Positions 1 through 57,510 of a stretch of 57,510 nt of DNA are shown here, in pieces; positions within the stretch are counted from its first letter, which is position 1, and every line of letters begins with the position of its first letter. A model generated the notes under the pieces. That model was not told the origin of the DNA. It searched no databases and saw only the letters and a list, made by a program, of their open reading frames with translations. The translations under genes were made by a program, and so were the position numbers. Location of the stretch: the IMG/VR virus record IMGVR_UViG_3300035698_011381; one strand, 5' to 3'. This DNA comes from a virus.

Positions 1-127
1 GCAGGGGCTTGTTCGTGTCGATAAGAAATGGAGCAGACCAAGGAAATACGAGAACGGGCATAAACTCAAGCGAGATTCCCATAAGCTAGAACGAACCATT
101 GAGTTTGAGAACTACCCCAGAAATCTA
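1..127. repeat. 127-bp terminal overlap, identical to 57384..57510 (circular contig closure)
   Basis: Direct reading: gcaggggcttgttcgtgtcg...ccccagaaatcta occurs at both window ends. The repeat lies inside one continuous ORF. Confidence 0.95.
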
Positions 128-418
128 ATCAAGTTCACCAATTCAGATAATAGGGAGCGAGGTTTGCACCCAACCCAAAAGCCCGTTGCCCTAATGGAGT
201 ATCTAATCAAGACATACACCAACGATGGCGAGACAGTGCTGGACTTCACAATGGGAAGCGGTACAACGGGGGTTGCTTGTGCGAACCTGAACAGAGGCTT
301 CATCGGGATTGAAAAGGACTTGGACTATTTCGATATTGCACAAGAGCGAATCGAGAAGGCTCATAAGCAACTGGCGCAAGCTCAATGGGAGTTTGAAGCA
401 GTTAAATCGAACAGTTAG
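2..418 (+). CDS. DNA methyltransferase, 3' part of the gene starting at 56995
   Basis: Same frame through the overlap. HPTQKPVALMEYLI and the SAM motif FTMGSGTTG lie after DPPY, which is the beta-class motif order. Confidence 0.85.
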   Translation, partial: QGLVRVDKKWSRPRKYENGHKLKRDSHKLERTIEFENYPRNLIKFTNSDNRERGLHPTQKPVALMEYLIKTYTNDGETVLDFTMGSGTTGVACANLNRGFIGIEKDLDYFDIAQERIEKAHKQLAQAQWEFEAVKSNS

Positions 419-442
419 TTGTATGGATTCGTTCCGTCCAAC
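410..442. repeat. 33-bp stem-loop repeat, copy 1 (aacagttagttgtatggattcgttccgtccaac)
   Basis: 31/33 identical to 719..751. It contains the stop codon of the methyltransferase and can fold (gttg..caac outer stem, tgga/tccg inner stem). Confidence 0.8.
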
Positions 443-528
443 GATATAGCGTGAGTTTCGGTGCTCACAAACTAAACTAAAATACAGGGCGTTGTCACCG
501 TAAATTCTACGCTCTGGTTAGGTGTTTT

Positions 529-720
529 ATGAATAAACGAGAACTTGAAATGAGGACTAAGAACCTTCACTCAGACTACGAGATGAAGGAGGCTCTTCAC
601 TACGGCCTTGGCCTTTGGCCTGTGCATCGGGAAACGGGGGAGGTTTGCGACTGCAAAATGGAATGGAACGAAGATGGAACAACGCTGTCTTGCCCTGTGT
701 GTGGACTGGATGGCACCTAA
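529..720 (+). CDS. Small Cys-rich (zinc-ribbon-like) protein
   Basis: 63-aa ORF with CDC...CPVCG cysteine pairs. Confidence 0.5.
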   Translation: MNKRELEMRTKNLHSDYEMKEALHYGLGLWPVHRETGEVCDCKMEWNEDGTTLSCPVCGLDGT

Positions 721-751
721 CAGTTAGTTGTATGGATTCGCTCCGTCTAAC
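719..751. repeat. 33-bp stem-loop repeat, copy 2
   Basis: aacagttagttgtatggattcgctccgtctaac starts inside the stop codon of ORF 529..720. Confidence 0.8.
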
Positions 752-801
752 AGAAAAATCAAAATGAAATCCAACAGAGAAACCAATGAACGAAACTAAG
801 A

Positions 802-1110
802 ATGTCTTGGATTATTCCTGTCAACCGAAAACAAACCCTTGACGAGGTGCCCCAAAAAGGGCATTTTCCTTCCTCACCTAAAGGAGACCACCTTTCCATG
901 AGCGACCGTGCATCTGATTTACTACAGTACCTTCGAGACCACAAGGAGGAACTTAACCTAGCCGACATTTCCCGCAAATCGGGACTGGAGTCTTCCTACC
1001 TCAAACACGCGGTCGCTGGGCGGCGAACGATCTCCACCGTCGCCGAAGACCGAGTCCGCGCCGTGTTAAAAAGGATCGTGTCTAACTTCCCGGAAGCGGG
1101 TGCGAAATGA
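802..1110 (+). CDS. Hypothetical protein, possible helix-turn-helix DNA-binding protein
   Basis: LNLADISRKSGLESSYLKHAVAGRR resembles an HTH. The stop overlaps the next ATG (ATGA). An alternative start is at 898. Confidence 0.45.
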   Translation: MSWIIPVNRKQTLDEVPQKGHFPSSPKGDHLSMSDRASDLLQYLRDHKEELNLADISRKSGLESSYLKHAVAGRRTISTVAEDRVRAVLKRIVSNFPEAGAK

Positions 1111-3698
1111 GCAATTTAGATACCACCCGTATAGGAGTTCTTCCGAATAAATATTTCCTCGGTATCAAATCTCTGCACGGCCCGCATTTCGATAAGAAGG
1201 GAATGCCGTTCAGCCCTGTCGCGCAGGACGTGGTAAGTATCAGGGAGATGCTCGCCACCGAGCACCACGACGACGCGCACCTCACCTGTTACAACGTCGC
1301 CGGACAAGAGGCGTGGCCAACCATCCGCAAAGAGGCGAGGGTCTCCGTTGAGAAAGAAGCGGAACTCACCTTATCGTGTTTCGTTCTGGATTTAGACAAC
1401 GCCGACCATGAGAAATGGAACGACGAACTTTTCGATACAAATATCTCAGCGTTCTATTCCCTTGACGATAACCCCATCCTCGGGCAGTGGTCTGCCTTCT
1501 ATACGACGGGGAGCGGCGCAAGGGTCATCTACATCCCCGAGGAACCCGTGCCTGTTATGGACGCGGAACAGTACCTCGTCGGGCTGATTAAAGAATTTGA
1601 AAAAGCGGGAGTTGAAGCCGACCCATCTTGCAAGGATTGGACACGACGCTTCCGGTGCCCGCGAGTCATCCGCGACGGGAAGAGGACATCGGCAAGTCCC
1701 TACTTTATGGAGGACACCCGAGAGGGAGCGGTCTTGGATATGTCCCTCGTGGAGAAGAAGCCGACGCGCATCCTCCCCACCCTTAGAACCTACGACGCGT
1801 CCGGCTCAAGTCGTCTGGAAGTCGAGGAAATAGAAGCGTTCCTTCAGACATCCAAAAACGGGCGACAAGTCCAGAGTCAGTTTTACAAAGACGCCAAGAC
1901 AGCACTGAAAAACACGCAGGCCTATCACTGCCTGTTCAGCGAGGATATTCTCCTAGCAGAGGGCGGCAATCGTAACGACACGATTATGAATTACCTCGGG
2001 CAGTGCATCCCCATCCTTTTGCGCAAAGTCCCGTACACGTCACCCGAGCACGTTTACGCTCTTTTCTTCGGCCCCATTACAGCCTTGGAACAGGATCAGG
2101 ATTGGTTCTCCCACACATGGAACGCCATCATGGCCATCTGGCCTGTAGAGGTCGAAAAGATTAACGCCGAGCGGGTCGAGAAAGCCGAAAAAGAAACCGA
2201 GGCTTTGACGGACATCGAGGAGATGGCTCGGGGCATGAAGGACTGGTGCACCCATTCCGATCTGGACGCAGACGATCTGCGGGTGCCCTTTGTCCTCCGT
2301 CACCTTTTAGCCAGTTGTTCTAATTCCAATTTCTTTTTTGCCATGGGGCGCGACGGGTGCTATTCACCGTTCCCCCTCGGTCGTTCGGATCTCATCCCCC
2401 GCATCCGTACCACGTTCCTCAAGAACATAATCGAGACAACAGAGTATGGACAGAACGGCAAGCCACAGGACGTAGCGGCTGTGTGCATACAAAACGCGTA
2501 TTCAACTCCTATCAGAGCGATAGAGATGGTACCACAACTGGAGTGTGACGGTATGATAGACGACATGGACAAAGCAAACCCGGTACTTAAACTACCGATG
2601 TATAGACGTAGCTCAGCGATCCTACCTGAGTACAGCGAGGACGTGGATATTTGGCTCACGTTGTTCTTTGGCAACCACTACGACGAGGGGTGTAACTGGA
2701 TCGCTAACGCTCTCGCCTTTGAAGAGGGGCCGATTTGTGCCCTGTCCATTGCCGCGCCGCCGGGCATCGGTAAAAAGCTCCTCACTGAAGGCCTGTCAGA
2801 ATGTCTGGAAATGCCCTTGACAGCGACCGGTTCCGACATCATAGGAGATTTTAACGGCTCCCTCGGAAAGACACCCTTCCTTTGCGTGAACGAGTCATGG
2901 CCGAAAGCGAAAGTCTCCTCGGCACCGTTCGAGTTGTTCAAGATGCTGACGGCGGGCGACAAAACCACGATTAAAGAAAAGTTCAAACCCAACGTACAGG
3001 TCATCAACCCCATGCGAGTCATAATGACCGCCAACAACCACGACATGGTACGCACTCTCCTTTCCGGTAAAGAGATGAGCCCGGACGACAAGCGTGCGGT
3101 CGGTGAGCGTCTCTTACATTTTGACCTCGGGCCGGAAGCGGCGGCACACCTCGAAGAGTTAGGAGGCAACGCATTCACCGGAAAGAAAGGTGCTCGCTGG
3201 ATAGCGGGGATCGTAGAGCCTTCCAATTACATCGTAGCGAAACACTTCCTGTGGCTGTACGCACAGCGAGAGGTTGAAGAGGGCGGCTTCCGAGGAAGAT
3301 ACCTAGTCGCCGGTAACTGCGCAGGGGACAGTCAGTTCATGCAACAGCAGATCGTTACCCGAAATACCACGTCCATCGTCATCCTCGCCGCGCTGGGAAT
3401 CATCGAGTCGAAGAGTGCCCGACACCACTACATGATCGACGAGGGAACAGGAGCCCTATACGTCACCGTTCAGGCTATACGCGAAGAGCTTGAGATACTG
3501 GACAATCCCATGGAGTTCGGAACCATCGTGCAGGTCATGCGTAACATCGTTCTCGGTCAAGAACCTATCGTCGTCAATCATCTGGAATGGCACGAGCTGG
3601 ACTGTCAAACCCTGCTGACGTTCGCTCAGACACTCGGGAAAGACACCCCGAATTTGAGAGCGATAAGGTTGGTACAATTAAAAGCTGAAAATAATTGA
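1107..3698 (+). CDS. Bifunctional primase-polymerase / SF3 (D5/P4-like) replicative helicase
   Basis: The N-terminus has an AEP-like VLDLDNAD motif (DxD) and TTGSGARVIY. The C-terminal half has Walker A APPGIGKK, Walker B FLCVNES and motif C IMTANN. Confidence 0.8.
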   Translation: MSNLDTTRIGVLPNKYFLGIKSLHGPHFDKKGMPFSPVAQDVVSIREMLATEHHDDAHLTCYNVAGQEAWPTIRKEARVSVEKEAELTLSCFVLDLDNADHEKWNDELFDTNISAFYSLDDNPILGQWSAFYTTGSGARVIYIPEEPVPVMDAEQYLVGLIKEFEKAGVEADPSCKDWTRRFRCPRVIRDGKRTSASPYFMEDTREGAVLDMSLVEKKPTRILPTLRTYDASGSSRLEVEEIEAFLQTSKNGRQVQSQFYKDAKTALKNTQAYHCLFSEDILLAEGGNRNDTIMNYLGQCIPILLRKVPYTSPEHVYALFFGPITALEQDQDWFSHTWNAIMAIWPVEVEKINAERVEKAEKETEALTDIEEMARGMKDWCTHSDLDADDLRVPFVLRHLLASCSNSNFFFAMGRDGCYSPFPLGRSDLIPRIRTTFLKNIIETTEYGQNGKPQDVAAVCIQNAYSTPIRAIEMVPQLECDGMIDDMDKANPVLKLPMYRRSSAILPEYSEDVDIWLTLFFGNHYDEGCNWIANALAFEEGPICALSIAAPPGIGKKLLTEGLSECLEMPLTATGSDIIGDFNGSLGKTPFLCVNESWPKAKVSSAPFELFKMLTAGDKTTIKEKFKPNVQVINPMRVIMTANNHDMVRTLLSGKEMSPDDKRAVGERLLHFDLGPEAAAHLEELGGNAFTGKKGARWIAGIVEPSNYIVAKHFLWLYAQREVEEGGFRGRYLVAGNCAGDSQFMQQQIVTRNTTSIVILAALGIIESKSARHHYMIDEGTGALYVTVQAIREELEILDNPMEFGTIVQVMRNIVLGQEPIVVNHLEWHELDCQTLLTFAQTLGKDTPNLRAIRLVQLKAENN

Positions 3699-3744
3699 CA
3701 CAGCAAAAGATAAAGTAAATAGTACTCGAAAACAAAGGAGACGT

Positions 3745-3918
3745 ATGATTCTTTTAGATTATTTAGCGGTGTTCGTTTTACTGGCAATCGTGTCGAATTT
3801 CATCGGAGGGTTCGTACAGTGGTTAGGTCTTTGGGACGAGGTAAACAGCGGTGCGTGTACTTCCCTCGCACTGCTCAGCACGGTAATTCTATGGGCTGTT
3901 CGCCAGTTGTGGTTCTAA
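3745..3918 (+). CDS. Small membrane protein (57 aa, below the ORF-track cutoff)
   Basis: AAGGAG RBS 7 nt upstream. MILLDYLAVFVLLAIVSNFIGGFV... has two hydrophobic segments. Confidence 0.55.
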   Translation: MILLDYLAVFVLLAIVSNFIGGFVQWLGLWDEVNSGACTSLALLSTVILWAVRQLWF

Positions 3919-3919
3919 C

Positions 3920-5731
3920 ATGAGTAAACTACTAAACAGTTCAGCCAGTCAGATCGACACCGCAGATCCCGTGGAAAACGGTTGCTCTCGCAAGTGGTAC
4001 TTTCAGAAGGTTATGAAGCTACCGGAACTGCCCCGAGGGTCTTCTACCTTTGGTGACTGCATACACAGTGTTTGTGAAAGGTACCAAGAAGCAGATCGGC
4101 AGGGTCTCGACGCGGACGGGAACCTCGTAGATTTGTACCCCGAGAACTGGGAACATCCTTTCAATAGATTCTCGGGGAAACACTCTAAAGAGAGTGTATC
4201 AAAGGAGGAACAGGCTGTTATTAAGCTGTTGATAAGTAAAGCCATCTCCGAAGGCATCCTCCTCCGCGTAGAAGGAAGGGAGATCGAGAAGAAGCTCCGA
4301 TTTAAGGCCATGGACGGCGTGATGATTAACGGATTTATTGACCTCCTTGAGCCCGGCGCGATCCGTGACCACAAATCCACTAAGTCCATGAAGTGGGCGA
4401 AGTCCCTAAAGAAGCTGAAGAAAAACGTACAGCTCAATCTCTACGCCTATTGGTACTTCACAGAAGGGGGTTACGATAAGTCCCTCCCGCTCGCGCTGAG
4501 TCACCAGTATTTCTGCAAAGATCCGAATAAGCCGCACGTCGAGAAGCGCGAAGTGTCTGTTACATGGGAAGAGGTGAATCGGTTCTGGGAGGAGCGCATA
4601 GTCCCCGTATTGGAAACCATGCTCATCTACAAAGACGTGAAGAATTTCAAGGAGATCCCGCTACCTTGCAACGTGTCGGGAGCCTGTCGCCGGTTCGGCG
4701 GATGCGAGTTCACAAGGATCTGTACAGATTTGGAAACCCCCGCCGATTTCGCAAAGAGAATCAATCGAGAATTAACAGGAGTGAGTTCCACGGACTATAA
4801 AACCGTGGCCTCGGAATTGGGAACCCCCAAAAAAGGAGAGAAGAAAATGGCTAGTAAAATGATGGATAAAATTCGAGCAGAACAAGCCCTTAAACGGGGT
4901 GAGAACCCGCCGGAACCCGCCGCAGTTGAAGTTGTAGCGAAGCCCGTCGCCGCTAAGGCGGTAGCGAAGCCCAAGCCCGCCGTGAAACCCGAAGCGGCTG
5001 ATAAAATCCGCGCACCGTGGCACAAAGAAGGATGTAACGCCTGTAAGAGCAGTGACGTGCTCGGCTTCCGCGCTGACCGTTCCGGCCCGTGCAAGCTCTG
5101 TGCTGTGTTCTACAAGAAGAACACAGGGAAAACCCTTGAAGATGCCTTTACATGGGACATCGGCGAAGGGGACATCACGGTCATCGACAACGAAACCGGC
5201 GAAGAAGCCGTTACGGAAGTCGTTGCAGAAGACGCCACGGCTAAGGAAAAGATCGAGGACGCGCCTCCCGTCGAGGAGAAAGAAGCACCTCCGGTAGTGG
5301 ACAAGCCCGCAGTTGAAACACCCTCCGACGCCCCTGCTGTTTTGGCACCGACCGGCGAAGCAGTATTCGGCGACATCGAAAACCTCAACATCCGCGATAA
5401 GTTCACGCTTCTGATCGGGTGCGCTGTTGTCGAGTCGAAGGTCAAAGGCGGCGGCAAGTTCGGAACACCGTCCTGTCGCGTAACCGCTGAAGAGTTCATA
5501 ATTATCGTCAATACGGAGATGGCGAAAATCGTAGGGAGCACGGTCGAGTGGTTGGGAATGAATAAGTTCCAACAGCGCGACGCGGTGAGCATGTACGGTG
5601 AACCTATCTCGGAAGCCCTCGGCAGTGCTACCCTCGTGGTTGCCCGTCTGCCTAAAGCCTCCCTGCTGGAATCCGTCATCTTGGCGATCCGCCCATATGC
5701 TAAGGAAGTCATCCAAGCACTGGCTGACTAA
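3920..5731 (+). CDS. PD-(D/E)XK Cas4/RecB-like exonuclease fused to a low-complexity linker, a zinc ribbon and a C-terminal domain of unknown function
   Basis: N-terminal Cys (CSRKWYF), IDLLE...DHKSTKS (D..ExK-like), QLNLYAY, and a C-terminal CRRFGGCEFTRIC cluster typical of a Cas4 4Fe-4S site. These are followed by an AP/KP/E-rich linker and CNACK..CKLC. Confidence 0.75.
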   Translation: MSKLLNSSASQIDTADPVENGCSRKWYFQKVMKLPELPRGSSTFGDCIHSVCERYQEADRQGLDADGNLVDLYPENWEHPFNRFSGKHSKESVSKEEQAVIKLLISKAISEGILLRVEGREIEKKLRFKAMDGVMINGFIDLLEPGAIRDHKSTKSMKWAKSLKKLKKNVQLNLYAYWYFTEGGYDKSLPLALSHQYFCKDPNKPHVEKREVSVTWEEVNRFWEERIVPVLETMLIYKDVKNFKEIPLPCNVSGACRRFGGCEFTRICTDLETPADFAKRINRELTGVSSTDYKTVASELGTPKKGEKKMASKMMDKIRAEQALKRGENPPEPAAVEVVAKPVAAKAVAKPKPAVKPEAADKIRAPWHKEGCNACKSSDVLGFRADRSGPCKLCAVFYKKNTGKTLEDAFTWDIGEGDITVIDNETGEEAVTEVVAEDATAKEKIEDAPPVEEKEAPPVVDKPAVETPSDAPAVLAPTGEAVFGDIENLNIRDKFTLLIGCAVVESKVKGGGKFGTPSCRVTAEEFIIIVNTEMAKIVGSTVEWLGMNKFQQRDAVSMYGEPISEALGSATLVVARLPKASLLESVILAIRPYAKEVIQALAD

Positions 5732-5745
5732 GGACTGAGGAAAAA

Positions 5746-5776
5746 CCCCCGTTGCCCACGGGCGGGGGACTTTTTA
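5746..5776 (+). terminator. Rho-independent terminator
   Basis: The cccccg..cggggg hairpin is followed by ttttt, directly after the stop of 3920..5731. Confidence 0.7.
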
Positions 5777-5834
5777 AAACTTAGAAAGAAACGAAAATCG
5801 CCAGTTTTTTCAAAATTTGGAATAAGGAGATAGT

Positions 5835-6071
5835 ATGGAAGCCAATAAATATTTCGACGACGCAGAAACGTACGACTGGGAAAAGGGGGAGCTTCTCGAC
5901 GCAGTGAGCTTCTACGATAAAGAGCACAAAATAACGTGCACCGTCACCAAGGGAGGAACCGTTTACGACCTCGAAGCCGTGGGGCAATACAGTCTCGGGG
6001 AGCTCGTCGTAGTGACGGACATTACAATAACAGACGCTTGCCCTGCCGATCGCGAACCGGAGGACGCTTAA
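5835..6071 (+). CDS. Hypothetical protein
   Basis: AAGGAG RBS; 78-aa ORF in the operon orientation. Confidence 0.55.
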   Translation: MEANKYFDDAETYDWEKGELLDAVSFYDKEHKITCTVTKGGTVYDLEAVGQYSLGELVVVTDITITDACPADREPEDA

Positions 6072-6072
6072 A

Positions 6073-6447
6073 ATGCAAATCACAGCACTGTTTATAGCCG
6101 CGCTTATCGCGGTCGAGTCCAGCGGACGCGACCATGTGTCCGGCGACAACGGGCAGTCCCTTGGTTGTCTTCAGATTTCGCAGGGAGTTATCTGTGATGT
6201 GAATTCTTTCCGAGGCACGGCGTTCTTTCTCGAAGACCGTCTCGACCGCGAGAAAAGCATAGAAATCTGCCGTTACTATCTTGATATATGGGGCAGGCAA
6301 CTGGAACGGCGCGAAGGTCGAGAGTGCACGGACAAAGACCTCGCTTTAATCTGGAACATGGGGCCGTTCGGGTACCGCAAGGCGCACAGTAAAGCGGGGC
6401 GTGATTACTGGGATAAGGTCGTCGAGGCACTTGGGAGCGGAGAGTAA
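6073..6447 (+). CDS. Lytic transglycosylase (SLT domain)
   Basis: AVESSGRD (catalytic Glu-Ser) followed by SLGCLQIS, corresponding to the SLT E-S...GLMQI signature. Confidence 0.7.
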   Translation: MQITALFIAALIAVESSGRDHVSGDNGQSLGCLQISQGVICDVNSFRGTAFFLEDRLDREKSIEICRYYLDIWGRQLERREGRECTDKDLALIWNMGPFGYRKAHSKAGRDYWDKVVEALGSGE

Positions 6448-6448
6448 A

Positions 6449-6829
6449 ATGGAACCAGTTAGAAACCTGAATATAAGGTTCTCGTGCCCTGAAGACGTGG
6501 AAAACTTCTACACTTCGACGGGCATCTGTATCCCTAAATGCGTTAAGGGCACCGTGGCGGTGTTTGATCTTGGCGAGTTCACCGAGACCTCCAGAAAAGT
6601 AACAAAGCAAACAGGGCCTAGCCTCGTGGCGGAGTGGGAAGGGATGCCAGAATTCCACCAACCTAAGAGCATACCTTTCCTATGGATCATCCTGTCTGTA
6701 CCCCCTGAGTTTGATTCGGGTATTATGACGGAGTTGCTGGGCCAGAAGATCACAGACAGGACAAAAAGCGTGTGGCACCCGTACAAAGCACACCACAGAG
6801 TTGAGCGGAAGGTATGGATACATGAATAA
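6449..6829 (+). CDS. Hypothetical protein (W-x-GMPEF motif domain)
   Basis: ATG at 6449 just after the SLT stop. It contains EWEGMPEFHQP...SVWHPYK. From memory, a similar module precedes some phage DNA methylases; this is unverified. Confidence 0.4.
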   Translation: MEPVRNLNIRFSCPEDVENFYTSTGICIPKCVKGTVAVFDLGEFTETSRKVTKQTGPSLVAEWEGMPEFHQPKSIPFLWIILSVPPEFDSGIMTELLGQKITDRTKSVWHPYKAHHRVERKVWIHE

Positions 6830-7709
6830 CCCAAAACACCCTATTTATATTGTTTCCAAAGGCCGCTGGGATAGCAGGGTCACAAGCAGGGCTCTCGATA
6901 TAATGAACGTCCCTCATAAGCTGGTAGTAGAATCCGACGAGTACGCAGATTACGCAGAAGCCGTAGGGCCTGAGCGGGTGCTTGTCCTCCCAGAAAAATA
7001 CAAAGACGATTACGACACGTTCTGGGAAAGGGAGCCCGACAACAAGGTTGGTCCGGGGGCGGCGAGGAATTTCGTTTGGGATCACTCCACCGAACAGGGA
7101 CACTCACACCACTGGGTAATGGATGATAACCTAGAAGCCTTTTACAGGTTAAACCGTAACGTGAAGTACGAGAGCCGAACAGGGGCTATCTTCCGTGCGA
7201 TGGAAGATTTTGTAGAACGGTATTCTAACGTGGCAATCTCTGGGCCTAACTATGAAGCGTTTTGCAAGGCTGTAGACCCCGTACCTCCTCTGATTACTAA
7301 CACTAGAATTTACAGTTGTTTGCTGATCCGTAACGACATCCCTTACAGGTGGCGCGGGAGGTATAATGAGGACACGGACATTTGCTTACGAGCCCTCAAA
7401 GATGGGTGGTGTACTGTCCAATTCAATGCTTTCTTGCAGGGCAAAGTCACCACTCAACGAATGAAGGGAGGGAACACGGAGGAGTTCTACAGCGGAGAGG
7501 GGACAGTCCCTAAAAGTAAGATGCTGGAGGAGATGCACCCCGACGTGGCGAAGATGGTTCACAAGTTTAACCGCTGGCACCATCACGTAGATTACACGCC
7601 TTTCAAGGCGACTAAACTAACTAGAAAAGAGGGCGTTGTAGTCCCTTCAGGGGTAAATGAATACGGTATGAAATTAGTAATTGAAAAGGGTAGTAAGAAA
7701 TGTCGATAA
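6822..7709 (+). CDS. Putative GT-A-like glycosyltransferase
   Basis: ATG at 6822 overlaps the upstream stop. IYIVSKGRW is an N-terminal strand-loop, and the acidic motifs VMDDN and NEDTD resemble DxD-type nucleotide-sugar transferases. The assignment is tentative. Confidence 0.35.
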   Translation: MNNPKHPIYIVSKGRWDSRVTSRALDIMNVPHKLVVESDEYADYAEAVGPERVLVLPEKYKDDYDTFWEREPDNKVGPGAARNFVWDHSTEQGHSHHWVMDDNLEAFYRLNRNVKYESRTGAIFRAMEDFVERYSNVAISGPNYEAFCKAVDPVPPLITNTRIYSCLLIRNDIPYRWRGRYNEDTDICLRALKDGWCTVQFNAFLQGKVTTQRMKGGNTEEFYSGEGTVPKSKMLEEMHPDVAKMVHKFNRWHHHVDYTPFKATKLTRKEGVVVPSGVNEYGMKLVIEKGSKKCR

Positions 7710-9814
7710 CTTCCGATAAAATAGCCCGCATGAAGTCCCTCGCGCAGAGCGTAGGGGCTGTGTCCGTTGCCGCCGCGCCGTCGAAACGCCCGCCGTTGAA
7801 TTTCAATAAGATGAGATCCCGCGCCGTGGACACGATGAACGCGGAGATTATGCGCATCGTAAACGTCCCGGTACGGTACGAGCTGACCGAGGACGACCTC
7901 GAAGCCGTGTCAAAGCACTACTTTCAAGCCGAGGCCTTTATCAAGGGCGGTAGGCTCCTTCCTAAGCAGGCAGAATCGCTCATCGCGTTCAACGATACCG
8001 GCGGGGCGTTCCTACCGCTCGCGGTCGGAGGCGGGAAGACGCTTACCTCTTTGCTGATCGCCAACGACGCGTACCATGGCGGGATGGATAAGATTATGAT
8101 TATCGTGCCGCCGTCGCTCGCTACACAGCTCTGCGATACCGACATTAAACACTGGCGTCCGCGCACGATTTTCAATACCCCGATTCATCGCATCGCGGGG
8201 CTTTCAAAATCCAAGAGGAAATTACTCGCCAACTCCGGGCGCAGGGGTCTCTACATTTACACGTATTCCTTACTGTCACAGCCGGACGCGCACGAGATTC
8301 TGGATGCGATTTCCCCTGACCTGATTATTCTTGACGAGGCGCACTCTGTCTCCAAGAAATCCGCCCGCGCTCGCCGGTTCAATAAATACCTGAACGAGAA
8401 ACGCCCGAAGGTCGTCGCGCTCTCGGGAACCATGACACAGAAGATGCTTACGGATTACTTCGAGCTGGCGCGTGCCGCCCTCGGCGATAACAATTTCCTA
8501 CCGAACTCGCGCTCTCTTACAGAGGAGTGGTCGAAGATCATCGACAGTTCAGCGACGAGCCTTTCAGATTTCAGGAACGACACACTACCGAAAGCAGGGC
8601 CGCTTAAATACATTCTCAACTGGGCTCGTGAGAATTTCCCCGAGGAAACGTTCGACGGAGGGGTTAAAGGTTTCCGCAACGTGTTCCAGAAACGACTTAC
8701 CACGACCCCCGGTGTGGTCTGTTCGAGCGGGGACGATCTGCCTTATTCCCTCTATATCAAAAACGAGCCGATACCCCACCCCGAGAAGTACGAAGGATGG
8801 GATAAGTTACGGGAGCTCGTCCAGCAACTCGAACAGGAATGGCTCACGCCCAACGGCGACGAGATCGAGGAAGCCATGCACCTTTTCCGCTGGAAGTATT
8901 GGATAGAGGGCGCGGGATTCTACACGGAACAGTACTGGCCGGATATTGATTGGATGATGCGCCGTGAGAAATACGCGTCGGTCGCTGACGCTAAGGACAT
9001 CCTGAAACGGTCTCAGCAGTACCACTCCTGCCACCTCGGGTATCAGAGGAATCTACGGGCATGGATAACCGACCGCGCTCGGGCAGGGTTGGACACGCCC
9101 ATGCTCATCGGTAAAGATATGAGCATCCACGGCTATAAGAACGTCGGCTACGATCTGTTCTGTTCATGGCGCGAGTGGAAGGATTCCGATTTCGAGCGAC
9201 GTATCGACCGGAACAAGCGGGCGATAAGGGTCTGCGGCTTCAAGGTCGAGAAGGCCGTAGAGTGGGCGAAGAACCTTCCCAAGGGCGAAGGCGGGTTGAT
9301 CTGGTACGATAACGACGAGATGGGGGATTGGGTTTACGAGAGAGCAGTAGAGGAAGGGCTCGACCCATTATTGTGCAAAGCCGGAAAGGTATCGAACGTA
9401 CTCCTAAACCAGCCCGATAAGTGCCGAGGAAGGCTTATCATTTTAACGGTGAACGCGCACGGCACCGGCAAAAATCTCCAGTTCGACCACAACATGTTCT
9501 ACCTCCAGTGGCCGAGATCCGCGAAAACAGCAGAGCAGTCCCTAGGCCGACAGCACCGCATGGAGCAGGAGTACGACGAAGTAAACGTCACTACCTGTTT
9601 CACAACGGAGTTCGATAGGGTTCTGTTCGGCGCGACGTTAAACGATGCGGCTTACGTGCACCAATCACAGGGTAATGCACAGAAGATTATATACGCCACA
9701 CACACCCCCATGCCGGAAGTTGTCCCCTTTGAAATTCTCCAAGAATGGGGAGCCAAGCCCGGAGTTACTACCTCTGAAGCCCGTGATTTGTTAGAGGATC
9801 GTTTCGGGAATTGA
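7700..9814 (+). CDS. SNF2/Rad54-family SF2 helicase
   Basis: Motif I VGGGKTLTSL, motif II LIILDEAHSVSK, motif III ALSGTM, and C-terminal HGTGKNLQ and QSLGRQHR (motif VI). Confidence 0.8.
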   Translation: MSITSDKIARMKSLAQSVGAVSVAAAPSKRPPLNFNKMRSRAVDTMNAEIMRIVNVPVRYELTEDDLEAVSKHYFQAEAFIKGGRLLPKQAESLIAFNDTGGAFLPLAVGGGKTLTSLLIANDAYHGGMDKIMIIVPPSLATQLCDTDIKHWRPRTIFNTPIHRIAGLSKSKRKLLANSGRRGLYIYTYSLLSQPDAHEILDAISPDLIILDEAHSVSKKSARARRFNKYLNEKRPKVVALSGTMTQKMLTDYFELARAALGDNNFLPNSRSLTEEWSKIIDSSATSLSDFRNDTLPKAGPLKYILNWARENFPEETFDGGVKGFRNVFQKRLTTTPGVVCSSGDDLPYSLYIKNEPIPHPEKYEGWDKLRELVQQLEQEWLTPNGDEIEEAMHLFRWKYWIEGAGFYTEQYWPDIDWMMRREKYASVADAKDILKRSQQYHSCHLGYQRNLRAWITDRARAGLDTPMLIGKDMSIHGYKNVGYDLFCSWREWKDSDFERRIDRNKRAIRVCGFKVEKAVEWAKNLPKGEGGLIWYDNDEMGDWVYERAVEEGLDPLLCKAGKVSNVLLNQPDKCRGRLIILTVNAHGTGKNLQFDHNMFYLQWPRSAKTAEQSLGRQHRMEQEYDEVNVTTCFTTEFDRVLFGATLNDAAYVHQSQGNAQKIIYATHTPMPEVVPFEILQEWGAKPGVTTSEARDLLEDRFGN

Positions 9815-9927
9815 ACACACATTTATTAACACAATAAAAAATAAAATAAAAGATTGACGGAACGAGGAGCAGGCGTCACAGTGGCGTCCTTCTAAATGAG
9901 TAACCAAGCAACAGGAGGAGACAGAGT

Positions 9928-10563
9928 ATGATGAATCTGAACAGAGCAAAGACCATGTTCGGCGAGATGGGAAAAGTGGAAGTATCCACACGCCGCGAAG
10001 ACCTGAAGCCGGGAGAAGTTCAACTTTTCATTGGCTCGGTCAAGATGCTGGAAACACGGGAATTCAAACCCTACGTCCGCATCTCCGCAACAGTGCTGTG
10101 CTGTAAGCGAGACGGATCGGGACGCACCCCCGACGCAGAAAACTTCGAGGGGAATAGTAAAGGCGAGGAAGTATCCGTCTGTTTGTTCTCCGGCGATTAT
10201 TTCCAGAAGGAATTTAAATCCTTCATGCTCGCAGGGCTGGGAATGACCAAAGAAGACGCCGCTGGAATGGACGACGCGGAGTTCTTTGAAGCCAGTATGG
10301 CGATCTGCGGGATGAACGACAAAGGCGAGGACGTGGAAGCGGGAATCTTCGACGGCACGACCATCATCACCACTACCACGAAGGCGAACGTCGTTCCCGA
10401 CAAGACCGACCCTTCCAAACTGAAGACGTACCTGAACCACCGTTTTGTGGGCAAGGTCGAAGCGGCAGAAGTTGCCGAGTACCTCGACGACGAGGACATC
10501 AAAAAGTTCTTCGGTTCCGAGGAACAGTTCGGCAAGCTTGTCGAGCAGGGAGTCGCAGAGTAA
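9928..10563 (+). CDS. Hypothetical protein (possible ssDNA-binding protein with an acidic C-terminus)
   Basis: AGGAGG RBS; 211 aa; acidic tail YLDDEDIKKFF. The function is only guessed from position within the replication genes. Confidence 0.3.
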   Translation: MMNLNRAKTMFGEMGKVEVSTRREDLKPGEVQLFIGSVKMLETREFKPYVRISATVLCCKRDGSGRTPDAENFEGNSKGEEVSVCLFSGDYFQKEFKSFMLAGLGMTKEDAAGMDDAEFFEASMAICGMNDKGEDVEAGIFDGTTIITTTTKANVVPDKTDPSKLKTYLNHRFVGKVEAAEVAEYLDDEDIKKFFGSEEQFGKLVEQGVAE

Positions 10564-10578
10564 GGAATCACCGAGACC

Positions 10579-10604
10579 CCCTCCCTCCGGGGAGGGTTAT
10601 CTTT
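10579..10604 (+). terminator. Rho-independent terminator
   Basis: ccctccc-tccg-gggaggg hairpin followed by ttatcttt. Confidence 0.65.
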
Positions 10605-10627
10605 AACCAGCAAAGGAGACTGAAAAA

Positions 10628-10810
10628 ATGATAGTCGGATACCAACCAAGCTCAGAAGCGAGAAAAATCATTAAGTTGATTCGCACTAACCGCCGCCAGC
10701 GCAAAATGGCAAAGTCCATGAAATCGAACACTGCCGAAGACCGCGCCATAGCTATCTGTTCTCGCGGCTACTACAAAACTCTAAAGCTAATCGCACGAGC
10801 GATGGCGTAA
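10628..10810 (+). CDS. Small basic hypothetical protein
   Basis: AAAGGAGAC RBS; 60-aa ORF ending 10 nt before the tmRNA. Confidence 0.5.
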   Translation: MIVGYQPSSEARKIIKLIRTNRRQRKMAKSMKSNTAEDRAIAICSRGYYKTLKLIARAMA

Positions 10811-10819
10811 CAATTTAAC

Positions 10820-11202
10820 GGGGCTGACTGGTTTCGACTGGTTAGACAGAAAATAAAGTTCATGTCGTGGTTGGTCGGTGGGCCACGTAAAAAGCCGTCC
10901 AAAACATAAATGCTAAAACGAAAGTTCTAGGATTCATCGGCGGAGCTCCGGCTCTCGCAATCGCCGCTTAACTGAGGTGTGATGAACGGGTCGAAGAAGA
11001 TGCCAGAGGATCGACGACCTGAACTGCTAAGACTGGTGCCCGTAAGGGAGTCCGACCGTGGAGGGGCTAAAACCGACGGAAACCCGTTTTGCTGGTTTCG
11101 GATAAAACTAGTTGGTGGAGGTGGCACCAGTTGCCACCCTGAAAACATGTAAACCTTTATTGGAAGCTGATTAGGACGCGGGTTCGATTCCCGCCAGCTC
11201 CA
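10820..11202 (+). ncRNA. ssrA: tmRNA (transfer-messenger RNA), one-piece form; tag ORF 10912..10971
   Basis: The 5' end GGGGCTGACTGGTTTCGAC, the internal CGTAAAAAGCCG, and the 3' end GGACGCGGGTTCGATTCCCGCCAGCTCC closely parallel E. coli ssrA. The acceptor stem GGGGCTG/CAGCTCC has a G3:U pair. The T-arm is GCGGG-TTCGATT-CCCGC. The tag frame GCT AAA ACG...GCC GCT TAA gives AKTKVLGFIGGAPALAIAA. Confidence 0.9.
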
Positions 11203-11351
11203 AACCTTTTGGGGGTAGAAACAGGGGATGCGAGGGGCGGCACCGAGCAAGCTGTCCTGCCGCTTTGACAGAAGAAAAGGAAGATAAAAATGGATAAAAC
11301 AAACACCGTAAGGAACCTGTTAAAAATCCCCAAGCGTTTGGGGGTTACGAG

Positions 11352-11558
11352 ATGACAAGGACACGCCCCACCGACAACAGGAAGCCCTCACGGGACGGAA
11401 AGTTAAAAGGCTACTGCTCCCGATGCGGCATGATGGTGATGGTGGGCGAGGCGACCTGCCCGAAACCTCTCTGCGGCGGGAAAAAGGTCTCAAGTACCCC
11501 GCCACCTGAAAGTGGAATGCTCGCCCCGAAACAAAGCAACATAAGGAATTACATTTAA
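11352..11558 (+). CDS. Small zinc-ribbon protein
   Basis: CSRCG...CPKPLCGG cysteine pairs; 68 aa. Confidence 0.45.
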   Translation: MTRTRPTDNRKPSRDGKLKGYCSRCGMMVMVGEATCPKPLCGGKKVSSTPPPESGMLAPKQSNIRNYI

Positions 11559-11576
11559 CCAGAAGGAGACCCAGAA

Positions 11577-14354
11577 ATGAACAACATAATCGCTTTTGAC
11601 ACCGAGACTAAACTTATCGGAAAGACCCAAGTAGTTCCCGATTTTATCTGCGCACAGTTCGCTATCCTGACCGAAGAGGGTAAGCCGTTCTCTTGGATGC
11701 GCTCCCGACTCTGCCCGGACTACCAAGAACACATCCGTGACATGTTCACCGATCCCGATATGCACATCGTCACGCACAACGCCGCATTCGACCTGTCTGT
11801 CGTCGCCAAGGATATGCCTGAGCTGATCCCATTCATCTGGAAAGCCCTCGACGAAGAGCGTATCCACGATACGATGATCCGCGAGATGCTCTATAACCTC
11901 ACCGCGTCCGGCGACCTCGACACCATCGAACTGCACGGCGTAAAGACACGGGCCGAATACAGCCTCGCGGCTCTCGAAAAACGGTACCTCGGAATCGACC
12001 GGTCAGCAGAAAAAGAAGACGGCGACTCGATGCGTATGAACTACGAAGCTGTTATGGACATGCCCTTGGCGGAATGGCCTGACGAGTTCGTCAAATACGG
12101 TGAAGAAGATCCCGAGGGAACTCTCCTCGTGTTCCTCGAACAGGAAGTAGAGCGGCAGAAATTGATTGACCGCACCGGATACGATCCGTTCGTTACGGAA
12201 GGGTTCCGCGTACGGGTTCACTTCGCTTTGCAGACAATGACCACCCGAGGCAACAGAATGGACACGGAGCGCGTTCTGGAGGTCACGAAGGAGTTTGATA
12301 CACTTTACAACGACCCTGCCCTTGTACGGCCTCTCGTGCTGTCTACGTTCATTTCGGAATACGCCAAAGCCAGCGGCGAGAAGATCACAGCGGAATTCAT
12401 AGCCGAGTCGCTCGAAGCGTTCGAGGGTCTCGACAAGAAGGAGCAGAAAAAGTGGATCGGAAAAGGAATCGTAATTCCAGCCGTCCCACCGATGCCGTAC
12501 AAAAACGGTGCCAAGGAACATCTGGAAACGTGCTACGGACACAAAGAACACCCCGACTATTCCGGCAAGACCGTAAAGGACTGTGGATGCCCTCCGAAAG
12601 TAAAAGGCGGACAGCCGGAGAAGGGGTCGAACAATGCTCTCTGGGCGTACATCTGGAAAGCCGGTCTCGAAAACCCGTTGATGGAAGTGTGGGCGTCCGA
12701 CAGCCTAATCGCCAAACTCAAGGAAGAGGGATTGTTCGAGGACTTCATCGAACGCGGTCGGGTGATTAAACAGAACGAGGTTCCTGAACTCCTGTGCGGG
12801 CCGAACGGTTTACCAGAAGGGTGGCGCGTCTCGGTAGATAAGGAATGGCTCGCGTCGTTTGCGATCCTCGACCCGATGCTTGAACTGCTCGCGGAGCGTC
12901 GGAAATATGCGAAGATTATCACCTCCTACCTGCCCGGCCTTTATTGGGTCGAGGGAATGGAGAACTGCCCGTCGTTCCTCGAAGGGGAGATGAGTAAGCT
13001 CGCAGGTAAGACGCCCGCTGATGTCGTGCACTCCTGCTTCCGTCCGTTGAAGCGTACCGGACGCACCAGCTCCTACGCCAACAAACGCGGGAAAGGCAAG
13101 AACGAAAAATACACCTTCCCCTCCATGAACGGTCAGCAGGTAGACCCACGGATTCGGCAGTGTGTGATCCCTCGGGAAGGTTATAAGCTTTTCAGTATCG
13201 ACTTCTCGGCCATGGAGCTAGGGACGGCGGCACAAACCTGTCACTCCCTGTTCGGTTACTCCGTGCTCGGGGATCTGATTAACGAAGGCAAGGACGTTCA
13301 CTCCTACCTCGGGTGCCGCATTGCCAAGGAGCTCGACCATTGGTTCGGGAACATCGTTGCTGACTGCTCCTCCAACGATATGTACGACCTGTTCCTTGAG
13401 TTCAAAAAGGACGACGCGCCTTGCGACTCGGAACAATTCGCCGAGACCTTCAAGGAGACTGGAAAAGACGAGGCTCCTACCCTTGCTGACTTCTTCGCCT
13501 ACTATCGGAAATTCGCTAAGCCGACCGGCCTTGGGTATCCCGGCGGACTTGGCCCGAAAACCTTCGTGTCGTACGCCAAGGCCACGTACGGGGTTACAGT
13601 TGACCTCGATACGGCCTCGACCCTGCGGAACATTTGGAAATCGACCTTCCCCGAAATGGCGCAATATCTCGTTCACGTAGGCAAGCGGTGCTTCGACCCG
13701 AACCACGCGTCAGAAACCAAGGAAGACGCGGACGGTAAAAAGTACAAGAAACAATTTTACTGCTACGACACGCCGCTCGGGATGCACCGCGCGAAGACAG
13801 ATTTCTGTGCCTGTGCGAACGGCCAAGCTCTCCAGTCGATTTCGGCAGAGGGTGCGCTACTGGGCACCTGTGAAATTATGCGTGGCATCTCTGGAACAGA
13901 CGAGATCCTCAAGGACGATGCCGACGGTACCGCCAACGTGCGCCCGACGATCTTCATTCACGACGAGCTGTTCGGCGAGATCCGAGACGACGACCGCCTG
14001 ACGGAGCGTGTCGAGCGCATGCAAGCCATACTTAAAGAGTGTATGGAAATCATCACCCCCGACGTACGAGCGGGCACAGAGGCGTGCTTGATGAACCGCT
14101 GGAGCAAAGGAGCTTTCCCTTACTACGTGGACGGCGTTCTGAAACCGTACGAAGATATGATCGAAGGGGATGAACCGGAGGAAATCTACTATCTCGCGAA
14201 CACCAAGAGCTACTGCGCATGGGAGTCCCTGTTCGAGGGTGAGGTGTCCGGCACACTAATCAGGATAGATAAAGAACAGTTCGAGCGGATGGCCACGGGG
14301 CTGTCGTTTAACGGCGATAGGTATACCACGCGGCGGTTGAAGGAGGCTAAGTAA
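11577..14354 (+). CDS. Family A DNA polymerase with 3'-5' exonuclease domain
   Basis: Exo I IAFDTET, Exo II HNAAFD, pol motif A DFSAMEL, motif B RKFAKPTGLGYPGG, motif C IHDELFGE. Confidence 0.9.
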   Translation: MNNIIAFDTETKLIGKTQVVPDFICAQFAILTEEGKPFSWMRSRLCPDYQEHIRDMFTDPDMHIVTHNAAFDLSVVAKDMPELIPFIWKALDEERIHDTMIREMLYNLTASGDLDTIELHGVKTRAEYSLAALEKRYLGIDRSAEKEDGDSMRMNYEAVMDMPLAEWPDEFVKYGEEDPEGTLLVFLEQEVERQKLIDRTGYDPFVTEGFRVRVHFALQTMTTRGNRMDTERVLEVTKEFDTLYNDPALVRPLVLSTFISEYAKASGEKITAEFIAESLEAFEGLDKKEQKKWIGKGIVIPAVPPMPYKNGAKEHLETCYGHKEHPDYSGKTVKDCGCPPKVKGGQPEKGSNNALWAYIWKAGLENPLMEVWASDSLIAKLKEEGLFEDFIERGRVIKQNEVPELLCGPNGLPEGWRVSVDKEWLASFAILDPMLELLAERRKYAKIITSYLPGLYWVEGMENCPSFLEGEMSKLAGKTPADVVHSCFRPLKRTGRTSSYANKRGKGKNEKYTFPSMNGQQVDPRIRQCVIPREGYKLFSIDFSAMELGTAAQTCHSLFGYSVLGDLINEGKDVHSYLGCRIAKELDHWFGNIVADCSSNDMYDLFLEFKKDDAPCDSEQFAETFKETGKDEAPTLADFFAYYRKFAKPTGLGYPGGLGPKTFVSYAKATYGVTVDLDTASTLRNIWKSTFPEMAQYLVHVGKRCFDPNHASETKEDADGKKYKKQFYCYDTPLGMHRAKTDFCACANGQALQSISAEGALLGTCEIMRGISGTDEILKDDADGTANVRPTIFIHDELFGEIRDDDRLTERVERMQAILKECMEIITPDVRAGTEACLMNRWSKGAFPYYVDGVLKPYEDMIEGDEPEEIYYLANTKSYCAWESLFEGEVSGTLIRIDKEQFERMATGLSFNGDRYTTRRLKEAK

Positions 14355-14833
14355 TGGACAAGCGAGACAAAAGCATACTGTTCGTAGGCGGGGCGTGGGA
14401 CGGGAGATTCGTGAACATGGCGGAGTGTCCCCCGAGGGTTCTAGTGCCCGTGACGTGCGAAGGGAGTTACATGAAAGGCCTCATGTGCATCGACAAGCAA
14501 GAGGTTGACCGTCAAACATACTGCCGGATGTCCACACAGTTCCAAGACGCGAAAGGGGGTATGCAACGGGTCGAGCTGTACACCCTAGAGGGCACGTCAT
14601 CCTTAGACGCGTTCCTCGATCTGCTTTCTCACTACGGTAAGAAGACAACAAAAACGGAGGAGGCAATTAAGAGGCATCAGACAACCCAATACCGTATGTA
14701 CGCCGACGGAGATGTTGTGCACCAAGATGAGTTCGAGGAACGGAACAACAGTACCCCCTACTACGATGACTACGAAACCGTTGACGTGCCCGACGCCGTG
14801 ATTGAGCACATCGAAGAATCGGTCAAGGCGTGA
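14354..14833 (+). CDS. Hypothetical protein
   Basis: TAATG coupling to the polymerase stop; 159 aa. Confidence 0.55.
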   Translation: MDKRDKSILFVGGAWDGRFVNMAECPPRVLVPVTCEGSYMKGLMCIDKQEVDRQTYCRMSTQFQDAKGGMQRVELYTLEGTSSLDAFLDLLSHYGKKTTKTEEAIKRHQTTQYRMYADGDVVHQDEFEERNNSTPYYDDYETVDVPDAVIEHIEESVKA

Positions 14834-15054
14834 AGGAGTCAACGCGAATAGCGAGGAAAATGGTAGCCGCCGACCAAGACGACAGGGAGCGGAAGTGTCG
14901 CGGGAAAGTACAGCACCATTCACGTAAAGAAGCGAAGGGGGCTATGCGTCAACTGATAGAAAAGCACAGGTACGACAAAGCAGATTTCAGGGTGTACAGG
15001 TGTCCGTACTGCGGACAGTTCCACTTCGGGCACGTCCCTGCGCATAAGAGGTAA
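14830..15054 (+). CDS. Small zinc-ribbon protein
   Basis: YRCPYCGQFHFGH C-terminus. GTG start overlaps the upstream stop; an alternative ATG is at 14860. Confidence 0.5.
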   Translation: MKESTRIARKMVAADQDDRERKCRGKVQHHSRKEAKGAMRQLIEKHRYDKADFRVYRCPYCGQFHFGHVPAHKR

Positions 15055-15057
15055 ACC

Positions 15058-15243
15058 ATGGACAATAAAAGATACGTAGTACGCCTCGCGGAGGGTGCCT
15101 ACCTGAACGCGTCGGCACCCGAACACGGGAGCATTAAGGTACCCCGCACGAATGCCTTCGAGTACACAACTAAAAGCTGGGCACGGAAAGCCGCACGGAA
15201 ATTTATCGGAGCACGAATGGAGGAAGTCCCGTCACCACAGTAA
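15058..15243 (+). CDS. Hypothetical protein
   Basis: 61-aa ORF in the operon orientation. Confidence 0.4.
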   Translation: MDNKRYVVRLAEGAYLNASAPEHGSIKVPRTNAFEYTTKSWARKAARKFIGARMEEVPSPQ

Positions 15244-15257
15244 AAAATACAGAGAAA

Positions 15258-15368
15258 TACATAGGAAAACCCGCGACGATCCGTTACTTTGAGGATTGTG
15301 AAGACGAGGCCGGTAAGAAATCACTCAGATTTCCGGTGTATAAAGGTTTAAGAACGCGAGGAGAATAA
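15258..15368 (+). pseudogene. Possible vestigial C-terminus of an ATP-dependent DNA ligase (motif VI region)
   Basis: A start-less frame reads YIGKPATIRYFEDCEDEAGKKSLRFPVYKGLRTRGE*. This resembles the ligase OB-domain end (G..v.v.Y.e.t..g.LRfP.f...R.D). There is no ATG/GTG/TTG in frame back to the stop at 15171. Confidence 0.4.
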
Positions 15369-15610
15369 TGACAAGTAGACATGAAACAAGGGGACGCCCT
15401 CGCCGAAGAGAGTTTGAACTGTTCTGCGCGAAAGCCGCCGCCGTTCTGGACGGGGAACTCGACGAGGTGGACATCGGCACCCGTCTAAATAATCACGACA
15501 GCTTTCGGTACAGTGCCCCGTTCCGCGACCTCCGAGCGGCGTACCCCTCGTATAGGATTTCTCTGTTCAGCAACGGCATGAACCTTACACTGTCGGCGGT
15601 GAGGGTATGA
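15368..15610 (+). CDS. Hypothetical protein
   Basis: 80-aa ORF; TAATG junction with the upstream frame. Confidence 0.45.
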   Translation: MTSRHETRGRPRRREFELFCAKAAAVLDGELDEVDIGTRLNNHDSFRYSAPFRDLRAAYPSYRISLFSNGMNLTLSAVRV

Positions 15611-15774
15611 ACGAACTGTTAATACTAAAAGGATGGATCTCCGAACTCCCTGAAGACGACAAAGGGAAAGTCGAAGCCGCCGCCGTGGAACTCCGTGCGC
15701 TCCTCGAAAAGTATGGCGAGCTGGGCACGATGTCGCTCGCACTTGTTGCCTTGGAAGTTGGAGAAAAAGAATGA
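15607..15774 (+). CDS. Small hypothetical protein (55 aa, below the ORF-track cutoff)
   Basis: ATGA overlaps at both ends (15607 and 15771). MNELLILKGWISELPEDDKGKVEAAAVELRALLEKYG... Confidence 0.5.
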   Translation: MNELLILKGWISELPEDDKGKVEAAAVELRALLEKYGELGTMSLALVALEVGEKE

Positions 15775-16376
15775 GCTACCCACTCGTATCCATAGGCGTA
15801 GATCCCGACGTACACAACTGCGCTGTGGCTGTCGTTAAGCAGTACGAATGCGGAACTATAGGATTCGCCGTTCAGGTGATCCGTGAGAAGCGCGGGAAGT
15901 CCCGAGACGCATCTATCGCCATGCTCACCGATAACGTCGTCTTTGACACACTACGACTCACTGCCGTTGCGGATGTCCTAGCGGTCGAGGGTCAGGACGC
16001 ACGGTACACTGGAAGCACCTGCGCTCGTCCACAGGACATCGTAGCACTTGCGTTGGTATCAGGAGCCTGTTTAGCGACGATCCCTGCACGACTGAAGCTT
16101 TGCCCACTCCCTCGGGAATGGAAGGCCACGACACGGAAGGACATTAAGCAACGCCGTATTCTCGACCGTCTAGAAGTCCCGTACACCATGAAGGGTGGGA
16201 GCGTTCCCTACGAGCAAGCGTCCGAAGGGTCGAAGAAAAAATATTATCCCGTCCCTGACAATTTCGAGCAGTACGTTATAGGCGACGCGAAAGTAAACGC
16301 AGGCGACTGGGCGGATTTAACCGACGCACTGGGGCTGGCGGTCTGGGGACTTGAGAAACTTAGATATTCAACGTAA
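15771..16376 (+). CDS. RuvC-like Holliday junction resolvase
   Basis: SIGVDPDVHNCAVAVV (first catalytic Asp strand), VEGQ (Glu) and DLTDALGLAVW (C-terminal acidic pair) match the RuvC layout. Confidence 0.6.
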   Translation: MSYPLVSIGVDPDVHNCAVAVVKQYECGTIGFAVQVIREKRGKSRDASIAMLTDNVVFDTLRLTAVADVLAVEGQDARYTGSTCARPQDIVALALVSGACLATIPARLKLCPLPREWKATTRKDIKQRRILDRLEVPYTMKGGSVPYEQASEGSKKKYYPVPDNFEQYVIGDAKVNAGDWADLTDALGLAVWGLEKLRYST

Positions 16377-16986
16377 TCTTCTTCTTATACCCCACGAGCC
16401 CCGCGTCGCTTAACGACAGCCTTATGTGAGCGGGCACGGCGGTTTTTATGTCCCTGACCACCTGCTCCTTAAACCCCGCCATACCCCCACCCGGCGCGTT
16501 GGAAAAGAACGGGTAGACTTTCGTCCCTTTCAGGCGCGACGGGCCAGATACTTTCGCCACGACCATCGGAAGTTTAAGGCTCTGAATCTCACTACTTGTC
16601 AGCACACGTTTCCCGGTGGCCTTTTTGAACGCCTGTATTTTCTTGCGGTTCTCCCCCGCCCAGTAATCGAACTGAGCCTTTGTCATTTTCACCACTTGTG
16701 AGCGGCTTATAGGGGAATTGCCGTTAAACAATCGCGGGTCGTTTTTGGGGTTGCGAAACCACACCAATATCTTGGCTGTGTTCGGAGTAACAGGGCCTCG
16801 TCCGTTGTGAATGTAGGTCGCCCAGAATTGAGGCACGATTAACGCCCACGACGCGGGGCCTCTCGCATTCTGTTGTTTGTATATGCTCCTGCGCAACTGG
16901 TTACTAAGTATCTTCGGTCTCGCAAAAGCTAACGCCTTCGTAGCTGTGGCCTCCGCGAGCGTTGGCAGTAGTGCTTTGTAGGCCAC
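16360..16986 (-). CDS. Hypothetical protein (last gene of the late block)
   Basis: GTG start with an AAGGA RBS right after the portal stop; 208 aa. Confidence 0.5.
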   Translation of the reverse strand: MAYKALLPTLAEATATKALAFARPKILSNQLRRSIYKQQNARGPASWALIVPQFWATYIHNGRGPVTPNTAKILVWFRNPKNDPRLFNGNSPISRSQVVKMTKAQFDYWAGENRKKIQAFKKATGKRVLTSSEIQSLKLPMVVAKVSGPSRLKGTKVYPFFSNAPGGGMAGFKEQVVRDIKTAVPAHIRLSLSDAGLVGYKKKITLNI

Positions 16987-16988
16987 GG

Positions 16989-18362
16989 TTAGTCCTTAAC
17001 GCCGTCGTTAAGGTCACGGTCTACTTCCACGGCTTCTTCGTGCATTTTACCGAGAGTGTCGAGGCCGTCGAGATTGATCTGGGATGTGATCGAGCGCAGG
17101 CGGAAGTCGTTCTCTTCGAGTTTCAAGTCCCCGTTTTCGTCGTTGTTGCCGAGGGTCGAGGCCAAGACCTTCTGCACGATCTGCTGAGCTGGGCCGATGC
17201 GCAGGAGCTGGAAGCCTACCAACGAGCTTGAGAACTCGTTCGACGCGCCGAGCTTACCGGAGATCTGGATACCTGCGAGCAGAGGCGGTACTCCGTGAGC
17301 TGTAACAATGTTCAGAGCGAACGTTTCGTTATCCTTGGTAAACTGGTCTTCAGTTTTCATGTCGGCGGCGAGCTTGATGGCTTCCACTTTGGCGTCGGGA
17401 CTAGCGATATTCAGTGCCATGTTCTTGTAGTTGTTGCCCTCGCCGGACGTGCCGGTGACATTGTCGTTGATGGTTTTCCAATCGTCCTCGTCTACCTTCG
17501 CACCGGTGATAGAAAGAATGAAATCCATCACGCCGCGATTGTGATAAAAATCGGCCTTGTACTGCTTGGCCTTTTTCAGCAGGTCGATGTCGATTGCCGC
17601 CGCGAGCCAAGAAGGGTAGCCGTAATATTTAACGCGATTACTGGGCTCTTGGAAAACGATAACCTCGGATACGGTGTCCTCGGTGTGGGAGGTCGATCCT
17701 TTGTACGGGCCTTCTTCAAGGAGCCACTTTTTGTGTTCCGCTCCGTAACGACTGAAGTACTTCAATGCGCCGCCGGTTTCTTGGACTTGGAAATAGAGGT
17801 GACGCCCGTTCTGGACAAAGCGCACGGATGCCGCAGGAAGGTGGCCGATCCATGTGATGTCCCCCCCTGTGCGAACCACTTCCAAATAACCGGTGCCGGT
17901 GTCGAGGAAGTCTTCTACTGCCGTCAGTAACTCGGGAGAAAATCCGAAATGAGTACGAGGGTCGAGCGCGGTGTCCGCGTCCGATTTAACGTAGGGTGCT
18001 CCCGTGAGCAGGGAAGCGACCTCAGCGGCGTGCTCCTCGGTAGCATCTATCGCGCCGTCGTTGTTGATGTCCTTGTCAGACAGGAAACCAAGGCCTGCTA
18101 TACAGTTCTTCTTGGTGACGATACAGGTAGCGTGGTGGGGTGATTTGTCCTTGAGCGCGAGGGCGGCTTTAATGTTGAGCGGCGGCGGAAGAACCTTCTG
18201 ACCTTGGAGAACTTCCGCGTTCGACCCTGCAGGCTCCGTGGTGCCTTTACTCCCGGAGATCGTAGTCAGAGCGTACATCTCACTTCCGGCACCCTTAAAC
18301 AACGGAGCGGGCGGTCGGGAACATACATTCGATACATTGAAGTTTTTGTCTTTGTCGCTCAT
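16989..18362 (-). CDS. Portal protein (PBSX/P2 gpQ-like family)
   Basis: YYGYPSWLAAAIDIDLL, the size (~457 aa) and an acidic C-terminus. The ATG at 18362 is preferred over the TTG at 18389. Confidence 0.7.
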   Translation of the reverse strand: MSDKDKNFNVSNVCSRPPAPLFKGAGSEMYALTTISGSKGTTEPAGSNAEVLQGQKVLPPPLNIKAALALKDKSPHHATCIVTKKNCIAGLGFLSDKDINNDGAIDATEEHAAEVASLLTGAPYVKSDADTALDPRTHFGFSPELLTAVEDFLDTGTGYLEVVRTGGDITWIGHLPAASVRFVQNGRHLYFQVQETGGALKYFSRYGAEHKKWLLEEGPYKGSTSHTEDTVSEVIVFQEPSNRVKYYGYPSWLAAAIDIDLLKKAKQYKADFYHNRGVMDFILSITGAKVDEDDWKTINDNVTGTSGEGNNYKNMALNIASPDAKVEAIKLAADMKTEDQFTKDNETFALNIVTAHGVPPLLAGIQISGKLGASNEFSSSLVGFQLLRIGPAQQIVQKVLASTLGNNDENGDLKLEENDFRLRSITSQINLDGLDTLGKMHEEAVEVDRDLNDGVKD

Positions 18363-18500
18363 AATATAGTCCCTTATAAGTCGCCGCAATACGGATTAAA
18401 AGCAAGGAGCGAGACCGTCTCTCCCAGCAAGCAATCCGCGTAAACGGCATATTCAAAATCTAAAGCACAGAGTACACGCGGGTGCGGTTCCGGTCAAGGA

Positions 18501-21500
18501 TTAGGCAAAGACATCTGGGTAGGCATTCGTATCGAACACACCGCTGATGAGAGCTGTGGTCGATATAAGATTACTTCCAAAGTTGTCCCAATACGCGTTA
18601 ATCCTACTTCCGATGCCGAAATCCATCTGACTACTGGAAGTGAACGCTAAAGGATCTACACTGTACCAATAACCGACCCGTGTTCCCATCGTAGAGCCTG
18701 TTGCGAAACAGAACCAGACATTGGGGAATCTCTCGTAGCCGGGAGACCACAGGCCGTACTTGAACCCGTAAGGGTCTCCGTGGATGTCTGTGAAAGTGGC
18801 TTTACGCAACCAAGACCATCCCGTGGTTCTGTCAATGTAGTCCGGGTTGTTGCCTATTCCGACGAGGATGTAAGTCGTAGCATCTTTAAACGTTCTGAAA
18901 TACATCCCAGTCGTTCCGAGGCTATTAAGTAAGGCAACAACAGCTACAAGTATTCCCGCAGAAAACACGTCGCTGGATCTGGATGTCGTGTCCTCGAACG
19001 CTACGACTCGTAACTGTGCCTCTTCGGTCAGGGTTACCTGCCCGTTAGCCGGTACGAGTTCGGCCACAACGCCAGTAGGTACGAGTCCATCCGTCCGGTA
19101 ATATGCCGTGGTGCCTGCTGGTTTTGAGATGGTTACTGTTACGGTGGTCATGTACTCGTAATCCAAACCACTGACCAATTCCGTTCCCCCCACGAATACT
19201 TGAGGTGTGGGAACGGAGCCGTATATATTAACGTCGTAAAACTCTGCCGATCCGTCTCCCTTGATCCTCCACCCTGCGACTCCTTCTACGTAGTTCGCTG
19301 ATTGTAGGACGTTCTGGCTTCCCGCGAGCCACGTAAAGGATTCTGTCCCGACCGCTGTCCACCCTTCGAGCTGTGAGACGAAATCCCACGACTCCAGAAT
19401 AGCCGAGAACTCGTTTACGATACGCACGAATCCTATTGAAAAGTTCCCCGTGTCCTCGACGGATGCGGGGTATATTCTCAAGGCCTGAAGGTTCGTCACT
19501 CCCCATGCAGTGGCTGTCGTCATGTCTACGTCAACAGTAACGTAGTCGAGCTCGCTGTTTGTAGACACGAACGCTACGGATTTGCTGGCCGTCCACGTCG
19601 GGTCACCGGTCGTCTGGAACCAGACCGACCCCTCGAAATTAGCGGCATCCGATTCCCTCTTAATGAATATCCGAACGATGTCGTGAAGGGAGGTATCCAT
19701 ATCGAGGGCTGTAGGGGACTCCACGTAAACACCCGCGCCGCTTCCGGTAAACGCTCCGTACATAAGACCGTCCGCGCCGGTTCCCACGACAGCATCTCCA
19801 CGAACCTCAAGGTTGGCAAACGCGGCGTTGCCCGCTCCATCTACCTTGAAACCGGTGGACGAATCGAATCCATCGGATTTAATACTCGCGTCCCCTCCGT
19901 CCAGTGTTATTTCCGTGGCGTCCATCGTGCCAGTGGTAATCTTACCGGCTTCGAGGGTCGCTATCTTGGCCGACGTGATTACCGCGTCTCTGATCTGAGC
20001 ACTTAGCGTAACGAGCTCTCCCGTAGTAACCTTAGCCGCCGTGACAGAGTACGCCTGAAGTTTGGGCGTGGAAATCGCGTCGTCCTGAATCATCGTTTCC
20101 GTGATGGAGTTGGGGCCGGGGATCGCCTCCACTGTGTCGATTCCGTTTCCAAAAGCCTCGGTCGTCCACGCACTGGAGTTGCCGGACACGTCTCTCGACC
20201 GCACTTGAAAGTAGTAAGAATTTTCTGTGTCCACGGGGGCGGCGAAGAACACAGCTCCCGTGTTTCCGATAATCTCGGCTCCGGCCATTCCCGTCGCGTC
20301 GGCTCTTTGTATCTCGTAGTACGCAAGCTCGGTAACAACATCTGGGGGTGTCCACGATAGCCAGACCGTACTGAACATCTCGTCGTCCGAGCCGGAGCCT
20401 GTGGCGACTAAAGAAGCAGGGGGCCCTGTAAGCTGGCTCGTGGCGACGGCCACGGTCTTAACCAGAATCTCTTCCACATAGCTGTCGATGAAGGTAGTCG
20501 AGTCCTTGGCCCGTACAATAATATCGTACCCTACGTTGATGTCGAGAACTCCAAAAGTGATCGGCACGCTGAAATCGTAACCGGCTGTGTTTTCAATCGG
20601 CCCGCCCGCGACGACAGTTTCTTTTACAGTGCCTGTAGCCCTATAGGACACTGACCAGAACGACAAGTCGCCGTCTTGGTCTGCAATGTTCCCCGACACA
20701 ACGTAAGGGACTCCTGCATAGGGGGTCGGCTCAAGCGCGTCCAGCGTTATGGTCGGAGCGAAGAAACGATTCACAGGGAATAGGTAGGTTAAAGCAGGGT
20801 CTGGAACCGCCGCGATGTCCCTCGTGCCGAATACATTGAACGGGGTCGTTTTAAAGAACACGTCGTCTTGTGCCGCCGCCGCCGCAGGGAAGTCGGGGTG
20901 GCTGTAGATTTCAATGGAGGATCTGCGCACGAGCCACGCTTCCGCTCCCGAGCTAAATGACTTCTGCCCTGTAGAGAACCGTCCTCGAAGAACAGTCACG
21001 TCGTATTGGCCAGCGGTCACGAGGGACATACTGCTTACGGCCATAATCTCCGTAATGGCGAACCCGTTGGCGTCGTTGGCGATCTGGCCGCCAGAGATTT
21101 CGGCCACGATAAGCAGAAACTGGTCTGCTGACGCGCTTACGTCGCCGGGAGTGTGGTCGAAATTCTCAAGGTCGAGAGCGTTGGATAAGGCTGTGTTGAT
21201 TCTGGGGGTCACGCCTGCGTCCGTGAAAGCATCCTGCAACGTCGCGCGGACAGCAAAGGTTCTCTGGTTCCCTAGAGCAGGGAAAGATCCCGTAGCCTCA
21301 ACAGGGTCGTAAAGGACACCGTATCCCACTGTCATGTTATCTGCTCGCTGTGCCAGTACAGCTACTCCGTACTCTACTTCAGAAAGGGCAGGCGGCATCT
21401 CCATGGGGCGCACGTAAACAAAGGCTTCCGGCTCGGGGAACGTGTTGTTGTCCGTGGTCGGCGTAACTACCGCTGGTGAGTACGTTAGAGGGACGAGATT

Positions 21501-22844
21501 CGTCTCGGCCTTGAACGTTATTCCGATGGCTCCTGACTGGTTGGCTTGTTTCTCAAGTACTTTACAAACCTGAGTTGTTGCGGTCGCGTCGCTCGGCTCG
21601 ATGTCTATGTCGAGGCGGAAAAGGTCGCCCACGTTCAGTAGGTTGCCCACTACCCTGCGCAAAACGACTTCTCCTCCCAGTGACGGGCGGGATAAGGATT
21701 TCGACCACTCAGCCGCGTGGGCAAGTGCTTGCTCCCTGCGTGTTATCCACAGCCGTGCCAGTGTGCGGTTGGACGGCCCGCCGGTCAGGTCAACGAGGCT
21801 CAAGTCCTCGTACTTGTCGGACGATCTCTTGAAGGTTCTCTCCCTGTCCGAGAAATTAACGATGAAGCCTGTCGGGATGCCGCTCCAGCTCTCGGCATCG
21901 AAGTCGGGAGACTCCGTCATGTCGTCGAATCCTACAGCGGTGAGGGCGGCTACCTCCACATCCGTGAGCACAACACCGTGATCCCAATAACCTGCCTTAA
22001 TAGTGGCAGATTCGTCGTCCCACAGTAAAAAGGAATCAGAAACGTTCAGCATGTCCGCCAGCACGACCCGCAAGCTCACCTGCGTAGCGAGCAGAGGGGA
22101 CACATACATGAGGTCTTTGTTTAAGAATAAGGCGTTTGCTGTGGCCCTGAAAGAAGACTGGCCAAACACGGAAGCGGCCATTCCCAGTCCGTACCTTGTG
22201 TTCGTCATCAACTCTAAAGTGGAACACAGGGGGTTGGTCTGTCCGTCGTCCAGTGATCCTTCTAGGGACGCGATAAGGGGTTGCACCGCCGCTCGGCTTA
22301 CAACGATCTCGACATTGGGCGACGTTACTTTTTCCCGCCCGAACAGGATATCCCGAAACTCGATGAGAGACACCCCCCTGTAATCTGGGTGGTCGTCTCC
22401 TCGGTCGTTGTTCGCTTCCTTGAGCACAGAAGATGCGTCGAGTTCTTGGTCGTCCGTGCCCCAATAGAAATTAAAAGTACCGTAACCTGCAATAGTTCCG
22501 GTGTAGAAATCGGACGCGTCCCGAGCAACGTTGCCCTCCCAAACCTGTTCCCCGTCAAATGAAATAGAAACGAGGGTGTCCACGGCTCCCATGCACACAA
22601 TAGCGGCGACGCTTCCGTAGTAGTCGTAAATCCCTGTTTCAGCACTGCCCCCTTTTTTGCCGCTCCCGCCTTTTTTGCCGGAGTCGGCTTCCACTTCTAC
22701 AGTGCGCTGGTTGTAGGTGTTCGACACCCACCGAGCCCCGACCTTGCGTGTTCCTGCGATGTACGGAATAGGAATAGATTCTTGAGAGGTGCTGAAGTCC
22801 TCATCTTCTACCCCCGCGACTGTTGGTGTTGTTACTTCACTCAT
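18501..22844 (-). CDS. Host-specificity / central tail fibre protein (lambda J / GTA g15-like)
   Basis: About 1447 aa. The N-terminus reads IPIPYIAGTRKVGARW...YDYYGSVAAIVCMGAVDTL..FDGEQVW. It lies after the NlpC/P60 gene, and its ATG overlaps the upstream TGA (ATGA). Confidence 0.7.
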   Translation of the reverse strand: MSEVTTPTVAGVEDEDFSTSQESIPIPYIAGTRKVGARWVSNTYNQRTVEVEADSGKKGGSGKKGGSAETGIYDYYGSVAAIVCMGAVDTLVSISFDGEQVWEGNVARDASDFYTGTIAGYGTFNFYWGTDDQELDASSVLKEANNDRGDDHPDYRGVSLIEFRDILFGREKVTSPNVEIVVSRAAVQPLIASLEGSLDDGQTNPLCSTLELMTNTRYGLGMAASVFGQSSFRATANALFLNKDLMYVSPLLATQVSLRVVLADMLNVSDSFLLWDDESATIKAGYWDHGVVLTDVEVAALTAVGFDDMTESPDFDAESWSGIPTGFIVNFSDRERTFKRSSDKYEDLSLVDLTGGPSNRTLARLWITRREQALAHAAEWSKSLSRPSLGGEVVLRRVVGNLLNVGDLFRLDIDIEPSDATATTQVCKVLEKQANQSGAIGITFKAETNLVPLTYSPAVVTPTTDNNTFPEPEAFVYVRPMEMPPALSEVEYGVAVLAQRADNMTVGYGVLYDPVEATGSFPALGNQRTFAVRATLQDAFTDAGVTPRINTALSNALDLENFDHTPGDVSASADQFLLIVAEISGGQIANDANGFAITEIMAVSSMSLVTAGQYDVTVLRGRFSTGQKSFSSGAEAWLVRRSSIEIYSHPDFPAAAAAQDDVFFKTTPFNVFGTRDIAAVPDPALTYLFPVNRFFAPTITLDALEPTPYAGVPYVVSGNIADQDGDLSFWSVSYRATGTVKETVVAGGPIENTAGYDFSVPITFGVLDINVGYDIIVRAKDSTTFIDSYVEEILVKTVAVATSQLTGPPASLVATGSGSDDEMFSTVWLSWTPPDVVTELAYYEIQRADATGMAGAEIIGNTGAVFFAAPVDTENSYYFQVRSRDVSGNSSAWTTEAFGNGIDTVEAIPGPNSITETMIQDDAISTPKLQAYSVTAAKVTTGELVTLSAQIRDAVITSAKIATLEAGKITTGTMDATEITLDGGDASIKSDGFDSSTGFKVDGAGNAAFANLEVRGDAVVGTGADGLMYGAFTGSGAGVYVESPTALDMDTSLHDIVRIFIKRESDAANFEGSVWFQTTGDPTWTASKSVAFVSTNSELDYVTVDVDMTTATAWGVTNLQALRIYPASVEDTGNFSIGFVRIVNEFSAILESWDFVSQLEGWTAVGTESFTWLAGSQNVLQSANYVEGVAGWRIKGDGSAEFYDVNIYGSVPTPQVFVGGTELVSGLDYEYMTTVTVTISKPAGTTAYYRTDGLVPTGVVAELVPANGQVTLTEEAQLRVVAFEDTTSRSSDVFSAGILVAVVALLNSLGTTGMYFRTFKDATTYILVGIGNNPDYIDRTTGWSWLRKATFTDIHGDPYGFKYGLWSPGYERFPNVWFCFATGSTMGTRVGYWYSVDPLAFTSSSQMDFGIGSRINAYWDNFGSNLISTTALISGVFDTNAYPDVFA

Positions 22845-23296
22845 ACTTTCCATCTCCAAACTACGGCTAAACGGTCTTTGTACGTCGGGTCGGACATCAT
22901 CCCGTAGGTCGTCCCGAGCCCCTTCATGGAGTGGATAAACTTACCGTCGTTCAGAACCACTCCAAGGTGGTGTATGCAGGAGCCTATACGAAACCCGAGC
23001 AAGTCTCCAACTAAAATACTTTCTGCCGTCTTCAGGCGAGCCAGCCCGTCCACCCCTACTATGAACTGTTCGACCAGACTGTTTTTGTGTACCCCGCTCC
23101 ATCCCATATCAGCGGAGGGGGCACGCGCATCGAACGGGAGACCGCACCCAAGATAAACCTGTTCCGCGAGTGTGTGACAGGATACCCCGTGCCCTTTTAT
23201 TCTCGCGTTCGGCACGAAGGGAGTTCCCAACCAGTCTTTGGCGGAGGCTTCTAGGCGGGCGAGCCTGTCGGCAGTATTAAACCATGTAGGGGTCAT
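22841..23296 (-). CDS. NlpC/P60 cell-wall peptidase, tail-associated (lambda K / GTA g14-like)
   Basis: GVSCHTLAEQVY (catalytic Cys) plus IHHLGVVL...FIHS (His residues). Its position is conserved between the hub and J-like proteins. Confidence 0.7.
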   Translation of the reverse strand: MTPTWFNTADRLARLEASAKDWLGTPFVPNARIKGHGVSCHTLAEQVYLGCGLPFDARAPSADMGWSGVHKNSLVEQFIVGVDGLARLKTAESILVGDLLGFRIGSCIHHLGVVLNDGKFIHSMKGLGTTYGMMSDPTYKDRLAVVWRWKV

Positions 23297-25941
23297 TACT
23301 TCTTACCCCCTTCAGAGTGATCCTTATTGATCTTGGCTAGGGCTGGATTTCCGATTGGGCTAAAGGGGAACCCTCCGAACCGAGGGTAATTGTTGAACTT
23401 ACCTTCTTCGTTGGAGGGTGTGGCATATTCCAGACACGTCACTCTCCTGCCGTCACAACCCGCCCACAGGTTGATGTTGTCTGCAACACTCAAGGCTTCC
23501 TTCAGCGGGTGCCTGATCGTAAGGAGTGTGTTGCCTCCCTCGGCGACAGAATCCAAGATACTGCGACTCTGGAAATCGACAGCTACGCCGAGCTCTATCT
23601 TACCGCCCGCGAAGTAGTGCTCAAACTGTTCAACCGCTGGGCGGGGTTCTTCGGGTGTCGAGTTGGCGAAAGCGGGGGTCTGGATAAGTACCTTGTACCA
23701 ATCGTCGTCCGCCCCGCCTGCGTACGGGTACTCCACAACAGAAGCGTTCATTATCCAGTCGGCGGCTAGGAGCCCGCACGGCGGACTGAACACGAGATAG
23801 TTACAGGTGGGTTGCATGAGAACGTTCGGCACCATCCTGTCGAACAGTGCGCTGATGCCTGAGCAGGTTGCCTCGATAATCGGCCCGTCCGTGGTTGCTC
23901 GGGATACAGATCCTTTGAATATCGTAGTAGGCGAGTCTGTGATGGTGCCGGAAGCGTTCGGGGAGCATTCCTTGATCGTCAGGTATAAAATAGATTCCAG
24001 TTTCAGTGGGATGAAAAGGTTTAGCGGGTTATTTAGATTGACATTCTCGGGGGTCGTGTCGTCTACGAACGTGCGCGATGTCAATTTCACATCTGCCTTT
24101 TCCATGTTGACATTCTCACGAATATCAGAATGCTCAAACGGGCGAGACTGCCATGTCAGCGTCCCGTTGCCAATGTCCTGTTCGTGGCTCGTGTACCTCC
24201 ATGTATCGTAATTTGCAAGCTCGAATTCGTACAGGTATGCTACGTTGTCGGCGGCTCCCGAGTCCGTTTCGGCGTACTCCTTCGGCACCTCGATAAAGGG
24301 AGAACGTATAACGGCTACCGCGTCCGTTACGAACGAAATTTCAAACTCGTCGGAGCCGAACCGCGAGAGAAGCAAGGGCGACAGGCTCGTGTTAGACGGG
24401 GAGTGCTCCTCGGTCGGGGCGGTCGTCAGGGTGATGACGTTCGCCGCGTTGGAAGCGATCTCAAAACCCGTGGCAGAGGTGCCTTTAATCAGCGCGAGGT
24501 AATCGTCCTCCCCGAAACCGACCCCATTGTCCACGGAGAGTTCGGTCAGGTACACGAGGGACAGAGTTATCGTACCAGAGAACGTGCCTTTACCCCAGAA
24601 AACATTTGCGGCTGGGATTGTGTATGCGAGGGTTGGGGGCGGAGCCGATCCTATCGCTGTCGTCCAGCCCGCTTCGGGCGGTACAACAGCGGTAGATATA
24701 TTTACCCAAACCTCAAAGTGGGGCTGGTCAATAAGAGCCCACGCTTCTTGTCCGGCGTTATATTCAAGAACGATGTCGCCCTTCACATATCTCGGGCGCC
24801 CGCTTACAATCGATTCAAGGGAGTAGAGGCCGTCCGCATGGGTCAGAGTTTCACTAACCGTAATCGTATCGGGATAGTCCTGCTCCTTGAAATAGTTCTC
24901 CACGCTCTCGTTCCCGACATCCGCAACCACTGAAAAGATCTCGCCGTGGGTTGTGCTCTCCCACTTCGCCCAAGTGTCGGTAGGGTCGTGCCAGACCGTC
25001 TCCCCGTTAACTAACGGAAGCAGTGAGTCGTGCCATGTGACTGTCCCCTGAAGTCCTGCGGGAACAGCGTCCGTAGAGATCGTCTGAGGTACGGGAGTCA
25101 CAGGAGCCACTAAACGACAACCCGCCACAGCGAGAGGTAGCCAGAACCGTCCAACAGTCCCCTTTGCGTCGTAGAAGAACCGGAGCATCCGCTTAAAATC
25201 TGACCACCCGTCGCACAAGAAATCCTGCTCTGTTTTACGTGCTCCGTCTTGGTCGTAATACGTGTCGGAGGTCGTGCGCCCGATGCCTATCTCGTCCTTA
25301 ACGATTGTGTATTTCGCTTCTCCAGCTTCAAGCCCGCCCGCCCAGTTCGGGAGTAGGGGAAACATTTTCTGAGCCGATCCGTTGATAAGCGGCCCGTCCG
25401 TGAAGGTCTCTACGTCCACGGTAAGTGCGTACTCGATAGCAGAATTCTCGATAAAAGAAATGGAAACCGTGGAGACCTCATCGGTCTCATTATCAGGGGA
25501 GGGGGCACGGTCGAACCTCCCCAAAAGAACGGGGGCTTTTAAAGCGTCTGCGGAGGGGGTAAAGGTTCCGGGAGATGCTCCGTCGAGGTAAACCTCCCAT
25601 GTGTCCCATCCCTGCTCCCAAGCTACCCACAGACCCCCGCCTATTCCGTCTTTATCCGTTGAGGCATATCCCGATTGCGCAGGCCAGAAGGGAACCATCA
25701 CAGGGCTGTTGGCTAGTTCTTTTAAGGCGACTCGAAACTCCGAGGATTCCTCGCGAACAGTAAGTATCTCGAATCCCATCCTCGTGCGTAGAGATAGAGC
25801 GAGAGGTGTCCTGTCCTCCTTACCTGAAAGACCGGTCGTTGTGTCGCTCGGAACAGAAAAGGAACAGTCTACGGTCTCGTCCCAGTTGGGCGTGTAGTAA
25901 AGCAGAAATGCGTCGGCCCCTGCGAATGTAAATTTCTTCAT
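23296..25941 (-). CDS. Distal tail / hub protein, apparent fusion of GTA g12-like and g13 (BR0599)-like modules with an inserted domain
   Basis: The C-terminus WAGCDGRRVTCLEY...KFNNYPRFGGFPFSPIGNP matches the BR0599/lambda gpL-type Cys motif. The N-terminus resembles DUF2460-type proteins. The gene sits directly after the tape measure. Confidence 0.6.
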   Translation of the reverse strand: MKKFTFAGADAFLLYYTPNWDETVDCSFSVPSDTTTGLSGKEDRTPLALSLRTRMGFEILTVREESSEFRVALKELANSPVMVPFWPAQSGYASTDKDGIGGGLWVAWEQGWDTWEVYLDGASPGTFTPSADALKAPVLLGRFDRAPSPDNETDEVSTVSISFIENSAIEYALTVDVETFTDGPLINGSAQKMFPLLPNWAGGLEAGEAKYTIVKDEIGIGRTTSDTYYDQDGARKTEQDFLCDGWSDFKRMLRFFYDAKGTVGRFWLPLAVAGCRLVAPVTPVPQTISTDAVPAGLQGTVTWHDSLLPLVNGETVWHDPTDTWAKWESTTHGEIFSVVADVGNESVENYFKEQDYPDTITVSETLTHADGLYSLESIVSGRPRYVKGDIVLEYNAGQEAWALIDQPHFEVWVNISTAVVPPEAGWTTAIGSAPPPTLAYTIPAANVFWGKGTFSGTITLSLVYLTELSVDNGVGFGEDDYLALIKGTSATGFEIASNAANVITLTTAPTEEHSPSNTSLSPLLLSRFGSDEFEISFVTDAVAVIRSPFIEVPKEYAETDSGAADNVAYLYEFELANYDTWRYTSHEQDIGNGTLTWQSRPFEHSDIRENVNMEKADVKLTSRTFVDDTTPENVNLNNPLNLFIPLKLESILYLTIKECSPNASGTITDSPTTIFKGSVSRATTDGPIIEATCSGISALFDRMVPNVLMQPTCNYLVFSPPCGLLAADWIMNASVVEYPYAGGADDDWYKVLIQTPAFANSTPEEPRPAVEQFEHYFAGGKIELGVAVDFQSRSILDSVAEGGNTLLTIRHPLKEALSVADNINLWAGCDGRRVTCLEYATPSNEEGKFNNYPRFGGFPFSPIGNPALAKINKDHSEGGKK

Positions 25942-25956
25942 GGTCAGGTCTCCTTA

Positions 25957-28900
25957 TTAAGCGAAACGATGAGCGTTTTGTTTGAGTACTTTAAGGATGG
26001 CTGTTTCACCTTCCGTAGTCTCAGCCCAGCGGCTCATTGCTTTACGGTCGTCGAAGAATGCCACATTAACGGGACGGTCGGAAGAAGATTCGTCAGCAGA
26101 CCCTCTGCCCACTGCTCCGCCTGTCGCAAACCCTCTAACGGCAGATGCTGACCGTTTCATAGACGACCCCGCCTGTTGGAAGGAAGGAGGGTTCATGCCC
26201 GTGCGCCACCGCTCAAGAGCGTTGACACCTACCTGCTTAACCATGTCCCTCGTGATTACGAACTCGCCCGGCGTGAGCCAAGCGGGAACCGTATCGGACG
26301 CAGGAATGTTCGAGGGACGTGAGAACGGCGCACTCAAAGGAACCCCACCCCCGGCGAGGCCTTGGGGTACTTTTCCGCCTTTGTCGAAGGTTTTGGGTAC
26401 TAGTCCTCCTTTGTTGCCGAAAAATCCTGTTACAGCCGTGACAACCACCAGTGCCCATGTCGCTATGGTGCTCGCTATACTGGCGGCGGTGTTCGCCGCC
26501 CAGATAACAGCGTTTATCAGCATCCCGCTTATCAGAGACCAGACACTCGCGGTGTTTAAGTTAGTAGAAGCCGAATTCGCCACGAGGCCCGCTGTGTTGG
26601 TTGCCGTTGCCGCTGTCTCTGCTACTTTGGCTCCAGTATTGGCGGTTGCGGCGGCGGCGTTCGTGGACGTTGCTAGTGCGTCCGAAGTTGTGGCTGTGGT
26701 GTTCGCTACGTCTGCCGCCGTACTCAGGCCGAGAGCCGCAGTCATGGCTGTCATGGCCTTGCCGAGAATGCCTTCTTGTCCTGCTTCCGCGTTTCCGAAT
26801 ACAGACCCGACGCCCTTGCTTATAAGTCCTTGGGACTCTCCCCCCGAATCCCCGGCTATATCTGATGTGCCTAAGAGGGAACCGCCCACACCGCCGAACA
26901 GGTTCGATGCTGATTGTCCTATGACCGTCTCTGCCAGCGCACCTATAAGTTGTTCAGACACTTTCGTCGCAAAAGTCTCGGCAAGGTCGAGGAACACATC
27001 CCACAGGGCGTTTCTGAAAAACTCGCCGAGCTGGTCGGTATCTCCCGTTTCTAGGTACTCGCGGAAAGTGCTCCCGAAGGAGTTGGACACGCCCTCTAAA
27101 CCCTCTTTAATTAGGTCGGCAAATATGCGGGCACCTGTTTCAAGCTCCTCGTTAAATTCGAGAACCCCGAGCATCATTCCGTCTATTATGTTCTCAGAGG
27201 CCTCTAAAGATGCGCGGTCAACTTTCGCCTGTGCCTTGACACGCTTTGCCATCAACTTGTTTTTTTCGTTCTCGGTTCGGACGGCGTCCCTGTCCATCTG
27301 ATCCTGAAGCTGGACAACAGCGTCTACGGCCTCTTTTTCCGTTTTAGCATTCGCTTCCGCTACGGCTAGTTTGGATTCGAGGATACCTTTATCTAGGGCA
27401 AATCGTTGCTGGGCACCGGCGAACAGTGTCGCGCTCCCTGCGTTCTGGGCGGCTATGATGTCCTTTTCTAGCTTCACGCTTTCTGCTTGGAGAGCTTTTG
27501 TTCGGCTTGATGTGCCGGTGTTTAGCCCCCCTGCTTGCCCTGTAAACAGGGATGCTTTTACTATTTGCGCATCTATTTTTCTCAACGCTTTCCGCGCCTG
27601 TTCCACAGAAATTATTTCTGGAGCCTTCAAGGTATCTATCTCGGCTTGGAGCCCCTGTATTGAGCCTCCCGCGCCCCTTAACTCATCCGCAGTATCTTGC
27701 ACAGCCTGTTTCTGTGCTGTCAAAGAGTCAGCATTAGCTTGTGCGTCTCGTTCGTTGATCGCTAGTTGTTGGTCGAGCAATTTTATTTTCAATTGGGCGA
27801 GGATCACGTCAGCTCCGGCCTGACTGGTCTGCGCCAGCTTTGCCGCTGTCAATTTGTCTGCGGAGGCTACGGTGTCCTTGTCGAGTTGGTCTATCTTCTC
27901 TTTCGAGTCGAGGGTAGTAAGGGTTTGCTCAAGCGTCTTACTGAACAAGGCGTTCACTGAGGATGTTCTCTGGGCTATCTTGTCCTCTGCCACCGATATT
28001 CGCACGAGTGCCCGTGCCTCTTCGGCGAGAACCCCCGCCCGCTCAAGAGCTAAGTCGCCGACTTCGTCCCTGCCTCGTCTGGGGGGAGACTGTCCAACAA
28101 CTCGGATGCCTGTTAAAATCTCTTCGTTGCGTTTTCTGAGAAGGACGACCTCCTCTTTCGCATTTGCTATAGATATTTGCTCTTGTTTCGTGGCATCCAT
28201 GAGTGCCTTCACGCGGTCGTACTCTACTTCAACCAACTTCTTGGCGTCCCCTGTCACGGGGTCTAGGAAACGGATTTTTGCCGTCTCCTCCGCGATGGTT
28301 TTAATCTGCTTCGTTATATCCTTGAGAGTCTCGTTAGAATCTTCCCAACTACTGTCCGCGCCTTCGATAATGTTATTCAGGGAGTCGGCTTCTTTTGAAG
28401 TTTTCTTGAGCTCTTTGTTGGCTCTACCTATACTGTTTTCCCACAGCTTTGTTTTGGTTATAAGGAACGCCAGTGCGGCAGACAGGACTACGAGTAGCCC
28501 GCCCACTATCAATACCTGCGCGGATACCCCTGCCATTGCCACTGCCCACCCCTGAGTCTGGAGACGCACAACGAACGTGGCTACTGCGGCGGCTCTTTGC
28601 GTCCCTATTACGGTCAAGAGGGCGCGGTTGATTGCCGCTATTGCCATCCCTATTTTTTGAGTACTAAAAAGGATGCCTTTCGCGCCCCACAAAAAGGCCA
28701 GTGTTTTCGTTAGCTTCACCCATAAAACGAGCGTCGTCACGCCCGCGACGAGCCATTTAACGGTTATGGCTAGTGCCTTGGTAATCACGCCGTCGGGAGA
28801 CAAGACGCGTGCGATAGCTCGAACAGAGTCCGCGACGATCCTCAGAGGTGCTATCGCGTTGTTTGCACCTGTTACGAGTCCTTGAAACACGGCTGTTGCG

Positions 28901-30528
28901 AGGGGGGCAATTACTTTGAGTACGTCGCCGACAGTAGCCAGTACGTTTCGGACGAGCACGAGCACCTGCCCTGTGTCGGAGATTTCACGGAACGACAGGG
29001 TGATCCCCGCCAACGTCCCTGCAATCTCCTGTACGATTCCCAACGCTTCAGGGGCAAAGATGGGGGTTCCTTCTGCGTCTGTGGTCTTAATGGCCTGCGA
29101 CAGCGCGAGGACAGAGTCCTTGACTGCGTTGAACTGTTCGATGCCCCCCTGAGCGAGGAGTATCTGAACCGTGTCCTGTAGATTGGATTTAAGCACGTTC
29201 ATTGAAAGTGCGGCGGCGTCGGCACCGAGAGCGATCCCCCCGAATTTGGCGGTCAGGGTTTCGTACAGATTGCCCTGCTCCTTAGCGTTGCGGATAGCCT
29301 CGTTCGCTTCCTTGGCTCCCCCGAACAAAACTGCGATTCGAGTATTTTTGGCCGTGGCCGTTCCCTGAAGCAGTGAACGGATTTCTTCTGAAAGCTGGTT
29401 CAGCGGGACGCCGAGGGAGAGGGCTCCCTCCGTCAGTCGTTTGGAGACCTCGCGGATCTGGTCAAGGTCGAGACCTGCGGCTAAGCCGGGCCCGACTGCT
29501 ACTTGATAAGACTGTACGAGTGCTTGGAATGTGGCGATGGAGCCGAGCGCGTCTTTCTGGAGCTGTTTTACGATACCCCGTGACTCGCTCATCGCAACAT
29601 TAAACGCCGCCGCACCTGTCAATAATTTCCCCGTACCGTCTCGGATCTGCCCGATGGACGTGACGATGGACGCGATACCGATTTCAGCCGATTCGAGTTC
29701 CGCATTAAAGGACACCATCTGACCGACTGCCGCGCCAATCCCCTGCGCTAGTTTTCGAGCGAGTGTGAAAAGGGCGAGGATGCCGACGAGTCGGCGGAAA
29801 GTGAAAAGGAACTGACGGGCGGCGTGTTGCGCGTCCCACATATTCAGCCCGAGCTTTTTGGCCTGAGCCGCAGACACACCTACCTGCTCGGCGGCGGCGC
29901 GGTGGGTGATGTTCCCTTTTTCCACGAGCTGGTTTATCTGCGCTCTCTTTACGGCAAGGGCGTTGGATGCTTGTAGGTTCTTTTGGGTAGCCTGTGCGTT
30001 GGCGTCTTCAGCGGTTATCGGCTTCATAGTGTCGGCTATACGAGCCCGTTCTATCATGTCCGCTTTTAACGCTTTGGAATTTGCGAGGGCTTTCTTATCC
30101 GCCGACTGTGTCGCCTCTTTGTTACGCTGTTGGGCTGTTGCGGTCGTTTCTCTGTCAAAAGCCGCACGCCGCGCCTTGTCCGCTCTTGCTACAGCGGCTA
30201 TGTGGGCTCTTTCCGCCTTTTGTGCCCGCTGAGAAATCCTCGCGGCTTCCTTGTTCTGCTGAGTTACTTTTTTACGGGCTGTCAGTATCTTGTGCTGTAC
30301 TCGCAACTCGTCCTGAGACAGCTTCGTGATGCTCTCCTGCGCCTTCTTGTTCTGGGACGTAGTGTCTGTGGCTCTGGGGGCTTTTACGGCAGTGGTTTTT
30401 GCACTGCTTCCGAGTCCGTCGAGCGCGGCCTTGACCTCTTTGATCTTGGCAAGGGTGGCCTGAAGCTGAGCATCTACGTTCCCGCCCAAATTGACATTGT
30501 ACTGGAGACCTTCGATTTCTGCGCCCAT
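25957..30528 (-). CDS. Tape measure protein
   Basis: 1523 aa, Ala/Gln/Lys-rich and coiled-coil, with internal hydrophobic segments and Gly-rich stretches. It lies between the chaperone pair and the distal tail genes. Confidence 0.85.
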   Translation of the reverse strand: MGAEIEGLQYNVNLGGNVDAQLQATLAKIKEVKAALDGLGSSAKTTAVKAPRATDTTSQNKKAQESITKLSQDELRVQHKILTARKKVTQQNKEAARISQRAQKAERAHIAAVARADKARRAAFDRETTATAQQRNKEATQSADKKALANSKALKADMIERARIADTMKPITAEDANAQATQKNLQASNALAVKRAQINQLVEKGNITHRAAAEQVGVSAAQAKKLGLNMWDAQHAARQFLFTFRRLVGILALFTLARKLAQGIGAAVGQMVSFNAELESAEIGIASIVTSIGQIRDGTGKLLTGAAAFNVAMSESRGIVKQLQKDALGSIATFQALVQSYQVAVGPGLAAGLDLDQIREVSKRLTEGALSLGVPLNQLSEEIRSLLQGTATAKNTRIAVLFGGAKEANEAIRNAKEQGNLYETLTAKFGGIALGADAAALSMNVLKSNLQDTVQILLAQGGIEQFNAVKDSVLALSQAIKTTDAEGTPIFAPEALGIVQEIAGTLAGITLSFREISDTGQVLVLVRNVLATVGDVLKVIAPLATAVFQGLVTGANNAIAPLRIVADSVRAIARVLSPDGVITKALAITVKWLVAGVTTLVLWVKLTKTLAFLWGAKGILFSTQKIGMAIAAINRALLTVIGTQRAAAVATFVVRLQTQGWAVAMAGVSAQVLIVGGLLVVLSAALAFLITKTKLWENSIGRANKELKKTSKEADSLNNIIEGADSSWEDSNETLKDITKQIKTIAEETAKIRFLDPVTGDAKKLVEVEYDRVKALMDATKQEQISIANAKEEVVLLRKRNEEILTGIRVVGQSPPRRGRDEVGDLALERAGVLAEEARALVRISVAEDKIAQRTSSVNALFSKTLEQTLTTLDSKEKIDQLDKDTVASADKLTAAKLAQTSQAGADVILAQLKIKLLDQQLAINERDAQANADSLTAQKQAVQDTADELRGAGGSIQGLQAEIDTLKAPEIISVEQARKALRKIDAQIVKASLFTGQAGGLNTGTSSRTKALQAESVKLEKDIIAAQNAGSATLFAGAQQRFALDKGILESKLAVAEANAKTEKEAVDAVVQLQDQMDRDAVRTENEKNKLMAKRVKAQAKVDRASLEASENIIDGMMLGVLEFNEELETGARIFADLIKEGLEGVSNSFGSTFREYLETGDTDQLGEFFRNALWDVFLDLAETFATKVSEQLIGALAETVIGQSASNLFGGVGGSLLGTSDIAGDSGGESQGLISKGVGSVFGNAEAGQEGILGKAMTAMTAALGLSTAADVANTTATTSDALATSTNAAAATANTGAKVAETAATATNTAGLVANSASTNLNTASVWSLISGMLINAVIWAANTAASIASTIATWALVVVTAVTGFFGNKGGLVPKTFDKGGKVPQGLAGGGVPLSAPFSRPSNIPASDTVPAWLTPGEFVITRDMVKQVGVNALERWRTGMNPPSFQQAGSSMKRSASAVRGFATGGAVGRGSADESSSDRPVNVAFFDDRKAMSRWAETTEGETAILKVLKQNAHRFA

Positions 30529-30529
30529 C

Positions 30530-31428
30530 TTATTTTCTCCCGCTCTTGCCTATTTTCTTCCCTTGAAGGAGTGCCTTGTACCCCGACAATCTTGAACCTT
30601 CGTTGCTTTTGGCTTCAGGCAACCACACACTCAAATCCTCAGTGAACGCCTTGATAGACTGTTTCGTGCCGTTGCCTGCCTGATTGAACAGTGCTAACAG
30701 GTTCAAGTTGTCCGCCGCTTCCTTTTGCTTCAACGACCGATACACCTCCTGAAAGGTGCTCGGCGTCATGGTCTCTATACTCCCTTCGGAGAAGCCCATC
30801 GAAACGCAGTAAATTACCGCGTCAAAGAGGGCTGTCCAAACATCTTCCGAGACTACTCGGTCACTTTTTTCAGTGCGTCGGTTCCTACCGCTACGGCCTC
30901 TTTTATCTTTCCGAAGTTGCCGAGGAGGGATAAGGACTTTCCCAGCCCGGCGAAGCCCTCCTTAGATGCCTCAAACGCGCCGAAAAGGTACTGTGCAAAG
31001 GAGCCCGAATCCATGTTTTCTAGGAGGTCTGCGGCGTCCGCATCCGTGAAGGTGTCGGAGGCAGATTTAATGATAATCTCCACGAGGAGTTCCTGTGCGT
31101 CGTCCGCAAAAAGAGAGTCAACGAACCCTTCGACGCTGTCCGCTTTTTGCTTGGCTCGCAGGGATGCGAGGCTCGCTGAAATTTCCTTGGTTGTGCTTTG
31201 CGTCTGCGTGTACGCGTCGCCCTTTTCGTCTTTCTGATCGGACGGGCCGGTGTACGACTCTACGGTAACATCTTTAGACTCGTCCGCGAAGAGGGTCGCC
31301 AGAAAACCGGACGCTTTCTTGGACAGGTGTTTGAATTTGAAAACTGTTCCCATAGGAATGGCGTAGAAATTAACATCTTCACCGTGGATCGTCTTCGTTA
31401 CTTTACTCTTTTTACACAGGTTATTCAT
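30530..31428 (-). CDS. Tail assembly chaperone -1 frameshift product (gpGT analogue)
   Basis: ORF 30530..30799 is in the -1 frame relative to 30853..31428. The -1 frame is open from the A6 run (agt gac cga gta gtc tcg gaa...) into MGFSEGSIETM... Confidence 0.6.
30853..31428 (-). CDS. Tail assembly chaperone (lambda gpG analogue)
   Basis: AAGGAG RBS; acidic 191-aa protein between the tail tube and tape measure genes. It ends ...DALKKVTE* across an A6 run. Confidence 0.7.
   Translation of the reverse strand: MNNLCKKSKVTKTIHGEDVNFYAIPMGTVFKFKHLSKKASGFLATLFADESKDVTVESYTGPSDQKDEKGDAYTQTQSTTKEISASLASLRAKQKADSVEGFVDSLFADDAQELLVEIIIKSASDTFTDADAADLLENMDSGSFAQYLFGAFEASKEGFAGLGKSLSLLGNFGKIKEAVAVGTDALKKVTE
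30862..30873 (-). promoter_or_regulatory. Candidate -1 ribosomal slippery site CTG AAA AAA GTG
   Basis: An A6 run lies 4 codons before the gpG-like stop, and the -1 frame is open downstream. Confidence 0.55.
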
Positions 31429-31658
31429 GGTCTTCGGCTCCTTTTGGTTGGTCTCGTTGGTCTCTTTGTTTTCCTATTAAAAATGCTTGTATTTTCTTCG
31501 TGTTCCCCCTGACTTTAGCTCCCTCGGAGGCCTTCCTAAGTGCTTAAACTTTGTAGAGAACACTTTACCCTCGTCGGATACTGCATATGATAGGTATTTA
31601 GTTATGGTTTTCAATCTCATGCCCCAGACTGTACCCCTTGTGCTTGTTTGTAGTCTAC

Positions 31659-31690
31659 ACAAAAAAACCCCCATGAAGGGGGTTTTCTTG
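31659..31690 (-). terminator. Rho-independent terminator after the major tail gene (bidirectional hairpin)
   Basis: The minus strand reads aaaaccccc-ttcat-gggggttttttt. Confidence 0.75.
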
Positions 31691-31706
31691 TTTCTGTCAA
31701 TTCAGT

Positions 31707-32552
31707 TTACTGAGTGACAGGATAGTAAACGTCCGCGACGTTGGTGTACGCGTCGTTTTCTTCCACCGAAGCAGTCATCGGGAGCTGAGCGAACTCGTCC
31801 GAGATGAGGCTGTAGTCGCCGTCCGAGGACAGGGCGACTTGGTGGTAGTCGTAAACGACTTGCTTACCCGAGTCCGCTTCTTCGAGAACGAAGCGCAGGG
31901 CGACGTTCAGCTCAGTGTTGGACAAGATGGTCAGTTGATCGACCGTAGTGGCGGTGGCGTCGGCGGTCAGCGTGAACGTGAGACCGTCCACACCTGCGGC
32001 GATGATGGCATCCACAGCGGTGGAGCTCTTGATGAACACCTGTCCCGAGACTTCGTCCACGGTGTAGTCCGTAGTCGCGGTCAGCACTACCGGAGTATCG
32101 TTGGTGCTTTCAATAACCAGAGCGTTGGTCGCAGTGATGCCGAACGCAGGGCCGGTGGGCGTGCGGAGCATGTACCACGCGTTCGCTACGAGGTCGGCGG
32201 CGTCCACCAAAGGAGCGTCCACGACACCAGCAATAGCTGGGTTGGTGTATGCGGCGGTGTCGCCGGAGAAAAAGCGTGCGAGGTTGTTGAAATTGATGTC
32301 TTCCAACTGGAATCCGAGTTCCGTGGTAACCTGTACCACGACGGATTTGTCGAGCGTCTTCAGACCCGAGCGGGAACCGAAGTGATCGAGTTTTTCGGAC
32401 TCTACCGATGCCGTGAGTTCCGGGACATTGCCCAAGTCCTCAAACGATTTCGGGTGCCCTGTTGCGTCGAGCAGTGCCGCATATAGTTTTCCACGACCGA
32501 GTTGATAACTCTCGACAGAATGTTCGCCTGATGTGTCTATGCCTCGTCCCAT
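31707..32552 (-). CDS. Major tail (tube) protein
   Basis: AGGAGG RBS; 281 aa; directly upstream of the chaperone pair and followed by a strong terminator. The N-terminal YQLGRGKLYAAL... region is tube-like. Confidence 0.55.
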   Translation of the reverse strand: MGRGIDTSGEHSVESYQLGRGKLYAALLDATGHPKSFEDLGNVPELTASVESEKLDHFGSRSGLKTLDKSVVVQVTTELGFQLEDINFNNLARFFSGDTAAYTNPAIAGVVDAPLVDAADLVANAWYMLRTPTGPAFGITATNALVIESTNDTPVVLTATTDYTVDEVSGQVFIKSSTAVDAIIAAGVDGLTFTLTADATATTVDQLTILSNTELNVALRFVLEEADSGKQVVYDYHQVALSSDGDYSLISDEFAQLPMTASVEENDAYTNVADVYYPVTQ

Positions 32553-32555
32553 TTT

Positions 32556-33500
32556 CTACCTCCTTGTATTGACAGAAAAAGTAATTACCATCTCTGTGCC
32601 GTTATGCGGTTTTTGTCGAGGCGGCTGTACGACAGGGAAACCTGTCGAAACTGCCGTTACTCGTTCGTTATCTTTCACGAAAGATACCATTTTCAATTCG
32701 TTCTTCAAGAAGTAATCAACAGATACTTCATTTTTAAATTTTAAGCGTGCCTCGAAGATCCAGTTCTCCATAGACGCGTTGCTCGACCGCGCCCCTGCCT
32801 TCACGCTACGTGTCAGTGTGCCGGAAACTTCGTTCACTACGACGTGGGGGATGTCGAGGACGGCGGGGATGACTGCGGAGGACTCTACGATGGTGCCTGA
32901 GAACGTGCCAACTCCAACATATTGATCGGTTGGGATTGTGTATGCGAGCGATAATCCACCATCCCACCCGTCTTTTGGTGGAAGGTATTCTGACGACAAT
33001 ACAGAAAGACTTGGGCCCGCTGCTTGATGAAAAAAGGCTTTCCACTCGTCTCTGTATGTCCTTTGAAAACGCACTTCCTCCGTTGCGTTTTCGTACTGTG
33101 GTCGAGATAGACTGTCAAGGCCGGTATAAGACACAACACTGTCGCTAACCCCGTCCTTAATGAGCGTAATCGTATCGGGATAGTCCTGCACCTTGAAATA
33201 GTTCGTCGGACTCCCCCCTACGTCACCTTTAATCGTTATCTGCCAGTCCGTGCCGTCGTTCCAGTACGCATAGGCTTCAGATGCGTCATAATACACCTTC
33301 TCGCCGTTCTCAGTCGTCCCTGAGTCTTTCCACTCGATAGGCTCCTGAAGGCCTGCCGGAACTGCATCAGAGCTTGTTGTGGCGGGGACTGTTGTCGCCT
33401 CACTTTTCGTGGCGAGCTTGGTAACAGCGTCGTATGTCACGGTAGCGAATGTACCGGCGATACACAGTTGATAGAGTCTGTTTTGGATCTCAGTTCTCAT
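32556..33500 (-). CDS. Neck/tail protein carrying an inserted ~160-aa domain shared with the 881-aa hub protein
   Basis: The motifs DAVPAGLQ...YFKVQDYPDTIT...LAYTIP...GTFSGTI parallel those in 23296..25941. Confidence 0.5.
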   Translation of the reverse strand: MRTEIQNRLYQLCIAGTFATVTYDAVTKLATKSEATTVPATTSSDAVPAGLQEPIEWKDSGTTENGEKVYYDASEAYAYWNDGTDWQITIKGDVGGSPTNYFKVQDYPDTITLIKDGVSDSVVSYTGLDSLSRPQYENATEEVRFQRTYRDEWKAFFHQAAGPSLSVLSSEYLPPKDGWDGGLSLAYTIPTDQYVGVGTFSGTIVESSAVIPAVLDIPHVVVNEVSGTLTRSVKAGARSSNASMENWIFEARLKFKNEVSVDYFLKNELKMVSFVKDNERVTAVSTGFPVVQPPRQKPHNGTEMVITFSVNTRR

Positions 33501-34003
33501 TACGTTAACCCTATGTGGTTCTGGGATAGGAGGTAAGGAACTTCAGGGCCGTTTAAGGAGGACTTGAAAGATTTGTTGAGCTCGGAAACGTCCGTAGAGA
33601 TCGCCTGTAACGCCTCTTCCAGTTGAGCCTTGAGGGAGTTGATAAAAGTGTGTGCGCTTGATGCGTCTCGCGTCAGCGGCTCTTCGTTAAATGCGTCGCC
33701 GGTGGACGCGGCGTTGTCCATGAAAATAACGGGCAGTCTCTGGATGAGCAGTACGTATGTCCACAGAGCTTCGGCACTTGCCGCCGTGGAGCGGGTAGTC
33801 TCGTCGTCGGTGGTCGGGTTGTCGATAAGAGCGTACCCCTGTATTTCAAGGGCTCGCGTTTTGCCTAAGCGGGTGAAGAGCCCCAATCTAACGTCCCTGA
33901 CGGCCTGATAAATGGCCGCAAGGGTGTTGTCGTCGTCTGCCGGTTCGATCCTTACGATCTTTAGCAGGCTGTCCAACGTCTCGTTATAGAGGGGCTCGAC
34001 CAC
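33500..34003 (-). CDS. Head-tail connector (gp6-like)
   Basis: SLLKIVRIEPADDDNTLAAIYQAVRDVRLGLFTRLG resembles the gp6-type adaptor N-terminus; the position is downstream of the capsid gene. Confidence 0.45.
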   Translation of the reverse strand: MVEPLYNETLDSLLKIVRIEPADDDNTLAAIYQAVRDVRLGLFTRLGKTRALEIQGYALIDNPTTDDETTRSTAASAEALWTYVLLIQRLPVIFMDNAASTGDAFNEEPLTRDASSAHTFINSLKAQLEEALQAISTDVSELNKSFKSSLNGPEVPYLLSQNHIGLT

Positions 34004-34004
34004 T

Positions 34005-34508
34005 TTAGGACTCGCTAGTCAGTTTTGCGACAGCTTCCTCGATACTTTCAAAAGCGTCGGGGGCTGTCAGTTCGTTCTCAGCGCAGATGTCTGCGTGGAT
34101 AGCGTCCAACTCGTCAAGGTTCATGCCTTCGAGCTCGTCAGCAATCTTGTTAAAGATACCGGTGGGCTTGTTGGATGCTTTCGCTTCGGCTTCGCTAAAC
34201 GATGCCTGAACGTCCTTTAACGACCGTCCTTCGAGTTCCGCGTCAAACTTTTCCTTCGCGTCGGCTTTAAGTTCTGCGATCTGCTCTTTTGCCGATTTCT
34301 TGGCGACTACTTTCGGCGCGTCCGGCACATCGTTAGCTTCAACGTCAATACAGAATTCCTTGAGGTCGCCACGCTCCTCGAACACCTCGCGAGTATGGTT
34401 GTCGAGAATAGTCGCGTCGAACGGGGTGCCCGCTAAGATCAGCTTAGTGTTCCCTTTCACGGGGCGTAGGTTCATGGTGCACACGTATTTTTTTACTGCT
34501 TCAGTCAT
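34005..34508 (-). CDS. Hypothetical acidic protein
   Basis: 167-aa ORF after the capsid gene. Confidence 0.5.
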   Translation of the reverse strand: MTEAVKKYVCTMNLRPVKGNTKLILAGTPFDATILDNHTREVFEERGDLKEFCIDVEANDVPDAPKVVAKKSAKEQIAELKADAKEKFDAELEGRSLKDVQASFSEAEAKASNKPTGIFNKIADELEGMNLDELDAIHADICAENELTAPDAFESIEEAVAKLTSES

Positions 34509-34593
34509 CTTCTGTGTCTCCTTTTTTAGGTTAAAAAAGGGGGAGTTGTTTAAGCTCCCCCTTTTGATTTTGCTCTTTGCTTTTCGGCGGGGA

Positions 34594-35673
34594 TTACACG
34601 ACCGACATGGACACGTTCTCGTCAGCGCGGTAGAACCACGGCAGAGGACGGGTCTTCAGGATATTGATGAGAACACTCGGCTCTTCTTTTTCAATAACCC
34701 GTGCGAGTCGTTTGGTAACGTCCAGACCTTCGCGCATTGCCTTCAGGTCAGGAATACGACCGTAGAACATCGTGCGGTTGGACTGAGCGGTCTGCGTGAG
34801 CTGAACGAACTCGAAGTACCCGGCGCGGATGAACGTGGTCACAGTGCCTGTGCCGTCTGCTTTGTAGGAAGCGTTGTACTCCCAGAAGCGGACTCCACCG
34901 AGAACACCAATGAAGCGCATGCCGTTTTCGGCATACGTAGCGATCATGGAAGTGTTCGGGTTGAAGATCGAGGCATCCTTATCGAGGACAACGGTTTCGG
35001 CGGTGATGAGGTCGTCGAGCGCGTCTGCGGCAGTGCTGTCACCGATAGCGTCCGTAACAGAACCAACTTCGTTCGTGTTGCAGAGACGCTGGATGATTTT
35101 GATGTCGCCACGAGGATCGGGGCTTCCGCCGTTCCACAACCCGTTAGGAGCCGCGAAGGTATTTCCGGCAGGCTTACGCATGTCGATGGAGAAAGACGCT
35201 TTGCCTTCGATGGAATACGAGATGGAGCCGGTCAGTGCCTGAGCAACCATCCACTCTTCCCTCTTATTGCAAACCTTTTCAAGTTTTGCGAGGTCGTCAG
35301 CGATCTGTTGCATAGCGTTTTCGCCAGCGACATCGGTTCCTCCGTCGGAAAACACGATAGGGCTCCCAGCACGCCGCTCGAAAAGGAGCTGTTGTGCCGT
35401 AAGCGGACGCTTGACAGAGATCATCGGGGTCGCAAACGTGTACGACTGGCCGTTGTTCTGACTGACGTTTACGGCTTCGCCGTTAACTTCGATGAACGGA
35501 GCGAGTTCGTCTTCGCCCGTCAACTCGTCCACTTGGACGGTTTCGGTCATCAATGTGCGGTGCGTTGCATCTGGAAAGAGCATTGCGGTGAGTGCACGGC
35601 GGGGGCGTTCAGTCCGATTAACTAACCGGGTCAGTTCGCGTGTTTCAATGGCTTCTACGGGATCAGCGGGCAT
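34594..35673 (-). CDS. Major capsid protein (lambda gpE-like family)
   Basis: AGGAGG RBS; 359 aa. The layout parallels lambda gpE (e.g. EEWMVAQALTG, ...FYGRIPDLKAMREG..., C-terminal PLPWFYRADENVSMSVV), and a decoration-like gene precedes it. Confidence 0.75.
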   Translation of the reverse strand: MPADPVEAIETRELTRLVNRTERPRRALTAMLFPDATHRTLMTETVQVDELTGEDELAPFIEVNGEAVNVSQNNGQSYTFATPMISVKRPLTAQQLLFERRAGSPIVFSDGGTDVAGENAMQQIADDLAKLEKVCNKREEWMVAQALTGSISYSIEGKASFSIDMRKPAGNTFAAPNGLWNGGSPDPRGDIKIIQRLCNTNEVGSVTDAIGDSTAADALDDLITAETVVLDKDASIFNPNTSMIATYAENGMRFIGVLGGVRFWEYNASYKADGTGTVTTFIRAGYFEFVQLTQTAQSNRTMFYGRIPDLKAMREGLDVTKRLARVIEKEEPSVLINILKTRPLPWFYRADENVSMSVV

Positions 35674-35701
35674 GGTGTTTCCTCCTGTGTTTCTATTTTA
35701 G

Positions 35702-36355
35702 TTAGCGAACCTGAGTCAGGTTTTGTACGTTCAGGCCACGCGGAAGAAGGTCTTCACGACAAGCCGCTTTGAGTGCAGTCACGTCGCCAGCGGCAACTAC
35801 TGCTTCCAATTCGTCAAAATCGACGTTACCCTCGACCATGCAAACCTTCTGCACTTCGAGAGCGTCATCGAGGTCGATAGGCTCAGGCCACACGATACCT
35901 TTGATGTTGTGAGTACCGTACGAGGACGTGCCGTCAACAACAACGTTGCTCGCGGCTGTAACCGTGGGGATCACAGAAACTTGAGCGTCGCCATCCAGCG
36001 TTACAGTAAACACGTCGCTGGCTTCAGATACGGTTGCTTTGATGCCGATGGCGAGGAGTTTCGCGGCAACGATTGCCTCGGTATCCGCACTGACATCAAT
36101 ACTTGCGGTAGCGACTCCGTTAACAACGATAGTGCCGTCTACAGAGACAGTGACTACAGTCGGTGCGGGTGCCATCCATTTGGCGGCATCACCAGTGGTG
36201 CTGTTGAATCCTACAGGGTAGCAGGTTTCCACGGTTTCGTCTGCGGCTACTGCGCCGAACGTCCACGTTTTCTGCTGAGTCATTTCTACTTCCTTGTGGA
36301 CGGCGTATGCGTCGGCGGTCGGGGTTCCTGCGAGTGCGTCTACTTTTAAGGTCAT
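35702..36355 (-). CDS. Putative head decoration protein with a central insertion
   Basis: AAGGAG RBS; located between the protease and capsid genes, as gpD is in lambda. Confidence 0.45.
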   Translation of the reverse strand: MTLKVDALAGTPTADAYAVHKEVEMTQQKTWTFGAVAADETVETCYPVGFNSTTGDAAKWMAPAPTVVTVSVDGTIVVNGVATASIDVSADTEAIVAAKLLAIGIKATVSEASDVFTVTLDGDAQVSVIPTVTAASNVVVDGTSSYGTHNIKGIVWPEPIDLDDALEVQKVCMVEGNVDFDELEAVVAAGDVTALKAACREDLLPRGLNVQNLTQVR

Positions 36356-36393
36356 TGTTCTCTCCTTGTTTCTGGTTTTAGATTAGGCGACGG

Positions 36394-37554
36394 TTAGCGG
36401 CCTTGGGGCATCATGGCGTCCATTTTCTTCGAGGTGTCCGCCTTATTCAAGGCTTTGTCTTCCGTAGAAAGTTGGTCGGTCGGGGTGGTGGCATTGGAGC
36501 CTTTTACGCCGGAAACGTCAGCGGCGGGGGTGATAGCGTCGAGGTACGCCTGAACAGAGGCGGGGTCTTGCCAGTCAACGGCGGCTTCGAGCTTGGCAGA
36601 TGCCAGCTTTGCGGCGTGTGCCTTCACGTCGTCGGGGTTTTTAAGGTCGCCCACAAATTCGATGGGAGTTTCAGCGACTGCGGCTGGAACTTCTTCTTCT
36701 TCGGGCTTCACAACAGCAAGGACGGCTTCCGTCACGCTGGTTACGATCTCTGCTTTCATAGCGGCGATTTCTTCGGGTGTCATTACATCCTCCTGTTGGT
36801 TCTGTTTTGCTTTGAGATCTTCGTTAAGACCCACCACAGCGTTCTTAAAGTCAGTACGTTTGAGGAAATCCCGACATTTAGCAAGGAAATTTTTATCTTC
36901 TTCCTCGTTTTTTTGTTCGAGGAATGCCTTAGCCTTGTCGGGGAGCTCGGCCCCGAGGTGACTCATGTCCAATGTAGCGGCGATTTTAACTTCCTGCGCG
37001 AGCACTTCTACGTGGTTAAATTGTTCCGCCATTTCGTTGGCAGTGAGCCATGTTTCAGCGTCCATAATTTTCTGAATGTCGGCTTCGGTTCCTTTAAAGT
37101 GGCGCAGGTAGGAAGCGATCAGTGCCGACTGCATGGTATCGAGTGTGTCTGCATCCTTACGGAGTTCCTCGGCATTTCCTACGGTGTACATGAGGGGGTT
37201 ATGGATGAACCCGAGCGTGTTGGTCGGCATGTAAATCTTGTCGCCCGCCATGGCGATGACAGATGCGATGGATGCGGCCACGCCGTCCACGTAAACATGA
37301 ACTGGTGCTGGGTGCTGTACCAGATAATTGAAAATAGCGATGCCGTCGATGACTGAACCGCCCGGAGAGTTGATGTGCACTTCGAGAAGAGCTACGTCGC
37401 CGAGGTCTTGGAGCTGTGCCTGAAAATATCCGGCATCCCATGCGTCGCCATACCAATCCCAGCCGACTTCGCCGGAAATATCGAGTCGTCCAACTTTTTC
37501 GCCGTCGCGTTGGATGGTGAGAGCGTTTTTAATTTGTAAAATTTTAGCTGGCAT
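36394..37554 (-). CDS. Prohead protease (ClpP/S49 family) with a C-terminal scaffold-like region
   Basis: HINSPGGSVIDGIAIFNYL and VDGVAASIASVIAMAG (active-site Ser context). The C-terminal half is charged and coiled. Confidence 0.85.
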   Translation of the reverse strand: MPAKILQIKNALTIQRDGEKVGRLDISGEVGWDWYGDAWDAGYFQAQLQDLGDVALLEVHINSPGGSVIDGIAIFNYLVQHPAPVHVYVDGVAASIASVIAMAGDKIYMPTNTLGFIHNPLMYTVGNAEELRKDADTLDTMQSALIASYLRHFKGTEADIQKIMDAETWLTANEMAEQFNHVEVLAQEVKIAATLDMSHLGAELPDKAKAFLEQKNEEEDKNFLAKCRDFLKRTDFKNAVVGLNEDLKAKQNQQEDVMTPEEIAAMKAEIVTSVTEAVLAVVKPEEEEVPAAVAETPIEFVGDLKNPDDVKAHAAKLASAKLEAAVDWQDPASVQAYLDAITPAADVSGVKGSNATTPTDQLSTEDKALNKADTSKKMDAMMPQGR

Positions 37555-37600
37555 CTTTGTTCTCCTACTTGTCGGACGATGGCACTTTTTACGTGCCTCG

Positions 37601-38164
37601 TCAACGGTTTTGAGTCGGTATCGTTCTTAAAACAACACCGCCGTACTTCTGGTAATCTTGAATGGTGGCCATAACATCCTGCTTGATGCCTTGGTATTCG
37701 TCGCATACAATGAGTAGTTTTTCTGCGCAAATGCCTTGGAAACCTGCAACACTGCGAGCCGAGATAGTGGACAACCCCCACACATGCTTCTGTTCCCCAA
37801 ACAGCCCCGCTCCTGTTTTTCTCAGGGTATAAAAGGAACTTAATCGAGGGTCTGCTTTCTCTAAAATCTTTTTACACTCAGTTAACCAGATATGTATTGA
37901 TTGGTTTAGGGTTGGACACACTACTAGACACCTTCCTTGTGTGTTTTTAAGCAACCACCACAAAGAAGCCACCACAGTTGCTGTGGTTCTCCCTTCCCCC
38001 CTATCCCATTCAATGTCCGTGCTTTCGGGGCAACGTGTAAAAGAGTCCAAAAACTCTTTCTGTCTTTCTCTAGGAGAGAAATTAAGTGCCGTGCAAAAAG
38101 CACCTATATTTGGGGTTATTTTCGTCAGGTAATCATATATTTCTCTTTTAGGTTCTTTACCCAT
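37601..38164 (-). CDS. Stand-alone paralog of the large-terminase ATPase domain (no intein, no nuclease domain)
   Basis: AAGGAGAC RBS. It aligns by eye with the TerL exteins: DPRLSSFYTL vs DPRISSFFNF, HVWGLS vs DIWGCY, AGFQGI vs EAFQGI, LLIVCDEYQGI vs LLMLCEESSGI. The P-loop reads GEGRTT where TerL has GQGPGK-T. Confidence 0.7.
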   Translation of the reverse strand: MGKEPKREIYDYLTKITPNIGAFCTALNFSPRERQKEFLDSFTRCPESTDIEWDRGEGRTTATVVASLWWLLKNTQGRCLVVCPTLNQSIHIWLTECKKILEKADPRLSSFYTLRKTGAGLFGEQKHVWGLSTISARSVAGFQGICAEKLLIVCDEYQGIKQDVMATIQDYQKYGGVVLRTIPTQNR

Positions 38165-38200
38165 TTGATAGTCTCCTTTAGTTGCTTATTTTATGGTTCC

Positions 38201-40906
38201 CTACGCGGTTAGGACTCGTGTACTGGCGACTGCGTGTGGGTAGTGGCCTAAAACCACGCTGTCAGCCTCGTCTGGAGACATCCCGAGCTCCCCATCGGAC
38301 GAATCAGCGTTGCGTTTTTTATACTCGTCCTTGGTTTCGATCTTAATTTTGCCGTGTTTGGTCACGGAATACAGTCGGTTTGTAAGCTGTTGAAAGAGAC
38401 TTTTATTGTACTGTAGGAACATACGGTGGGCACGAACCTCTTTAGCAAACAAGCACCACGCTTCCGTGATTTTATTGTCGTATTTTTGCGACTCGTGCGC
38501 CGTGTTTTGGGAATAGAACTCGTGCATCTTCCTTCCCATGCGTCTTTGACTGCCGAGCATCCCTGCGGCCATCTCTCCCATGCCGGAAGTATCCACAACA
38601 AACGTACATTCGCTGTTACCCCATCCCAGATGTTCTTGCAGTACGACAGCCCTGTCTATGGTGGCGTTCGGGTCGGTGCGGCTGTAGGCTTCTAGCTTCA
38701 GCATGATATTTCCTGAGAATGTAGAGATTGAGTTTTTGTCTCCGCCGTATCGAGCCAAGTCGATGCCGATTTGTTTCCGAACCGGCCGCATCTTGACATT
38801 TACCGCCAGTGCCGCCGCTTTTGCCTCTGGTTTGGTGCACGCGAGGAGGTCGTTTTCGTTGATAAGCACTGACGGGTCGGTGTGCGGAAATTCCCCGAGC
38901 ACGCGGACGCGGTAAACATCGGAATCCATGCCGAATTCCTCGGCGATTTCTTCATTTCGACGCTTGGAAAACCAAGGGGTTTCCGGTGTCTCTTCCCCAT
39001 TCCAGTGTAGGCAGTGCCAAGGGTTGTCCAGTTGGGAATGGAAACAGTCGAAGAAGGAGCAAGTTCGTGTGTTCGGGTTTCCGATCTGGAGCCATAAGAA
39101 GGTACCTTCGGCGTTGGACATCGTTCCCTTGATCGTGTCCATGATTCCTCGTGCGATACCGGAGCTTTCTTCGCACAACATGAGCAGGTAGGGGTTATGG
39201 ATTCCCTGAAACGCTTCTGGCCGGTTAGCGGTGGCAAGGTAGCACCCCCAGATGTCTTTACGACTTCCCATAATGCCGTACCCTGTGCCGGTGAAGTTGA
39301 AAAAGGAACTGATACGCGGGTCGCCTGATTGTATGCGTCCCTGAGCCTCTGAGAGCCATACGTTTTTACACTGCCGCATTGTCGGGGCTGTGACGACCGC
39401 GAGGCTCTTCGGATACTTGAGATTCCACCACGGCACGACTATGGCGTCGGCGGCGGTATTATGGACAACCAGATTTCTAGCCACGAAATTTCCATACTCT
39501 GGCACCTCTAAATCGTAGACGGGCGTGTTTGTCCTGTCTTGTGTGTTACTGACAACCCGCACCCAGTAAATATCGTTCGATGCCCACTTAGCGTGTTTGC
39601 CATCGTATCCTGTAGCCGATACGAGTTCTTTGAATTTTTTCCTGCTCAATAGAGAGTAGTTGCGCCCTCTCCACCCTTTTTCCCGCAGACGTGTCTTGGG
39701 GATACCTAATTCTTCCGCTATCTCGGTCATCGCTTTGTCGTCATAGGGAACAACGTCGGTGTTTGTGTTTTCTGGCTTACTCCAGATGTTCGTCAGATAG
39801 TTTACGTGTCCTTTTTTTATTTTATCAAACGAGTGGAAACCTTTAAGTATCTCCACGTAAAAGAGCACCAGAGATTCCCTGCCTGAGATACTTAGACGCC
39901 AAGAGTCAAATGTTTTCGTTCCCAATTTAACTTTTTTATACCTTTTCCTGCTGTGGATACCCCAAAAAAGTAGTGCTGTTTGCACATCGTCTATCAGCCC
40001 TTCACTGGCTAGGCAGATGCCTGCTCCATCCTTCTCAAAGTACCCGTCGCACAGCCACAAAGTAGCCAGTATCTCAGCCGCCCTGTCCTGCCGGATACTC
40101 CAAAATCTATCCGGCAATCTTTTGTGTTTGGCTAACGATCTTTTTGACCACCGAGACAACACATCGTTTGACGCTTTGTGGTGCACCCTTATGTCCCGAG
40201 CTTTGGAGGGCGACGAACTGTTGAGGTATGTCATCTCTAAAGAATTACAGCAGTGTAGGAAATCATCCAAACTATCGGAAGGTTCTTGCGTGAAACGAAC
40301 TCCGTGCTTGGCTGTTGTTCCTCCGTCGCCAAGGATGTAGCCTACCCACCTTACTTCCTCGCTGGGTACTTCTTCAGTTCCTACCCATTGAAGGTTACGA
40401 GGCATGGCTACAAGGCATCCGTTAGTTATCTCAGACGCTTCTTGCCATCCCGAACTAGTATATACAGGGTGGTCGGTGCTGAGCCGTGTAGACTGCCCTG
40501 AATCTGTTCTAATTGTTGTGCATTTCTTGTATCCTGATGGGAAACACCTAGCACTTGCTGTGTGTGTTTTTTCTGTTGCCTCATCCATGCTCCAAACAAG
40601 AAGGTCTTCTCGCCCTATAAGGTCTCTGATTTTTTTAACTCCCTCGGACGTTAGTATTTCGGTATCTCCGTGAAGGCATTTCCCCGGCCCCTGCCCGGAG
40701 CGCACGGCAACGTTCGAGTACCCTTCTTGAACAGCGTCGAGGAGCTGTTTCTGTTGCCACGTCGGTTTAAAATCCAGATAGAAGCACCAAGCATAGATAT
40801 CCTCAGTAATTTCTTTGTAGAAGTCGTGTAGGAAGTGCTTAGACTTAGAGGGCCGAAGGCCGAACATTTCGCCTTCTGACTGTCGCTTGTTTTCTATCCC
40901 GAACAT
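38201..40906 (-). CDS. terL: Terminase large subunit, interrupted by an intein
   Basis: Walker A SGQGPGK/T is split by the intein. Walker B is LLMLCEES. The RNase-H-like nuclease motifs are IGIDLARYGGD and VVDTSGMG. The spliced product would be 494 aa. Confidence 0.85.
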   Translation of the reverse strand: MFGIENKRQSEGEMFGLRPSKSKHFLHDFYKEITEDIYAWCFYLDFKPTWQQKQLLDAVQEGYSNVAVRSGQGPGKCLHGDTEILTSEGVKKIRDLIGREDLLVWSMDEATEKTHTASARCFPSGYKKCTTIRTDSGQSTRLSTDHPVYTSSGWQEASEITNGCLVAMPRNLQWVGTEEVPSEEVRWVGYILGDGGTTAKHGVRFTQEPSDSLDDFLHCCNSLEMTYLNSSSPSKARDIRVHHKASNDVLSRWSKRSLAKHKRLPDRFWSIRQDRAAEILATLWLCDGYFEKDGAGICLASEGLIDDVQTALLFWGIHSRKRYKKVKLGTKTFDSWRLSISGRESLVLFYVEILKGFHSFDKIKKGHVNYLTNIWSKPENTNTDVVPYDDKAMTEIAEELGIPKTRLREKGWRGRNYSLLSRKKFKELVSATGYDGKHAKWASNDIYWVRVVSNTQDRTNTPVYDLEVPEYGNFVARNLVVHNTAADAIVVPWWNLKYPKSLAVVTAPTMRQCKNVWLSEAQGRIQSGDPRISSFFNFTGTGYGIMGSRKDIWGCYLATANRPEAFQGIHNPYLLMLCEESSGIARGIMDTIKGTMSNAEGTFLWLQIGNPNTRTCSFFDCFHSQLDNPWHCLHWNGEETPETPWFSKRRNEEIAEEFGMDSDVYRVRVLGEFPHTDPSVLINENDLLACTKPEAKAAALAVNVKMRPVRKQIGIDLARYGGDKNSISTFSGNIMLKLEAYSRTDPNATIDRAVVLQEHLGWGNSECTFVVDTSGMGEMAAGMLGSQRRMGRKMHEFYSQNTAHESQKYDNKITEAWCLFAKEVRAHRMFLQYNKSLFQQLTNRLYSVTKHGKIKIETKDEYKKRNADSSDGELGMSPDEADSVVLGHYPHAVASTRVLTA
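39458..40678 (-). mobile_element. Intein (407 aa) with a LAGLIDADG homing endonuclease, inserted in the TerL P-loop
   Basis: Starts CLHGDTEILT (block A). STDHPVY is block B. VGYILGDGG and LWLCDGYF are LAGLIDADG motifs. It ends VYDLEVPEYGNFVARNLVVHN, followed by +1 Thr. Confidence 0.85.
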
Positions 40907-40923
40907 GTGGTCTCCGTGCCTCT

Positions 40924-41196
40924 CTAGTGGTCGTTCAGTGCGCGTTGCGCGGACAGCTTGTTCAGTATCTCAATGGTGTCCATCAGCTCGTCTTGAAGCT
41001 CTTTAACGACGTACTCTTCGGCGAGTGTGATGTCACGGGGAGCTGTGTATATCTGTCCCTGCTTCAGTACTAGCCAGCCGCCCGGCGAGACGCGCTCTAC
41101 GAGCTTCACGCTTGAGCAGGAGACCAGCACGGTCATGCTGGCCAGAAGCACGATAATCTTCGATTTGTTTTTCCAATTCTTCGATCTCATCTTCAC
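40924..41196 (-). CDS. Lipoprotein, o-spanin-like
   Basis: Signal peptide plus lipobox IIVLLASMTVLVSC|SS. It starts inside ORF 41033..41296 in another frame. ATG at 41190 or GTG at 41196. Confidence 0.55.
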   Translation of the reverse strand: MKMRSKNWKNKSKIIVLLASMTVLVSCSSVKLVERVSPGGWLVLKQGQIYTAPRDITLAEEYVVKELQDELMDTIEILNKLSAQRALNDH

Positions 41197-41296
41197 ACCT
41201 CTCGTACTCGTCGAGAACGATCCGACGAGATTTTATTTGCAATATCGTGTTCCAAGCCTTTAGAGCTTCGTGTAGTACGAGAAAAAAAGCCTTCAT
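41033..41296 (-). CDS. Hypothetical charged coiled-coil protein overlapping the lipoprotein gene
   Basis: GGAGG RBS; 87 aa. There is no clear N-terminal TM segment, so calling it an i-spanin is weak. Confidence 0.35.
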   Translation of the reverse strand: MKAFFLVLHEALKAWNTILQIKSRRIVLDEYERCEDEIEELEKQIEDYRASGQHDRAGLLLKREARRARLAGRLASTEAGTDIHSSP

Positions 41297-41333
41297 TATC
41301 GCTCCTCCGGCTCGGGCACAATACGCGGTACGG

Positions 41334-41498
41334 TTATTTCGCCAGTAGTTTGTTCAACCACGCAAGGATCTTGGCGATGATCGCGTCATCCTTGGTGTTT
41401 TTTGTGAACCGTGCGATGACTGCAAGCGTGGTCATAAGTCCTGCCGCGCCAGAAGCTATTGCGATGTAGTTTTCTTGAATCCATGCGATTGCATTCAT
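41334..41498 (-). CDS. Small membrane protein, holin-like (54 aa, below the ORF-track cutoff)
   Basis: AAGGAG RBS. MNAIAWIQENYIAIASGAAGLMTTLAVIARFTKNTKDDAIIAKILAWLNKLLAK. Confidence 0.5.
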   Translation of the reverse strand: MNAIAWIQENYIAIASGAAGLMTTLAVIARFTKNTKDDAIIAKILAWLNKLLAK

Positions 41499-41571
41499 AA
41501 TGATCTCCTTTTCTATCCCGCTTTATTGCGGAAAATACAAAAACCGATTTGCTTTACGTGCTGGTAGCTAT

Positions 41572-41664
41572 TCATGCGAAGGCTTTCGCGACTAAATAAC
41601 CGATTGCTAGACCGAAGCACACAGCCGCAGATAATCTAATAAGCGAGAGGAGAAGATCCGCCAT
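41572..41664 (-). CDS. Possible 30-aa hydrophobic peptide
   Basis: MADLLLSLIRLSAAVCFGLAIGYLVAKAFA; weak RBS. Confidence 0.25.
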   Translation of the reverse strand: MADLLLSLIRLSAAVCFGLAIGYLVAKAFA

Positions 41665-41680
41665 TATCTGAGATACTGTT

Positions 41681-42121
41681 TTATGGATTCTCAATGGATT
41701 GCCGCCTCTCTGTTTCTAGGTCAACGAGTCGCCCTTCCATGCGGTCAACCCGCTCGACAAACCAAGGTTGCGGGGATTCCTTTGGGATGGCGGCAATGAT
41801 CTTGGCCAGTTCGGTGATTTTCTCGGTGAGCTTAATGCCATTCTGGACGGTGAACCGATTGGAAGCCGTCTCAGCCTTCCATATTTGCAGAGCACTCACA
41901 GAGTTGTCCATTTTCTCCTGCCGAGCCTGTAGAGCATTGATTGTTTCGGTGGTCGTTTGCTGAGTCACGGTCATGTTCCACAACAGGGCGAAGATCCACG
42001 CCGCACATCCTATGGCTAAAATCATTAAACCGTCGAGCAACCATCGCCCAACCAGTTTTGCTTTGTCACTTATCCGCCCGTTGCTTTGTGTTGTCATAAT
42101 ATTTCCATTTCTATGGCCCAC
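41681..42121 (-). CDS. Membrane-anchored coiled-coil protein
   Basis: TM segment WLLDGLMILAIGCAAWIFALLW followed by a coiled region. An alternative ATG is at 42097. Confidence 0.5.
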   Translation of the reverse strand: MGHRNGNIMTTQSNGRISDKAKLVGRWLLDGLMILAIGCAAWIFALLWNMTVTQQTTTETINALQARQEKMDNSVSALQIWKAETASNRFTVQNGIKLTEKITELAKIIAAIPKESPQPWFVERVDRMEGRLVDLETERRQSIENP

Positions 42122-42143
42122 TCGGGGCTAGGCTTTCGCCTGA

Positions 42144-42539
42144 TTAAATTTCTACTGCGGGTAATCGTAAATTGCGTTCGTCAAGGGTCAGCCACTTGTC
42201 CTCTGGGTAGCCGTGCTCCCCCATAAATCCATCCCAGTCTGCTAGGTCGGCAGGTGTGACCCCATGTTGCCTCCATGCAGGGGCGTACATAGCCGCTAGG
42301 AGGATGATCGTGGTCTCACCTAGGTCTGTGGTCATGTGGGGGAACGTGAACTCCCTAAGCGTCTTCTGCTCGGTTACAGCCTCATCGCCTTCTATGACCT
42401 CACCCGTAGGTTTGCTACCCCACTTTGCACCTTCTGGAATCAAGGTGTCCATCATGTTGGTCGGAATCTCACAAAAGGCGTAGTAACGCACGTAGCCCGT
42501 TGAGCCAACCACTTTGAATCGTTCGTATTCTTCAATCAT
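42144..42539 (-). CDS. Hypothetical protein
   Basis: TAATG coupling to the upstream stop; 131 aa. Confidence 0.5.
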   Translation of the reverse strand: MIEEYERFKVVGSTGYVRYYAFCEIPTNMMDTLIPEGAKWGSKPTGEVIEGDEAVTEQKTLREFTFPHMTTDLGETTIILLAAMYAPAWRQHGVTPADLADWDGFMGEHGYPEDKWLTLDERNLRLPAVEI

Positions 42540-43978
42540 TACAGGTCTCCAAATTCAAGGCTGTTGGTGTAGCACACGTCGCCAATCCAGCGGATCATCT
42601 TGTCATATGACGTGAGTGTCCACTCATAAGCAATGCTCCAAGTCAACGCGTCGATAAAGAAGCCGTCTTCGCATTTTAAAACCACGTTGTTGGTGAAGTT
42701 CGCATGATCCGCAAAGTCCTCAAACGACTTGGCATCATAGTTTGCTTCGTCAGCAGACCAGAACGGCGTTAGCAGGAACTCATCGTTCTCCGCTTTCTGT
42801 TTAATGCTGTGTGGCCCATTGTTGTGCAGGATGCCAGCAGGATTCGTGATGGGGTTGCCTGCGACATCTGTTAGCCCAGAGGCTAATGCGGGCAGGTAAT
42901 GCTCTGCTCCGCCCGTCAAAACGCCCGTTGCCCATGCGCTAGAGCTTGGAAGCGTCGAGCCGTAGAAGTTCTTTAAATCGTATGTCAGAACGCCGTCAAT
43001 GCTAATGGTCGCCACATAGCCATCTACAACCGTAATTACACCGTCTACTGCGTTATCTACCGTGGCTGTTCCGGTACTGGTCACAGCGTGCGTGGTCAGC
43101 AGATCGGTTACGGCTATTGATGTGTCGTCTACATCTAGCAGAACCTTACTCCCACCTTCCCCTGCGAAGGGGTGGCTTACGTCTTGGGTTCCTGACCATA
43201 CAGCGTCTAGATCTGCCGTGGCGATCGTTCCGTCGTTCCCGTTGTCGCTGATGTCGTAGGCTTTGTCGCCTGATTTTTCGGTGAGGGGTAGGTGAATAGA
43301 AGATGCGAACGAGCAGTCACCGTCCATACATGATGCAATTTCGGTCGGGGTCAACGCTTGTGGAATAGCACGAACACCGGCCATAGAACCAGCCCAATAA
43401 CGCCCAGACGGGGCACTAGCGGAAACGCCTAATATGAATTTAGTGAAGGCCGCTGACCCCAGAGTTCCCGTGGAGTTCTCTGACGTTGAAAGAACAGCGT
43501 CTTTGTATATGTAGGTTTTAGCTCCATCCCAAACGCAAGAAATGTGATGCCAGTTTGTGTCGGTGAAGAATCCGCTTTTCTGAGTAGTGCCATCCCCAAT
43601 TCCGTTATGCCTAAACAGTAAAGTCGTTCCACTATGTCTGATATAGCAATCCGTATTCCCTGCTTCTATAATCCACGCCTGCTCGCTTACTGCGGCGGGC
43701 TTTGCCCACACCATAATTGTAAAATTAGAGGTCGGTTTGCCCGATAACGCTCCGACGTTAACTTTGTCACCGCTCCCATCAAGCGTCAGGCACGGCGACT
43801 CCACATAGTCCCCATCAAGCCCGTTCTTGTCTACCGCCGTGCTGGGGGACAGGAAGCTGTAGAGCCATTGCAGGGGGGAGAGGGATAGGGGAGAGAAGAC
43901 TCCTGTCGTGTGCAGACCGGAGAATGCCGTAAGGAGTTTCCCGAAGGAGAGTCCCGAGTTAAATCCTAGACGGCCCAC
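42539..43978 (-). CDS. LamG/concanavalin-like lectin-domain protein (possible fibre or receptor-binding protein)
   Basis: FTIMVWAKP...NWHHISCVWDGAKTYIYKDAVL matches the Laminin-G_3 pattern. GTG start with a GGAGG RBS. Confidence 0.5.
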   Translation of the reverse strand: MGRLGFNSGLSFGKLLTAFSGLHTTGVFSPLSLSPLQWLYSFLSPSTAVDKNGLDGDYVESPCLTLDGSGDKVNVGALSGKPTSNFTIMVWAKPAAVSEQAWIIEAGNTDCYIRHSGTTLLFRHNGIGDGTTQKSGFFTDTNWHHISCVWDGAKTYIYKDAVLSTSENSTGTLGSAAFTKFILGVSASAPSGRYWAGSMAGVRAIPQALTPTEIASCMDGDCSFASSIHLPLTEKSGDKAYDISDNGNDGTIATADLDAVWSGTQDVSHPFAGEGGSKVLLDVDDTSIAVTDLLTTHAVTSTGTATVDNAVDGVITVVDGYVATISIDGVLTYDLKNFYGSTLPSSSAWATGVLTGGAEHYLPALASGLTDVAGNPITNPAGILHNNGPHSIKQKAENDEFLLTPFWSADEANYDAKSFEDFADHANFTNNVVLKCEDGFFIDALTWSIAYEWTLTSYDKMIRWIGDVCYTNSLEFGDL

Positions 43979-43979
43979 G

Positions 43980-44288
43980 TTAGCCTCCTTTTTGCTCGAC
44001 CATCACCTTGACAACCACGTCGGCTTCGGAAGCCAGCAGGTAGGTGTTGCTCACGTTGAAATCCTTATAGGAGATGGAAGCCGGTTCGGTGATGGGCGAG
44101 AGCGTGATCCCTGCCGTTTCGTCTTCACTCAGCACGTCCACCGTGCCTGTAGCCTCGGGGTCGATCTGAATGATGAGCCCTGCGCATCTGTCGTTGTCGT
44201 TTGGAAAAACGTGCGGAATATCCGCCGCTTCCATGAGAGTTTTAAGGTCTGTCGCCGCGATTCCGGCCTTTACGATAACAGTAAACAT
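43980..44288 (-). CDS. Hypothetical protein
   Basis: AAGGAG RBS; 102 aa. Confidence 0.5.
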   Translation of the reverse strand: MFTVIVKAGIAATDLKTLMEAADIPHVFPNDNDRCAGLIIQIDPEATGTVDVLSEDETAGITLSPITEPASISYKDFNVSNTYLLASEADVVVKVMVEQKGG

Positions 44289-44360
44289 GGGCTTCTCCTT
44301 GGTTCGGTTAATAGAAGGGTGTCAGATTGCCACTCCTCGCCCTGCTCGTCAACCCTTTTC

Positions 44361-45638
44361 CTACTCGTCCTCCTCCGCTTCGTACTTCGCACTGGAAATG
44401 GCCGCGTCTCTTAACGCCGCTAAACCCTCGTTTTCTTCGTTGGCGGTAAGCCCGAACAACTGCGCCTTGAGTTTCAGGGTAGCGAGTTCCGCGCGGGGGT
44501 CGTCGGCAAGGTCGCACTTCTCGGCGATGGCGTCGATCTGTTTGATGAGGATAGCCTTCTCGACTTCTGCCGATTCGTTGTAAAGTAGTGGGCCGATGCT
44601 CTTCGCGGTCTTCACGATGTCGAGAGCCTCGAACCGTGTGTATCCGAAATAGTCCTGCATGTACTGCTCGGTCGAGCGCACGGACATCTGCATGAGCTTA
44701 TCGTAAATCAGGAGCACGAGCTCCTCTTCGTACATGACGAGTTCATCCCGCGTCGGCCACGCCACTCGCGCAATGGTAGGGTTCAGTAGCCCCGCTAATC
44801 CGTACTCCCCGCTCCACGGCTCCTGCGGCGCACCGTGATGTATCCCCACCTGTTCCGATAACACTGTCATCGCTTCACAGTACAGTATCAGGGGCATGTC
44901 CTTGGCGACGGAGTACTCGTCGGGGACGGCACGCGACAGCCTCCACCCCCAGATCCCCTCGGGTGTTTGCACAGGATAAAGATGGTCGGGGATTGGAGGC
45001 GGGAGGGTGGTGACTCCTTTAAAACCACGGTACCCGTCGTTCGTGTTAAACGTGTATCGGTCGCGCCCTGTCTCTGTCTTCAGTAAAATGTTCCGCGCAC
45101 CTCGCATGCCTGTGAGAAATCCCGACTGCGCTAGTTTCTGGGGGAGTGCCCACTGGTTCACGCCCGTGTTCCCGACGTTGAGTCCCAGCACGTTCTGTAG
45201 CATCTCGTAGCCGGTTAGTATCCCCCTCACCCGCGCCATCTGCCGCAGTAGTCGGTACGCCACCCGTATTCTGTAACCCTTTGTGTCGGAGAGGGTAAGC
45301 GTTCCTGCGGCGAGGAGCTTTTCGAGTTTTTGTGCCTTGGTGTGCCTGCTGGCTTTGTTCAACAGTGCTTGGTGTTGGATCTCGCCGGGGGTCGCGGGGG
45401 GAAATATCCCTGTCGCTCGCTCGCGCCGTACAGTTGACGGGAGGGACTCGTCCGCCCTCGCGCCGGAGAGATGCGACGGGAAGTTACCGGACGCCGCTTC
45501 TTCGATTGTCAGCCCGTGGGCGTACCGCGCTTGCGCCACGGCTCGGGAATACAGGTCTTCAGGGTCGAGTAGAATACTCTCTTCCGCCGTGGCGAACGTC
45601 ACCGCACTCGGCTCTAGTTTTAATAGGTCGGTCGTCAT
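44361..45638 (-). CDS. Hypothetical protein, first gene of the late block
   Basis: 425-aa ORF with an acidic C-terminus and no motif that I recognise. Confidence 0.55.
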   Translation of the reverse strand: MTTDLLKLEPSAVTFATAEESILLDPEDLYSRAVAQARYAHGLTIEEAASGNFPSHLSGARADESLPSTVRRERATGIFPPATPGEIQHQALLNKASRHTKAQKLEKLLAAGTLTLSDTKGYRIRVAYRLLRQMARVRGILTGYEMLQNVLGLNVGNTGVNQWALPQKLAQSGFLTGMRGARNILLKTETGRDRYTFNTNDGYRGFKGVTTLPPPIPDHLYPVQTPEGIWGWRLSRAVPDEYSVAKDMPLILYCEAMTVLSEQVGIHHGAPQEPWSGEYGLAGLLNPTIARVAWPTRDELVMYEEELVLLIYDKLMQMSVRSTEQYMQDYFGYTRFEALDIVKTAKSIGPLLYNESAEVEKAILIKQIDAIAEKCDLADDPRAELATLKLKAQLFGLTANEENEGLAALRDAAISSAKYEAEEDE

Positions 45639-45828
45639 AGGTTCAAGGGGTCTCCCGTTTATTTTTCCGGTGCCACTGTTACACGTCGCCTCCCTTTTAG
45701 TAAAGGAAAAAGTTACCCACTACGCGTAGCGTCCCCGATATTTTTCGACTGTGAAGGGGGTCGTTCTATTTCCAGATAAGGGGGCATATTTAAAGTAGAC
45801 TGTTTTCGAGTGGTTCGTTTAAAAAATC

Positions 45829-45881
45829 CCCCCGTGAAATTTTGAGCCCGAGAAATTGCCCCCGTGAAATTTTGAGCCCGA
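45829..45881. repeat. Two 23-bp direct repeats cccccgtgaaattttgagcccga, spaced 30 bp start to start
   Basis: Read directly at 45829..45851 and 45859..45881. Confidence 0.9.
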
Positions 45882-45940
45882 ATAAAAATCGACCTTCGAG
45901 GTTTGCGGGGGGGAAGTGCACCCGCGCCCGGATGCTCCAC

Positions 45941-45980
45941 GTAGCCGCTATCTCTTACACGTAGCCGCTATCTCTTACAC
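45941..45980. repeat. 20-bp tandem repeat x2 (gtagccgctatctcttacac), followed by a GC-rich gcccgccccgcccgcccg tract
   Basis: Read directly. Confidence 0.9.
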
Positions 45981-46072
45981 GCCCGCCCCGCCCGCCCGAT
46001 TAAAACAGATTTGAAAACATAATATTGACACGTTACTCTTTATCTGTTACGCGTGCCCGCGTTCCTATAAGC

Positions 46073-46295
46073 GCGGGCCGGTATACGCGGGCCGGTATAG
46101 GATACAGGATACAGCGGGCCGGTATAGGATACAGGATACAGCGGGCCGGTATAGGATACAGGATACGCGGGCCGGTATACGCGGGCCGGTATACGCGGGC
46201 CGGTATAGGATACAGGATACAGCGGGCCGGTATACGCGGGCCGGTATAGGATACAGGATACAGCGGGCCGGTATAGGATACAGGATACGCGGGCC
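46073..46295. repeat. Iteron-like array: 10 full copies plus one partial copy of GCGGGCCGGTATA, separated by either C or GGATACAGGATAC(A)
   Basis: Core copies start at 46073, 46087, 46114, 46141, 46167, 46181, 46195, 46222, 46236 and 46263, with a partial copy at 46289. Confidence 0.95.
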
Positions 46296-46552
46296 CCGTG
46301 ATCGTACCTTTTACATTTTTAAAAACTAGGCCTGATTTGAAGATCACGAAAAAAGGCCGGGTTGCTCTTGTAAATTTAAAAAACACTACTTTTCGGGATA
46401 TAGGGGGGAAAATACGGTTTACGCTTGTATTTTTAAAAAAGGGCCCTTTTTTGAAGATCAATATAATGACCCCTTCACAATTCCAAATAACCACGTATTT
46501 TTAATTTTACACAATCTTAAAAGGTAACTAATATATATTTGAAAACTTTTAA

Positions 46553-46582
46553 TATATACCATATAACCCATAGTGGTATATA
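46553..46582. repeat. Inverted repeat tatatacca-N12-tggtatata in the AT-rich segment
   Basis: Perfect 9-bp arms. The related tatatataccata recurs near 46706. Confidence 0.8.
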
Positions 46583-46783
46583 TAAAACATATTTGAGTTA
46601 AATAGTTTTTCGCGCTCGATCGCCACAATTCCGGATACCCGGCACTTTTTAAATTTACAAGCCGATATTCCCTTTTATCTTTGTAAGTGTTTCATTTTAG
46701 CTTTTTATATATACCATAGGAATCAGCACTATCCGTCTATAGCGCTCTATTTTTAAAAAACAAAAGAAAATTGAAAAAGAGGG

Positions 46784-46811
46784 TTGACATATAGATGGGG
46801 CGTGCTAAATT
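46784..46811 (+). promoter_or_regulatory. Sigma70-like promoter candidate for the early block
   Basis: TTGACA, a 16-nt spacer containing TGc, then TAAATT (an extended -10-like element), about 50 nt upstream of the first RBS-supported early ATG. Confidence 0.45.
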
Positions 46812-46862
46812 GACATTATGAAAACAGCCCAAAACAGAAACCAACCAAAAGGAGTCAAGATT

Positions 46863-47087
46863 ATGCGAGAGTCAATAGAAATAGTTAAACTAGCGCCAAG
46901 CCGCTACGAAGTGCAGATAGTTAAAGATGACCCTAAATTTGATAAGAGCTACAGCATAGCGGGCGAATACAAAACCCTCTCTATTGCTATCAGTACCGCA
47001 AAGCGTATTGCAAAAAGAAATGGCGGAATGATAATAGGCAGGCCGTCCACAGCAAACGAAAAGAGAGCCGCAAAGAGGATTGCCTAA
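46863..47087 (+). CDS. Early hypothetical protein
   Basis: AAGGAG RBS before the ATG at 46863, in frame with track ORF 46818..47087. Confidence 0.55.
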   Translation: MRESIEIVKLAPSRYEVQIVKDDPKFDKSYSIAGEYKTLSIAISTAKRIAKRNGGMIIGRPSTANEKRAAKRIA

Positions 47088-47125
47088 CCATGTTCAAGAC
47101 AGAAACCAAACCAAAGGAGAACATC

Positions 47126-47296
47126 ATGACAATTAGAACGCTCAAAGCAATCAATAAGAAAACCGGAGAAACGAAATCATTCTGTGATTGTGATTGCAAC
47201 AGACTGATAAAGCGGCGGGATGAGTTCATATCCGACATGACAGATCGCGGGGAATACTGGACTTACGCCCCAGTCTCTATTGTATCGGGAATCTAA
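47126..47296 (+). CDS. Early hypothetical protein
   Basis: AAAGGAGA RBS before the internal ATG of track ORF 47090..47296. Confidence 0.5.
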   Translation: MTIRTLKAINKKTGETKSFCDCDCNRLIKRRDEFISDMTDRGEYWTYAPVSIVSGI

Positions 47297-47342
47297 AAAC
47301 CCGCCCACGCAAGGGGCAAAGTAAACGCATAAAGGGGAAAAG

Positions 47343-47435
47343 ATGAAACGTGAATCTGAACTCATAAACGAGCTAATAGTAATAATCGTATCGGCTGTAA
47401 TCGTAGCACTAATCATTGCTGTAAAAACAGCGTAA
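47343..47435 (+). CDS. 30-aa hydrophobic peptide
   Basis: AAAGGGGAAAAG leader. MKRESELINELIVIIVSAVIVALIIAVKTA. Confidence 0.4.
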   Translation: MKRESELINELIVIIVSAVIVALIIAVKTA

Positions 47436-47452
47436 AGAATAAAGGGGAAAAA

Positions 47453-47626
47453 ATGAAAGCACCTACAGAAGCACTTAATAAGAAAATAAACGAGCTTGCA
47501 ACTCTATGTAATAACATTAGCACCTACCTTTCCGGGTGCCATAGCGAAAACGAACAAACAGCCGCACTTATAAAGAGTATAGTCACTAGGCTTTGGGATG
47601 AATTAGACACTATCCCAGAAAAGTAA
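47453..47626 (+). CDS. Early hypothetical protein (57 aa)
   Basis: AAAGGGGAAAAA leader. MKAPTEALNKKINELATLCNN... Confidence 0.45.
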   Translation: MKAPTEALNKKINELATLCNNISTYLSGCHSENEQTAALIKSIVTRLWDELDTIPEK

Positions 47627-47649
47627 TTAAACGAAAAAAAGGGGAAAAG

Positions 47650-47802
47650 ATGACACTTGAAAAACAGATTATGAGAGAAGAATTAACCATGTTGAAAGAA
47701 GAACTAAAAGAAGCGGTTGCGCTATACCGCCGCGAGCCTAACGACTGGAATGGAGAGTCCGTTTCCGATTTACGCGAGGAAATCGCAAAGCTAGCACGCT
47801 AA
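47650..47802 (+). CDS. Early coiled-coil protein (50 aa)
   Basis: AAAGGGGAAAAG leader. MTLEKQIMREELTMLKEELKEAV... Confidence 0.45.
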   Translation: MTLEKQIMREELTMLKEELKEAVALYRREPNDWNGESVSDLREEIAKLAR

Positions 47803-47850
47803 CCGGTTCGCCCCACGCAAGGGGCAAAGTAAACGAAAAAAGGGGAAAAG

Positions 47851-48027
47851 ATGACACTTGAAAAACAGATTAGAAACGCATACGAGAAAGCCTATGGGGT
47901 CAAAACAGTTGACTATGAAGGCGAAATTTCCAAAGAAAAAAATACAATCGCCGTCGAAATTTGCGAAGATGGAACGGTTTTTGAACATGAGAAAGGTGGC
48001 GTTTCTTACGTTAAAATAATAATTTAA
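47851..48027 (+). CDS. Early hypothetical protein (58 aa)
   Basis: Same leader and the same first 7 codons (MTLEKQI) as 47650..47802. Confidence 0.45.
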   Translation: MTLEKQIRNAYEKAYGVKTVDYEGEISKEKNTIAVEICEDGTVFEHEKGGVSYVKIII

Positions 48028-48054
48028 AATGAGATTCAACTAAAAGGGGAAAAG

Positions 48055-48327
48055 ATGAAAGCCACGAAATTAAAGTACCTAACAGATAAAAACGGAAAAG
48101 AGCCTTTCTTTTCAGACTTGAAAGAAAAAGGGCGTATAGTAACAGAGCCACTTCATTGTCACACTGCCGGACTTATGCAAACTTCGACAGGATACGGTTC
48201 AAAACTAGCTACGCCCTACAAAATAAATGACTGTAACAGACTGAAAAGAATTTACGCCATTTGTTACAGCAACGCTTCCAGTTTATATATTTTCCGCAAA
48301 GACAAGCGCGTCTTTATCCATAGCTAA
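48055..48327 (+). CDS. Early hypothetical protein
   Basis: AAAGGGGAAAAG leader; MKATK start. Confidence 0.55.
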   Translation: MKATKLKYLTDKNGKEPFFSDLKEKGRIVTEPLHCHTAGLMQTSTGYGSKLATPYKINDCNRLKRIYAICYSNASSLYIFRKDKRVFIHS

Positions 48328-48357
48328 CAGCATAAAGAAAGAAGGGGAAAAGAAACC

Positions 48358-48606
48358 ATGAAAACGAAACTAGAAAAACAGGCCAAAGGGGAAAAGATGA
48401 CAAAGACAGAATCAAGAATATCAACAGGGAAAAATGATTATCTCTCTATCACCTTGCGGGGGAAGTTCGCGGCAGAATACAAATTCGACTTCATACTCTT
48501 GAAATGTTTTGTTTGCATTGGAGCAGATTTGTTTCCCTCAGCAATCCACGAATACACCGACAAGCAAGATATGTTTGCCGACATTGAAAAACTACGCAAC
48601 GCATAA
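48358..48606 (+). CDS. Early hypothetical protein
   Basis: GAAACC-ATG-AAA leader. An alternative start at 48396 also has a GGGGAAAAG leader. Confidence 0.5.
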   Translation: MKTKLEKQAKGEKMTKTESRISTGKNDYLSITLRGKFAAEYKFDFILLKCFVCIGADLFPSAIHEYTDKQDMFADIEKLRNA

Positions 48607-48616
48607 AGGGGAAAAG

Positions 48617-48793
48617 ATGAAAGCCACGAAAACGCGCTACAAGAAAATTGATCTATACGTTTACAATCCTGTTACAAAACAATTTGCATACTACGCATCC
48701 ACTACATGGCACGGGACACGCAAGAGCGCAAAAAGGATGCTAGTTGATAAACTAATGATTAAGCCGGAACACGTCAAAGCATCAGTGGCATAA
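48617..48793 (+). CDS. Early hypothetical protein (58 aa)
   Basis: AAAGGGGAAAAG leader; the MKATK start is identical to that at 48055. Confidence 0.5.
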   Translation: MKATKTRYKKIDLYVYNPVTKQFAYYASTTWHGTRKSAKRMLVDKLMIKPEHVKASVA

Positions 48794-48814
48794 ACCCGAA
48801 AAGGAAAAGAAACC

Positions 48815-48925
48815 ATGAAACCGAAAAAAAGAAACACGCCCGGCACGTACAAAACCCCTTCGATCTTCACCCTCTTAAAAGAGTATTTTAAAGAGTACCG
48901 CGCCCGGCACGCCCGAAACATTTAA
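48815..48925 (+). CDS. Possible 36-aa basic peptide
   Basis: AGGAAAAGAAACC-ATG leader; it terminates at the TAA inside the first 27-bp repeat unit. Confidence 0.3.
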   Translation: MKPKKRNTPGTYKTPSIFTLLKEYFKEYRARHARNI

Positions 48926-48976
48926 AACAGACTGAAACCCCGAAACATTTAAAACAGACTGAAACCCCGAAACCCC
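48915..48976. repeat. 27-bp tandem repeat x2.3 (gaaacatttaaaacagactgaaacccc)
   Basis: Units at 48915..48941 and 48942..48968, then a partial gaaacccc. Confidence 0.9.
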
Positions 48977-48994
48977 ATAGAAGGAAAAGAAACC

Positions 48995-49864
48995 ATGAAA
49001 ACGAAAAAAAGCAAAATAGAACAAGCTACAGTAGAAACATACTTGCCGATATTTCCCGGATTTTACGGTACACTATACGGCGCGGAGGATTCCGACGACG
49101 AAGAGCAGGCGATAAACGGCCTGTTAGAGCCCGCGGGATTTGCGCCCTCTCAAATAAACCCACTCTCAAAGGCTGTTTTCGACTTTGGAAGCGGCGCTGT
49201 AGAATTCGACTATTCCACATACTACCGCGATTATCTGGAAGAAATATCGGAAACCGTAGCGGCGGAATTGGAAGGTGTGCCGGGTTTCGTTTCTATGGAA
49301 CTACAAGGAATGAGGAGCCCGAAAGAATACAATTTTGCAAATGATTCCGGCGACGTTATTTTAAACCTATCAAATGAAAGGGCCTTTCGGGCGTGGATTT
49401 TAAAACAGTGCCGAATTGATCGTGCCGGGTTTGCGGAATACATACGGAAAAAATACACGTCTCGAAGCGGTTTTATGTCTTTTTATTCCAGTGACTCGAA
49501 AGACTGGATAAATGACATACGGGCCGGGCTCGACGAATTAGACGGGCACAAACTAGGCAGACTGTTAGACTATTATTTTTCCGAAATATCGGAGTTTGAC
49601 GACTGGGCACTTTACGAAACAGCAGAAAAGCCTTACTTGTCGGAATACATGAGTGGGCCGGTAGTCGATATTTTTGAGAAGGAAATGGGAAACCTACCGG
49701 AAAAGGTTTCCGGTATACTCGAAAGCATAAACGCGGGCCGGGAACAATTGAAAGCGTACGCGGAAAAGATGCCTTGTAACGCGGCAGCCCGCCAAGAGAC
49801 CGGGCTAATCAAAAACGAAACGAAACTTTATAAGGCGGCAGTCGAAACACTTATAGAAGCGTAA
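48995..49864 (+). CDS. Early hypothetical protein (289 aa)
   Basis: Cassette leader. It starts MKTKKSK...YLPIFPGFYGTLY and is acidic. Confidence 0.6.
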   Translation: MKTKKSKIEQATVETYLPIFPGFYGTLYGAEDSDDEEQAINGLLEPAGFAPSQINPLSKAVFDFGSGAVEFDYSTYYRDYLEEISETVAAELEGVPGFVSMELQGMRSPKEYNFANDSGDVILNLSNERAFRAWILKQCRIDRAGFAEYIRKKYTSRSGFMSFYSSDSKDWINDIRAGLDELDGHKLGRLLDYYFSEISEFDDWALYETAEKPYLSEYMSGPVVDIFEKEMGNLPEKVSGILESINAGREQLKAYAEKMPCNAAARQETGLIKNETKLYKAAVETLIEA

Positions 49865-49899
49865 AACAGACTCCAAACCCCGAAAAGGAAAAAGAAACC

Positions 49900-50244
49900 A
49901 TGAAAGCAACATTTAAGAAAATCGGAACAGACTACTTGCCCGCCATTAAGCACAAAAGCGGCAGACTTGAAACCCTTCACGGAGACGCGCTAGCTACTAC
50001 CGCAACGGCTACGAAGTACGCTCAGTTTGAAATAAACGAGCGTAGCCGGCGGCACGCTAAAGCAACCCCGGCACCCGTGGAAACGGCCCCGGCCCCGGCT
50101 TGGATAACTCCAAACCAATTCGCGGCACTATGCGACGAATACCTTATTCTTCCAGCCTTGGCACTCGAAAACGAGACTGTAAAAGGTGCCGTGCATCAAA
50201 AAGATTTAGACGCTTTGAAAGAAGCACTTGCAACTGAATTCTAA
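49900..50244 (+). CDS. Early hypothetical protein
   Basis: Cassette leader aacagactccaaaccccgaaaaggaaaaagaaacc-ATG; MKAT start. Confidence 0.55.
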   Translation: MKATFKKIGTDYLPAIKHKSGRLETLHGDALATTATATKYAQFEINERSRRHAKATPAPVETAPAPAWITPNQFAALCDEYLILPALALENETVKGAVHQKDLDALKEALATEF

Positions 50245-50277
50245 ACAGACTCCAAACCCCGAAAAGGAAAAGAAACC

Positions 50278-50526
50278 ATGAAAGCAACATGCCTAAATAT
50301 CACACGAGACCGCAACGGAAACAAAACCGTTTCTTTCAAGTCATGCACCGGAAAGCGCGGTTTTTCTATCCAGACTAGCGGCAACACGCCCGGCCTTAAC
50401 AGACTGCCAACCGGGGAAACTATCGCGGCACATTCCCGCGTCGAATTGTGGAAAGAATTTCTGGAATATGTCCGGGACTTTGGCACCGCCCGGCAGAAAA
50501 GTTTTTTCGAACTGACCGACATTTAA
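50278..50526 (+). CDS. Early hypothetical protein
   Basis: Same cassette leader; MKAT start. Confidence 0.55.
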   Translation: MKATCLNITRDRNGNKTVSFKSCTGKRGFSIQTSGNTPGLNRLPTGETIAAHSRVELWKEFLEYVRDFGTARQKSFFELTDI

Positions 50527-50576
50527 AAACACAAACCAATACGCGCCGGGCGTATCCCGGCAGAAAAGGAAACCAC

Positions 50577-50903
50577 ATGAGCCGCTCAATAAGCTACATA
50601 GTAACGTTTAACAATAACAAAACGAAAATGATAGCGGGACTGTTTAACCCGCACGGGGCGGAACACTTCACATCCCATTTTAACGGGGCGGAACAGACCG
50701 CCTTTGTAAAAAAGATCACAACTTTTGAGACTGGAAACTTGAAAAGCATAAAATCCCGCCGGTTAGGGTTCAATGCTTCATGCTGTGACTCTAAAAAACC
50801 GCATTTAGGCGGTATTGAACTTTTGGAATATAAATTTCCCGCGTTCCGTGGGACATTAGACAAAGTGTTTCAGGCTGTAAACGAGTTTCGGGGCAACTCA
50901 TGA
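50577..50903 (+). CDS. Early hypothetical protein
   Basis: The internal ATG of track ORF 50448..50903 is preceded by a GC hairpin and AAAAGGAAACC. Confidence 0.5.
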   Translation: MSRSISYIVTFNNNKTKMIAGLFNPHGAEHFTSHFNGAEQTAFVKKITTFETGNLKSIKSRRLGFNASCCDSKKPHLGGIELLEYKFPAFRGTLDKVFQAVNEFRGNS

Positions 50904-51100
50904 CTCTCTTACAGGCAACGGCCCGCGCCCGCGCCCTTGCGCCGTCTAACGGGTACGCGCTAGCAATACATATAGCCGCAAACGAAAGCGGCTACAGCAC
51001 GGGGAAAATAAGCGCGGAACTTCGTAAAGGCCGCAAGCGTAAAAAGTACGATTGCAAACCCGCGCCGGGCGTGCAGCAGTGGAAACCGTACGCGGATTAG
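50900..51100 (+). CDS. Early hypothetical protein
   Basis: ATGA coupling to the upstream stop. Confidence 0.5.
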   Translation: MTLLQATARARALAPSNGYALAIHIAANESGYSTGKISAELRKGRKRKKYDCKPAPGVQQWKPYAD

Positions 51101-51165
51101 ACTGAAACCCCGAAACATTTAAAACAGACTGAAACCCCGAAACATTTAAAACAGACTGAAACCCC
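51099..51165. repeat. 27-bp tandem repeat x2.5 (same unit as 48915..48976)
   Basis: A partial unit at 51099..51111, then full units at 51112..51138 and 51139..51165. Confidence 0.9.
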
Positions 51166-51182
51166 GAAAAGGAAAAGAAACC

Positions 51183-51356
51183 ATGAAACCGAAGCCACTT
51201 ACAAGCCGGGACTATAACGTAGCGTTTAAGATCTATATGGAAACCCTCAAAAAATTGAAACACAAAGACACGAGAGAAAACCGCGCGGCATTCGGCAAGG
51301 CATCCCGCGAATGTTCACGAGTTGCGGCCGTGTGCTTTGCGCCTATACCCTTTTAA
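51183..51356 (+). CDS. Early hypothetical protein (57 aa)
   Basis: Cassette leader. MKPKPLTSRDYNVAFKIYMETLKK... Confidence 0.45.
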   Translation: MKPKPLTSRDYNVAFKIYMETLKKLKHKDTRENRAAFGKASRECSRVAAVCFAPIPF

Positions 51357-51442
51357 AACAGACTAAAACCCCGAAACATTTAAAACAGACTGAACCCCCG
51401 AAACCCCGAAACATTTAAAACAGACTGAACCCCCGAAACCCC
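51351..51442. repeat. 35-bp tandem repeat x2 plus a partial unit (27-bp variant gaaacatttaaaacagactgaaccccc plus gaaacccc)
   Basis: Units at 51373..51407 and 51408..51442, preceded by a partial copy at 51351..51372. Confidence 0.9.
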
Positions 51443-51458
51443 GAAAGGAAACGAAACC

Positions 51459-54143
51459 ATGAAAACGAATACACCTATCAGCACACCCGCCGAAACACTC
51501 GACCTATCAGAAACCACGTACCCCGGCCAGCGTACCCGCCCCGCCGAAGATGTAGAAAATACCGAGATTCTTAAATGGGCAAGCGAAGCCGGGCCGCGAC
51601 AGACTGCCGACGTAAAAAAAGCCTTCGGTAAGGTACTCGGGGCCGGAAGCGGCACGCGGGTCCTGTCCTCGTGGCCCGACGGCTCAGAACATGAGAGCGT
51701 ACAGTATATCATGGGATGCCCGACCGACGAGGAACAGACACACAAAAACAAACAGACTGACGCGCTCAATGTTTTACACGCGGCGCACGGCGGGAAAATC
51801 ACGCGGGAAAATTGCCGCGCCCTCATAGCCGCCGCGCTAGAACTAATCCCAACCCTTAGAGACTGCCAACCGGTACGCGACGAGCGCAAGAGCATAGAGC
51901 AACACGCGACGGAAGCCGAAGAGCGGAAAGCCGCGCAGGAAAAGAGGGAAGAAAAACAGGCAGAAGAAAAAGCGAAAAAATGGGCGGAAGAGGAGACCGC
52001 CGCGCTTGATTACCCCTACCTTTCCCGCGTAGGGGGGAGCGGGGGCGGAAAAGATGCCGCTAAAAATATAAGACTGACCTTGAAAAAGGAGTTTCCCGGT
52101 ATTCGTTTCTCGGTAACTTCTGACTATTCTAGAGTTCAAATAAACTGGAACGACGGCCCGACCGCCGACCAAGTCGAAGCCTTCACAAATAACTTTAAAG
52201 AAGGACACTTTGACGGGATGACAGACAGTTACAACTACAACTCGACCGCGTTTAACGACGCTTTTGGGGGATGTCGATACATTTTCACGAGCCGAAACAC
52301 GCGGGAGCTTCTGCAGACTGTAAAAGCCGCACTTCCAGAAATGGGCAACCTCGACGACTGGGAAACGGAACAACATAAAAACCGGAAAGCGCGGGAGCTG
52401 ATTAGTAAAACAGACTTGACCGGAAAAGGTGCCTTTCTCGCAGTGATCGACCCCGAAGAGGGGACGGGGTGCCACGTTGTAGAGCTCGCGCTAAAGTTTG
52501 AAGAGACCACGGCACCCGCGACCGACGCCGCCCGTCAAACGCCCGCCACGGGGCCGGTGACTATCGAAGAGCACACACACACGAAAAAAGGCTTTCAGAT
52601 GTGGCTTGTGAGACTATCCGACCGCGTAGAGCGCGACGAGTTCCAAGCACTCAAAAGCACCGCGCAGGGGCTGGGGGGTTGGTACTCTCGCAAGTGGGGC
52701 ACGACCCCCGCAGGCTTCGCGTTTAAGACTCCCGAAGCCGCGCAGACTTTCGCGGACGGCATCGCGGGCACCGACCCCGAGCCGACGGGCACCGACGCGC
52801 CGCCGACAGACTCCAAAGCCGAAGCAATCCCAGCACCTTACAACGTCCAGAGTGCCGACTACACGCCCGAGGAGAAAGAAGTCAAAGCGAGAACCGTGGG
52901 ACAACTGCCGCACCCTCTACGCCTTCCGGCCCTCGCGGACATCGGGCGGGCTATCGGAACGGAAAAGGAAATAAAGTTCGGCTGGTGGCTGTCTATGAGT
53001 CTCGACCTCACACGGGGCGAAGAGGACGGGCACCCGCTCAAAGAGTACATGAGGACGACCGGCGACAATCTGCCGCTCTCGCTTCTCAACTGGAAGCCGG
53101 AGCCGGAGCCGGAGCCGGAACCCTACGGCACCGACCCGCACGAAACAACAGACTGCGACACGCCCCGCCCAAACTCAGCCGCTAACAGTGCCGAGAAGCT
53201 CCGCGCCATGGCCGACCGCCTGACTTCCCAGATCGAAGATAAAACCCGCGACATGACCCAGATCCCGACGCCCAAGCGCAATTTAGAATATAAGGCGCGG
53301 ATGATCGAAGGGCACCACCTCGAACGGGTACAGACTGCCGCGCGGGTTCTGGCCGACGGTCTCGAAGCGGGCACCCTCCCGCCTATCTTGCAGACCGTCC
53401 GAACGAAAAAGGACTTGCTCAAATACACGGAGACACGTTCCGACATGTCCGGGGGTTATTATTCCATTGTTGACACCGGCGAGTTTTCCGACACGTCACC
53501 GGCGGCGGTAGCGTTACTGACTCTCCTCAAAGAGGCCAGCGACCCCGAAGCGGAAGCGGCACGGAAAAAGGAGACTGAATTAAAGAATAAAATTCTGAAC
53601 CTCACGGGGCAGAAAATCCCCGGATTCTTCCCGACGCCGTGCGCCGTAGCGGAGAAAATGCTCGACGCCCTCGACATTCAAGAAGGGGAGACTGTTCTTG
53701 AGCCTTCCGCCGGTACCGGGAACCTAGCAGAACGAGCCCGAGACGCGGGAGGGGTCGTGACGTGTGTAGAAATACGCCCGAGCCTGTGCGAGATCCTAGA
53801 ACTAAAAGGGTTCATTACTTTCTGCGAAGATTTTACAAACCCCAACGGGGAAGATACTGGAATCTCTCGATTCGATAAAGCGATAATGAACCCGCCCTTT
53901 GAAAAGGGACAGGATGCCGACCACATCCGCGCCGCTTACCACTGCCTTAAAGACGGCGGACGGCTCGCGGCTATCGCTGGGGAAGGTATTTTCTTCCGCA
54001 CTGACTCGAAGGCTACCGCCTTCCGCGACTGGCTCGAAGAGGTAGGCGGCACGTCGGAACAACTCCCGGCGGGGTCGTTCCAAGGTACCGGCGAAGTATC
54101 CCAGACCGGTACAGATACGCGCCTCGTCATCATTACACGCTAA
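51459..54143 (+). CDS. Large polyvalent early protein with a C-terminal gamma-class N6-adenine DNA methyltransferase domain
   Basis: C-terminal motif I VLEPSAGTGNLA precedes motif IV IMNPPFEKG. The upstream modules include GIRFSVTSDYSRVQINWNDGPTADQVEAFTNNF and HTHTKKGFQMWLVRLSDRV...GGWYSRKWG, linked by EPEPEPEP. Confidence 0.75.
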   Translation: MKTNTPISTPAETLDLSETTYPGQRTRPAEDVENTEILKWASEAGPRQTADVKKAFGKVLGAGSGTRVLSSWPDGSEHESVQYIMGCPTDEEQTHKNKQTDALNVLHAAHGGKITRENCRALIAAALELIPTLRDCQPVRDERKSIEQHATEAEERKAAQEKREEKQAEEKAKKWAEEETAALDYPYLSRVGGSGGGKDAAKNIRLTLKKEFPGIRFSVTSDYSRVQINWNDGPTADQVEAFTNNFKEGHFDGMTDSYNYNSTAFNDAFGGCRYIFTSRNTRELLQTVKAALPEMGNLDDWETEQHKNRKARELISKTDLTGKGAFLAVIDPEEGTGCHVVELALKFEETTAPATDAARQTPATGPVTIEEHTHTKKGFQMWLVRLSDRVERDEFQALKSTAQGLGGWYSRKWGTTPAGFAFKTPEAAQTFADGIAGTDPEPTGTDAPPTDSKAEAIPAPYNVQSADYTPEEKEVKARTVGQLPHPLRLPALADIGRAIGTEKEIKFGWWLSMSLDLTRGEEDGHPLKEYMRTTGDNLPLSLLNWKPEPEPEPEPYGTDPHETTDCDTPRPNSAANSAEKLRAMADRLTSQIEDKTRDMTQIPTPKRNLEYKARMIEGHHLERVQTAARVLADGLEAGTLPPILQTVRTKKDLLKYTETRSDMSGGYYSIVDTGEFSDTSPAAVALLTLLKEASDPEAEAARKKETELKNKILNLTGQKIPGFFPTPCAVAEKMLDALDIQEGETVLEPSAGTGNLAERARDAGGVVTCVEIRPSLCEILELKGFITFCEDFTNPNGEDTGISRFDKAIMNPPFEKGQDADHIRAAYHCLKDGGRLAAIAGEGIFFRTDSKATAFRDWLEEVGGTSEQLPAGSFQGTGEVSQTGTDTRLVIITR

Positions 54144-54185
54144 CCCACTACCGCGCCGGGCGGACTCCCGGCAGAAAGCGGAACC

Positions 54186-54299
54186 ATGAAAGAAAAACTA
54201 ATTATGTTACTGCAAGTTGTAGCGGGCACGATAATCATAGCCGCGCTCGCGGGCTCTGTCGGCCCGATATATGACGCGGTGCAGGCGTTCATTAAATAA
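54186..54299 (+). CDS. 37-aa hydrophobic peptide
   Basis: GC hairpin plus a GGAACC-ATG-AAA leader. MKEKLIMLLQVVAGTIIIAALAGSVGPIYDAVQAFIK. Confidence 0.4.
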   Translation: MKEKLIMLLQVVAGTIIIAALAGSVGPIYDAVQAFIK

Positions 54300-54314
54300 A
54301 AGGAGACTGAAAAT

Positions 54315-54491
54315 ATGAACGTAAATTTAAAAGGGTTAGCGGCTGACGCGTGGTTCAACGAGATACCGCTTGACGATCCGTACGCCCCGTGCCCGTGCGG
54401 ATGCGGTAAGAAATGGAAGTTCATAAAGGCTGACTACGAAGAACACGAGGCCCGATTTATCAAGGCTTTTATCTTAAACGAAACCAAATAA
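54315..54491 (+). CDS. Small protein with a SEC-C-like metal-binding motif (58 aa)
   Basis: AAGGAGAC RBS; CPCGCGKKWKF. Confidence 0.5.
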   Translation: MNVNLKGLAADAWFNEIPLDDPYAPCPCGCGKKWKFIKADYEEHEARFIKAFILNETK

Positions 54492-54506
54492 AAGGAGACT
54501 GAAACC

Positions 54507-54665
54507 ATGGAAAAACCACCCGGAGTAATCATCGCACCCGTCCCCAAGGGGCACGCCCGAAGGAGACTGACCAGCTTTATAAGGCAGGCCGCGCTCCTCG
54601 GGCTACTCTTCGCCGTGGCGGGCACATTCGCCGCCGTCGCACTCAAAACGTTAATCAGTAAATAA
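54507..54665 (+). CDS. 52-aa membrane peptide
   Basis: AAGGAGAC RBS; LLGLLFAVAGTFAAVAL TM segment. Confidence 0.45.
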   Translation: MEKPPGVIIAPVPKGHARRRLTSFIRQAALLGLLFAVAGTFAAVALKTLISK

Positions 54666-54678
54666 GGAGACTGGAAAC

Positions 54679-55233
54679 ATGGAAAAAGTAACATTCAAAG
54701 AAGTACAAATCGGAGAAACCTACAGACTGCGTGCGGACGGCTGTTCCTACAAAAAGAACGGCCCCAACACGGGACTAATCCAAGGCAAGGCACGAGAAGA
54801 GGAGTACGGCGTCCGTCAATCGAAAGAGGTGTGCGTAAAGACACCAAGCGTCATCCACCTAAAGAAAACGAACTTCAGGCTTGTTTCCAACGGGGAAAAG
54901 TTCTGGACTCCGTTCGGCAATCACTTCAGACGATACACCAAGGGATCGCCCGACGAAGCACGCAACGACGCTACAGGCACGATCACACGTTTTGATGCCC
55001 ATAGAACAGTGCACGTTAGTCAGCTTCCTACAAAGGTCGTCGAGCTCCCCGCCCCGAAAAAGGTAAAGGAAAAGCCCGTCGTGACTGTGGCCTTTGAAGG
55101 CTTCCAGTTCCGGGAGGGCAAGGTAGGCGGCGAGACTATCGAAAACATCGAGACGTTGATTAAGACGCTCCAGAAAAAACGCCGACTGTACAAGCGGTTC
55201 GCCCTCCTGCACGGATGGATGCCCTACAAGTAA
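54679..55233 (+). CDS. Hypothetical protein
   Basis: AAGGAGAC RBS; 184 aa. Confidence 0.6.
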   Translation: MEKVTFKEVQIGETYRLRADGCSYKKNGPNTGLIQGKAREEEYGVRQSKEVCVKTPSVIHLKKTNFRLVSNGEKFWTPFGNHFRRYTKGSPDEARNDATGTITRFDAHRTVHVSQLPTKVVELPAPKKVKEKPVVTVAFEGFQFREGKVGGETIENIETLIKTLQKKRRLYKRFALLHGWMPYK

Positions 55234-55292
55234 ACGAATCAGAGGGAGAGGGGCGATCCCCTCCCTCGTAACCCTCCAAGGAGACACTGACC

Positions 55293-55445
55293 ATGAAAAA
55301 CTACCGACCCAACGACGACGAGCCCGCCCCGCACTTCGAGAAGATCAAAAGCCACAAGCACCAGCACGGGAAACACGAACGCCTGAACAAGGACACACGC
55401 GCCCGCAGACTCGAACGCATCCGAATTAAAGAGGACATACAATAA
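55293..55445 (+). CDS. 50-aa highly basic/His-rich peptide
   Basis: AAGGAGAC RBS. MKNYRPNDDEPAPHFEKIKSHKHQHGKHERLNK... Confidence 0.4.
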   Translation: MKNYRPNDDEPAPHFEKIKSHKHQHGKHERLNKDTRARRLERIRIKEDIQ

Positions 55446-55504
55446 GACCTTGACGTACAGAAAAATGTAAAGTAAAAGGGATAGGAAATTAGAGGAGACT
55501 GAAA

Positions 55505-55828
55505 ATGAAAAAGAAAACGTATTACGCGAACAACGGGGCCGTCGCGGAGGTAGAAACAACTGAAACAACGGAGACTGAAAAAGGGGAACCGATTAGCCAG
55601 AAAGTTTACGACGCCCTGCATGCCTTTTACAGGGTGGGCAACGCAGACCCTCGATACCTCTACCTCGGGTACTTAGAAGCCGAACAGTTAAGGGCGCACG
55701 TGGCGTTCGTACTACAGGAAGACGCCGCCTTCCTGAGCGGGGGGAAGTACGAGGGCATGGAAGTGATGTGCGTGAGCACCATCAGCCACTTGTCTATCGG
55801 CGGGGTAAAAGAGAAGGAGACTGCCTAA
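55505..55828 (+). CDS. Hypothetical protein
   Basis: GAGGAGAC RBS; 107 aa. Confidence 0.55.
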   Translation: MKKKTYYANNGAVAEVETTETTETEKGEPISQKVYDALHAFYRVGNADPRYLYLGYLEAEQLRAHVAFVLQEDAAFLSGGKYEGMEVMCVSTISHLSIGGVKEKETA

Positions 55829-56523
55829 TGAACAAGAAAAAAATACATGAATTATCGGAACGGCTGAAGGAGTTGAAGGAGAGCCACGCGTACTTAGAAT
55901 TTATGGCACCGTCTAAAGACATGTGCGTCGCCCTCTCTGCCCTTGAGAATAACATCATCACCACCACGAAGGAGCTGTATAAGGCTCAGGATGTGGACTA
56001 CTTCCCTACCGCTATCGAGGACGGCGGGGTCGTTATGTACTTATTGTTCCGTAAAGGGGGCTTAGAGCCCGTCGTCGCGCGACTCGACCCATCCGTCGCG
56101 GCAACCATCAAAGAGGCCAAAATCACGCTATTCGCGTCCTCTTCAGGGCGTTCGTGGTTCCTCGCCGCTAAGGAGACGGATGGAACGGTGTTCCGCGTAG
56201 CCCGTACGGTGAAAGGGATAACCGACCCCGACAAGATCGTACTTCCCAAAAACGAGGACGTGTTCGATTGCCGCCTTAAAAATCTCGAAGAAACCACACG
56301 CTCGGATGCGACTCGTAAGAGGGTAGACGAAAACGGCGATAGAGAGAACGGCATCCAGAAAGTCGGGGAGAAGTACCGCGTAAACGTGTACGTCCCCGAC
56401 CGGGGCTGTGCGGTGTACGGGGGGCTACACGGAGACATCAAGGACGCTCGGGAAGCTCGGGACGGTATTTTAGACAAGGAGAGAGCAGACCACCGACCAA
56501 AGAACAAAGGGAGAAACCAATGA
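55828..56523 (+). CDS. Putative DNA-binding protein with a C-terminal AP2-like domain
   Basis: TAATG coupling. GIQKVGEKYRVNVYVPDRGCAVYGGLHGDIKDAREARDGIL resembles the AP2 strand-strand-helix pattern. No HNH motif was seen. Confidence 0.4.
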   Translation: MNKKKIHELSERLKELKESHAYLEFMAPSKDMCVALSALENNIITTTKELYKAQDVDYFPTAIEDGGVVMYLLFRKGGLEPVVARLDPSVAATIKEAKITLFASSSGRSWFLAAKETDGTVFRVARTVKGITDPDKIVLPKNEDVFDCRLKNLEETTRSDATRKRVDENGDRENGIQKVGEKYRVNVYVPDRGCAVYGGLHGDIKDAREARDGILDKERADHRPKNKGRNQ

Positions 56524-56717
56524 GCGACAAAAAGACACCCAATAGCCTCGATGAACTGGTTAGCATGCCTGTTGTGAAAGTGAATCACGGCAAAGCATTC
56601 GGGAACAAAGATTGGTTCACCTATTACTGTGGATCGTGCAAAAAACAACTTGATTCAACTCACATGCGCAAACCTTGCTCTTGTGGCGTTGTTGCCGTGT
56701 GGAATGCTAACGTTTGA
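56520..56717 (+). CDS. Small zinc-ribbon protein
   Basis: ATGA coupling; YYCGSCKK...CSCG. Confidence 0.5.
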   Translation: MSDKKTPNSLDELVSMPVVKVNHGKAFGNKDWFTYYCGSCKKQLDSTHMRKPCSCGVVAVWNANV

Positions 56718-56741
56718 GTTGACTTTCCGAAGGAGGAAACT

Positions 56742-56927
56742 ATGAAAGAAAAAACGAGCGTTACTGAGGTAAAGTCCAATTCCTTGTTGGATTTGTGGAG
56801 TTGCCGAATCGAACAGTACCAAGTTAAAAGGAGAGATGCCTCTTCATCTTCTGTACAGCGTCAATACACAATCAGGATTCGTGAAATACAGAAGTGCATA
56901 TCGGAGCTGAACAAATACAACGCCTGA
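56742..56927 (+). CDS. Hypothetical protein
   Basis: GGAGG RBS; 61 aa. Confidence 0.5.
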   Translation: MKEKTSVTEVKSNSLLDLWSCRIEQYQVKRRDASSSSVQRQYTIRIREIQKCISELNKYNA

Positions 56928-56994
56928 AATGAGGGGCGGGTAATCCCGTACTCTCTATTTCTTTGTTCGATTCTTAATTACGGAGGAAATGAAA

Positions 56995-57510
56995 ATGAAA
57001 CTTATGCAAGGCGATTGCCTAGAACGAATGAAAGAAATTGAGAGTGGATCAGTTGACATGGTGCTAACCGACCCGCCCTACGGAACCACGGCCTGCAAAT
57101 GGGATTCTGTTATCCCGCTTGAGGCGATGTGGGAGCAGCTTAAGCGCGTTATCAAGCCGAACGGTGCTATAGTGATGACTGCGAGCCAGCCTTTTACGAC
57201 GACGCTAATCGCATCCAACATGAAGATGTTTAAGTATTGTTGGGTGTGGGAAAAAAGCAAGGGTTGCAACTTTACTCACGCCAAGAATATGCCTATTAAA
57301 TTCACAGAGGATGTCTGCGTGTTCTCGCCTGCGCCCATAGGGCATAAAGTTCAATTAAAAGAACGCAGAATGTCGTACAATCCGCAGGGGCTTGTTCGTG
57401 TCGATAAGAAATGGAGCAGACCAAGGAAATACGAGAACGGGCATAAACTCAAGCGAGATTCCCATAAGCTAGAACGAACCATTGAGTTTGAGAACTACCC
57501 CAGAAATCTA
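56995..57510 (+). CDS. DNA methyltransferase (beta-class N6A/N4C type), 5' part; continues at 2..418 across the circular junction
   Basis: GGAGG RBS 7 nt upstream of the ATG. Translation MKLMQGDCLERMKEIESGSVDMVLTDPPYG carries the DPPY catalytic motif. The frame is open to the window end and in phase with ORF 164..418. Confidence 0.85.
   Translation, partial: MKLMQGDCLERMKEIESGSVDMVLTDPPYGTTACKWDSVIPLEAMWEQLKRVIKPNGAIVMTASQPFTTTLIASNMKMFKYCWVWEKSKGCNFTHAKNMPIKFTEDVCVFSPAPIGHKVQLKERRMSYNPQGLVRVDKKWSRPRKYENGHKLKRDSHKLERTIEFENYPRNL
57384..57510. repeat. Second copy of the 127-bp terminal overlap
   Basis: Identical to 1..127. Confidence 0.95.

Follow-up and report, generated by a model that had tools for sequence, protein, structure and literature searches.

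Lists of phages that possess ssrA, the tmRNA gene, but lack smpB go back to at least 2014 and name the Bxz1-like mycobacteriophages, Wildcat and Bacillus phage G (PMC4131195). In 2022 a survey of 18,146 phage genomes counted 402 (2.3%) with tmRNA genes, and 133 unique structures among these (PMC9004378). Phage tmRNAs are known from Bxz1, Cali, Catera, Wildcat and phage G (PMC4131195), from cr50_1 (GenBank annotation), from Melnitz (PMC9004378) and from huge phages (PMC7162821). Like the gene described below, these are full genes in lytic phage genomes, most of which lack both SmpB and an integrase. The roles proposed for them are to maintain the hijacked translation or to tag proteins for degradation (PMC4131195, PMC9004378, PMC7162821). 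The genes are catalogued, and a demonstrated function was not found in the papers cited here.

The tmRNA gene considered here is carried by IMG/VR virus record IMGVR_UViG_3300035698_011381, and the whole stretch of 57,510 nucleotides that was analysed is termed the window. As phage tmRNAs without SmpB are already documented, the gene is a new example and not a new kind of thing. Most of the described cases are from large phages with tRNA arrays, whereas the window represents a 57-kb phage in which ARAGORN found no tRNA gene, and its tmRNA is a solitary cassette of 384 nt within the replication operon. It is a one-piece molecule, unlike the two-piece tmRNA of the Methylophilales phage Melnitz, which is placed under a glutamine riboswitch (PMC9004378), and the phage lacks the SmpB that some huge phages encode in addition (PMC7162821). 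A blastn comparison with deposited phage tmRNAs gave a match to the GenBank-annotated tmRNA of the crAss-like phage cr50_1 over only 47 nt in the T-arm region, and no similarity beyond this. The molecule of mycobacteriophage DS6A is likewise phage-borne, derived from ssrA and without an accompanying SmpB gene. It consists of the tRNA-like domain only, while the window gene retains a complete mRNA-like domain and the pseudoknots. The partial ssrA copies at attP or attL/attR sites share with it the 3' end sequence of ssrA. They adjoin an integrase, whereas the window contains the whole gene in a complete genome that has no integrase.

With ssrA of E. coli K-12 the window gene shares the 7-bp acceptor stem with its G3:U pair, the T-arm, helix 2 and a PK1 with the motif CGUAAAAAGCCG. 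In both genes the resume codon is a GCN triplet, the helix 5 loop holds the stop codon, and the tag closes with a hydrophobic residue followed by A-A. The window gene differs in being phage-encoded, in lacking a partner smpB and an encoded CCA, and in its tag, which is hydrophobic, carries a charge of +2 and has 19 residues, compared with the 10-residue, acidic tag of E. coli. In a global alignment the two RNAs are approximately 60% identical.

A complete tmRNA gene in a small phage genome

The first 127 nt of the window are the same as its last 127 nt. This terminal overlap identifies the contig as a circular assembly and thereby as a complete phage genome of 57,383 bp. Independent assemblies of the same genome, with other start points, measure 57,340 bp (ENA) and 57,473 bp (JGI). 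According to PHROGs and Pfam, the + strand holds a replication module (DUF5906 protein, exonuclease, glucosyltransferase-like protein, SNF2-type helicase and family A DNA polymerase) and the - strand a structural module (portal, tail proteins, tape measure, major tail protein, capsid protein E and head protease). Methyltransferase and HNH genes form a third gene block. The structural module also includes a large intein-bearing ORF (38201-40906), for which the matches to terminase were weak only. The gene set is apparently that of a long-tailed, siphovirus-like phage, uncultured and apparently non-integrating. No DNA-level similarity to deposited phages was detected by megablast using 20 kb of the window, and tblastn revealed no cultured relatives of the capsid protein or PolA above 28% identity. 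The tmRNA is encoded on the same strand as its neighbours (the 60-aa ORF, the 68-aa ORF and PolA), and the slot that it occupies, between a 211-aa gene and PolA, varies in relatives, where a methylase, YopX or small ORFs are found. The features of the region are:

10579..10596, + strand: terminator-like hairpin (consensus match only), after the 211-aa gene and upstream of the 60-aa ORF and the tmRNA
10628..10810, + strand: 60-aa ORF directly upstream, also present in the sister phage and in the variant without tmRNA; the left edge of the cassette is given by its stop codon
10811..10819, + strand: leader CAATTTAAC, 9 nt, from the stop of the upstream ORF to tmRNA +1; the motif is kept in the sister phage (TCAATTTAACAAAA)
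10820..11202, + strand: one-piece tmRNA (ssrA; ARAGORN, Rfam), 383 nt, ending at the discriminator A 11202, CCA not encoded
11352..11558, + strand: 68-aa ORF downstream of the tmRNA, kept in the sister phage and in the tmRNA-less variant
11577-14354, + strand: PolA, after the 68-aa ORF

ARAGORN called one tmRNA, at 10820..11202 (+) with the tag AKTKVLGFIGGAPALAIAA*, as the sole RNA gene of the window. The only Rfam match in the window, obtained with cmscan, is RF00023 at 10820-11203 (+), which scores 130 bits (gathering score 47; E value 1.4e-50). It covers model positions 1-374 of 374 without truncation. As the score lies far above the gathering threshold, a chance match is impossible. A prior inspection of the bare letters (hereafter the sequence-only reading) had proposed a complete one-piece tmRNA at 10820-11202, to be checked by exactly these two tools, and both call it. 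The gene is thus complete, and judged from its sequence it looks functional. Both termini given in that reading (GGGGCUGACUGGUUUCGAC on the 5' side and GGACGCGGGUUCGAUUCCCGCCAGCUCCA on the 3' side) can be read in the sequence, as can the G3:U pair and the absence of CCA (..CUCCA|AAC). Its internal motif said to match E. coli, CGTAAAAAGCCG, is indeed part of PK1 in ssrA of E. coli K-12. Apart from PK3 and PK4, for which several pairings compete, all testable defining features of RF00023 are present. The encoded CCA is absent and is not a defining feature. An encoded 3' CCA is common in tmRNA, though not universal, as CCA can be added post-transcriptionally.

The sequence-only reading had further claimed that this is no partial ssrA of the attP type and that no SmpB gene accompanies it, and both claims hold. 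Pfam and PHROGs scans of the predicted genes of the complete genome matched no ORF to an integrase or (serine) recombinase and none to the SmpB family. A full-length gene in a genome without integrase or recombinase is not an attP-type ssrA fragment, and without an SmpB of the phage the tmRNA would have to rely on that of the host.

The domains of the RNA, where position 1 of the tmRNA corresponds to window position 10820, are:

10820..10826 with 11195-11201 (tmRNA 1-7 with 376-382), + strand: acceptor stem GGGGCUG / CAGCUCC, with the G3:U alanine identity pair
10838..10845 with 11167-11174, + strand: helix 2a, CUGGUUAG / CUGAUUAG, 8/8 pairs
Helix 2b: AAUAAAG / CUUUAUU, 7/7 pairs
Helix 2d: CAUG / CAUG, 4/4 pairs
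10866..10899, + strand: PK1, stems CGUGG/CCACG and GUCGGU/GCCGUC, containing CGUAAAAAGCCG as in E. coli
10912..10971, + strand: tag frame (ARAGORN, Rfam alignment), resume codon GCU 10912-10914, AKTKVLGFIGGAPALAIAA, stop UAA 10969-10971
10960..10983, + strand: helix 5, AUCGC/GUGAU, 5/5 pairs, with the stop codon in the loop
10987..11037, + strand: PK2, stems CGGGUCG/CGACCUG and GCCAG/CUGGU, 7/7 and 5/5 pairs in both phages
11038..11145, + strand: PK3/PK4 region; stem enumeration gives several H-type options, e.g. UUGGUG/CACCAG with GGUGG/CCACC
11178..11194, + strand: T-arm GCGGG, loop UUCGAUU, CCCGC, 5/5 pairs

The gene has the anticodon-less tRNA-like domain of a tmRNA, with a G3:U70-type pair in the acceptor and a T-loop of the GUUCGAnUC type. 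The resume codon GCU is preceded by AUAAAU, in agreement with the Rfam consensus AAUAAuU. ARAGORN assigns gene positions 93-152 to the coding part, which is exactly the frame 10912-10971 given in the sequence-only reading. The position of the stop codon in the loop of helix 5 is the usual tmRNA arrangement (PMC1168896). The pseudoknots were a further point to be checked, and the outcome is divided: PK1 and PK2 pair, while the PK3/PK4 region offers several alternative pairings, none of them unique. This region has indels relative to the sister phage and low posterior probabilities in the Rfam alignment, and none of its pairings is backed by covariation. Pseudoknots 2-4 vary by lineage and are absent from some (PMC1168896). 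For the nested minimum-free-energy fold, the gain in stability over shuffled sequence is not significant (z = -1.46), a result to be anticipated where pseudoknots are present, but one that lends the structure no support.

Conservation of fold and tag in a sister phage

The closest relative of the window phage, referred to as the sister phage, has a PolA that is 85% identical (approximately 77% nucleotide identity across the PolA gene) and carries in the same slot a tmRNA of 363 nt, including an encoded CCA, with the tag ANTKVIGFIGAPIALAIAA. Its sequence is a join of two contigs of one NCBI assembly (L405 and L265), which is broken inside the tmRNA, through an exact overlap of 55 nt, and a Logan contig (L406) confirms the 5' part. 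Overall the two tmRNAs are 71% identical. Six pairs are changed on both sides between the two phages, and all are still paired:

Helix 2a, 19:355: C:G in the window, U:A in the sister phage
Helix 2b, 33:342: A:U in the window, C:G in the sister phage
PK1, 47:68: C:G in the window, A:U in the sister phage
PK1, 49:66: U:A in the window, A:U in the sister phage
PK1, 59:76: G:C in the window, A:U in the sister phage
T-arm, 360:374: C:G in the window, G:C in the sister phage

Several more changes are one-sided and keep the pairing (for example U:G to C:G in helix 2a of the sister phage), among them three in PK2. All seven pairs of the acceptor stem are standard in both phages. PK1, for which pairing was judged on each sequence directly, has 5/5 and 5/6 pairs in the window and 5/5 and 6/6 in the sister phage. 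The sister equivalent of helix 5 has 6 bp (AAUCGC/GCGAUU). The 3' ends differ, the window reading ..CUCCA|AAC, with no CCA, and the sister phage ..CUCCACCA, in which CCA is encoded.

The tag is conserved in a corresponding manner. Compared with the sister phage, 8 of its codons are identical, 6 are synonymous and 5 change the residue (L>I being the most conservative change), the stop codon TAA being replaced by TAG. At the C-terminus, the six residues ALAIAA are the same in both phages, although four nucleotides of their codons differ silently. Paired double changes together with synonymous tag codons form the pattern expected from selection on fold and peptide, and the comparison of these two sequences points to selection on both.

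An ordinary degron on an unusual tag body

The sequence-only reading had described the tag as long and hydrophobic and its LAIAA ending as atypical. The former description is sustained, as the tag comprises 19 residues with a GRAVY of +1.22 and a net charge of +2 (-0.43 and -2 for ANDENYALAA of E. coli). Of 214 bacterial tags, sampled with search patterns that bias the set, only 4 reach its hydrophobicity and 5 its length, and 3 are charged +2 or higher. The latter description has to be abandoned. Species-representative bacterial genomes were scanned for an GGTTCGATTCC T-loop combined with a tag ending in AIAA*, which yielded at least 120 loci. At least about 110 of the ARAGORN tags end in AIAA, across several phyla, and many of those listed end in LAIAA. 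Examples are:

AEDNLAIAA: Lachnospiraceae
AEPQLAIAA: Acidimicrobiales
AKDNSALAIAA: Gaiellaceae
ANENLAIAA: Riflebacteria
AKNEDEVIVDFGNSALAIAA: Oceanispirochaeta

Seen against these sequences, the unusual part of the tag is its long, hydrophobic and net positive body and not its C-terminal end. Other phage tmRNA tags are also long and odd, with 27, 23 and 18 residues, so that a body of this kind has viral precedent. A K-V-[IL]-x-F motif is also present in the tag of a more distant relative (L412) and in that of an unrelated viral contig (L501), the latter obtained by a search that by design required K-V-x-x-F.

Distribution among relatives and possible donors

An ENA contig (L404) that is 97-98% identical to the sister phage over approximately 5 kb lacks exactly 384 nt, made up of the leader TCAATTTAACAAAA, the tmRNA itself and TTTTTAA. 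At the junction, which a TAA repeat flanks, the small upstream ORF ends with its stop codon on one side, and the GGAG ribosome-binding site of the following ORF is on the other. The tmRNA is also absent from six relatives at 61-66% PolA identity (L140, L186, L187, L266, L410 and L413). A syntenic relative with a PolA identity of 57% (L412) has a tmRNA in the same slot, scoring 106.6 bits and with the related tag AKVITFPAPLAQAA, and two distant relatives (L180 and L235) carry unrelated tmRNAs adjoining a tRNA gene. Its absence from the near-identical contig and from six relatives makes the tmRNA accessory. As far as the genomes compared can tell, it is a small promoter-less cassette, patchily distributed and dispensable, which has evidently been kept for considerable time in one sub-lineage.

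It had been suggested from the sequence alone that the tag and the tRNA-like domain might hint at the host lineage. This expectation was not borne out, as no bacterial tmRNA among those sampled is more than 60% globally identical to that of the window, which is no better than E. coli (approximately 60%). A 5' motif, GGGGCTGACTGGTTTCGAC, is common to Acidimicrobiia, Flavobacteriia and some Burkholderiales, and the best global identity within 114 such tmRNAs is 60%. The 3' motif common to the window and the sister phage had no match in viral or genome contigs. Of 17 genome matches to a back-translated APALAIAA* pattern none is inside a tmRNA, and a search with the PK1 motif returned two other viral tmRNAs, both with ordinary tags. 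Using blastn, the T-arm only was matched in plasmids, and the tmRNA gave no match in E. coli. Scanning bacterial genomes for PolA gave two distant matches only, both in metagenome-assembled genomes. The closest bacterial tag sampled is AKNEDEVIVDFGNSALAIAA of Oceanispirochaeta, the RNAs being only 58% identical. The window tag presumably also resembles cyanobacterial tags of the ANNIVxF...A.AA type, and both resemblances are weak leads to a host.

Proposed role and alternative explanations

The reading that we favour, with a probability of roughly 0.78, is that of a functional, phage-encoded one-piece tmRNA, present as an accessory cassette in the replication operon of a non-integrating, siphovirus-like phage and providing extra rescue capacity. 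A scan for sigma-70-like sites, the only type that it covers, found no promoter in 9800-11700. The leader, with only 9-14 nt, has no room for a promoter of its own, and the cassette would therefore be co-transcribed with the flanking replication genes on the + strand. The 5' end would be cut by RNase P of the host and the 3' end finished by host 3' nucleases and the CCA-adding enzyme, an extra maturation step needed as CCA is not encoded in the window copy. Host AlaRS would charge the RNA with alanine by virtue of the G3:U pair, and, with the help of host SmpB and EF-Tu, the charged molecule would reach ribosomes that have stalled on broken or stop-less mRNAs. Translation would resume on GCU and append AKTKVLGFIGGAPALAIAA, the ALAIAA end of which would act as a normal ClpXP-type degron. 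The likely benefit would be extra ribosome rescue while mRNAs are cleaved during infection, freeing ribosomes for phage proteins. We infer expression, processing, charging, SmpB dependence and fitness benefit from established tmRNA biology and from the proposals made for other phage tmRNAs (PMC9004378, PMC7162821).

One alternative, which we consider unlikely, is that the phage tmRNA competes with that of the host and that its long, hydrophobic and basic tag alters the fate of the rescued chains, instead of merely adding rescue. Such fates could include delivery to a membrane protease or to Lon, aggregation, or escape from an SspB-like adaptor. The atypical tag body (GRAVY +1.22, charge +2), rare among the 214 sampled bacterial tags, is in favour of retargeting, and so are the core TKV[LI]GFIG, which is kept in the sister phage despite nucleotide changes, and the recurrence of K-V-[IL]-x-F in L412 and L501. 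However, the bacterial sample is skewed by the search patterns, and L501 was found by a search demanding that very motif. The host's own tag may also look the same, given that the bacterial tag AKNEDEVIVDFGNSALAIAA of Oceanispirochaeta is similar. Moreover, ALAIAA is an ordinary degron variant, and since it is widespread in bacteria, normal ClpXP-type degradation is the simplest expectation. An extended version of the idea, equally to be regarded as doubtful, is that of a phage-maintained tmRNA lineage, in which the tag A-[KN]-T-K-V-[LI]-G-F-I-G...ALAIAA is selected for a role unlike that of the host tag and the cassette is gained or lost according to the host met. The L412 tag AKVITFPAPLAQAA is possibly related to this tag. 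The role might then involve another protease, the membrane, or a counter-defence in which ribosomes stalled by abortive-infection RNases are cleared.

It is improbable that the gene is instead a neutral passenger, that is, host-derived DNA in a variable region with little or no function and in the course of being lost. The presence/absence polymorphism within a population that is 97-98% identical, the lack of a tmRNA in most relatives, the loss of CCA in the window copy and the variability of the slot between the 211-aa gene and PolA would all be compatible with such a fate. Against it stands that two phages, with PolA genes now sharing approximately 77% of their nucleotides, have both retained the tmRNA in this slot. 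In these phages six pairs have changed on both sides, the defined helices are undisrupted except for one terminal pair, and the tag end is invariant despite the four silent changes. The Rfam score is still very high, and no close bacterial source was found among the sampled genomes.

Still harder to reconcile with the data, and thus very improbable, is an RNA that mainly titrates host SmpB or blocks host trans-translation, as has been proposed for DS6A. Strong inhibition of tmRNA by a molecule with the tRNA-like domain only has been noted, with titration of SmpB as a possible cause (PMC4131195), and the window phage encodes no SmpB. A decoy, however, would need neither an mRNA-like domain nor a conserved tag. 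The intact state of this domain, of the resume-codon context, of PK1 and of the stop codon in helix 5, together with a tag whose peptide sequence is conserved in both phages, argues against it.

The 3' end of ssrA is carried by many temperate elements, which use the gene as their integration site. A remnant of such integration or excision, or an ordinary protein-coding sequence, as the mechanical overlap of the region by a 57-aa and a 107-aa ORF could suggest, is effectively refuted here, as all 374 model positions and not the 3' end alone are matched, integrase and recombinase are absent from the complete genome, and the substitutions relative to the sister phage are distributed according to the RNA helices and the short tag frame and not according to these ORFs.

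Implications for phage tmRNAs

If the cassette only adds rescue capacity, as in the reading favoured above, the finding stays a routine annotation. New here are the sister-phage gene in the same slot, the conserved fold and tag, and the variants with and without the cassette. What distinguishes the case from those described before is the combination of a small phage lacking tRNA genes, a minimal cassette of 384 nt, a natural plus/minus pair and a conserved long, hydrophobic and basic tag. An isolated cassette of this size in a small phage means that no tRNA array is present to confound its effect, and the natural, near-identical pair (97-98%) with and without it is ideal material for fitness and competition experiments. 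As a normal degron end combined with an abnormal tag body is conserved in two diverged phages, tag retargeting also becomes testable.

Presence and absence of the tmRNA cassette

A tmRNA cassette of exactly 384 nt distinguishes phage genomes that share 97-98% identity, as seen when the tmRNA-less variant (L404:3885-3900) is compared with the two contigs that together make up the sister phage (L405:1712-1735 and L265:225-250). A stop codon precedes the junction of the cassette and the next ribosome-binding site follows it, with a TAA repeat at the flanks. Contigs of two other assemblies break within the tmRNA, which is the effect that such a presence/absence polymorphism would have in an assembly graph. 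The sister phage and the tmRNA-less variant both lack the approximately 130 nt that separate the tmRNA from the 68-aa ORF in the window (11233-11351, + strand). This spacer holds a small ORF, overlapping the following ORF via ATGA:

window 11290-11355, + strand: 21-aa ORF

tmRNA loci in other contigs

Immediately upstream of the tmRNA of the syntenic relative L412, a tRNA-like sequence is found with the acceptor GGGTTGCGG/CCGCAACCC and the T-arm GCGGGTTCGACCCCCGC. It is called neither by ARAGORN nor by Rfam at the gathering threshold, and may represent an unusual or degenerate tRNA. The loci are:

L412:2975-3058, + strand: tRNA-like sequence
L180:1616-2231: tmRNA locus, distant PolA relative
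L235:6942-7411: tmRNA locus, distant PolA relative
L501:4664-5044: tmRNA, unrelated viral contig

The tmRNAs of L180 and L235 are unrelated, each being located directly 3' of a tRNA gene (that of L235 called with a 4-base anticodon, tcaa), and their tags comprise 23 and 18 residues, respectively. The tag of L501 is AKKVIEFPTASAVAA, in which the K-V-I-x-F motif is shared.

Genome structure and gene content

Window positions 1-127 and 57384-57510 are an exact 127-nt terminal overlap; the assembly is thus circular, and the true genome size is 57,383 bp. The DNA methylase fragment listed below probably has its start near the opposite end of the window.

164-418: DNA methylase fragment
6801-7709, + strand: beta-glucosyl-HMC-alpha-glucosyltransferase match (PHROG 842, 2.4e-55)
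38201-40906, - strand: 901-aa ORF, head/packaging module

Within the 901-aa ORF there is an intein splicing domain (PF14890, 5.4e-21), and nested inside that domain is a LAGLIDADG homing endonuclease (PF14528, 2.6e-10). The matches of this ORF to the terminase large subunit among the PHROGs are weak, and its tentative assignment as the terminase owes no less to its location than to sequence similarity. The GC content falls to 0.41-0.43 at 46000-50000, compared to about 0.53 elsewhere; this block is dense in small ORFs without family matches, and could correspond to a region that is early or hypervariable. Together with the methyltransferases, the glucosyltransferase-like ORF hints at a modified DNA in this phage.

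Follow-up and report, generated by a model that had tools for sequence, protein, structure and literature searches.

The window (the whole 57,510-nucleotide stretch of DNA analysed here) looks like a complete siphovirus-type phage genome of ~57.5 kb. Its plus strand carries a replication module with a DNA polymerase, a helicase and an exonuclease, and its minus strand a structural operon, in which lysis-like small genes are followed by the gene for the large terminase subunit (terL), by a 187-aa gene that we label S (a mini-paralog of the TerL ATPase core), by a prohead protease gene, by the gene for a 217-aa protein and then by the capsid gene and the tail genes, with the portal located at the far end. 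A scan of genome contigs returned one remote match only, so that no host was inferred. The features on which the following analysis is based are:

37601..38164, minus strand: S gene, 187 aa (open reading frame; BLASTP match to the phage's own TerL; AF2 model and Foldseek matches; positions 2-184 of 186 in the TerL-N HMM)
38171..38178, minus strand: ribosome-binding site AAGGAGAC, 6 nt before the S ATG (read directly from the sequence)
37982..37999, minus strand: P-loop/Walker A-like GEGRTT, residues 56-61 of S, aligned with TerL GQGPGK/T (slashes mark intein boundaries), Arg replacing the catalytic Lys
37697..37717, minus strand: Walker B strand LLIVCDE, residues 150-156 of S, aligned with TerL LLMLCEE (strand E150-154 in the model)
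37571..38200, no strand assigned: 630-nt block holding S, an insertion relative to the related locus L005 (blastn)
38201..40906, minus strand: terL, 901 aa with intein and 494 aa spliced (Pfam intein domains; family profile)
39458..40678, minus strand: LAGLIDADG intein, 407 aa, in the TerL P-loop (GQGPGK/C...HN/T; Pfam and alignment)
36394..37554, minus strand: ClpP-type prohead protease gene, directly downstream of S (Pfam CLP_protease, E 3e-25; PHROG head maturation protease, E 2e-61)
34594..35673, minus strand: lambda-E-type major capsid protein, in the structural operon after the 217-aa protein gene, with the tail genes next
16989..18389, minus strand: portal, at the far end of the structural operon

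The S gene lies 36 nt past the terL stop codon and 46 nt ahead of the protease start, in the same operon, and neither of these two gaps contains a strong terminator-like site. Together with the strong ribosome-binding site, already pointed out in a preliminary description of the locus, this makes the gene look expressed. Four contigs taken from JGI, Logan and ENA assemblies code for the identical S protein, and a sequencing error is thereby ruled out as the source of the open reading frame.

The 901-aa protein encoded upstream of S matches the Pfam families Intein_splicing (E 5e-21) and LAGLIDADG_3 (E 3e-10), and the intein, which these matches indicate to be real, extends from Cys77 to Asn483 (407 aa) with Thr at the +1 position. 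A phmmer search of the PDB with the spliced TerL returned nothing relevant, but the family profile succeeded, matching Sf6 gp2 over both domains (E 1e-23), the ATPase domain of P74-26 TerL, and T4 gp17. Judging from these profile matches, the protein is a genuine, if divergent, TerL.

Comparison with this neighbouring, intein-bearing TerL confirmed that the S sequence is homologous to its N-terminal ATPase part. When the 901-aa protein is used in BLASTP, the similarity appears as two collinear segments (S 6-59 with TerL 23-76, 30% identity, E 3e-6; S 60-169 with TerL 484-593, 36% identity, E 7e-25), so that the match sits on both sides of the intein. With the spliced TerL, the two merge into a single, significant collinear alignment (S 6-169 with TerL 23-186, 34% identity, E 8e-34), as the preliminary description had proposed, and all the motif pairs that it listed are present in this alignment: DPRLSSFYTL in S with DPRISSFFNF in TerL, WGLS with WGCY, GFQGI with AFQGI, and Walker B LLIVCDE with LLMLCEE. 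The P-loop of S, GEGR/TT, lies opposite GPGK/T, i.e. at the position where TerL carries its intein, also as described. Searches with wider scope show that the relationship is not due to chance, since S retrieves annotated terminases in tblastn, and an HMM search of 1.84 billion proteins gave 480 matches at E <= 1e-3, most of the best 150 being of TerL length.

The alignment also defines what S has lost. It covers positions 2-184 of the 186-position TerL-N HMM and ends at the position of motif III (GNP, TerL residues 202-204), with no counterpart of TerL from residue 205 to ~250. This end falls inside the ATPase domain, so the lid subdomain is absent, as is the C-terminal RNase H-like nuclease domain (the stop codon is at 37601, only 46 nt from the protease gene). 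The preliminary description, which characterized S as an intein-free, nuclease-less protein directly downstream of the intein-bearing terL, was right in stating that it stops before the nuclease, and needs one correction, as motif III and the lid that complete the ATPase domain are missing too. Within the retained part, the Q-motif Gln, the P-loop glycines and Thr, the Walker B DE (LLIVCDE conforms to hhhhDE) and the QG motif are kept, whereas GEGRTT departs from the Walker A consensus GxxxxGK[ST] through the replacement of the catalytic Lys by Arg, and the family-invariant His163 is missing. A frameshifted full-length second terL was considered and rejected, given that there are only 46 nt past the S stop codon.

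An AF2 model built from a 65-sequence alignment has a pLDDT of 94.3 and a pTM of 0.90 (from two sequences, the pLDDT reaches 41 only). In Foldseek, the top 18 PDB matches of this model are all TerL structures, among them P74-26 TerL (4znk, E 5e-6), PhiV-1 TerL and T4 gp17 (2o0h, TMq 0.78, rmsd 2.9), and the named top matches in BFVD are large terminases. S is thus confidently predicted to fold as a RecA-like TerL ATPase core, in which the N-terminal helices are present along with the P-loop, Walker B and the strand ahead of motif III. It shares both homology and fold with the TerL ATPase domain (as in T4 gp17 N-subdomain I, P74-26 TerL and Sf6 gp2), but it is a separate 187-aa product which ends at motif III, without lid, linker or nuclease, has Arg at the Walker A Lys and evolves several-fold faster than TerL. 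On sequence and modelled fold, S is accordingly placed in the TerL ATPase superfamily, but three things that a working TerL ATPase domain has are missing from it, namely the Walker A Lys, motif III together with the lid, and the nuclease domain as a partner. The evidence as a whole indicates that it is a functional gene for a stand-alone RecA-like core of this domain.

Since S adjoins an intein-bearing terL, and since the window TerL has a recombinant tract around its intein site, S could have been related to the intein, either as a spare or decoy copy in which the target of the homing endonuclease is missing, or as a by-product of the intein invasion; both the decoy and the remnant of an intein-linked duplication had been put forward in the preliminary description. 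The distribution of the two elements among related phages contradicts both. Paralogs of the S type are found next to intein-free TerLs in L012/L013 (TerL of 500 aa), L017, L018 and 38 loci of an upstream type described below, and an intein occupies the same P-loop site in L023/L024 and L070, where there is no paralog. As both mismatched combinations exist, intein and paralog are independent, and our survey of paralogs with intein-bearing and intein-free terL genes did not bear out an association of the two. Additionally, a protein without motif III, lid and nuclease cannot back up TerL. At the homing site, the S DNA matches the spliced terL site at 32/72 positions, which means that S is too diverged to inform on protection from the homing endonuclease. 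We regard any link between S and the intein as extremely improbable.

In order to place S among related phages, we took 80 IMG/VR and 80 metagenome loci with TerLs of this family, and scanned their six-frame open reading frames with the TerL-N HMM and with an HMM of the short proteins. The matches of the 1.84-billion-protein search were mostly TerLs of 440-575 aa, with several complete short proteins among them. A mini-paralog abuts the terL start in 25/80 IMG/VR loci and in 13/80 metagenome loci, two counts that overlap because some contigs are present in both collections. In most of these loci the upstream-type open reading frame is ~181 aa long, and its stop codon directly adjoins the start of terL, in what is classically the slot of the small terminase subunit (TerS); no TerL-N-like open reading frame occurs elsewhere within the 10-kb flanks. 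A downstream-of-terL type is found in four lineages (the window, L001, L012/13 and L014/15). Members of the class are ~160-195 aa long, are always placed beside terL and always end at motif III; the copies lying wholly inside their contig end at positions 180-184 of the 186 in the TerL-N HMM. A split terL was rejected as an explanation, because the ATPase domain is complete in each of the neighbouring TerLs.

Individual members show how variable the catalytic motifs are. Among the downstream copies, P0011 (182 aa; GEGKT, VDE) lies between the gene for the 500-aa intein-free TerL and the protease gene in L012/L013, and P0012 (177 aa; CEGNT and VDG, both degenerate) has the same position in L014/L015. 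P0047 (190 aa, L017) and P0129 (188 aa, L018/19) are encoded immediately upstream of complete TerLs of 553 aa and 485 aa, respectively, and P0062 (185 aa, L016), also counted among the copies upstream of terL, comes after a transmembrane (lysis-like) gene and before an HNH endonuclease gene. The Walker A Lys is kept in L001 and L012, and absent in L014, L016 and L018, the catalytic losses being K to R in the window, K to N and DE to DG in L014, and GG/DQ in L018. The upstream type has lost Walker A (e.g. IPAQQTT) and Walker B (VILGA), but remains collinear, retains the motifs DPxL and QG(L)H, and has the same C-terminal end (IIMW, followed by the stop codon), namely the strand before motif III. 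Since Lys and Glu are variably lost while the QG motif and the collinearity are kept, catalysis is dispensable among the homologs of S.

The upstream copies can be shown by their substitution patterns to be under purifying selection, with dN/dS values of 0.2-0.5 (0.8 for one pair), compared with 0.06-0.18 for their TerLs, so that their rate of evolution is 2-5 times higher. The tree of these copies runs parallel to that of the TerLs, implying vertical co-inheritance; 24/25 members of the clade carry a copy, and its GC3 equals that of the TerL of the same phage. In hhalign comparisons, further open reading frames upstream of terL in L039/40 (probability 74%, E 3e-5) and in L077/93/97 (probability 20%, E 1e-3) are probably still more diverged members of the class. 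A tblastn search of cultured phages with one upstream-type S protein gave no match.

With respect to origin, the TerL subclade of the phage that carries the copy ranks 1-2 of 67 for the copies of the window, L001, L012, L014 and L017, and 3 for that of L018, while the degenerate upstream type has no preference for its own TerL. These ranks indicate that S derives from a partial duplication of a terL gene of the same subfamily, and, by the pattern as a whole, two or more partial duplications, or else gene conversion, are favoured over one ancient event. In a neighbour-joining (NJ) tree most of the short proteins group together; the S branches are long in this tree, their grouping may include long-branch attraction, and the topology is compatible with one ancient duplication as well as with several.

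The closest view of the evolution of S itself is provided by a single sequence, P0002, the one close homolog found in a word-index search of 5.8 billion clustered proteins. It is encoded on a 1.4-kb contig (L001), has an intact Lys (GEGKTT) and is directly followed by the protease gene. The two S proteins are 49% identical (56% in DNA), with a saturated pS of 0.785 and a pN of 0.35, and yet their alignment requires a single one-residue indel and their stop codons lie within two codons of each other. These values point to S having been kept open under constraint. The adjacent protease genes show 91% identity at the protein level and 88% at the DNA level (dS 0.56, dN/dS 0.07), and the DNA homology between the window and L001 starts at 37611, ~10 nt before the S open reading frame ends. 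The S alleles are thus far older than the surrounding backbone, and S behaves as an exchangeable cassette.

The comparison with phages lacking S agrees with this behavior. In blastn against L005, whose TerL is intein-free and 84% identical to that of the window in its C-terminal part, the homology is lost at 38201 and found again from 37570 on; between its terL stop and its protease gene, L005 has 39 nt of non-homologous sequence. Also in L178 (TerL 75% identical) and L179 (67%), as in L005, terL runs straight into the protease gene. S is absent from the available sequence of the closest relatives (L005, L178, L179, L021, L006 and L007); the more distant L021/L103 have no S within 10 kb on either side. 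L006/L104 are also without it. Searches for related loci with S alone or with the two-sequence alignment found nothing in viral or metagenome contigs. As it is missing from the closest TerL relatives, S is accessory in the subclade of the window, where it appears as a sporadic, hyper-divergent and compositionally atypical gene. In composition, the window S has a GC of 0.438 and a GC3 of 0.415, compared with a GC3 of 0.58-0.65 in the neighbouring genes, and the L001 copy has a GC3 of 0.41, compared with 0.54 in the L001 protease. The atypical GC3 and the hyper-divergence of these two copies are commoner in accessory or conflict genes than in core subunits.

A gene with these properties could be a relic, i.e. 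what remains, in decay, of a tandem duplication of terL or of an event in which terL was replaced. The Lys to Arg change in Walker A, the loss of His163, the absence from close relatives and the quick evolution of S would all be expected in this case. Nevertheless, decay does not agree with an open reading frame that has stayed intact in four lineages although synonymous divergence is saturated, with pN below pS, with the strong ribosome-binding site and the fold predicted at a pLDDT of 94, with an identical truncation point in independently diverged copies, or with the dN/dS below 1 of the upstream homologs. We consider it very unlikely that S is such a leftover.

The closest precedent for S is Vs.8 of phage T4. 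Evans et al. (Nat Commun 2026, PMC13601566) describe it as a stand-alone protein, as yet uncharacterised, with homology to the ATPase domain of T4 TerL. In the same work, Vs.8 is reported to keep both Walker motifs and to be toxic together with EcAvs2, and its function is called an open question (PMC13601566). The immune sensors Avs1-3 and Upx target TerL ATPase domains, and, according to the literature, EcAvs2 and Upx recognise the ATPase domain on its own. In the Vs.8 sequence (NP_049732, 219 aa) we found the P-loop GGRQSGKS and the Walker B IIDEP, and, on our reading of the sequence, the protein seems to stop just behind the strand that leads to motif III. Vs.8 has no detectable pairwise similarity to the window S (BLASTP E 14), hhalign with the family alignments yields collinear matches that are weak (probability 2-10%), and the vs.8 gene of T4 lies away from gene 17. 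Based on the missing pairwise similarity and on this location, we regard it as an independent instance, from a different TerL family. Both Vs.8 and S are small, stand-alone, TerL-ATPase-like proteins encoded besides a complete TerL, but many members of the S class have lost the Walker motifs that Vs.8 keeps, and S-class genes adjoin terL whereas vs.8 is not next to gene 17. In the literature, we found no description of TerL-adjacent degenerate TerL-N paralogs or of a TerL-derived TerS, which does not prove that none exists outside the literature searched.

This precedent raises the question of whether S is a conflict gene, a TerL look-alike engaged in an arms race, either as a decoy or blocker of the Avs1-3/Upx sensors or as a dominant-negative poison of the terminase of competitors. 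Such a role would agree with the presence/absence variation of S among close relatives, with its sharp cassette-like boundaries, with extremely divergent alleles beside a 91%-identical protease and with its atypical GC3, as well as with the recognition of the ATPase domain alone by EcAvs2 and Upx and with the vs.8/Avs2 case itself. However, a TerL-like protein is expected to trigger these sensors, as Vs.8 does, rather than to block them, and the upstream counterparts, vertically inherited and carried by 24/25 members of their clade, have the look of a core function. Taken with its variants, this role is possible but rather unlikely in our estimation.

The position of the upstream type leads to the small terminase subunit. 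None was recognisable in PHROG scans of 35 window open reading frames (the genes around terL plus 20 elsewhere, 151-1523 aa, 15 of the 35 having also been run against Pfam), in line with the preliminary description, which reported no recognisable TerS and suggested that S might be a regulatory or adaptor subunit of the packaging motor standing in for it. A stronger form of this idea is that S is a true TerS replacement built from a TerL ATPase core, which would recognise viral DNA and recruit or activate TerL. S resembles a TerS in size (~180 aa), in lying beside terL (36 nt downstream of its stop in the window) and in evolving faster than TerL. Small terminases typically evolve faster than TerL while under purifying selection. 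In addition, in many relatives (the 38 upstream-type loci plus L017 and L018) an S-type gene abuts the terL start and holds the classical TerS slot, with lysis genes upstream and no other candidate; L050, for example, has lysis-type genes upstream of S and no other TerS candidate there. In phiCD27, a cultured and more distant phage (TerL 32% identical), the same slot holds a canonical HTH TerS that matches HTH_28 and Terminase_5.

On the other side, S is predicted to be RecA-like, not helical or beta-barrel, and it has neither an HTH nor any known TerS domain or fold. It has no Pfam match, and its sole PHROG match, phrog_5902 (function unknown), is also matched by TerL. No recognisable DNA-binding domain was found in the S proteins (eight scanned with Pfam, the window S with PHROGs), and most of them have an acidic to near-neutral predicted pI (median 6.5), so that a role in pac/cos recognition gets no support; pI and net charge carried little information on DNA binding. 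Moreover, the window S lies downstream of terL, and relatives with 67-75% identical TerLs do without it, as do L021/L103 within 10 kb, which means that S is not an indispensable TerS in this subclade. By sequence, S is outside every known TerS family. The suggestion of a subunit standing in for TerS is therefore viable, with indirect support from the location of the mini-paralogs in relatives, and weakened by the closest relatives without S, and we judge a true TerS replacement to be quite unlikely.

S is not a second motor, since it has no coupling motif, lid or nuclease, and since the catalytic Lys and Glu are dispensable among its homologs. The reading that we prefer, tentatively and at a confidence somewhat short of probable, is that S is a non-motor, TerL-mimicking modulator of the terminase, unrelated to the intein. 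In this mechanism, S would mimic the TerL ATPase domain and, through surfaces retained from TerL, might bind either TerL itself or a TerL partner, and this binding would then modulate the assembly or the activity of the terminase. Such a model would fit the TerS-slot position of the S counterparts in related phages. In the lineage of the window, S occupies the interval between terL and the prohead protease gene and behaves there as an accessory cassette that can be exchanged. Given that the closest relatives are without S, any packaging role that it has here must be dispensable or replaceable, and the atypical composition and hyper-divergence of the window and L001 copies also speak against the model.

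The proposed action of S would resemble that of non-catalytic paralog subunits in oligomeric P-loop ATPases that form rings, as in F1-ATPase (alpha versus beta), the clamp-loader delta/delta' subunits and the RAD51 paralogs. What S has in common with them is that a duplicate of a catalytic subunit loses catalytic residues and keeps the fold. Those subunits act through subunit contacts. S is, unlike them, truncated and not full-length, and joining of a TerL ring by S is put forward as an analogy only.

A broader reading, which we hold to be unlikely, is that the mini-paralogs are small or regulatory terminase subunits of a structural class not seen before. In this case, a truncated and catalytically dead copy of the TerL ATPase core would have taken the place of the classical HTH-type TerS in a large clade of uncultured siphoviruses; the window S, still TerL-like and with near-intact Walker motifs, could then be a young stage of this process, and T4 vs.8 a convergent third instance.

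Many phage groups have no identifiable TerS, and the recruitment and regulation of TerL in these groups are unexplained. The recurrent class defined here, made of truncated and often catalytically dead copies of the TerL ATPase core beside terL, lifts S above a one-off duplication and provides a concrete, testable candidate for a non-canonical terminase partner. Because the TerL ATPase is the target of Avs1-3 and Upx, and because vs.8 activates Avs2, the class also bears on how TerL, the most conserved protein of phages, is exposed to, or shielded from, these sensors. Either role, as a terminase partner or in relation to immunity, would be new biology if true, and if the mini-paralogs are dispensable accessories, they would still be a clean example of the repeated partial duplication of a core motor gene.

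When the window TerL (38201..40906) is compared with its counterparts in two related loci, L005 (which lacks S, the 187-aa mini-paralog of the TerL ATPase core) and L012 (which carries S downstream of terL), it is, judging from the distribution of identities, a mosaic. From residue 257 on, the protein is 85-95% identical to the L005 TerL, and L005 is also the closest locus for the window protease (73%) and capsid protein (87%). Over spliced residues about 58-215, identity to the L012 TerL is 58-95% (75-95% from about residue 96 on), against only 40-68% to the L005 TerL. The intein insertion site (76/77 in spliced TerL numbering) lies inside this L012-like tract, which looks like the product of co-conversion when the intein homed from a donor resembling L012.

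The same P-loop site holds an intein in further TerLs of the family, found in loci without S:

L023/L024, 1836..4772: intein-bearing TerL segment
L070, 414..4400: intein-bearing TerL segment

Because the open segment of L070 is 1329 aa long, a second insertion, further downstream in this TerL, is suggested. In the window, GC3 is 0.48 for the intein (39458..40678) and 0.415 for S (37601..38164), while the surrounding structural genes have values of 0.58-0.65; this atypical composition is consistent with both elements being relatively recent or mobile acquisitions.

The junction between terL and the ClpP-type prohead protease gene is an insertion hot spot, with the following extents:

Window, 37555..38200: terL-protease junction
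L006, 7446..7832: terL-protease junction
L007, 1613..1972: terL-protease junction
L012, 5521..5853: terL-protease junction
L014, 738..1070: terL-protease junction

Its content varies among relatives, some having S and some a reverse-strand ORF of 110-128 aa; L012 and L014 contain both S and the reverse-strand ORF, and L005, L178 and L179 have no insert at this position. In L017, a 357-aa reverse ORF is similar to the 110-128 aa ORF at each of its two ends.

Two further parts of the window concern the arrangement around the head genes:

40924..42121 (-): lysis-like small genes, directly upstream of terL
16989..18389 (-): portal gene, matching PHROG portal families at E 8.5e-20

The small genes look like a lysis cassette: one product, of 88-90 aa, contains a lipobox-like LVSC, and two others, of 54 aa and 138-146 aa, are transmembrane proteins. 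None of these genes matched a TerS family. The order lysis genes, then terL or S-terL, recurs in L006, L017, L018 and L050. The portal gene follows terL at a distance of about 20 kb downstream, at the distal end of the tail module, an unusual gene order for a head module; no portal was found between terL and the prohead protease in the 9 closer relatives inspected.

Elsewhere in the window, two genes together give a hint of modified phage DNA:

6801..7709 (+): ORF matching PHROG 842 'beta-glucosyl-HMC-alpha-glucosyltransferase' (E 2e-55)
51459..54143: 894-aa protein with a DNA methyltransferase-like C-terminus

An AT-rich stretch (46001..49000, GC 0.40-0.42 vs 0.52 overall), separating the end of the minus-strand operon from the plus-strand genes, is a possible regulatory region or origin.

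Follow-up and report, generated by a model that had tools for sequence, protein, structure and literature searches.

A non-conserved tandem array beside a conserved non-coding element in the divergent control region of a tailed phage family

Genome and gene content

The stretch of DNA analysed here (57,510 nucleotides, hereafter the window) is the circularly assembled genome of a tailed phage. Its two ends are an exact overlap of 127 bp, which identifies it as a circular contig from a k=127 assembly with a unit genome of ~57.4 kb. The genes lie in two divergent arms, and the array of tandem repeats considered in this study is situated between them. The arms and two genes that bear on the interpretation of the array are as follows.

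46863 to 57510, then 1 to 16376, plus strand: early and replication genes
45638 down to 16360, minus strand: structural genes
1107-3698, plus strand: DUF5906 primase-helicase, ~11.7 kb from the array on the circle
38201-40906, minus strand: terminase large subunit, ~5 kb from the control region

The plus-strand arm encodes small early proteins, a methyltransferase-domain protein, the DUF5906 primase-helicase, a PD-(D/E)XK nuclease, a TET-associated glycosyltransferase, an SNF2-type helicase and a family A DNA polymerase. The minus-strand arm encodes a conserved protein of 425 aa, a lectin-fold protein, an intein-bearing terminase large subunit, a ClpP-type protease, a lambda-E-type capsid protein, tail proteins and a portal. 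The terminase intein carries a LAGLIDADG homing-endonuclease domain (residues ~84-483); the homologue from the related lineage L001 has none, and this intein-free protein (504 aa) matches phrog_2 at 3.7e-26. The portal gene (16989-18389, minus strand) is at the distal end of the structural arm, with ~20 kb between it and the genes for terminase and capsid; for a phage whose head genes are lambda-like, this order is unusual.

Two products of the plus-strand arm, the TET-associated glycosyltransferase (6801-7709, plus strand; PF20691, 1.3e-48) and an 894-aa protein with an LPD29 domain and a C-terminal DNA-methyltransferase-like region (51459-54143, plus strand), suggest that the phage DNA may contain hypermodified cytosines; the small ORFs nearby include no recognisable TET/JBP dioxygenase. 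A full-length phage tmRNA gene is present at 10820-11203 (plus strand), in a stretch without ORFs shortly before the DNA polymerase gene. It matches Rfam RF00023 over model positions 1-374 of 374 (130 bits against a gathering score of 47, E 1.4e-50), and ARAGORN reads its tag peptide as AKTKVLGFIGGAPALAIAA, up to the stop.

Phage GenBank records contain no DNA match to the control region and no protein match to the 425-aa protein, and their only match to the polymerase is a partial one of 27.5%. The family appears from these searches to be one without a cultured or deposited relative. The 425-aa protein has no Pfam, PHROG or PDB sequence match; its AlphaFold model (pLDDT 57) is predicted, with low confidence, to be mostly helical, and found no PDB fold match at E <= 0.001. 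An AP2-like protein, which the original prediction had named as a candidate for binding the array, was not identified among the proteins scanned.

The control region and its array

The array sits in a 1.2-kb gene-free gap, between the end of the minus-strand block at 45638 and the start of the first plus-strand gene at 46863. It had been described from the sequence as lying between divergent gene blocks and next to an AT-rich stretch, and both statements are borne out: GC content is 0.61 in the array and 0.32 in the DNA that adjoins it (46296-46817). From left to right, the gap and the genes that border it comprise the following features.

44361-45638, minus strand: first leftward gene, 425 aa, conserved in the family and used to find relatives
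45823-45881, plus strand: two direct repeats AAAAT/TTGCCCCCGTGAAATTTTGAGCCCGA with a 30-bp period, the window's A-tract/GTGAAA boxes
45876-45946, plus strand: conserved ~70-bp non-coding block ending in the octamer ACGTAGCC (45939-45946), alignable across lineages
45938-45981, plus strand: 20-bp tandem duplication CACGTAGCCGCTATCTCTTA (2.2 copies), which doubles the octamer; start of a repeat-prone zone
45980-46072, plus strand: linker from block to array, with a (CGCC)n-like run (45980-45997) and then unique sequence containing TTAAAACAGATTTGAAAAC
46073-46295, plus strand: tandem array of ten exact cores GCGGGCCGGTATA and a truncated eleventh, from exact matches and Tandem Repeats Finder (TRF)
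46296-46783, no strand assigned: AT-rich segment (GC 0.32) with direct and inverted repeats and promoter-like TTTACA boxes
46784-46811, plus strand: best sigma-70-type promoter match for the rightward early genes, TTGACA-16-TAAATT, with TG before it
46863-47087, plus strand: first rightward (early) gene, 74 aa, an orphan whose homologue search returned only itself

Exact matching reproduces the array as first described. Ten cores of 13 bp, all on the plus strand, start at 46073, 46087, 46114, 46141, 46167, 46181, 46195, 46222, 46236 and 46263, i.e. at successive distances of 14, 27, 27, 26, 14, 14, 27, 14 and 27 bp. Neighbouring cores are separated either by a single C (short junction, S; 14-bp unit) or by GGATACAGGATAC(A) (long junction, L; 26/27-bp unit), and the last core is followed by a 13-nt spacer and the truncated eleventh copy, GCGGGCC, at 46289-46295; the distances give back the reported junction order S L L L S S L S L L. 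Such a density of cores is far above that of shuffled sequence: with up to two mismatches there are 11 matches in the window against 1.03 expected, a number reached in none of 100 shuffles. The single match beyond the array, at 31242, has two mismatches, and neither dispersed cores nor sub-words of the core were found as operator-like sites elsewhere in the genome. TRF, which had been suggested as a check, detects the array with a period of 27 and a score of 224. Its GC skew is +0.28. The two ORFs predicted across it had been dismissed as artefacts, in agreement with their periodic translations (QRAGIGYRI three times in one, ILYPIPARC repeats in the other).

The copies are identical, and so are the spacers. 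The long spacer is a doublet of GGATACA, which the end of the core, CGGTATA, resembles closely. Removal from the 26-bp long junction of 12 nt (GGATACAGGATA), which lie between ATA microhomologies, yields the short junction exactly, and the two junction states are therefore one slippage step apart. In its head-to-tail arrangement of high-identity units the array conforms to the description of a minisatellite.

Other classes of element were rejected. A structured RNA is contradicted by an Rfam search of 45000-47500 (E up to 1), which gave no match, and by folding that is not unusually stable on either strand (z-scores of -2.35 for DNA of the plus strand and +0.71 for RNA of the minus strand). 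CRISPR arrays have repeats of ~23-50 bp and unique spacers of similar length; the window has 13-bp repeats and just two spacer states, both repetitive. A partition centromere of the parC, parS or tubC type was rejected, as the flanking genes have no ParA, ParM or TubZ match.

Further repeats were observed in and around the control region. The AT-rich segment contains an 18-bp perfect palindrome, AAAAAAGGGCCCTTTTTT, and two copies of an element ATTTTTAAAAA...TTTGAAGATCA (at 46429-46460 and 46315-46346), as well as inverted TATATACCA / TGGTATATA repeats at 46548-46587 and 46703-46716; this palindrome and these repeats are candidate regulator sites or promoter modules. Among the early genes, a 27-bp tandem repeat with the core TTAAAACAGACTGAAAC recurs at 48912-48973, 51099-51169 and 51352-51446 (plus strand; seven copies with at most one mismatch against 0.12 expected), directly before the ribosome-binding site and ATG of three genes (starts at 48995, ~51183 and 51459). 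It forms a repeated gene-start cassette and is possibly a promoter or regulator site. A related word, TTAAAACAGATTTGAAAAC, is found at 46001, 55 bp upstream of the array. Finally, the two halves of the array's short junction, CCGGTATAC and CGCGGGCCGGG, occur 14 nt apart at 49710-49742 (plus strand), inside the coding sequence of a 289-aa gene (48995-49864), with rough odds of ~0.01 and possibly by coincidence.

Assemblies and copy number

The longest exact repeat inside the array is 67 nt. Many of its 31- and 55-mers are non-unique, and all k-mers of at least 77 nt are unique, so that an assembly at k=127 can resolve it. Contigs of the same strain, with flanks 99.96-100% identical to those of the window, present the array in different states.

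L005: JGI contig, 57473 bp; array identical to that of the window, ten cores
L006: Logan contig, k=31; breaks inside the array after two cores
L007: MEGAHIT contig, k=141; three cores, equal to the window minus 46073-46221

The difference of 149 bp in L007 is a deletion between two of the 67-nt exact internal repeats. The ten-core form can be assembled and has been seen twice; the three-core form is either a real deletion allele or an assembler collapse at low k. Because this contig of the same strain carries only three cores, the copy number of the array is not secure.

An origin of the array itself, or of its length, in the assembler's treatment of a shorter repeat is hardly credible. Such an artefact would be compatible with the three-core MEGAHIT contig, the break in the k=31 contig and the non-unique 31- and 55-mers. 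However, a k=127 assembly resolves a path on which every k-mer of 77 nt or more is unique, the JGI contig has an identical array despite its different length, and assemblers tend much more to collapse repeats than to lengthen them into an irregular succession of S and L junctions. Moreover, relatives from unrelated samples carry arrays at the same position.

In one of these relatives, L009, a run of Ns at ~2113-2210 (locus coordinates) has the same ~55 nt on both sides and adjoins a 13-bp array. It is a scaffolding artefact, and arrays of this kind break assemblies.

Comparison across the family

Relatives were found through the 425-aa neighbour, for which there are 21 homologues with 46-74% identity. 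Upstream DNA was recovered for eleven lineages, in eight of which it covers all or most of the gap. In a search for closer relatives, the first early gene led only back to itself. A viral contig collection contained no exact array unit and no instance of the conserved-block pattern, and searching it with the 425-aa protein, as one sequence or as a profile, gave no relative; a metagenome scan returned four short contigs only. The conserved-block pattern had four matches in a genome collection, which were rejected as chance occurrences (inside coding DNA, with no flanking-gene homologue) and therefore give no clue to the host.

Nine lineages with readable control regions share a common layout. 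In the orientation of the window, the leftward gene is followed by two to four A-tract/GTGAAA boxes, the ~70-bp block ending in ACGTAGCC, tandem repeats, AT-rich DNA with promoter-like boxes, a TTGACA-type promoter (TTGACA-16-TAAATT in the window, with TTGACA at the equivalent place in four relatives) and the first early gene. The block has the consensus ...TGAGGTAGGGGAGTGTAC-N9-11-AAAGCTCC and is the only non-coding segment conserved between lineages in pairwise BLAST comparisons. All 11 relatives whose recovered DNA reaches far enough upstream have the octamer ACGTAGCC. An anchored alignment gives 1.0-1.15 bits of information for each position of the 60 nt that precede ACGTAGCC and 2.0 within it, and the value drops immediately afterwards to 0.3-0.4, about the noise level for ten sequences. 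By this alignment, conservation appears to end exactly at ACGTAGCC.

What follows the octamer differs from lineage to lineage.

Window: 20-bp duplication including the octamer, then the 14/27-bp array
L001: (GCCGT/GTCGT) x9
L002: 39 bp x2.1
L008: GCTGG-type x12-15
L009: 13 bp x3.3, adjoining a scaffold gap
L010: 43 bp x2.6
L014: 49 bp x1.9
L015 and L016: short GGGTCC and CTGCCGGGC repeats

A TRF array with a score of at least 50 starts within 400 bp downstream of ACGTAGCC in seven of the nine lineages, and the other two have short repeats below this threshold that follow the octamer directly. The background in the same contigs is ~0.05 arrays per 400 bp (P ~2.5e-8), a contrast that is somewhat inflated as this background is mostly coding DNA. 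The presence of some array directly after the conserved element thus appears from these comparisons to be a family trait. The units themselves are not shared: their lengths are 5, 6, 13, 14/27, 39, 43 and 49 bp according to lineage, and their sequences differ too. The array of the window is real, and it is the non-conserved, fast-evolving part of the region.

The window core was also considered as a family-wide site and rejected, since it is absent from the relatives save for one 10-mer, GCGGGCCGGT, in the L009 array (0 of 300 shuffles; marginal after ~40 tests). L008 and L009, whose proteins are 78% identical, have GGGCTGG-type repeats in common, and words resembling ACAGGATA occur in five of the nine lineages, including the window, L010 and L015; the latter are suggestive only. 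The 7-mers that control regions share are mostly generic AT-rich words.

A replication origin of the iteron type

The original prediction preferred an iteron-type origin of replication. On this account, the cores would be lineage-specific sites for an initiator, most likely the DUF5906 primase-helicase by way of a variable C-terminal domain, and its binding would melt the AT-rich DNA; arrays would differ between lineages as the sites and the specificity domain co-evolve, in the manner of SaPI Rep and ori. We regard this as a doubtful, though not negligible, explanation. The setting is favourable, in that the GC-rich array lies where the gene arms diverge and adjoins 520 bp of AT-rich DNA (GC 0.32), as expected for the unwinding region of such an origin; the same DNA carries the promoter-like boxes. 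However, all cores are on the plus strand and to the left of the AT-rich DNA, and the other side has no match at up to two mismatches.

The cores themselves are a poor fit. Iterons of the plasmid or lambda type are ~17-22 bp long, with dyad symmetry or a degenerate consensus, and are phased. The 13-bp cores of the window are perfectly identical rather than variants of a degenerate consensus, have no dyad symmetry and show no helical phasing, their starts being scattered over the 10.5-bp helical repeat at spacings of 14, 26 or 27 bp.

The phage does encode a primase-helicase, the C-terminal ~110 residues of which are its least conserved part, but this only candidate initiator is encoded ~11.7 kb from the array. 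Furthermore, unit length ranges from 5 to 49 bp, yet the primase-helicase aligns end to end, and no domain swap matching the differences between arrays was seen between lineages. Co-evolving pairs of binding domain and site keep their footprint length, and the range of unit lengths is therefore hard to fit with a homologous DNA-binding domain that co-evolves with its site. Known initiator-iteron pairs are lineage-specific (PMC9371898), and the recurrence of an array at the same position in seven of nine lineages would be in line with an origin. Nevertheless, the conserved A-tract boxes and block are better candidate sites for a conserved initiator than an array that is not conserved.

Nucleotide skews are uninformative as locators of an origin. 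AT skew has its minimum at 45.8-46.8 kb, as an origin at the array might produce, but this minimum coincides with the switch in transcription direction and is therefore not independent evidence. Cumulative GC skew, which had been put forward as a means of placing the origin, has its extremes at 18.2 and 55.4 kb, away from the array.

Packaging, regulation and protection of DNA ends

The array could alternatively be a packaging recognition site, with multiple sites for the small terminase subunit next to a cleavage site. Repeated terminase sites with bent A-tract DNA are found in other phages, as in lambda cosB, SPP1 pac and P1 pac, and the array adjoins a conserved, asymmetric element whose abrupt conservation edge is a possible cleavage site. 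We nonetheless think it improbable that the array itself has this role: its unit lengths are not conserved, and the conserved A-tract/GTGAAA boxes on the far side of ACGTAGCC fit terminase binding better than a non-conserved array does. The gene for the terminase large subunit and the small ORFs before it lie ~5 kb away, a distance that weakens the case for a lambda-like cos next to the terminase genes and leaves a T7-like arrangement with a terminal repeat unaffected.

Equally improbable, in our estimation, is a bank of operators or a titration site, in which the cores would bind a lineage-specific early regulator, either for control of the divergent promoters or to keep the regulator sequestered. 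The position in the control region between the divergent arms, with the early sigma-70-type promoter ~500 bp downstream, would suit such a role, and the fast-evolving orphan early genes nearby could encode a matching binder. However, the array overlaps neither promoter, core-like sites are found nowhere else in the genome, a search of the small proteins encoded next to the array detected no DNA-binding domain, and perfect identity with a variable copy number is atypical of operators.

A further, very unlikely alternative is that the slot is a selected protective or decoy array at a genome end, tuned to the host, in which each lineage would place many copies of a short host-specific signal, for instance the Chi sequence recognised by RecBCD/AddAB, immediately inward of the DNA end. 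Chi, a short and G-rich signal, varies from one host group to another, a variation that would explain arrays in the same place with different sequences. The GCTGG-type array of L008 (4526-4606, locus coordinates) does contain three exact copies on one strand of GCTGGTGG, the E. coli-type Chi octamer. Against this, a known Chi occurs in L008 alone, and the strand bias of the arrays is not uniform, that of L002 being C-rich on the same strand.

Comparison with known repeat systems

The array most closely resembles, by analogy, the short-repeat arrays beside the terminal repeat of phage T7. Dunn and Studier reportedly described in 1983 that such arrays, SRL and SRR, flank the terminal repetition; we know of no function that has been firmly assigned to them. 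In both cases a non-coding, irregularly spaced array is built on a sub-repeat of ~7 bp and lies between a conserved terminal element and early promoters for the host RNA polymerase, at the head of the early genes, and the window phage, like T7, is of a virulent type with its own family A DNA polymerase. The likeness has its limits. The T7 heptamers are imperfect, whereas the copies in the window are exact and combine 13-nt and 7-nt modules. The T7 arrays adjoin the terminal repeat, whereas the terminal element of the window is putative and lies in a circular contig. The two phages are also unrelated, that of the window having a lambda-E-type capsid and tail-tip and baseplate proteins, and a phage RNA polymerase was not found in it.

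Among iteron systems, those of the SaPIs consist of 6-12 copies of 5-6 bp immediately downstream of rep, arranged to both sides of a central AT-rich region in opposite orientations and numbering two or more per side (PMC9371898). The window shares with them lineage-specific short direct repeats beside an AT-rich region and a primase-helicase-type protein that could self-initiate, but its cores are 13 bp long, share a single orientation and lie on one side only, with the helicase gene 11.7 kb away. The iterons of lambdoid O proteins are direct repeats flanked by an AT-rich region, and vary between four and six copies among relatives; they are ~19-bp imperfect inverted repeats, intrinsically bent, located inside the O gene and conserved among relatives (PMC7466680). 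In contrast, the array of the window has none of these properties. The ICP1 satellite PLE carries several families of repeats in a non-coding region, of which one is a true iteron, semi-palindromic around a poly-A tract and served by a RepA_N initiator (PMC7145576). No RepA_N-like protein was found in the window phage; the PLE case illustrates that a functional iteron is not necessarily the most prominent repeat.

With minisatellites (VNTRs), the array has in common identical head-to-tail units, composite sub-repeats, a lack of conservation in relatives and, possibly, differences in copy number between samples. It differs from ordinary neutral tandem repeats in that arrays recur, in most lineages of the family, at one position right after a conserved octamer.

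Proposed interpretation

Our leading explanation, which we advance tentatively and at somewhat less than even confidence, is that the array is a hypervariable minisatellite that expanded recently and occupies a slot prone to repeats, next to a conserved cis-element, the latter probably marking a genome end, the boundary of a terminal repeat or the start of replication. We hold the descriptive parts of this account with much greater confidence than the whole, and the cut site with less.

The part of the region recognised by proteins would presumably be the ~130 bp to the left of the array, i.e. the two to four A-tract/GTGAAA boxes and the ~70-bp block. The abrupt edge of conservation at an asymmetric octamer, together with duplications that start there, suggests that ACGTAGCC is a site of cutting, nicking or the start of synthesis, whether as genome end, terminal-repeat boundary or origin. 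DNA just past ACGTAGCC would be duplicated over and over, and the array would have been built from the 13-nt module and the 7-nt module (GGATACA) by slippage or unequal exchange; a 149-bp deletion between the 67-nt repeats would turn the ten-core form into the three-core form. Rapid turnover by these processes is indicated by the perfection of the copies, by the single step that separates S from L junctions and by the possible variation between ten and three cores. That the copies are identical, spacers included, argues for recent expansion or homogenisation and not for separate binding sites maintained over a long time.

The array would then be a product, and possibly a beneficiary, of a cutting or start activity at ACGTAGCC. 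If active at all, it may work through its repetitiveness or length, acting as a spacer or buffer that keeps the conserved element apart from the early promoters, and would at most be the landing pad of a lineage-specific accessory protein. The occurrence of arrays at this one position in most lineages might also result from selection for a platform of repeated binding sites, as opposed to a mutational hotspot, and the GGGCTGG-type repeats of L008 and L009 and the ACAGGATA-like words hint at some constraint on sequence, which tells against the explanation that we favour.

Significance

The array probably accounts for assemblies that break or collapse in this family, and could serve to tell strains apart if the variation in copy number is real. 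Its appearance alone does not warrant annotation as an origin. The anatomy of the family's control region is now concrete, consisting of a conserved ~130-bp element that ends in ACGTAGCC, followed by a slot that generates repeats, with this element as the leading candidate for a genome end, packaging site or origin in the family. If the slot is selected rather than prone to mutation, it would represent a cis-element that works by repetitiveness and not by sequence.

Follow-up and report, generated by a model that had tools for sequence, protein, structure and literature searches.

Recurrent start leaders and a polar heptamer in the putative early region of an uncultured phage

Introduction

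The presumed early region of an uncultured 57-kb phage, which consists of many small ORFs on the + strand, raises the question of why so many unrelated genes begin with nearly the same sequence. In the window (the whole stretch of 57,510 nucleotides analyzed here), 21 of 24 consecutive early ORFs are headed by one of three leader families, each of which is present in 7-8 copies compared with an expectation of 0.00-0.06. A first-pass annotation had treated these leaders as a conserved junction between genes, used either for cassette-style gene shuffling or for uniform post-transcriptional control. Such a framing misses the main point, which is that the AGACTG core of the junctions is also selected within coding sequence.

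Organization of the Early Region and Its Leaders

A cluster of sigma-70-like promoter matches on the + strand (46474-46811), found by consensus scan only, is located at the head of the early operon; the best match is TTGACA-16-TAAATT at 46784-46811. A long polycistronic early transcript is presumed to start from this cluster, and the term "early" is itself a putative assignment based on gene order and promoter-like matches only. Neither an RNA polymerase or sigma gene nor a repressor or integrase gene was detected. No sigma-70 promoter-like match was found at any leader or 27-nt unit, and the only sense-strand hairpin with a T-run terminator between 46.9 and 56.4 kb lies within a methyltransferase gene. 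Small GC hairpins occur at only four or five junctions, and junction hairpins have T-runs only as read on the - strand.

The type 1 leaders (AAAGGGGAAAAG-ATG, n = 7) occupy 47331-48619 on the + strand, in a segment of ~41% GC that is almost devoid of the heptamer described below. Searching with AAAGGGGAAAAGATG and up to 1 mismatch retrieved copies at 47331, 47441, 47638, 47839, 48043, 48385, and 48605, all on the + strand, compared with 0.05 expected from shuffles. The copy at 48385 sits in frame within ORF 48358-48606 and thus represents a second start nested in that ORF, not an ORF of its own. At 47300-47345 (+) a small GC hairpin accompanies a type 1 leader, and this combination is repeated at 47812-47862 with 92% identity over 51 nt.

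The type 2 leaders (AAGGAAAAGAAACC-ATG-AAA, n = 7) follow at 48344-51464 on the + strand, with copies at 48344, 48801, 48981, 49886, 50264, 51169, and 51445 (search pattern AAGGAAAAGAAACCATGAAA, up to 2 mismatches; 0.00 expected). Their upstream part, AACAGACTGAAACCCCGAAA, has 8 copies versus 0.00 expected, and at three junctions, all on the + strand, it forms tandem arrays with units of 27 or 35 nt. The array at 48912-48976, upstream of ORF 48995, contains 2.3 copies of the 27-nt unit CCCGAAACATTTAAAACAGACTGAAAC and starts within the end of ORF 48815-48925, taking in its last codons and its stop. Similarly, the array at 51096-51169, upstream of ORF 51183, contains 2.6 copies of the 27-nt unit and begins with the TAG stop of ORF 50900-51100 (TAGACTG). 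The third array (51352-51446), upstream of the methyltransferase gene, combines 27/35-nt units with three core copies and is polymorphic, with one 35-nt unit fewer in a contig from another sample (L160). Direct repeats also characterize RNA decoy arrays, such as pseudo-ToxI or RNA anti-CRISPRs, whose transcripts resemble a host antitoxin RNA or a CRISPR repeat; a search of Rfam, including the CRISPR-DR families, gave no match to the tandem units. In addition, TAAAACAGACTCCAAACCCCGAAAAGGAAAAAGAAACC, a lone copy of the junction unit whose core is the variant AGACTC, was found at 49862-49899 (+) and in a near-identical copy at 50241-50277.

The type 3 leaders, (stop)-AAGGAGACTGAAA-N-ATG, are distributed over 54300-55830 on the + strand (54300, 54492, 54664, 55492, and 55814). 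With AAGGAGACTGAAA and up to 1 mismatch, 8 copies were detected in total (0.06 expected), of which four precede starts within the flagged span (54300, 54492, 54664, and 55492), one lies at 10613, and three are inside ORFs (13452, 53568, and 55568). The copy at 55814 has two mismatches and heads a start at 55828, just past the flagged end, and a variant reading AAGGAGACACTGACC occurs at 55278. In type 3 leaders the heptamer overlaps the Shine-Dalgarno (SD) sequence. Two further forms were observed on the + strand: a hairpin-type leader, GCCGGG-loop-CCCGGC followed by AGAAAAGGAAACCAC-ATG (50544-50579, second copy at 54153-54188), and a decayed composite leader, GGAGACTGAAAAAGGGGAACCGATT, at 55566-55593 within ORF 55505-55828. 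All three families proposed by the first-pass annotation were recovered at the positions it gave, and three of its assignments had to be revised: the leader at 54176, given as type 2, is the hairpin-containing variant; the one at 54495, also given as type 2, is type 3; and 11563, given as type 3, reads AAGGAGACCC and has the SD only. The annotation also did not mention the tandem form of the type 2 upstream part, the sharing of leader types by adjacent genes, the scatter of the AGACTG core within ORFs, or the similar design in relatives.

Every leader type places an SD (AAGGGG, AAGGA, or AAGGAG) 5-9 nt upstream of ATG, with a spacer that is A-rich, T-poor, and unstructured. AAA directly follows ATG in 14 of 21 early starts versus 2 of 38 elsewhere, and the folding energy of the -30..+30 region averages -3.7 kcal/mol in early genes compared with about -7.0 in other genes (p = 6e-4). 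As originally proposed, the unit takes in the stop codon of the preceding ORF, and the conservation goes beyond a shared SD: it covers 15-20 nt in the tested patterns (up to ~50 nt in aligned repeat pairs) and extends over the first 4-7 codons of unrelated ORFs, with products starting MKA(T/P) (5 ORFs), MKT (3), or MKP (2). An identical 37-nt block including 7 codons heads two unrelated ORFs. Leader types are common to neighboring genes, and no protein homology was found within the genome among leader-sharing ORFs; because these ORFs are not paralogues, the leader behaves as a module.

A Polar Heptamer Selected within Genes

The heptamer (C/G)(A/G)GACTG defines a block at 48237-55823 in which 28 copies lie on the + strand, versus about 1.8 expected (~15x chance), and one on the - strand, corresponding to one copy per roughly 280 nt. 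Sites are present both at junctions, where they lie 0-4 nt past the upstream stop codon, and within ORFs. In type 2 junctions, as well as in the equivalent junctions of the relative L001, the heptamer is found 29-45 nt upstream of ATG. Sequence information is limited to these 7 nt, with no second conserved element at a fixed distance; neither a preference for unpaired RNA nor a promoter, terminator, or structural signature was detected at the heptamer.

Mid-block, at 51459-54143 (+), lies the gene for a polyvalent protein of 894 aa. The protein combines an LPD29 domain with a methyltransferase domain of the N6-adenine type (NPPF motif) at its C-terminus, and DNA adenine methyltransferases are its nearest relatives of solved structure. 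The gene contains 11 GACTG copies, and its heptamers occur in all three frames. When compared with synonymous-codon shuffles, the core shows an in-ORF excess of z = 5.9-7.8 in all five phages. Moreover, the Thr codon ACT is used in 53% of cases in the context G_ACN_G versus 20% elsewhere (p = 2.5e-14). The heptamer is thus maintained within ORFs via codon choice. The enrichment is limited to the block around the methyltransferase gene and is absent in the replication and late regions, where the sense strand of the genes shows a weak deficit (12 observed versus 19.9 expected) that is not significant.

Conservation of the Word among Relatives

The LPD29-methyltransferase is the only early gene common to all relatives, and its protein is only ~50% identical between this phage and four word-bearing relatives. 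In the window, L002, and L007, no 6-mer is more enriched than AGACTG (or its CAGACT register), for which the +:- counts are 31:1, 34:1, and 23:0, respectively. The corresponding count in L005 is 27:3, with CAGACT ranked first, and in L001 the second-ranked word is GGACTG (20:2). The heptamer exists in two dialects among these relatives; the expected 6-mer counts across the window and relatives are 2.8-4.6. The density of the word is conserved while its positions turn over, and the relatives have local leader families of their own in the same style. A fifth relative, L144, shows no heptamer enrichment; small early ORFs are few ahead of its methyltransferase gene, and its contig ends ~2.5 kb past this gene. 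No such word was found in other phages with homologous LPD29-methyltransferases.

The early gene set itself turns over quickly. Only ~8 of 27 early ORFs have a homologue in the four relatives, no relative closer than ~60% protein identity was found, and no immediate-early ORF is conserved across relatives, which would leave a host factor, the LPD29 protein, or some rapidly evolving protein as the reader of the word. Of 20 early ORFs compared with Pfam, 9 of which were also compared with PHROGs, none was recognized as encoding a nuclease or RNA-binding protein.

Possible Functions

Our tentatively preferred explanation, which we hold to be possible but still short of probable, comprises two layers: recombining translation-initiation cassettes and a sense-strand heptamer signal that is probably read on RNA. 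In the first layer, each small early ORF would carry a compact initiation cassette (previous stop, spacer, SD, ATG, AAA). As the early ORFs probably share one long transcript made by the host RNA polymerase, the cassette may allow efficient ribosome capture by each of them. Recombination, gene conversion, or slippage between copies might keep the cassettes near-identical among neighbors, and, as a side effect, the cassettes could become joints for gain, loss, fusion, and splitting of unrelated ORFs. In the second layer, the separate heptamer would set apart 5-9 kb around the methyltransferase gene as a discrete "delayed-early" block. It would most probably be recognized on mRNA by a single sequence-specific factor, a nuclease or RNA-binding regulator encoded by phage or host, leading to joint processing, silencing, or protection of the entire block, much as T4 RegB/S1 acts on GGAG with an A-rich tail. 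The anatomy, the statistics, the conservation, the codon-level selection, and the array polymorphism are observations, whereas optimized translation, homogenization by recombination, reading on RNA, and a trans-acting factor are inferred. The earlier suggestion of a single RNA-binding factor or RNase fits the anatomy best and has its precedent in RegB/S1, although no such factor was identified. Being co-linear with transcription, the word does not distinguish among RNA, non-template DNA, and a one-way DNA process as its substrate. A broader proposal, which appears doubtful at present, is that the heptamer represents a new class of phage architecture signal, i.e., a dense polar word kept by codon choice through which one factor times, protects, or destroys a block, with leaders and arrays as its most concentrated form.

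Several other explanations were considered. The stop-heptamer-leader unit could primarily be a crossover site that shuffles small early genes in the manner of PeSL or attC, as in the first-pass view of a mobile junction. Indirect support comes from the observations that leaders and first codons are common to unrelated ORFs, neighbors have the same leader type, one leader is nested and one has decayed within an ORF, and the array polymorphism involves a single unit. The ORFan-rich, fast-turnover gene set points in the same direction, as does L144, in which a scarcity of small early ORFs ahead of the methyltransferase gene goes together with the lack of heptamer excess. However, neither a recombinase or integrase in the early region nor attC-like structures or inverted-repeat sites were found, the population contigs available showed no gene-level indel, with leaders at its ends or otherwise, and codon-selected crossover sites would be unexpected within a conserved gene, where recombination would be harmful; a primary role as recombination joint is thus considered unlikely. 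An oriented DNA-level site is rather unlikely as well, if slightly less so. It might be a Chi-like attenuator of RecBCD/AddAB on the first-entering DNA, a stoperator-like roadblock to early transcription, or a landing or target site of the LPD29-methyltransferase. The strict polarity and the conservation of density over position would suit such a site, the block is centered on the only universally conserved early gene, a relative of DNA adenine methyltransferases, and both oriented Chi words and oriented asymmetric stoperators (PMC9283540) are established principles. On the other hand, 7 bp is short for a specific binder of duplex DNA, and the word is missing from L144 and other phages with homologous methyltransferases. 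In addition, the block begins 1.5-2 kb downstream of the promoters, which would leave these unprotected from an end-entering nuclease.

Even less probable is a minimal promoter or -10-like element for a phage-modified or alternative-sigma RNA polymerase, in which case a middle-class block would have many starts in one orientation and the tandem arrays would be stacked promoters. T4 late promoters use TATAAATA as a short recognition element, and the word examined here is likewise short, oriented, and enriched at junctions, with the above spacing of 29-45 nt from ATG. Furthermore, the second base of (C/G)AGACT is A and the sixth is T, as at the most conserved positions of a -10 hexamer, and several L007 copies read CAGACTATAAATA. 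However, the L001 version, GGGACTG, lacks the A; the units have neither sigma-70 consensus matches nor a second element at a fixed distance; the phage has no detected polymerase or sigma gene; and the spacing of one copy per roughly 280 nt within ORFs is far denser than in any known promoter class. Finally, a generic purine-rich ribosome-binding site combined with compositional bias or recent duplications, i.e., no special signal, would agree with the very A-rich, T-poor sense strand and with GGAGAC being the usual SD context genome-wide. The outcome that would have reduced the leaders to such a site did not materialize: observed counts were never reached in dinucleotide-preserving or synonymous-codon shuffles, leader-sharing ORFs are not paralogues, and four phages with methyltransferases only ~50% identical to this one show enrichment of the same word in the same orientation. 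Contradicted by the 6-mer ranking in relatives, the shuffles, the ACT codon bias, and the heptamer count, a generic site as sole explanation was rejected as highly improbable.

Three properties of this locus make the question of function testable: the minimal 7-nt core can be synonymously recoded, the evidence points to selection on the nucleic acid itself within genes, and four word-bearing relatives and one without the word form a natural comparison set. If one factor reads the heptamer, the system would show how a phage coordinates or shuts off its host-takeover gene set and would provide a portable tag for block-wide expression control. The leaders are predicted to be compact, strong, and unstructured initiation modules, and might serve as parts for polycistronic expression.

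Comparison with Known Systems

Integrons differ from this locus in that their attC imperfect palindromes and IntI integrase were not found here. More similar are the PeSLs of T4-type phages, each consisting of a sigma-70 promoter and a terminator hairpin, for which shuffling and mini-circles have been shown (PMC2839356, PMC4122927). Both are short conserved cassettes between small ORFans in hyperplastic early regions, whereas the units described here have neither sigma-70 promoter nor terminator stem-loop, and PeSL genes are shuffled by recombination between copies while only a unit-level indel was seen here. The stoperators of Cluster A mycobacteriophages are 13-bp, genome-wide sites of an identified immunity repressor in temperate phages (PMC9283540, PMC6550527). 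They resemble the heptamer in having many asymmetric copies in one orientation to transcription, often in short gaps at stop codons; in contrast, the heptamer has 7 informative positions and is confined to one block of a phage that showed neither a repressor nor an integrase. Chi and other polar oligomers are words of 5-8 nt in host chromosomes, occurring about once per several kb. The heptamer shares with them a short oriented form, density over exact position, and presence within genes, but is much denser (one per roughly 280 nt), restricted to a single phage block, and not G-rich.

At the RNA level, T4 RegB/S1 recognizes an 11-nt target, GGA plus an A-rich tail, common to early SD regions (PMC1702504). 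Together with RegA, it illustrates how one phage factor can read a single-stranded SD element of ~11 nt and inactivate early messages together (PMC1702504, PMC3014915). In such targets, located in the SD of early genes, GGA(G) is joined to an A-rich tail of 7 nt from which C is excluded. All three leader types open with GGA and an A-rich tail, which in types 1 and 2 may fit this pattern, whereas the tail of type 3 has C and U. Unlike the RegB target, the heptamer includes a C, and most of its copies are remote from the SD, those within ORFs among them; moreover, neither a regB/regA homologue nor, among the scanned early ORFs, a nuclease family match was found.

A close likeness is to the SAS of Cluster K mycobacteriophages, an asymmetric element of ~13 bp with an SD core, present in 11-19 copies in one orientation (PMC3203893). 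SAS are located 3-7 bp before ATG, only in the non-structural half of the genome and in front of genes of different families; the upstream stop codon is sometimes included, and their function has been open since 2011 (PMC3203893). Similarly, the leaders are 13-20 nt long and are followed by ATG at a distance of 0-5 nt, with every pattern copy on the + strand. None of the three leader types matches the SAS consensus, GGGATAGGAGCCC, suggesting elements of one kind that belong to different families. The 17-bp imperfect inverted repeats (ESAS) that accompany about half of the SAS sites upstream were not encountered here, the small GC hairpins at four or five junctions being different in form. Further differences are the presence of three leader families instead of one, the extension of conservation into codons, and the tandem 27/35-nt arrays. 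Start-associated sequences of early regions are thus already known; what is new here, and has not been reported for SAS, is the selection of the core word within ORFs.

Genome organization and the putative early region

The sequence is a complete phage genome that was assembled as a circle with a 127-nt terminal overlap, and it is identical to JGI contig Ga0075111_1000040 (sample 3300005911). Bases 1-127 are identical to 57384-57510, as expected of a genome of ~57,383 bp that is terminally redundant or was assembled as a circle. The phage is siphovirus-like (capsid protein E fold, ClpP-type protease, tape measure and tail proteins), with all of these on the minus strand from 45.6 to 16.4 kb. 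Plus-strand genes run from 46.86 kb over the window end to 16.4 kb and comprise first ~27 ORFs, most of them small, and then a replication module (DUF5906 primase-helicase, PD-(D/E)XK nuclease, SNF2 helicase and family A DNA polymerase). The two arms are set apart by 1.2 kb of non-coding DNA (45640-46860), which contains sigma-70-like promoter matches directed into the small-ORF region. As no phage-encoded RNA polymerase or sigma factor was found in the window, we infer the early nature of this region from its position and orientation.

Additional features were observed along the genome. A tandem array (46072-46295, plus strand) lies within the 1.2-kb non-coding interval from which the late and early arms diverge. 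Its period is 27 nt (GCGGGCCGGTATAGGATACAGGATACA, alongside shorter variants of 14 nt), and further short repeats adjoin it at 45829-45981; it is unrelated to the type 2 leader units and may be an origin, packaging or regulatory array. A full-length phage-encoded tmRNA (10820-11203, plus strand; Rfam RF00023, 130 bits; predicted tag peptide AKTKVLGFIGGAPALAIAA) lies within the replication module, immediately 5' of the DNA polymerase gene. It was uninformative as a guide to the host, its 5' 19-mer being common to Acidimicrobiia and Bacteroidota and only its tRNA-like ends aligning. An intein with a LAGLIDADG homing-endonuclease domain splits a 901-aa late ORF (38201-40906, minus strand), and a second methyltransferase gene (N6_N4_Mtase; 56995 to about 418) crosses the window end. 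The ORF at 6801-7709 (plus strand) matches phrog_842, a beta-glucosyl-HMC-alpha-glucosyltransferase (E = 2e-55), which hints at possible glycosylated hypermodified bases in the DNA of this phage.

Leader families as probable translation-initiation modules

The first-pass annotation had proposed that small early ORFs are preceded by a few nearly fixed leaders, and this was confirmed by copy numbers far over expectation: the type 1 pattern AAAGGGGAAAAGATG occurs 7 times (0.05 expected), type 2 AAGGAAAAGAAACCATGAAA 7 times (0.00 expected), the upstream part of type 2 AACAGACTGAAACCCCGAAA 8 times (0.00 expected), and type 3 AAGGAGACTGAAA 8 times (0.06 expected), on the plus strand in every case. 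If two hairpin variants and a variant of type 3 are included, such a leader precedes 21 of 24 consecutive ORFs in 47343-55828. The types are clustered: 47.3-48.6 kb holds type 1, 48.3-51.5 kb type 2 and 54.3-55.8 kb type 3. Products do begin with MKA, MKT or MKP, as had been noticed. Some of the individual positions needed revision: the leader at 48385 is present but serves an in-frame start nested within ORF 48358-48606, that at 54495 is a leader of type 3 rather than type 2, the copy at 55815 exists and precedes the start at 55828, just past the flagged end, and the supposed type 3 leader at 11563 is merely AAGGAGACC. Overall, the finding is real and stronger than first described.

All three types place a Shine-Dalgarno sequence 5-9 nt before the ATG. 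AAA is the second codon at 14 of 21 early starts compared with 2 of 38 elsewhere in the genome, the predicted folding energy from -30 to +30 averages -3.7 kcal/mol at early starts against about -7.0 elsewhere (p = 6e-4), and the sense strand has a very marked excess of A over T (AT skew 0.25-0.37). No terminator-like site was detected on the sense strand between 46.9 and 56.4 kb, bar one scan match within the LPD29-methyltransferase gene; neither sigma-70 promoters nor intrinsic terminators were found at the type 2 repeat units, and searches for known RNA families gave no match across the region. A strong, unstructured translation-initiation region within a long polycistronic message would have just these properties.

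The leaders are modules rather than remnants of gene duplication. All-against-all BLASTP of the early proteins returned zero intragenomic pairs; an identical 37-nt block, including seven codons (MTLEKQI), precedes the unrelated ORFs 47650 and 47851, a 51-nt block with a small hairpin is 92% identical between 47304 and 47812, and ~48 nt up to MKAT are common to ORFs 49900 and 50278. In addition, one ORF has two in-frame starts with a separate leader type at each, and a decayed composite leader lies inside ORF 55505. The likeliest account of the leaders is that they are optimised translation-initiation cassettes kept alike by recombination and that, as a by-product, they would provide joints where genes can be gained or lost, fused or split.

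GC-rich hairpins were seen at five junctions (47300-47320, 47808-47828, 50544-50562, 54153-54174 and 55242-55267); a plus-strand A-run precedes each stem, making them terminator-like only for antisense (leftward) transcription. Words related to these hairpins, CCCGGCAG and CTGCCGGG, are also enriched in two related phage contigs (L001 and L005). The junction before ORF 55505 contains a single exact copy of the 11-mer TGACGTACAGA (55451-55461, plus strand), overlapping a promoter-like TTGACG-17-TAAAAG site. This 11-mer corresponds to the "cold box" in the 5' UTR of E. coli cspA and was confirmed upstream of that gene in NC_000913.3; the match may be due to chance.

Tandem arrays and repeat-unit polymorphism

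At three junctions the upstream part of the type 2 leader forms a tandem repeat of 27- or 35-nt units (48912-48976, 51096-51169, and 51352-51446 before the methyltransferase gene). The upstream stop codon, previously suggested to belong to the cassette, indeed falls inside the unit and recurs in frame because the unit is 27 nt long. In L160, a contig from another sample, the array before the methyltransferase gene lacks exactly one of the 35-nt units and its flanks are 99.9% identical, which indicates that recombination or slippage between repeat copies is still ongoing. Another repeat-unit polymorphism within the phage group was noted between two related contigs (L005 and L006, 99.8% identical), whose sole difference is a 23-nt unit in the upstream non-coding region (L005 563-585).

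Distribution in related phages

Megablast against 50,697 deposited phage records revealed no similar phage, and the capsid shares no more than 25% identity with any entry. Neither this search, three viral-contig scans nor a metagenome scan provided close relatives useful for breakpoint mapping; 11 metagenome hits were rejected, each being a single chance match. Relatives were found through the 894-aa polyvalent LPD29-methyltransferase encoded at 51459-54143 (plus strand): four related contigs of the same architecture (L001, L002, L005 with L006, and L007) have orthologues that share 48-53% identity with the window's enzyme. A homologue among these four exists for only about 8 of the 27 early ORFs, which points to a fast-turnover ORFan region. 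Every relative has its own local leader families of similar style, for example AAGGAAAGAGAGACC-ATGAAA in L001 and TAAAGGAGTATATATC-ATGCA in L002, with adjacent genes likewise using one leader type. A fifth relative, L144 (methyltransferase 58% identical to that of the window), has few small early ORFs upstream of this gene.

A polar heptamer in the early region

AGACTG, the core shared by types 2 and 3, also occurs outside junctions, with 44 plus-strand and 6 minus-strand copies in the window, 31 of the former within 47.2-55.8 kb. The heptamer (C/G)(A/G)GACTG is found 28 times on the plus and once on the minus strand of 48237-55823, where whole-window shuffles imply ~1.8. When early-region k-mers were ranked without prior motif choice, the AGACTG/CAGACT register came first in the window (31:1, plus to minus), L002 (34:1) and L007 (23:0); in L005 CAGACT ranks top (43:3) with AGACTG at 27:3, and L001 uses a GGGACTG dialect (GGACTG second-ranked, 20:2). 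In each of the genomes compared, the enrichment forms a discrete block of 5-9 kb that starts 1.5-2 kb into the operon, has the methyltransferase gene at its centre and stops short of the primase gene. The window's replication and late regions have zero excess, and the deficit of the word on other sense strands (12 observed, 19.9 expected) is a trend only. The first ORF after the block (55828-56523, plus strand, 231 aa) has weak HNH endonuclease family matches (phrog_99, E = 2e-4), and an HNH_3 gene also lies downstream of the block in L005.

Selection for the word operates at the nucleic-acid level. In-ORF copies of the core exceed synonymous-codon shuffles in five genomes (z = 5.9-7.8; AGACTG alone up to 9.6), and ACT is the codon chosen for threonine in 53% of G_ACN_G contexts, compared with 20% in other contexts (odds ratio 4.5, p = 2.5e-14). 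A protein-level cause was rejected, given this excess and the use of three reading frames in the methyltransferase gene. Among orthologous methyltransferase genes some sites are positionally conserved and most are lineage-specific, with a density of 10-14 per gene. Junction copies lie 0-4 nt behind the upstream stop codon at a variable distance from the next ATG; stop triplets are not enriched upstream of in-ORF copies. Site spacing shows only a mild excess at 20-30 nt, for which the arrays are partly responsible, and the structural context equals that of control positions, unpaired RNA not being favoured.

A general tie to the LPD29-methyltransferase family was rejected, as other phage types with homologues lack the word and its enrichment; their oriented GATCTG-type words track the coding strand throughout and seem to be a product of codon usage. 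Enrichment is also absent from L144, whose contig stops about 2.5 kb beyond the methyltransferase gene.

Interpretation of the heptamer

The heptamer needs an explanation separate from the leaders. Pure composition or a generic ribosome-binding site is excluded by the oriented k-mer enrichment, the synonymous-shuffle excess, the ACT bias and the 28 copies against ~1.8. The initial claim that the similarity of the leaders goes beyond a shared Shine-Dalgarno sequence is supported. Since the word is polar relative to transcription, confined to a single operon segment, maintained in density and not in position, concentrated in junctions (taken as ribosome-free) and 7 nt long with no motif information outside these positions, it fits a single-strand recognition element best. 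Oriented DNA-level sites (Chi-like, stoperator-like, or sites of the polyvalent methyltransferase) are a somewhat doubtful alternative; in its favour, the nearest solved relatives of this enzyme are DNA adenine methyltransferases, and its gene lies in the middle of the block. It is also unlikely that the repeat units are crossover sites of a cassette system; no gene-sized differences were seen among the few population contigs, the 35-nt unit being the sole variation. Minimal promoters for a modified RNA polymerase seem quite improbable. As to a reader of the putative single-strand element, no candidate nuclease or RNA-binding protein was detected in the 20 early ORFs scanned against Pfam, 9 of them against PHROGs as well, and no immediate-early ORF is common to the relatives. 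To our knowledge, the heptamer has no described counterpart in phage early regions, and this component is directly testable.

Comparison with known systems

The leader component is a variant of a known, unexplained kind of element. As translation-initiation cassettes that would act as joints, the leaders belong with the start-associated sequences found in Cluster K mycobacteriophages, a kind of element without an assigned function (PMC3203893). They also resemble the PeSLs of T4 in evolutionary role but, unlike these, have no promoter or terminator (PMC2839356). In T4, early Shine-Dalgarno regions contain a common 11-nt element, GGA(G) with an A-rich tail, that is targeted by the RegB nuclease, which is activated by ribosomal protein S1 (PMC1702504). 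All three leader types here likewise begin with GGA; the tail is A-rich in types 1 and 2 and includes C and U in type 3. On the T4 precedent, we favour a putative RNA-level reader of the heptamer, which would process, silence or protect the block as a unit.
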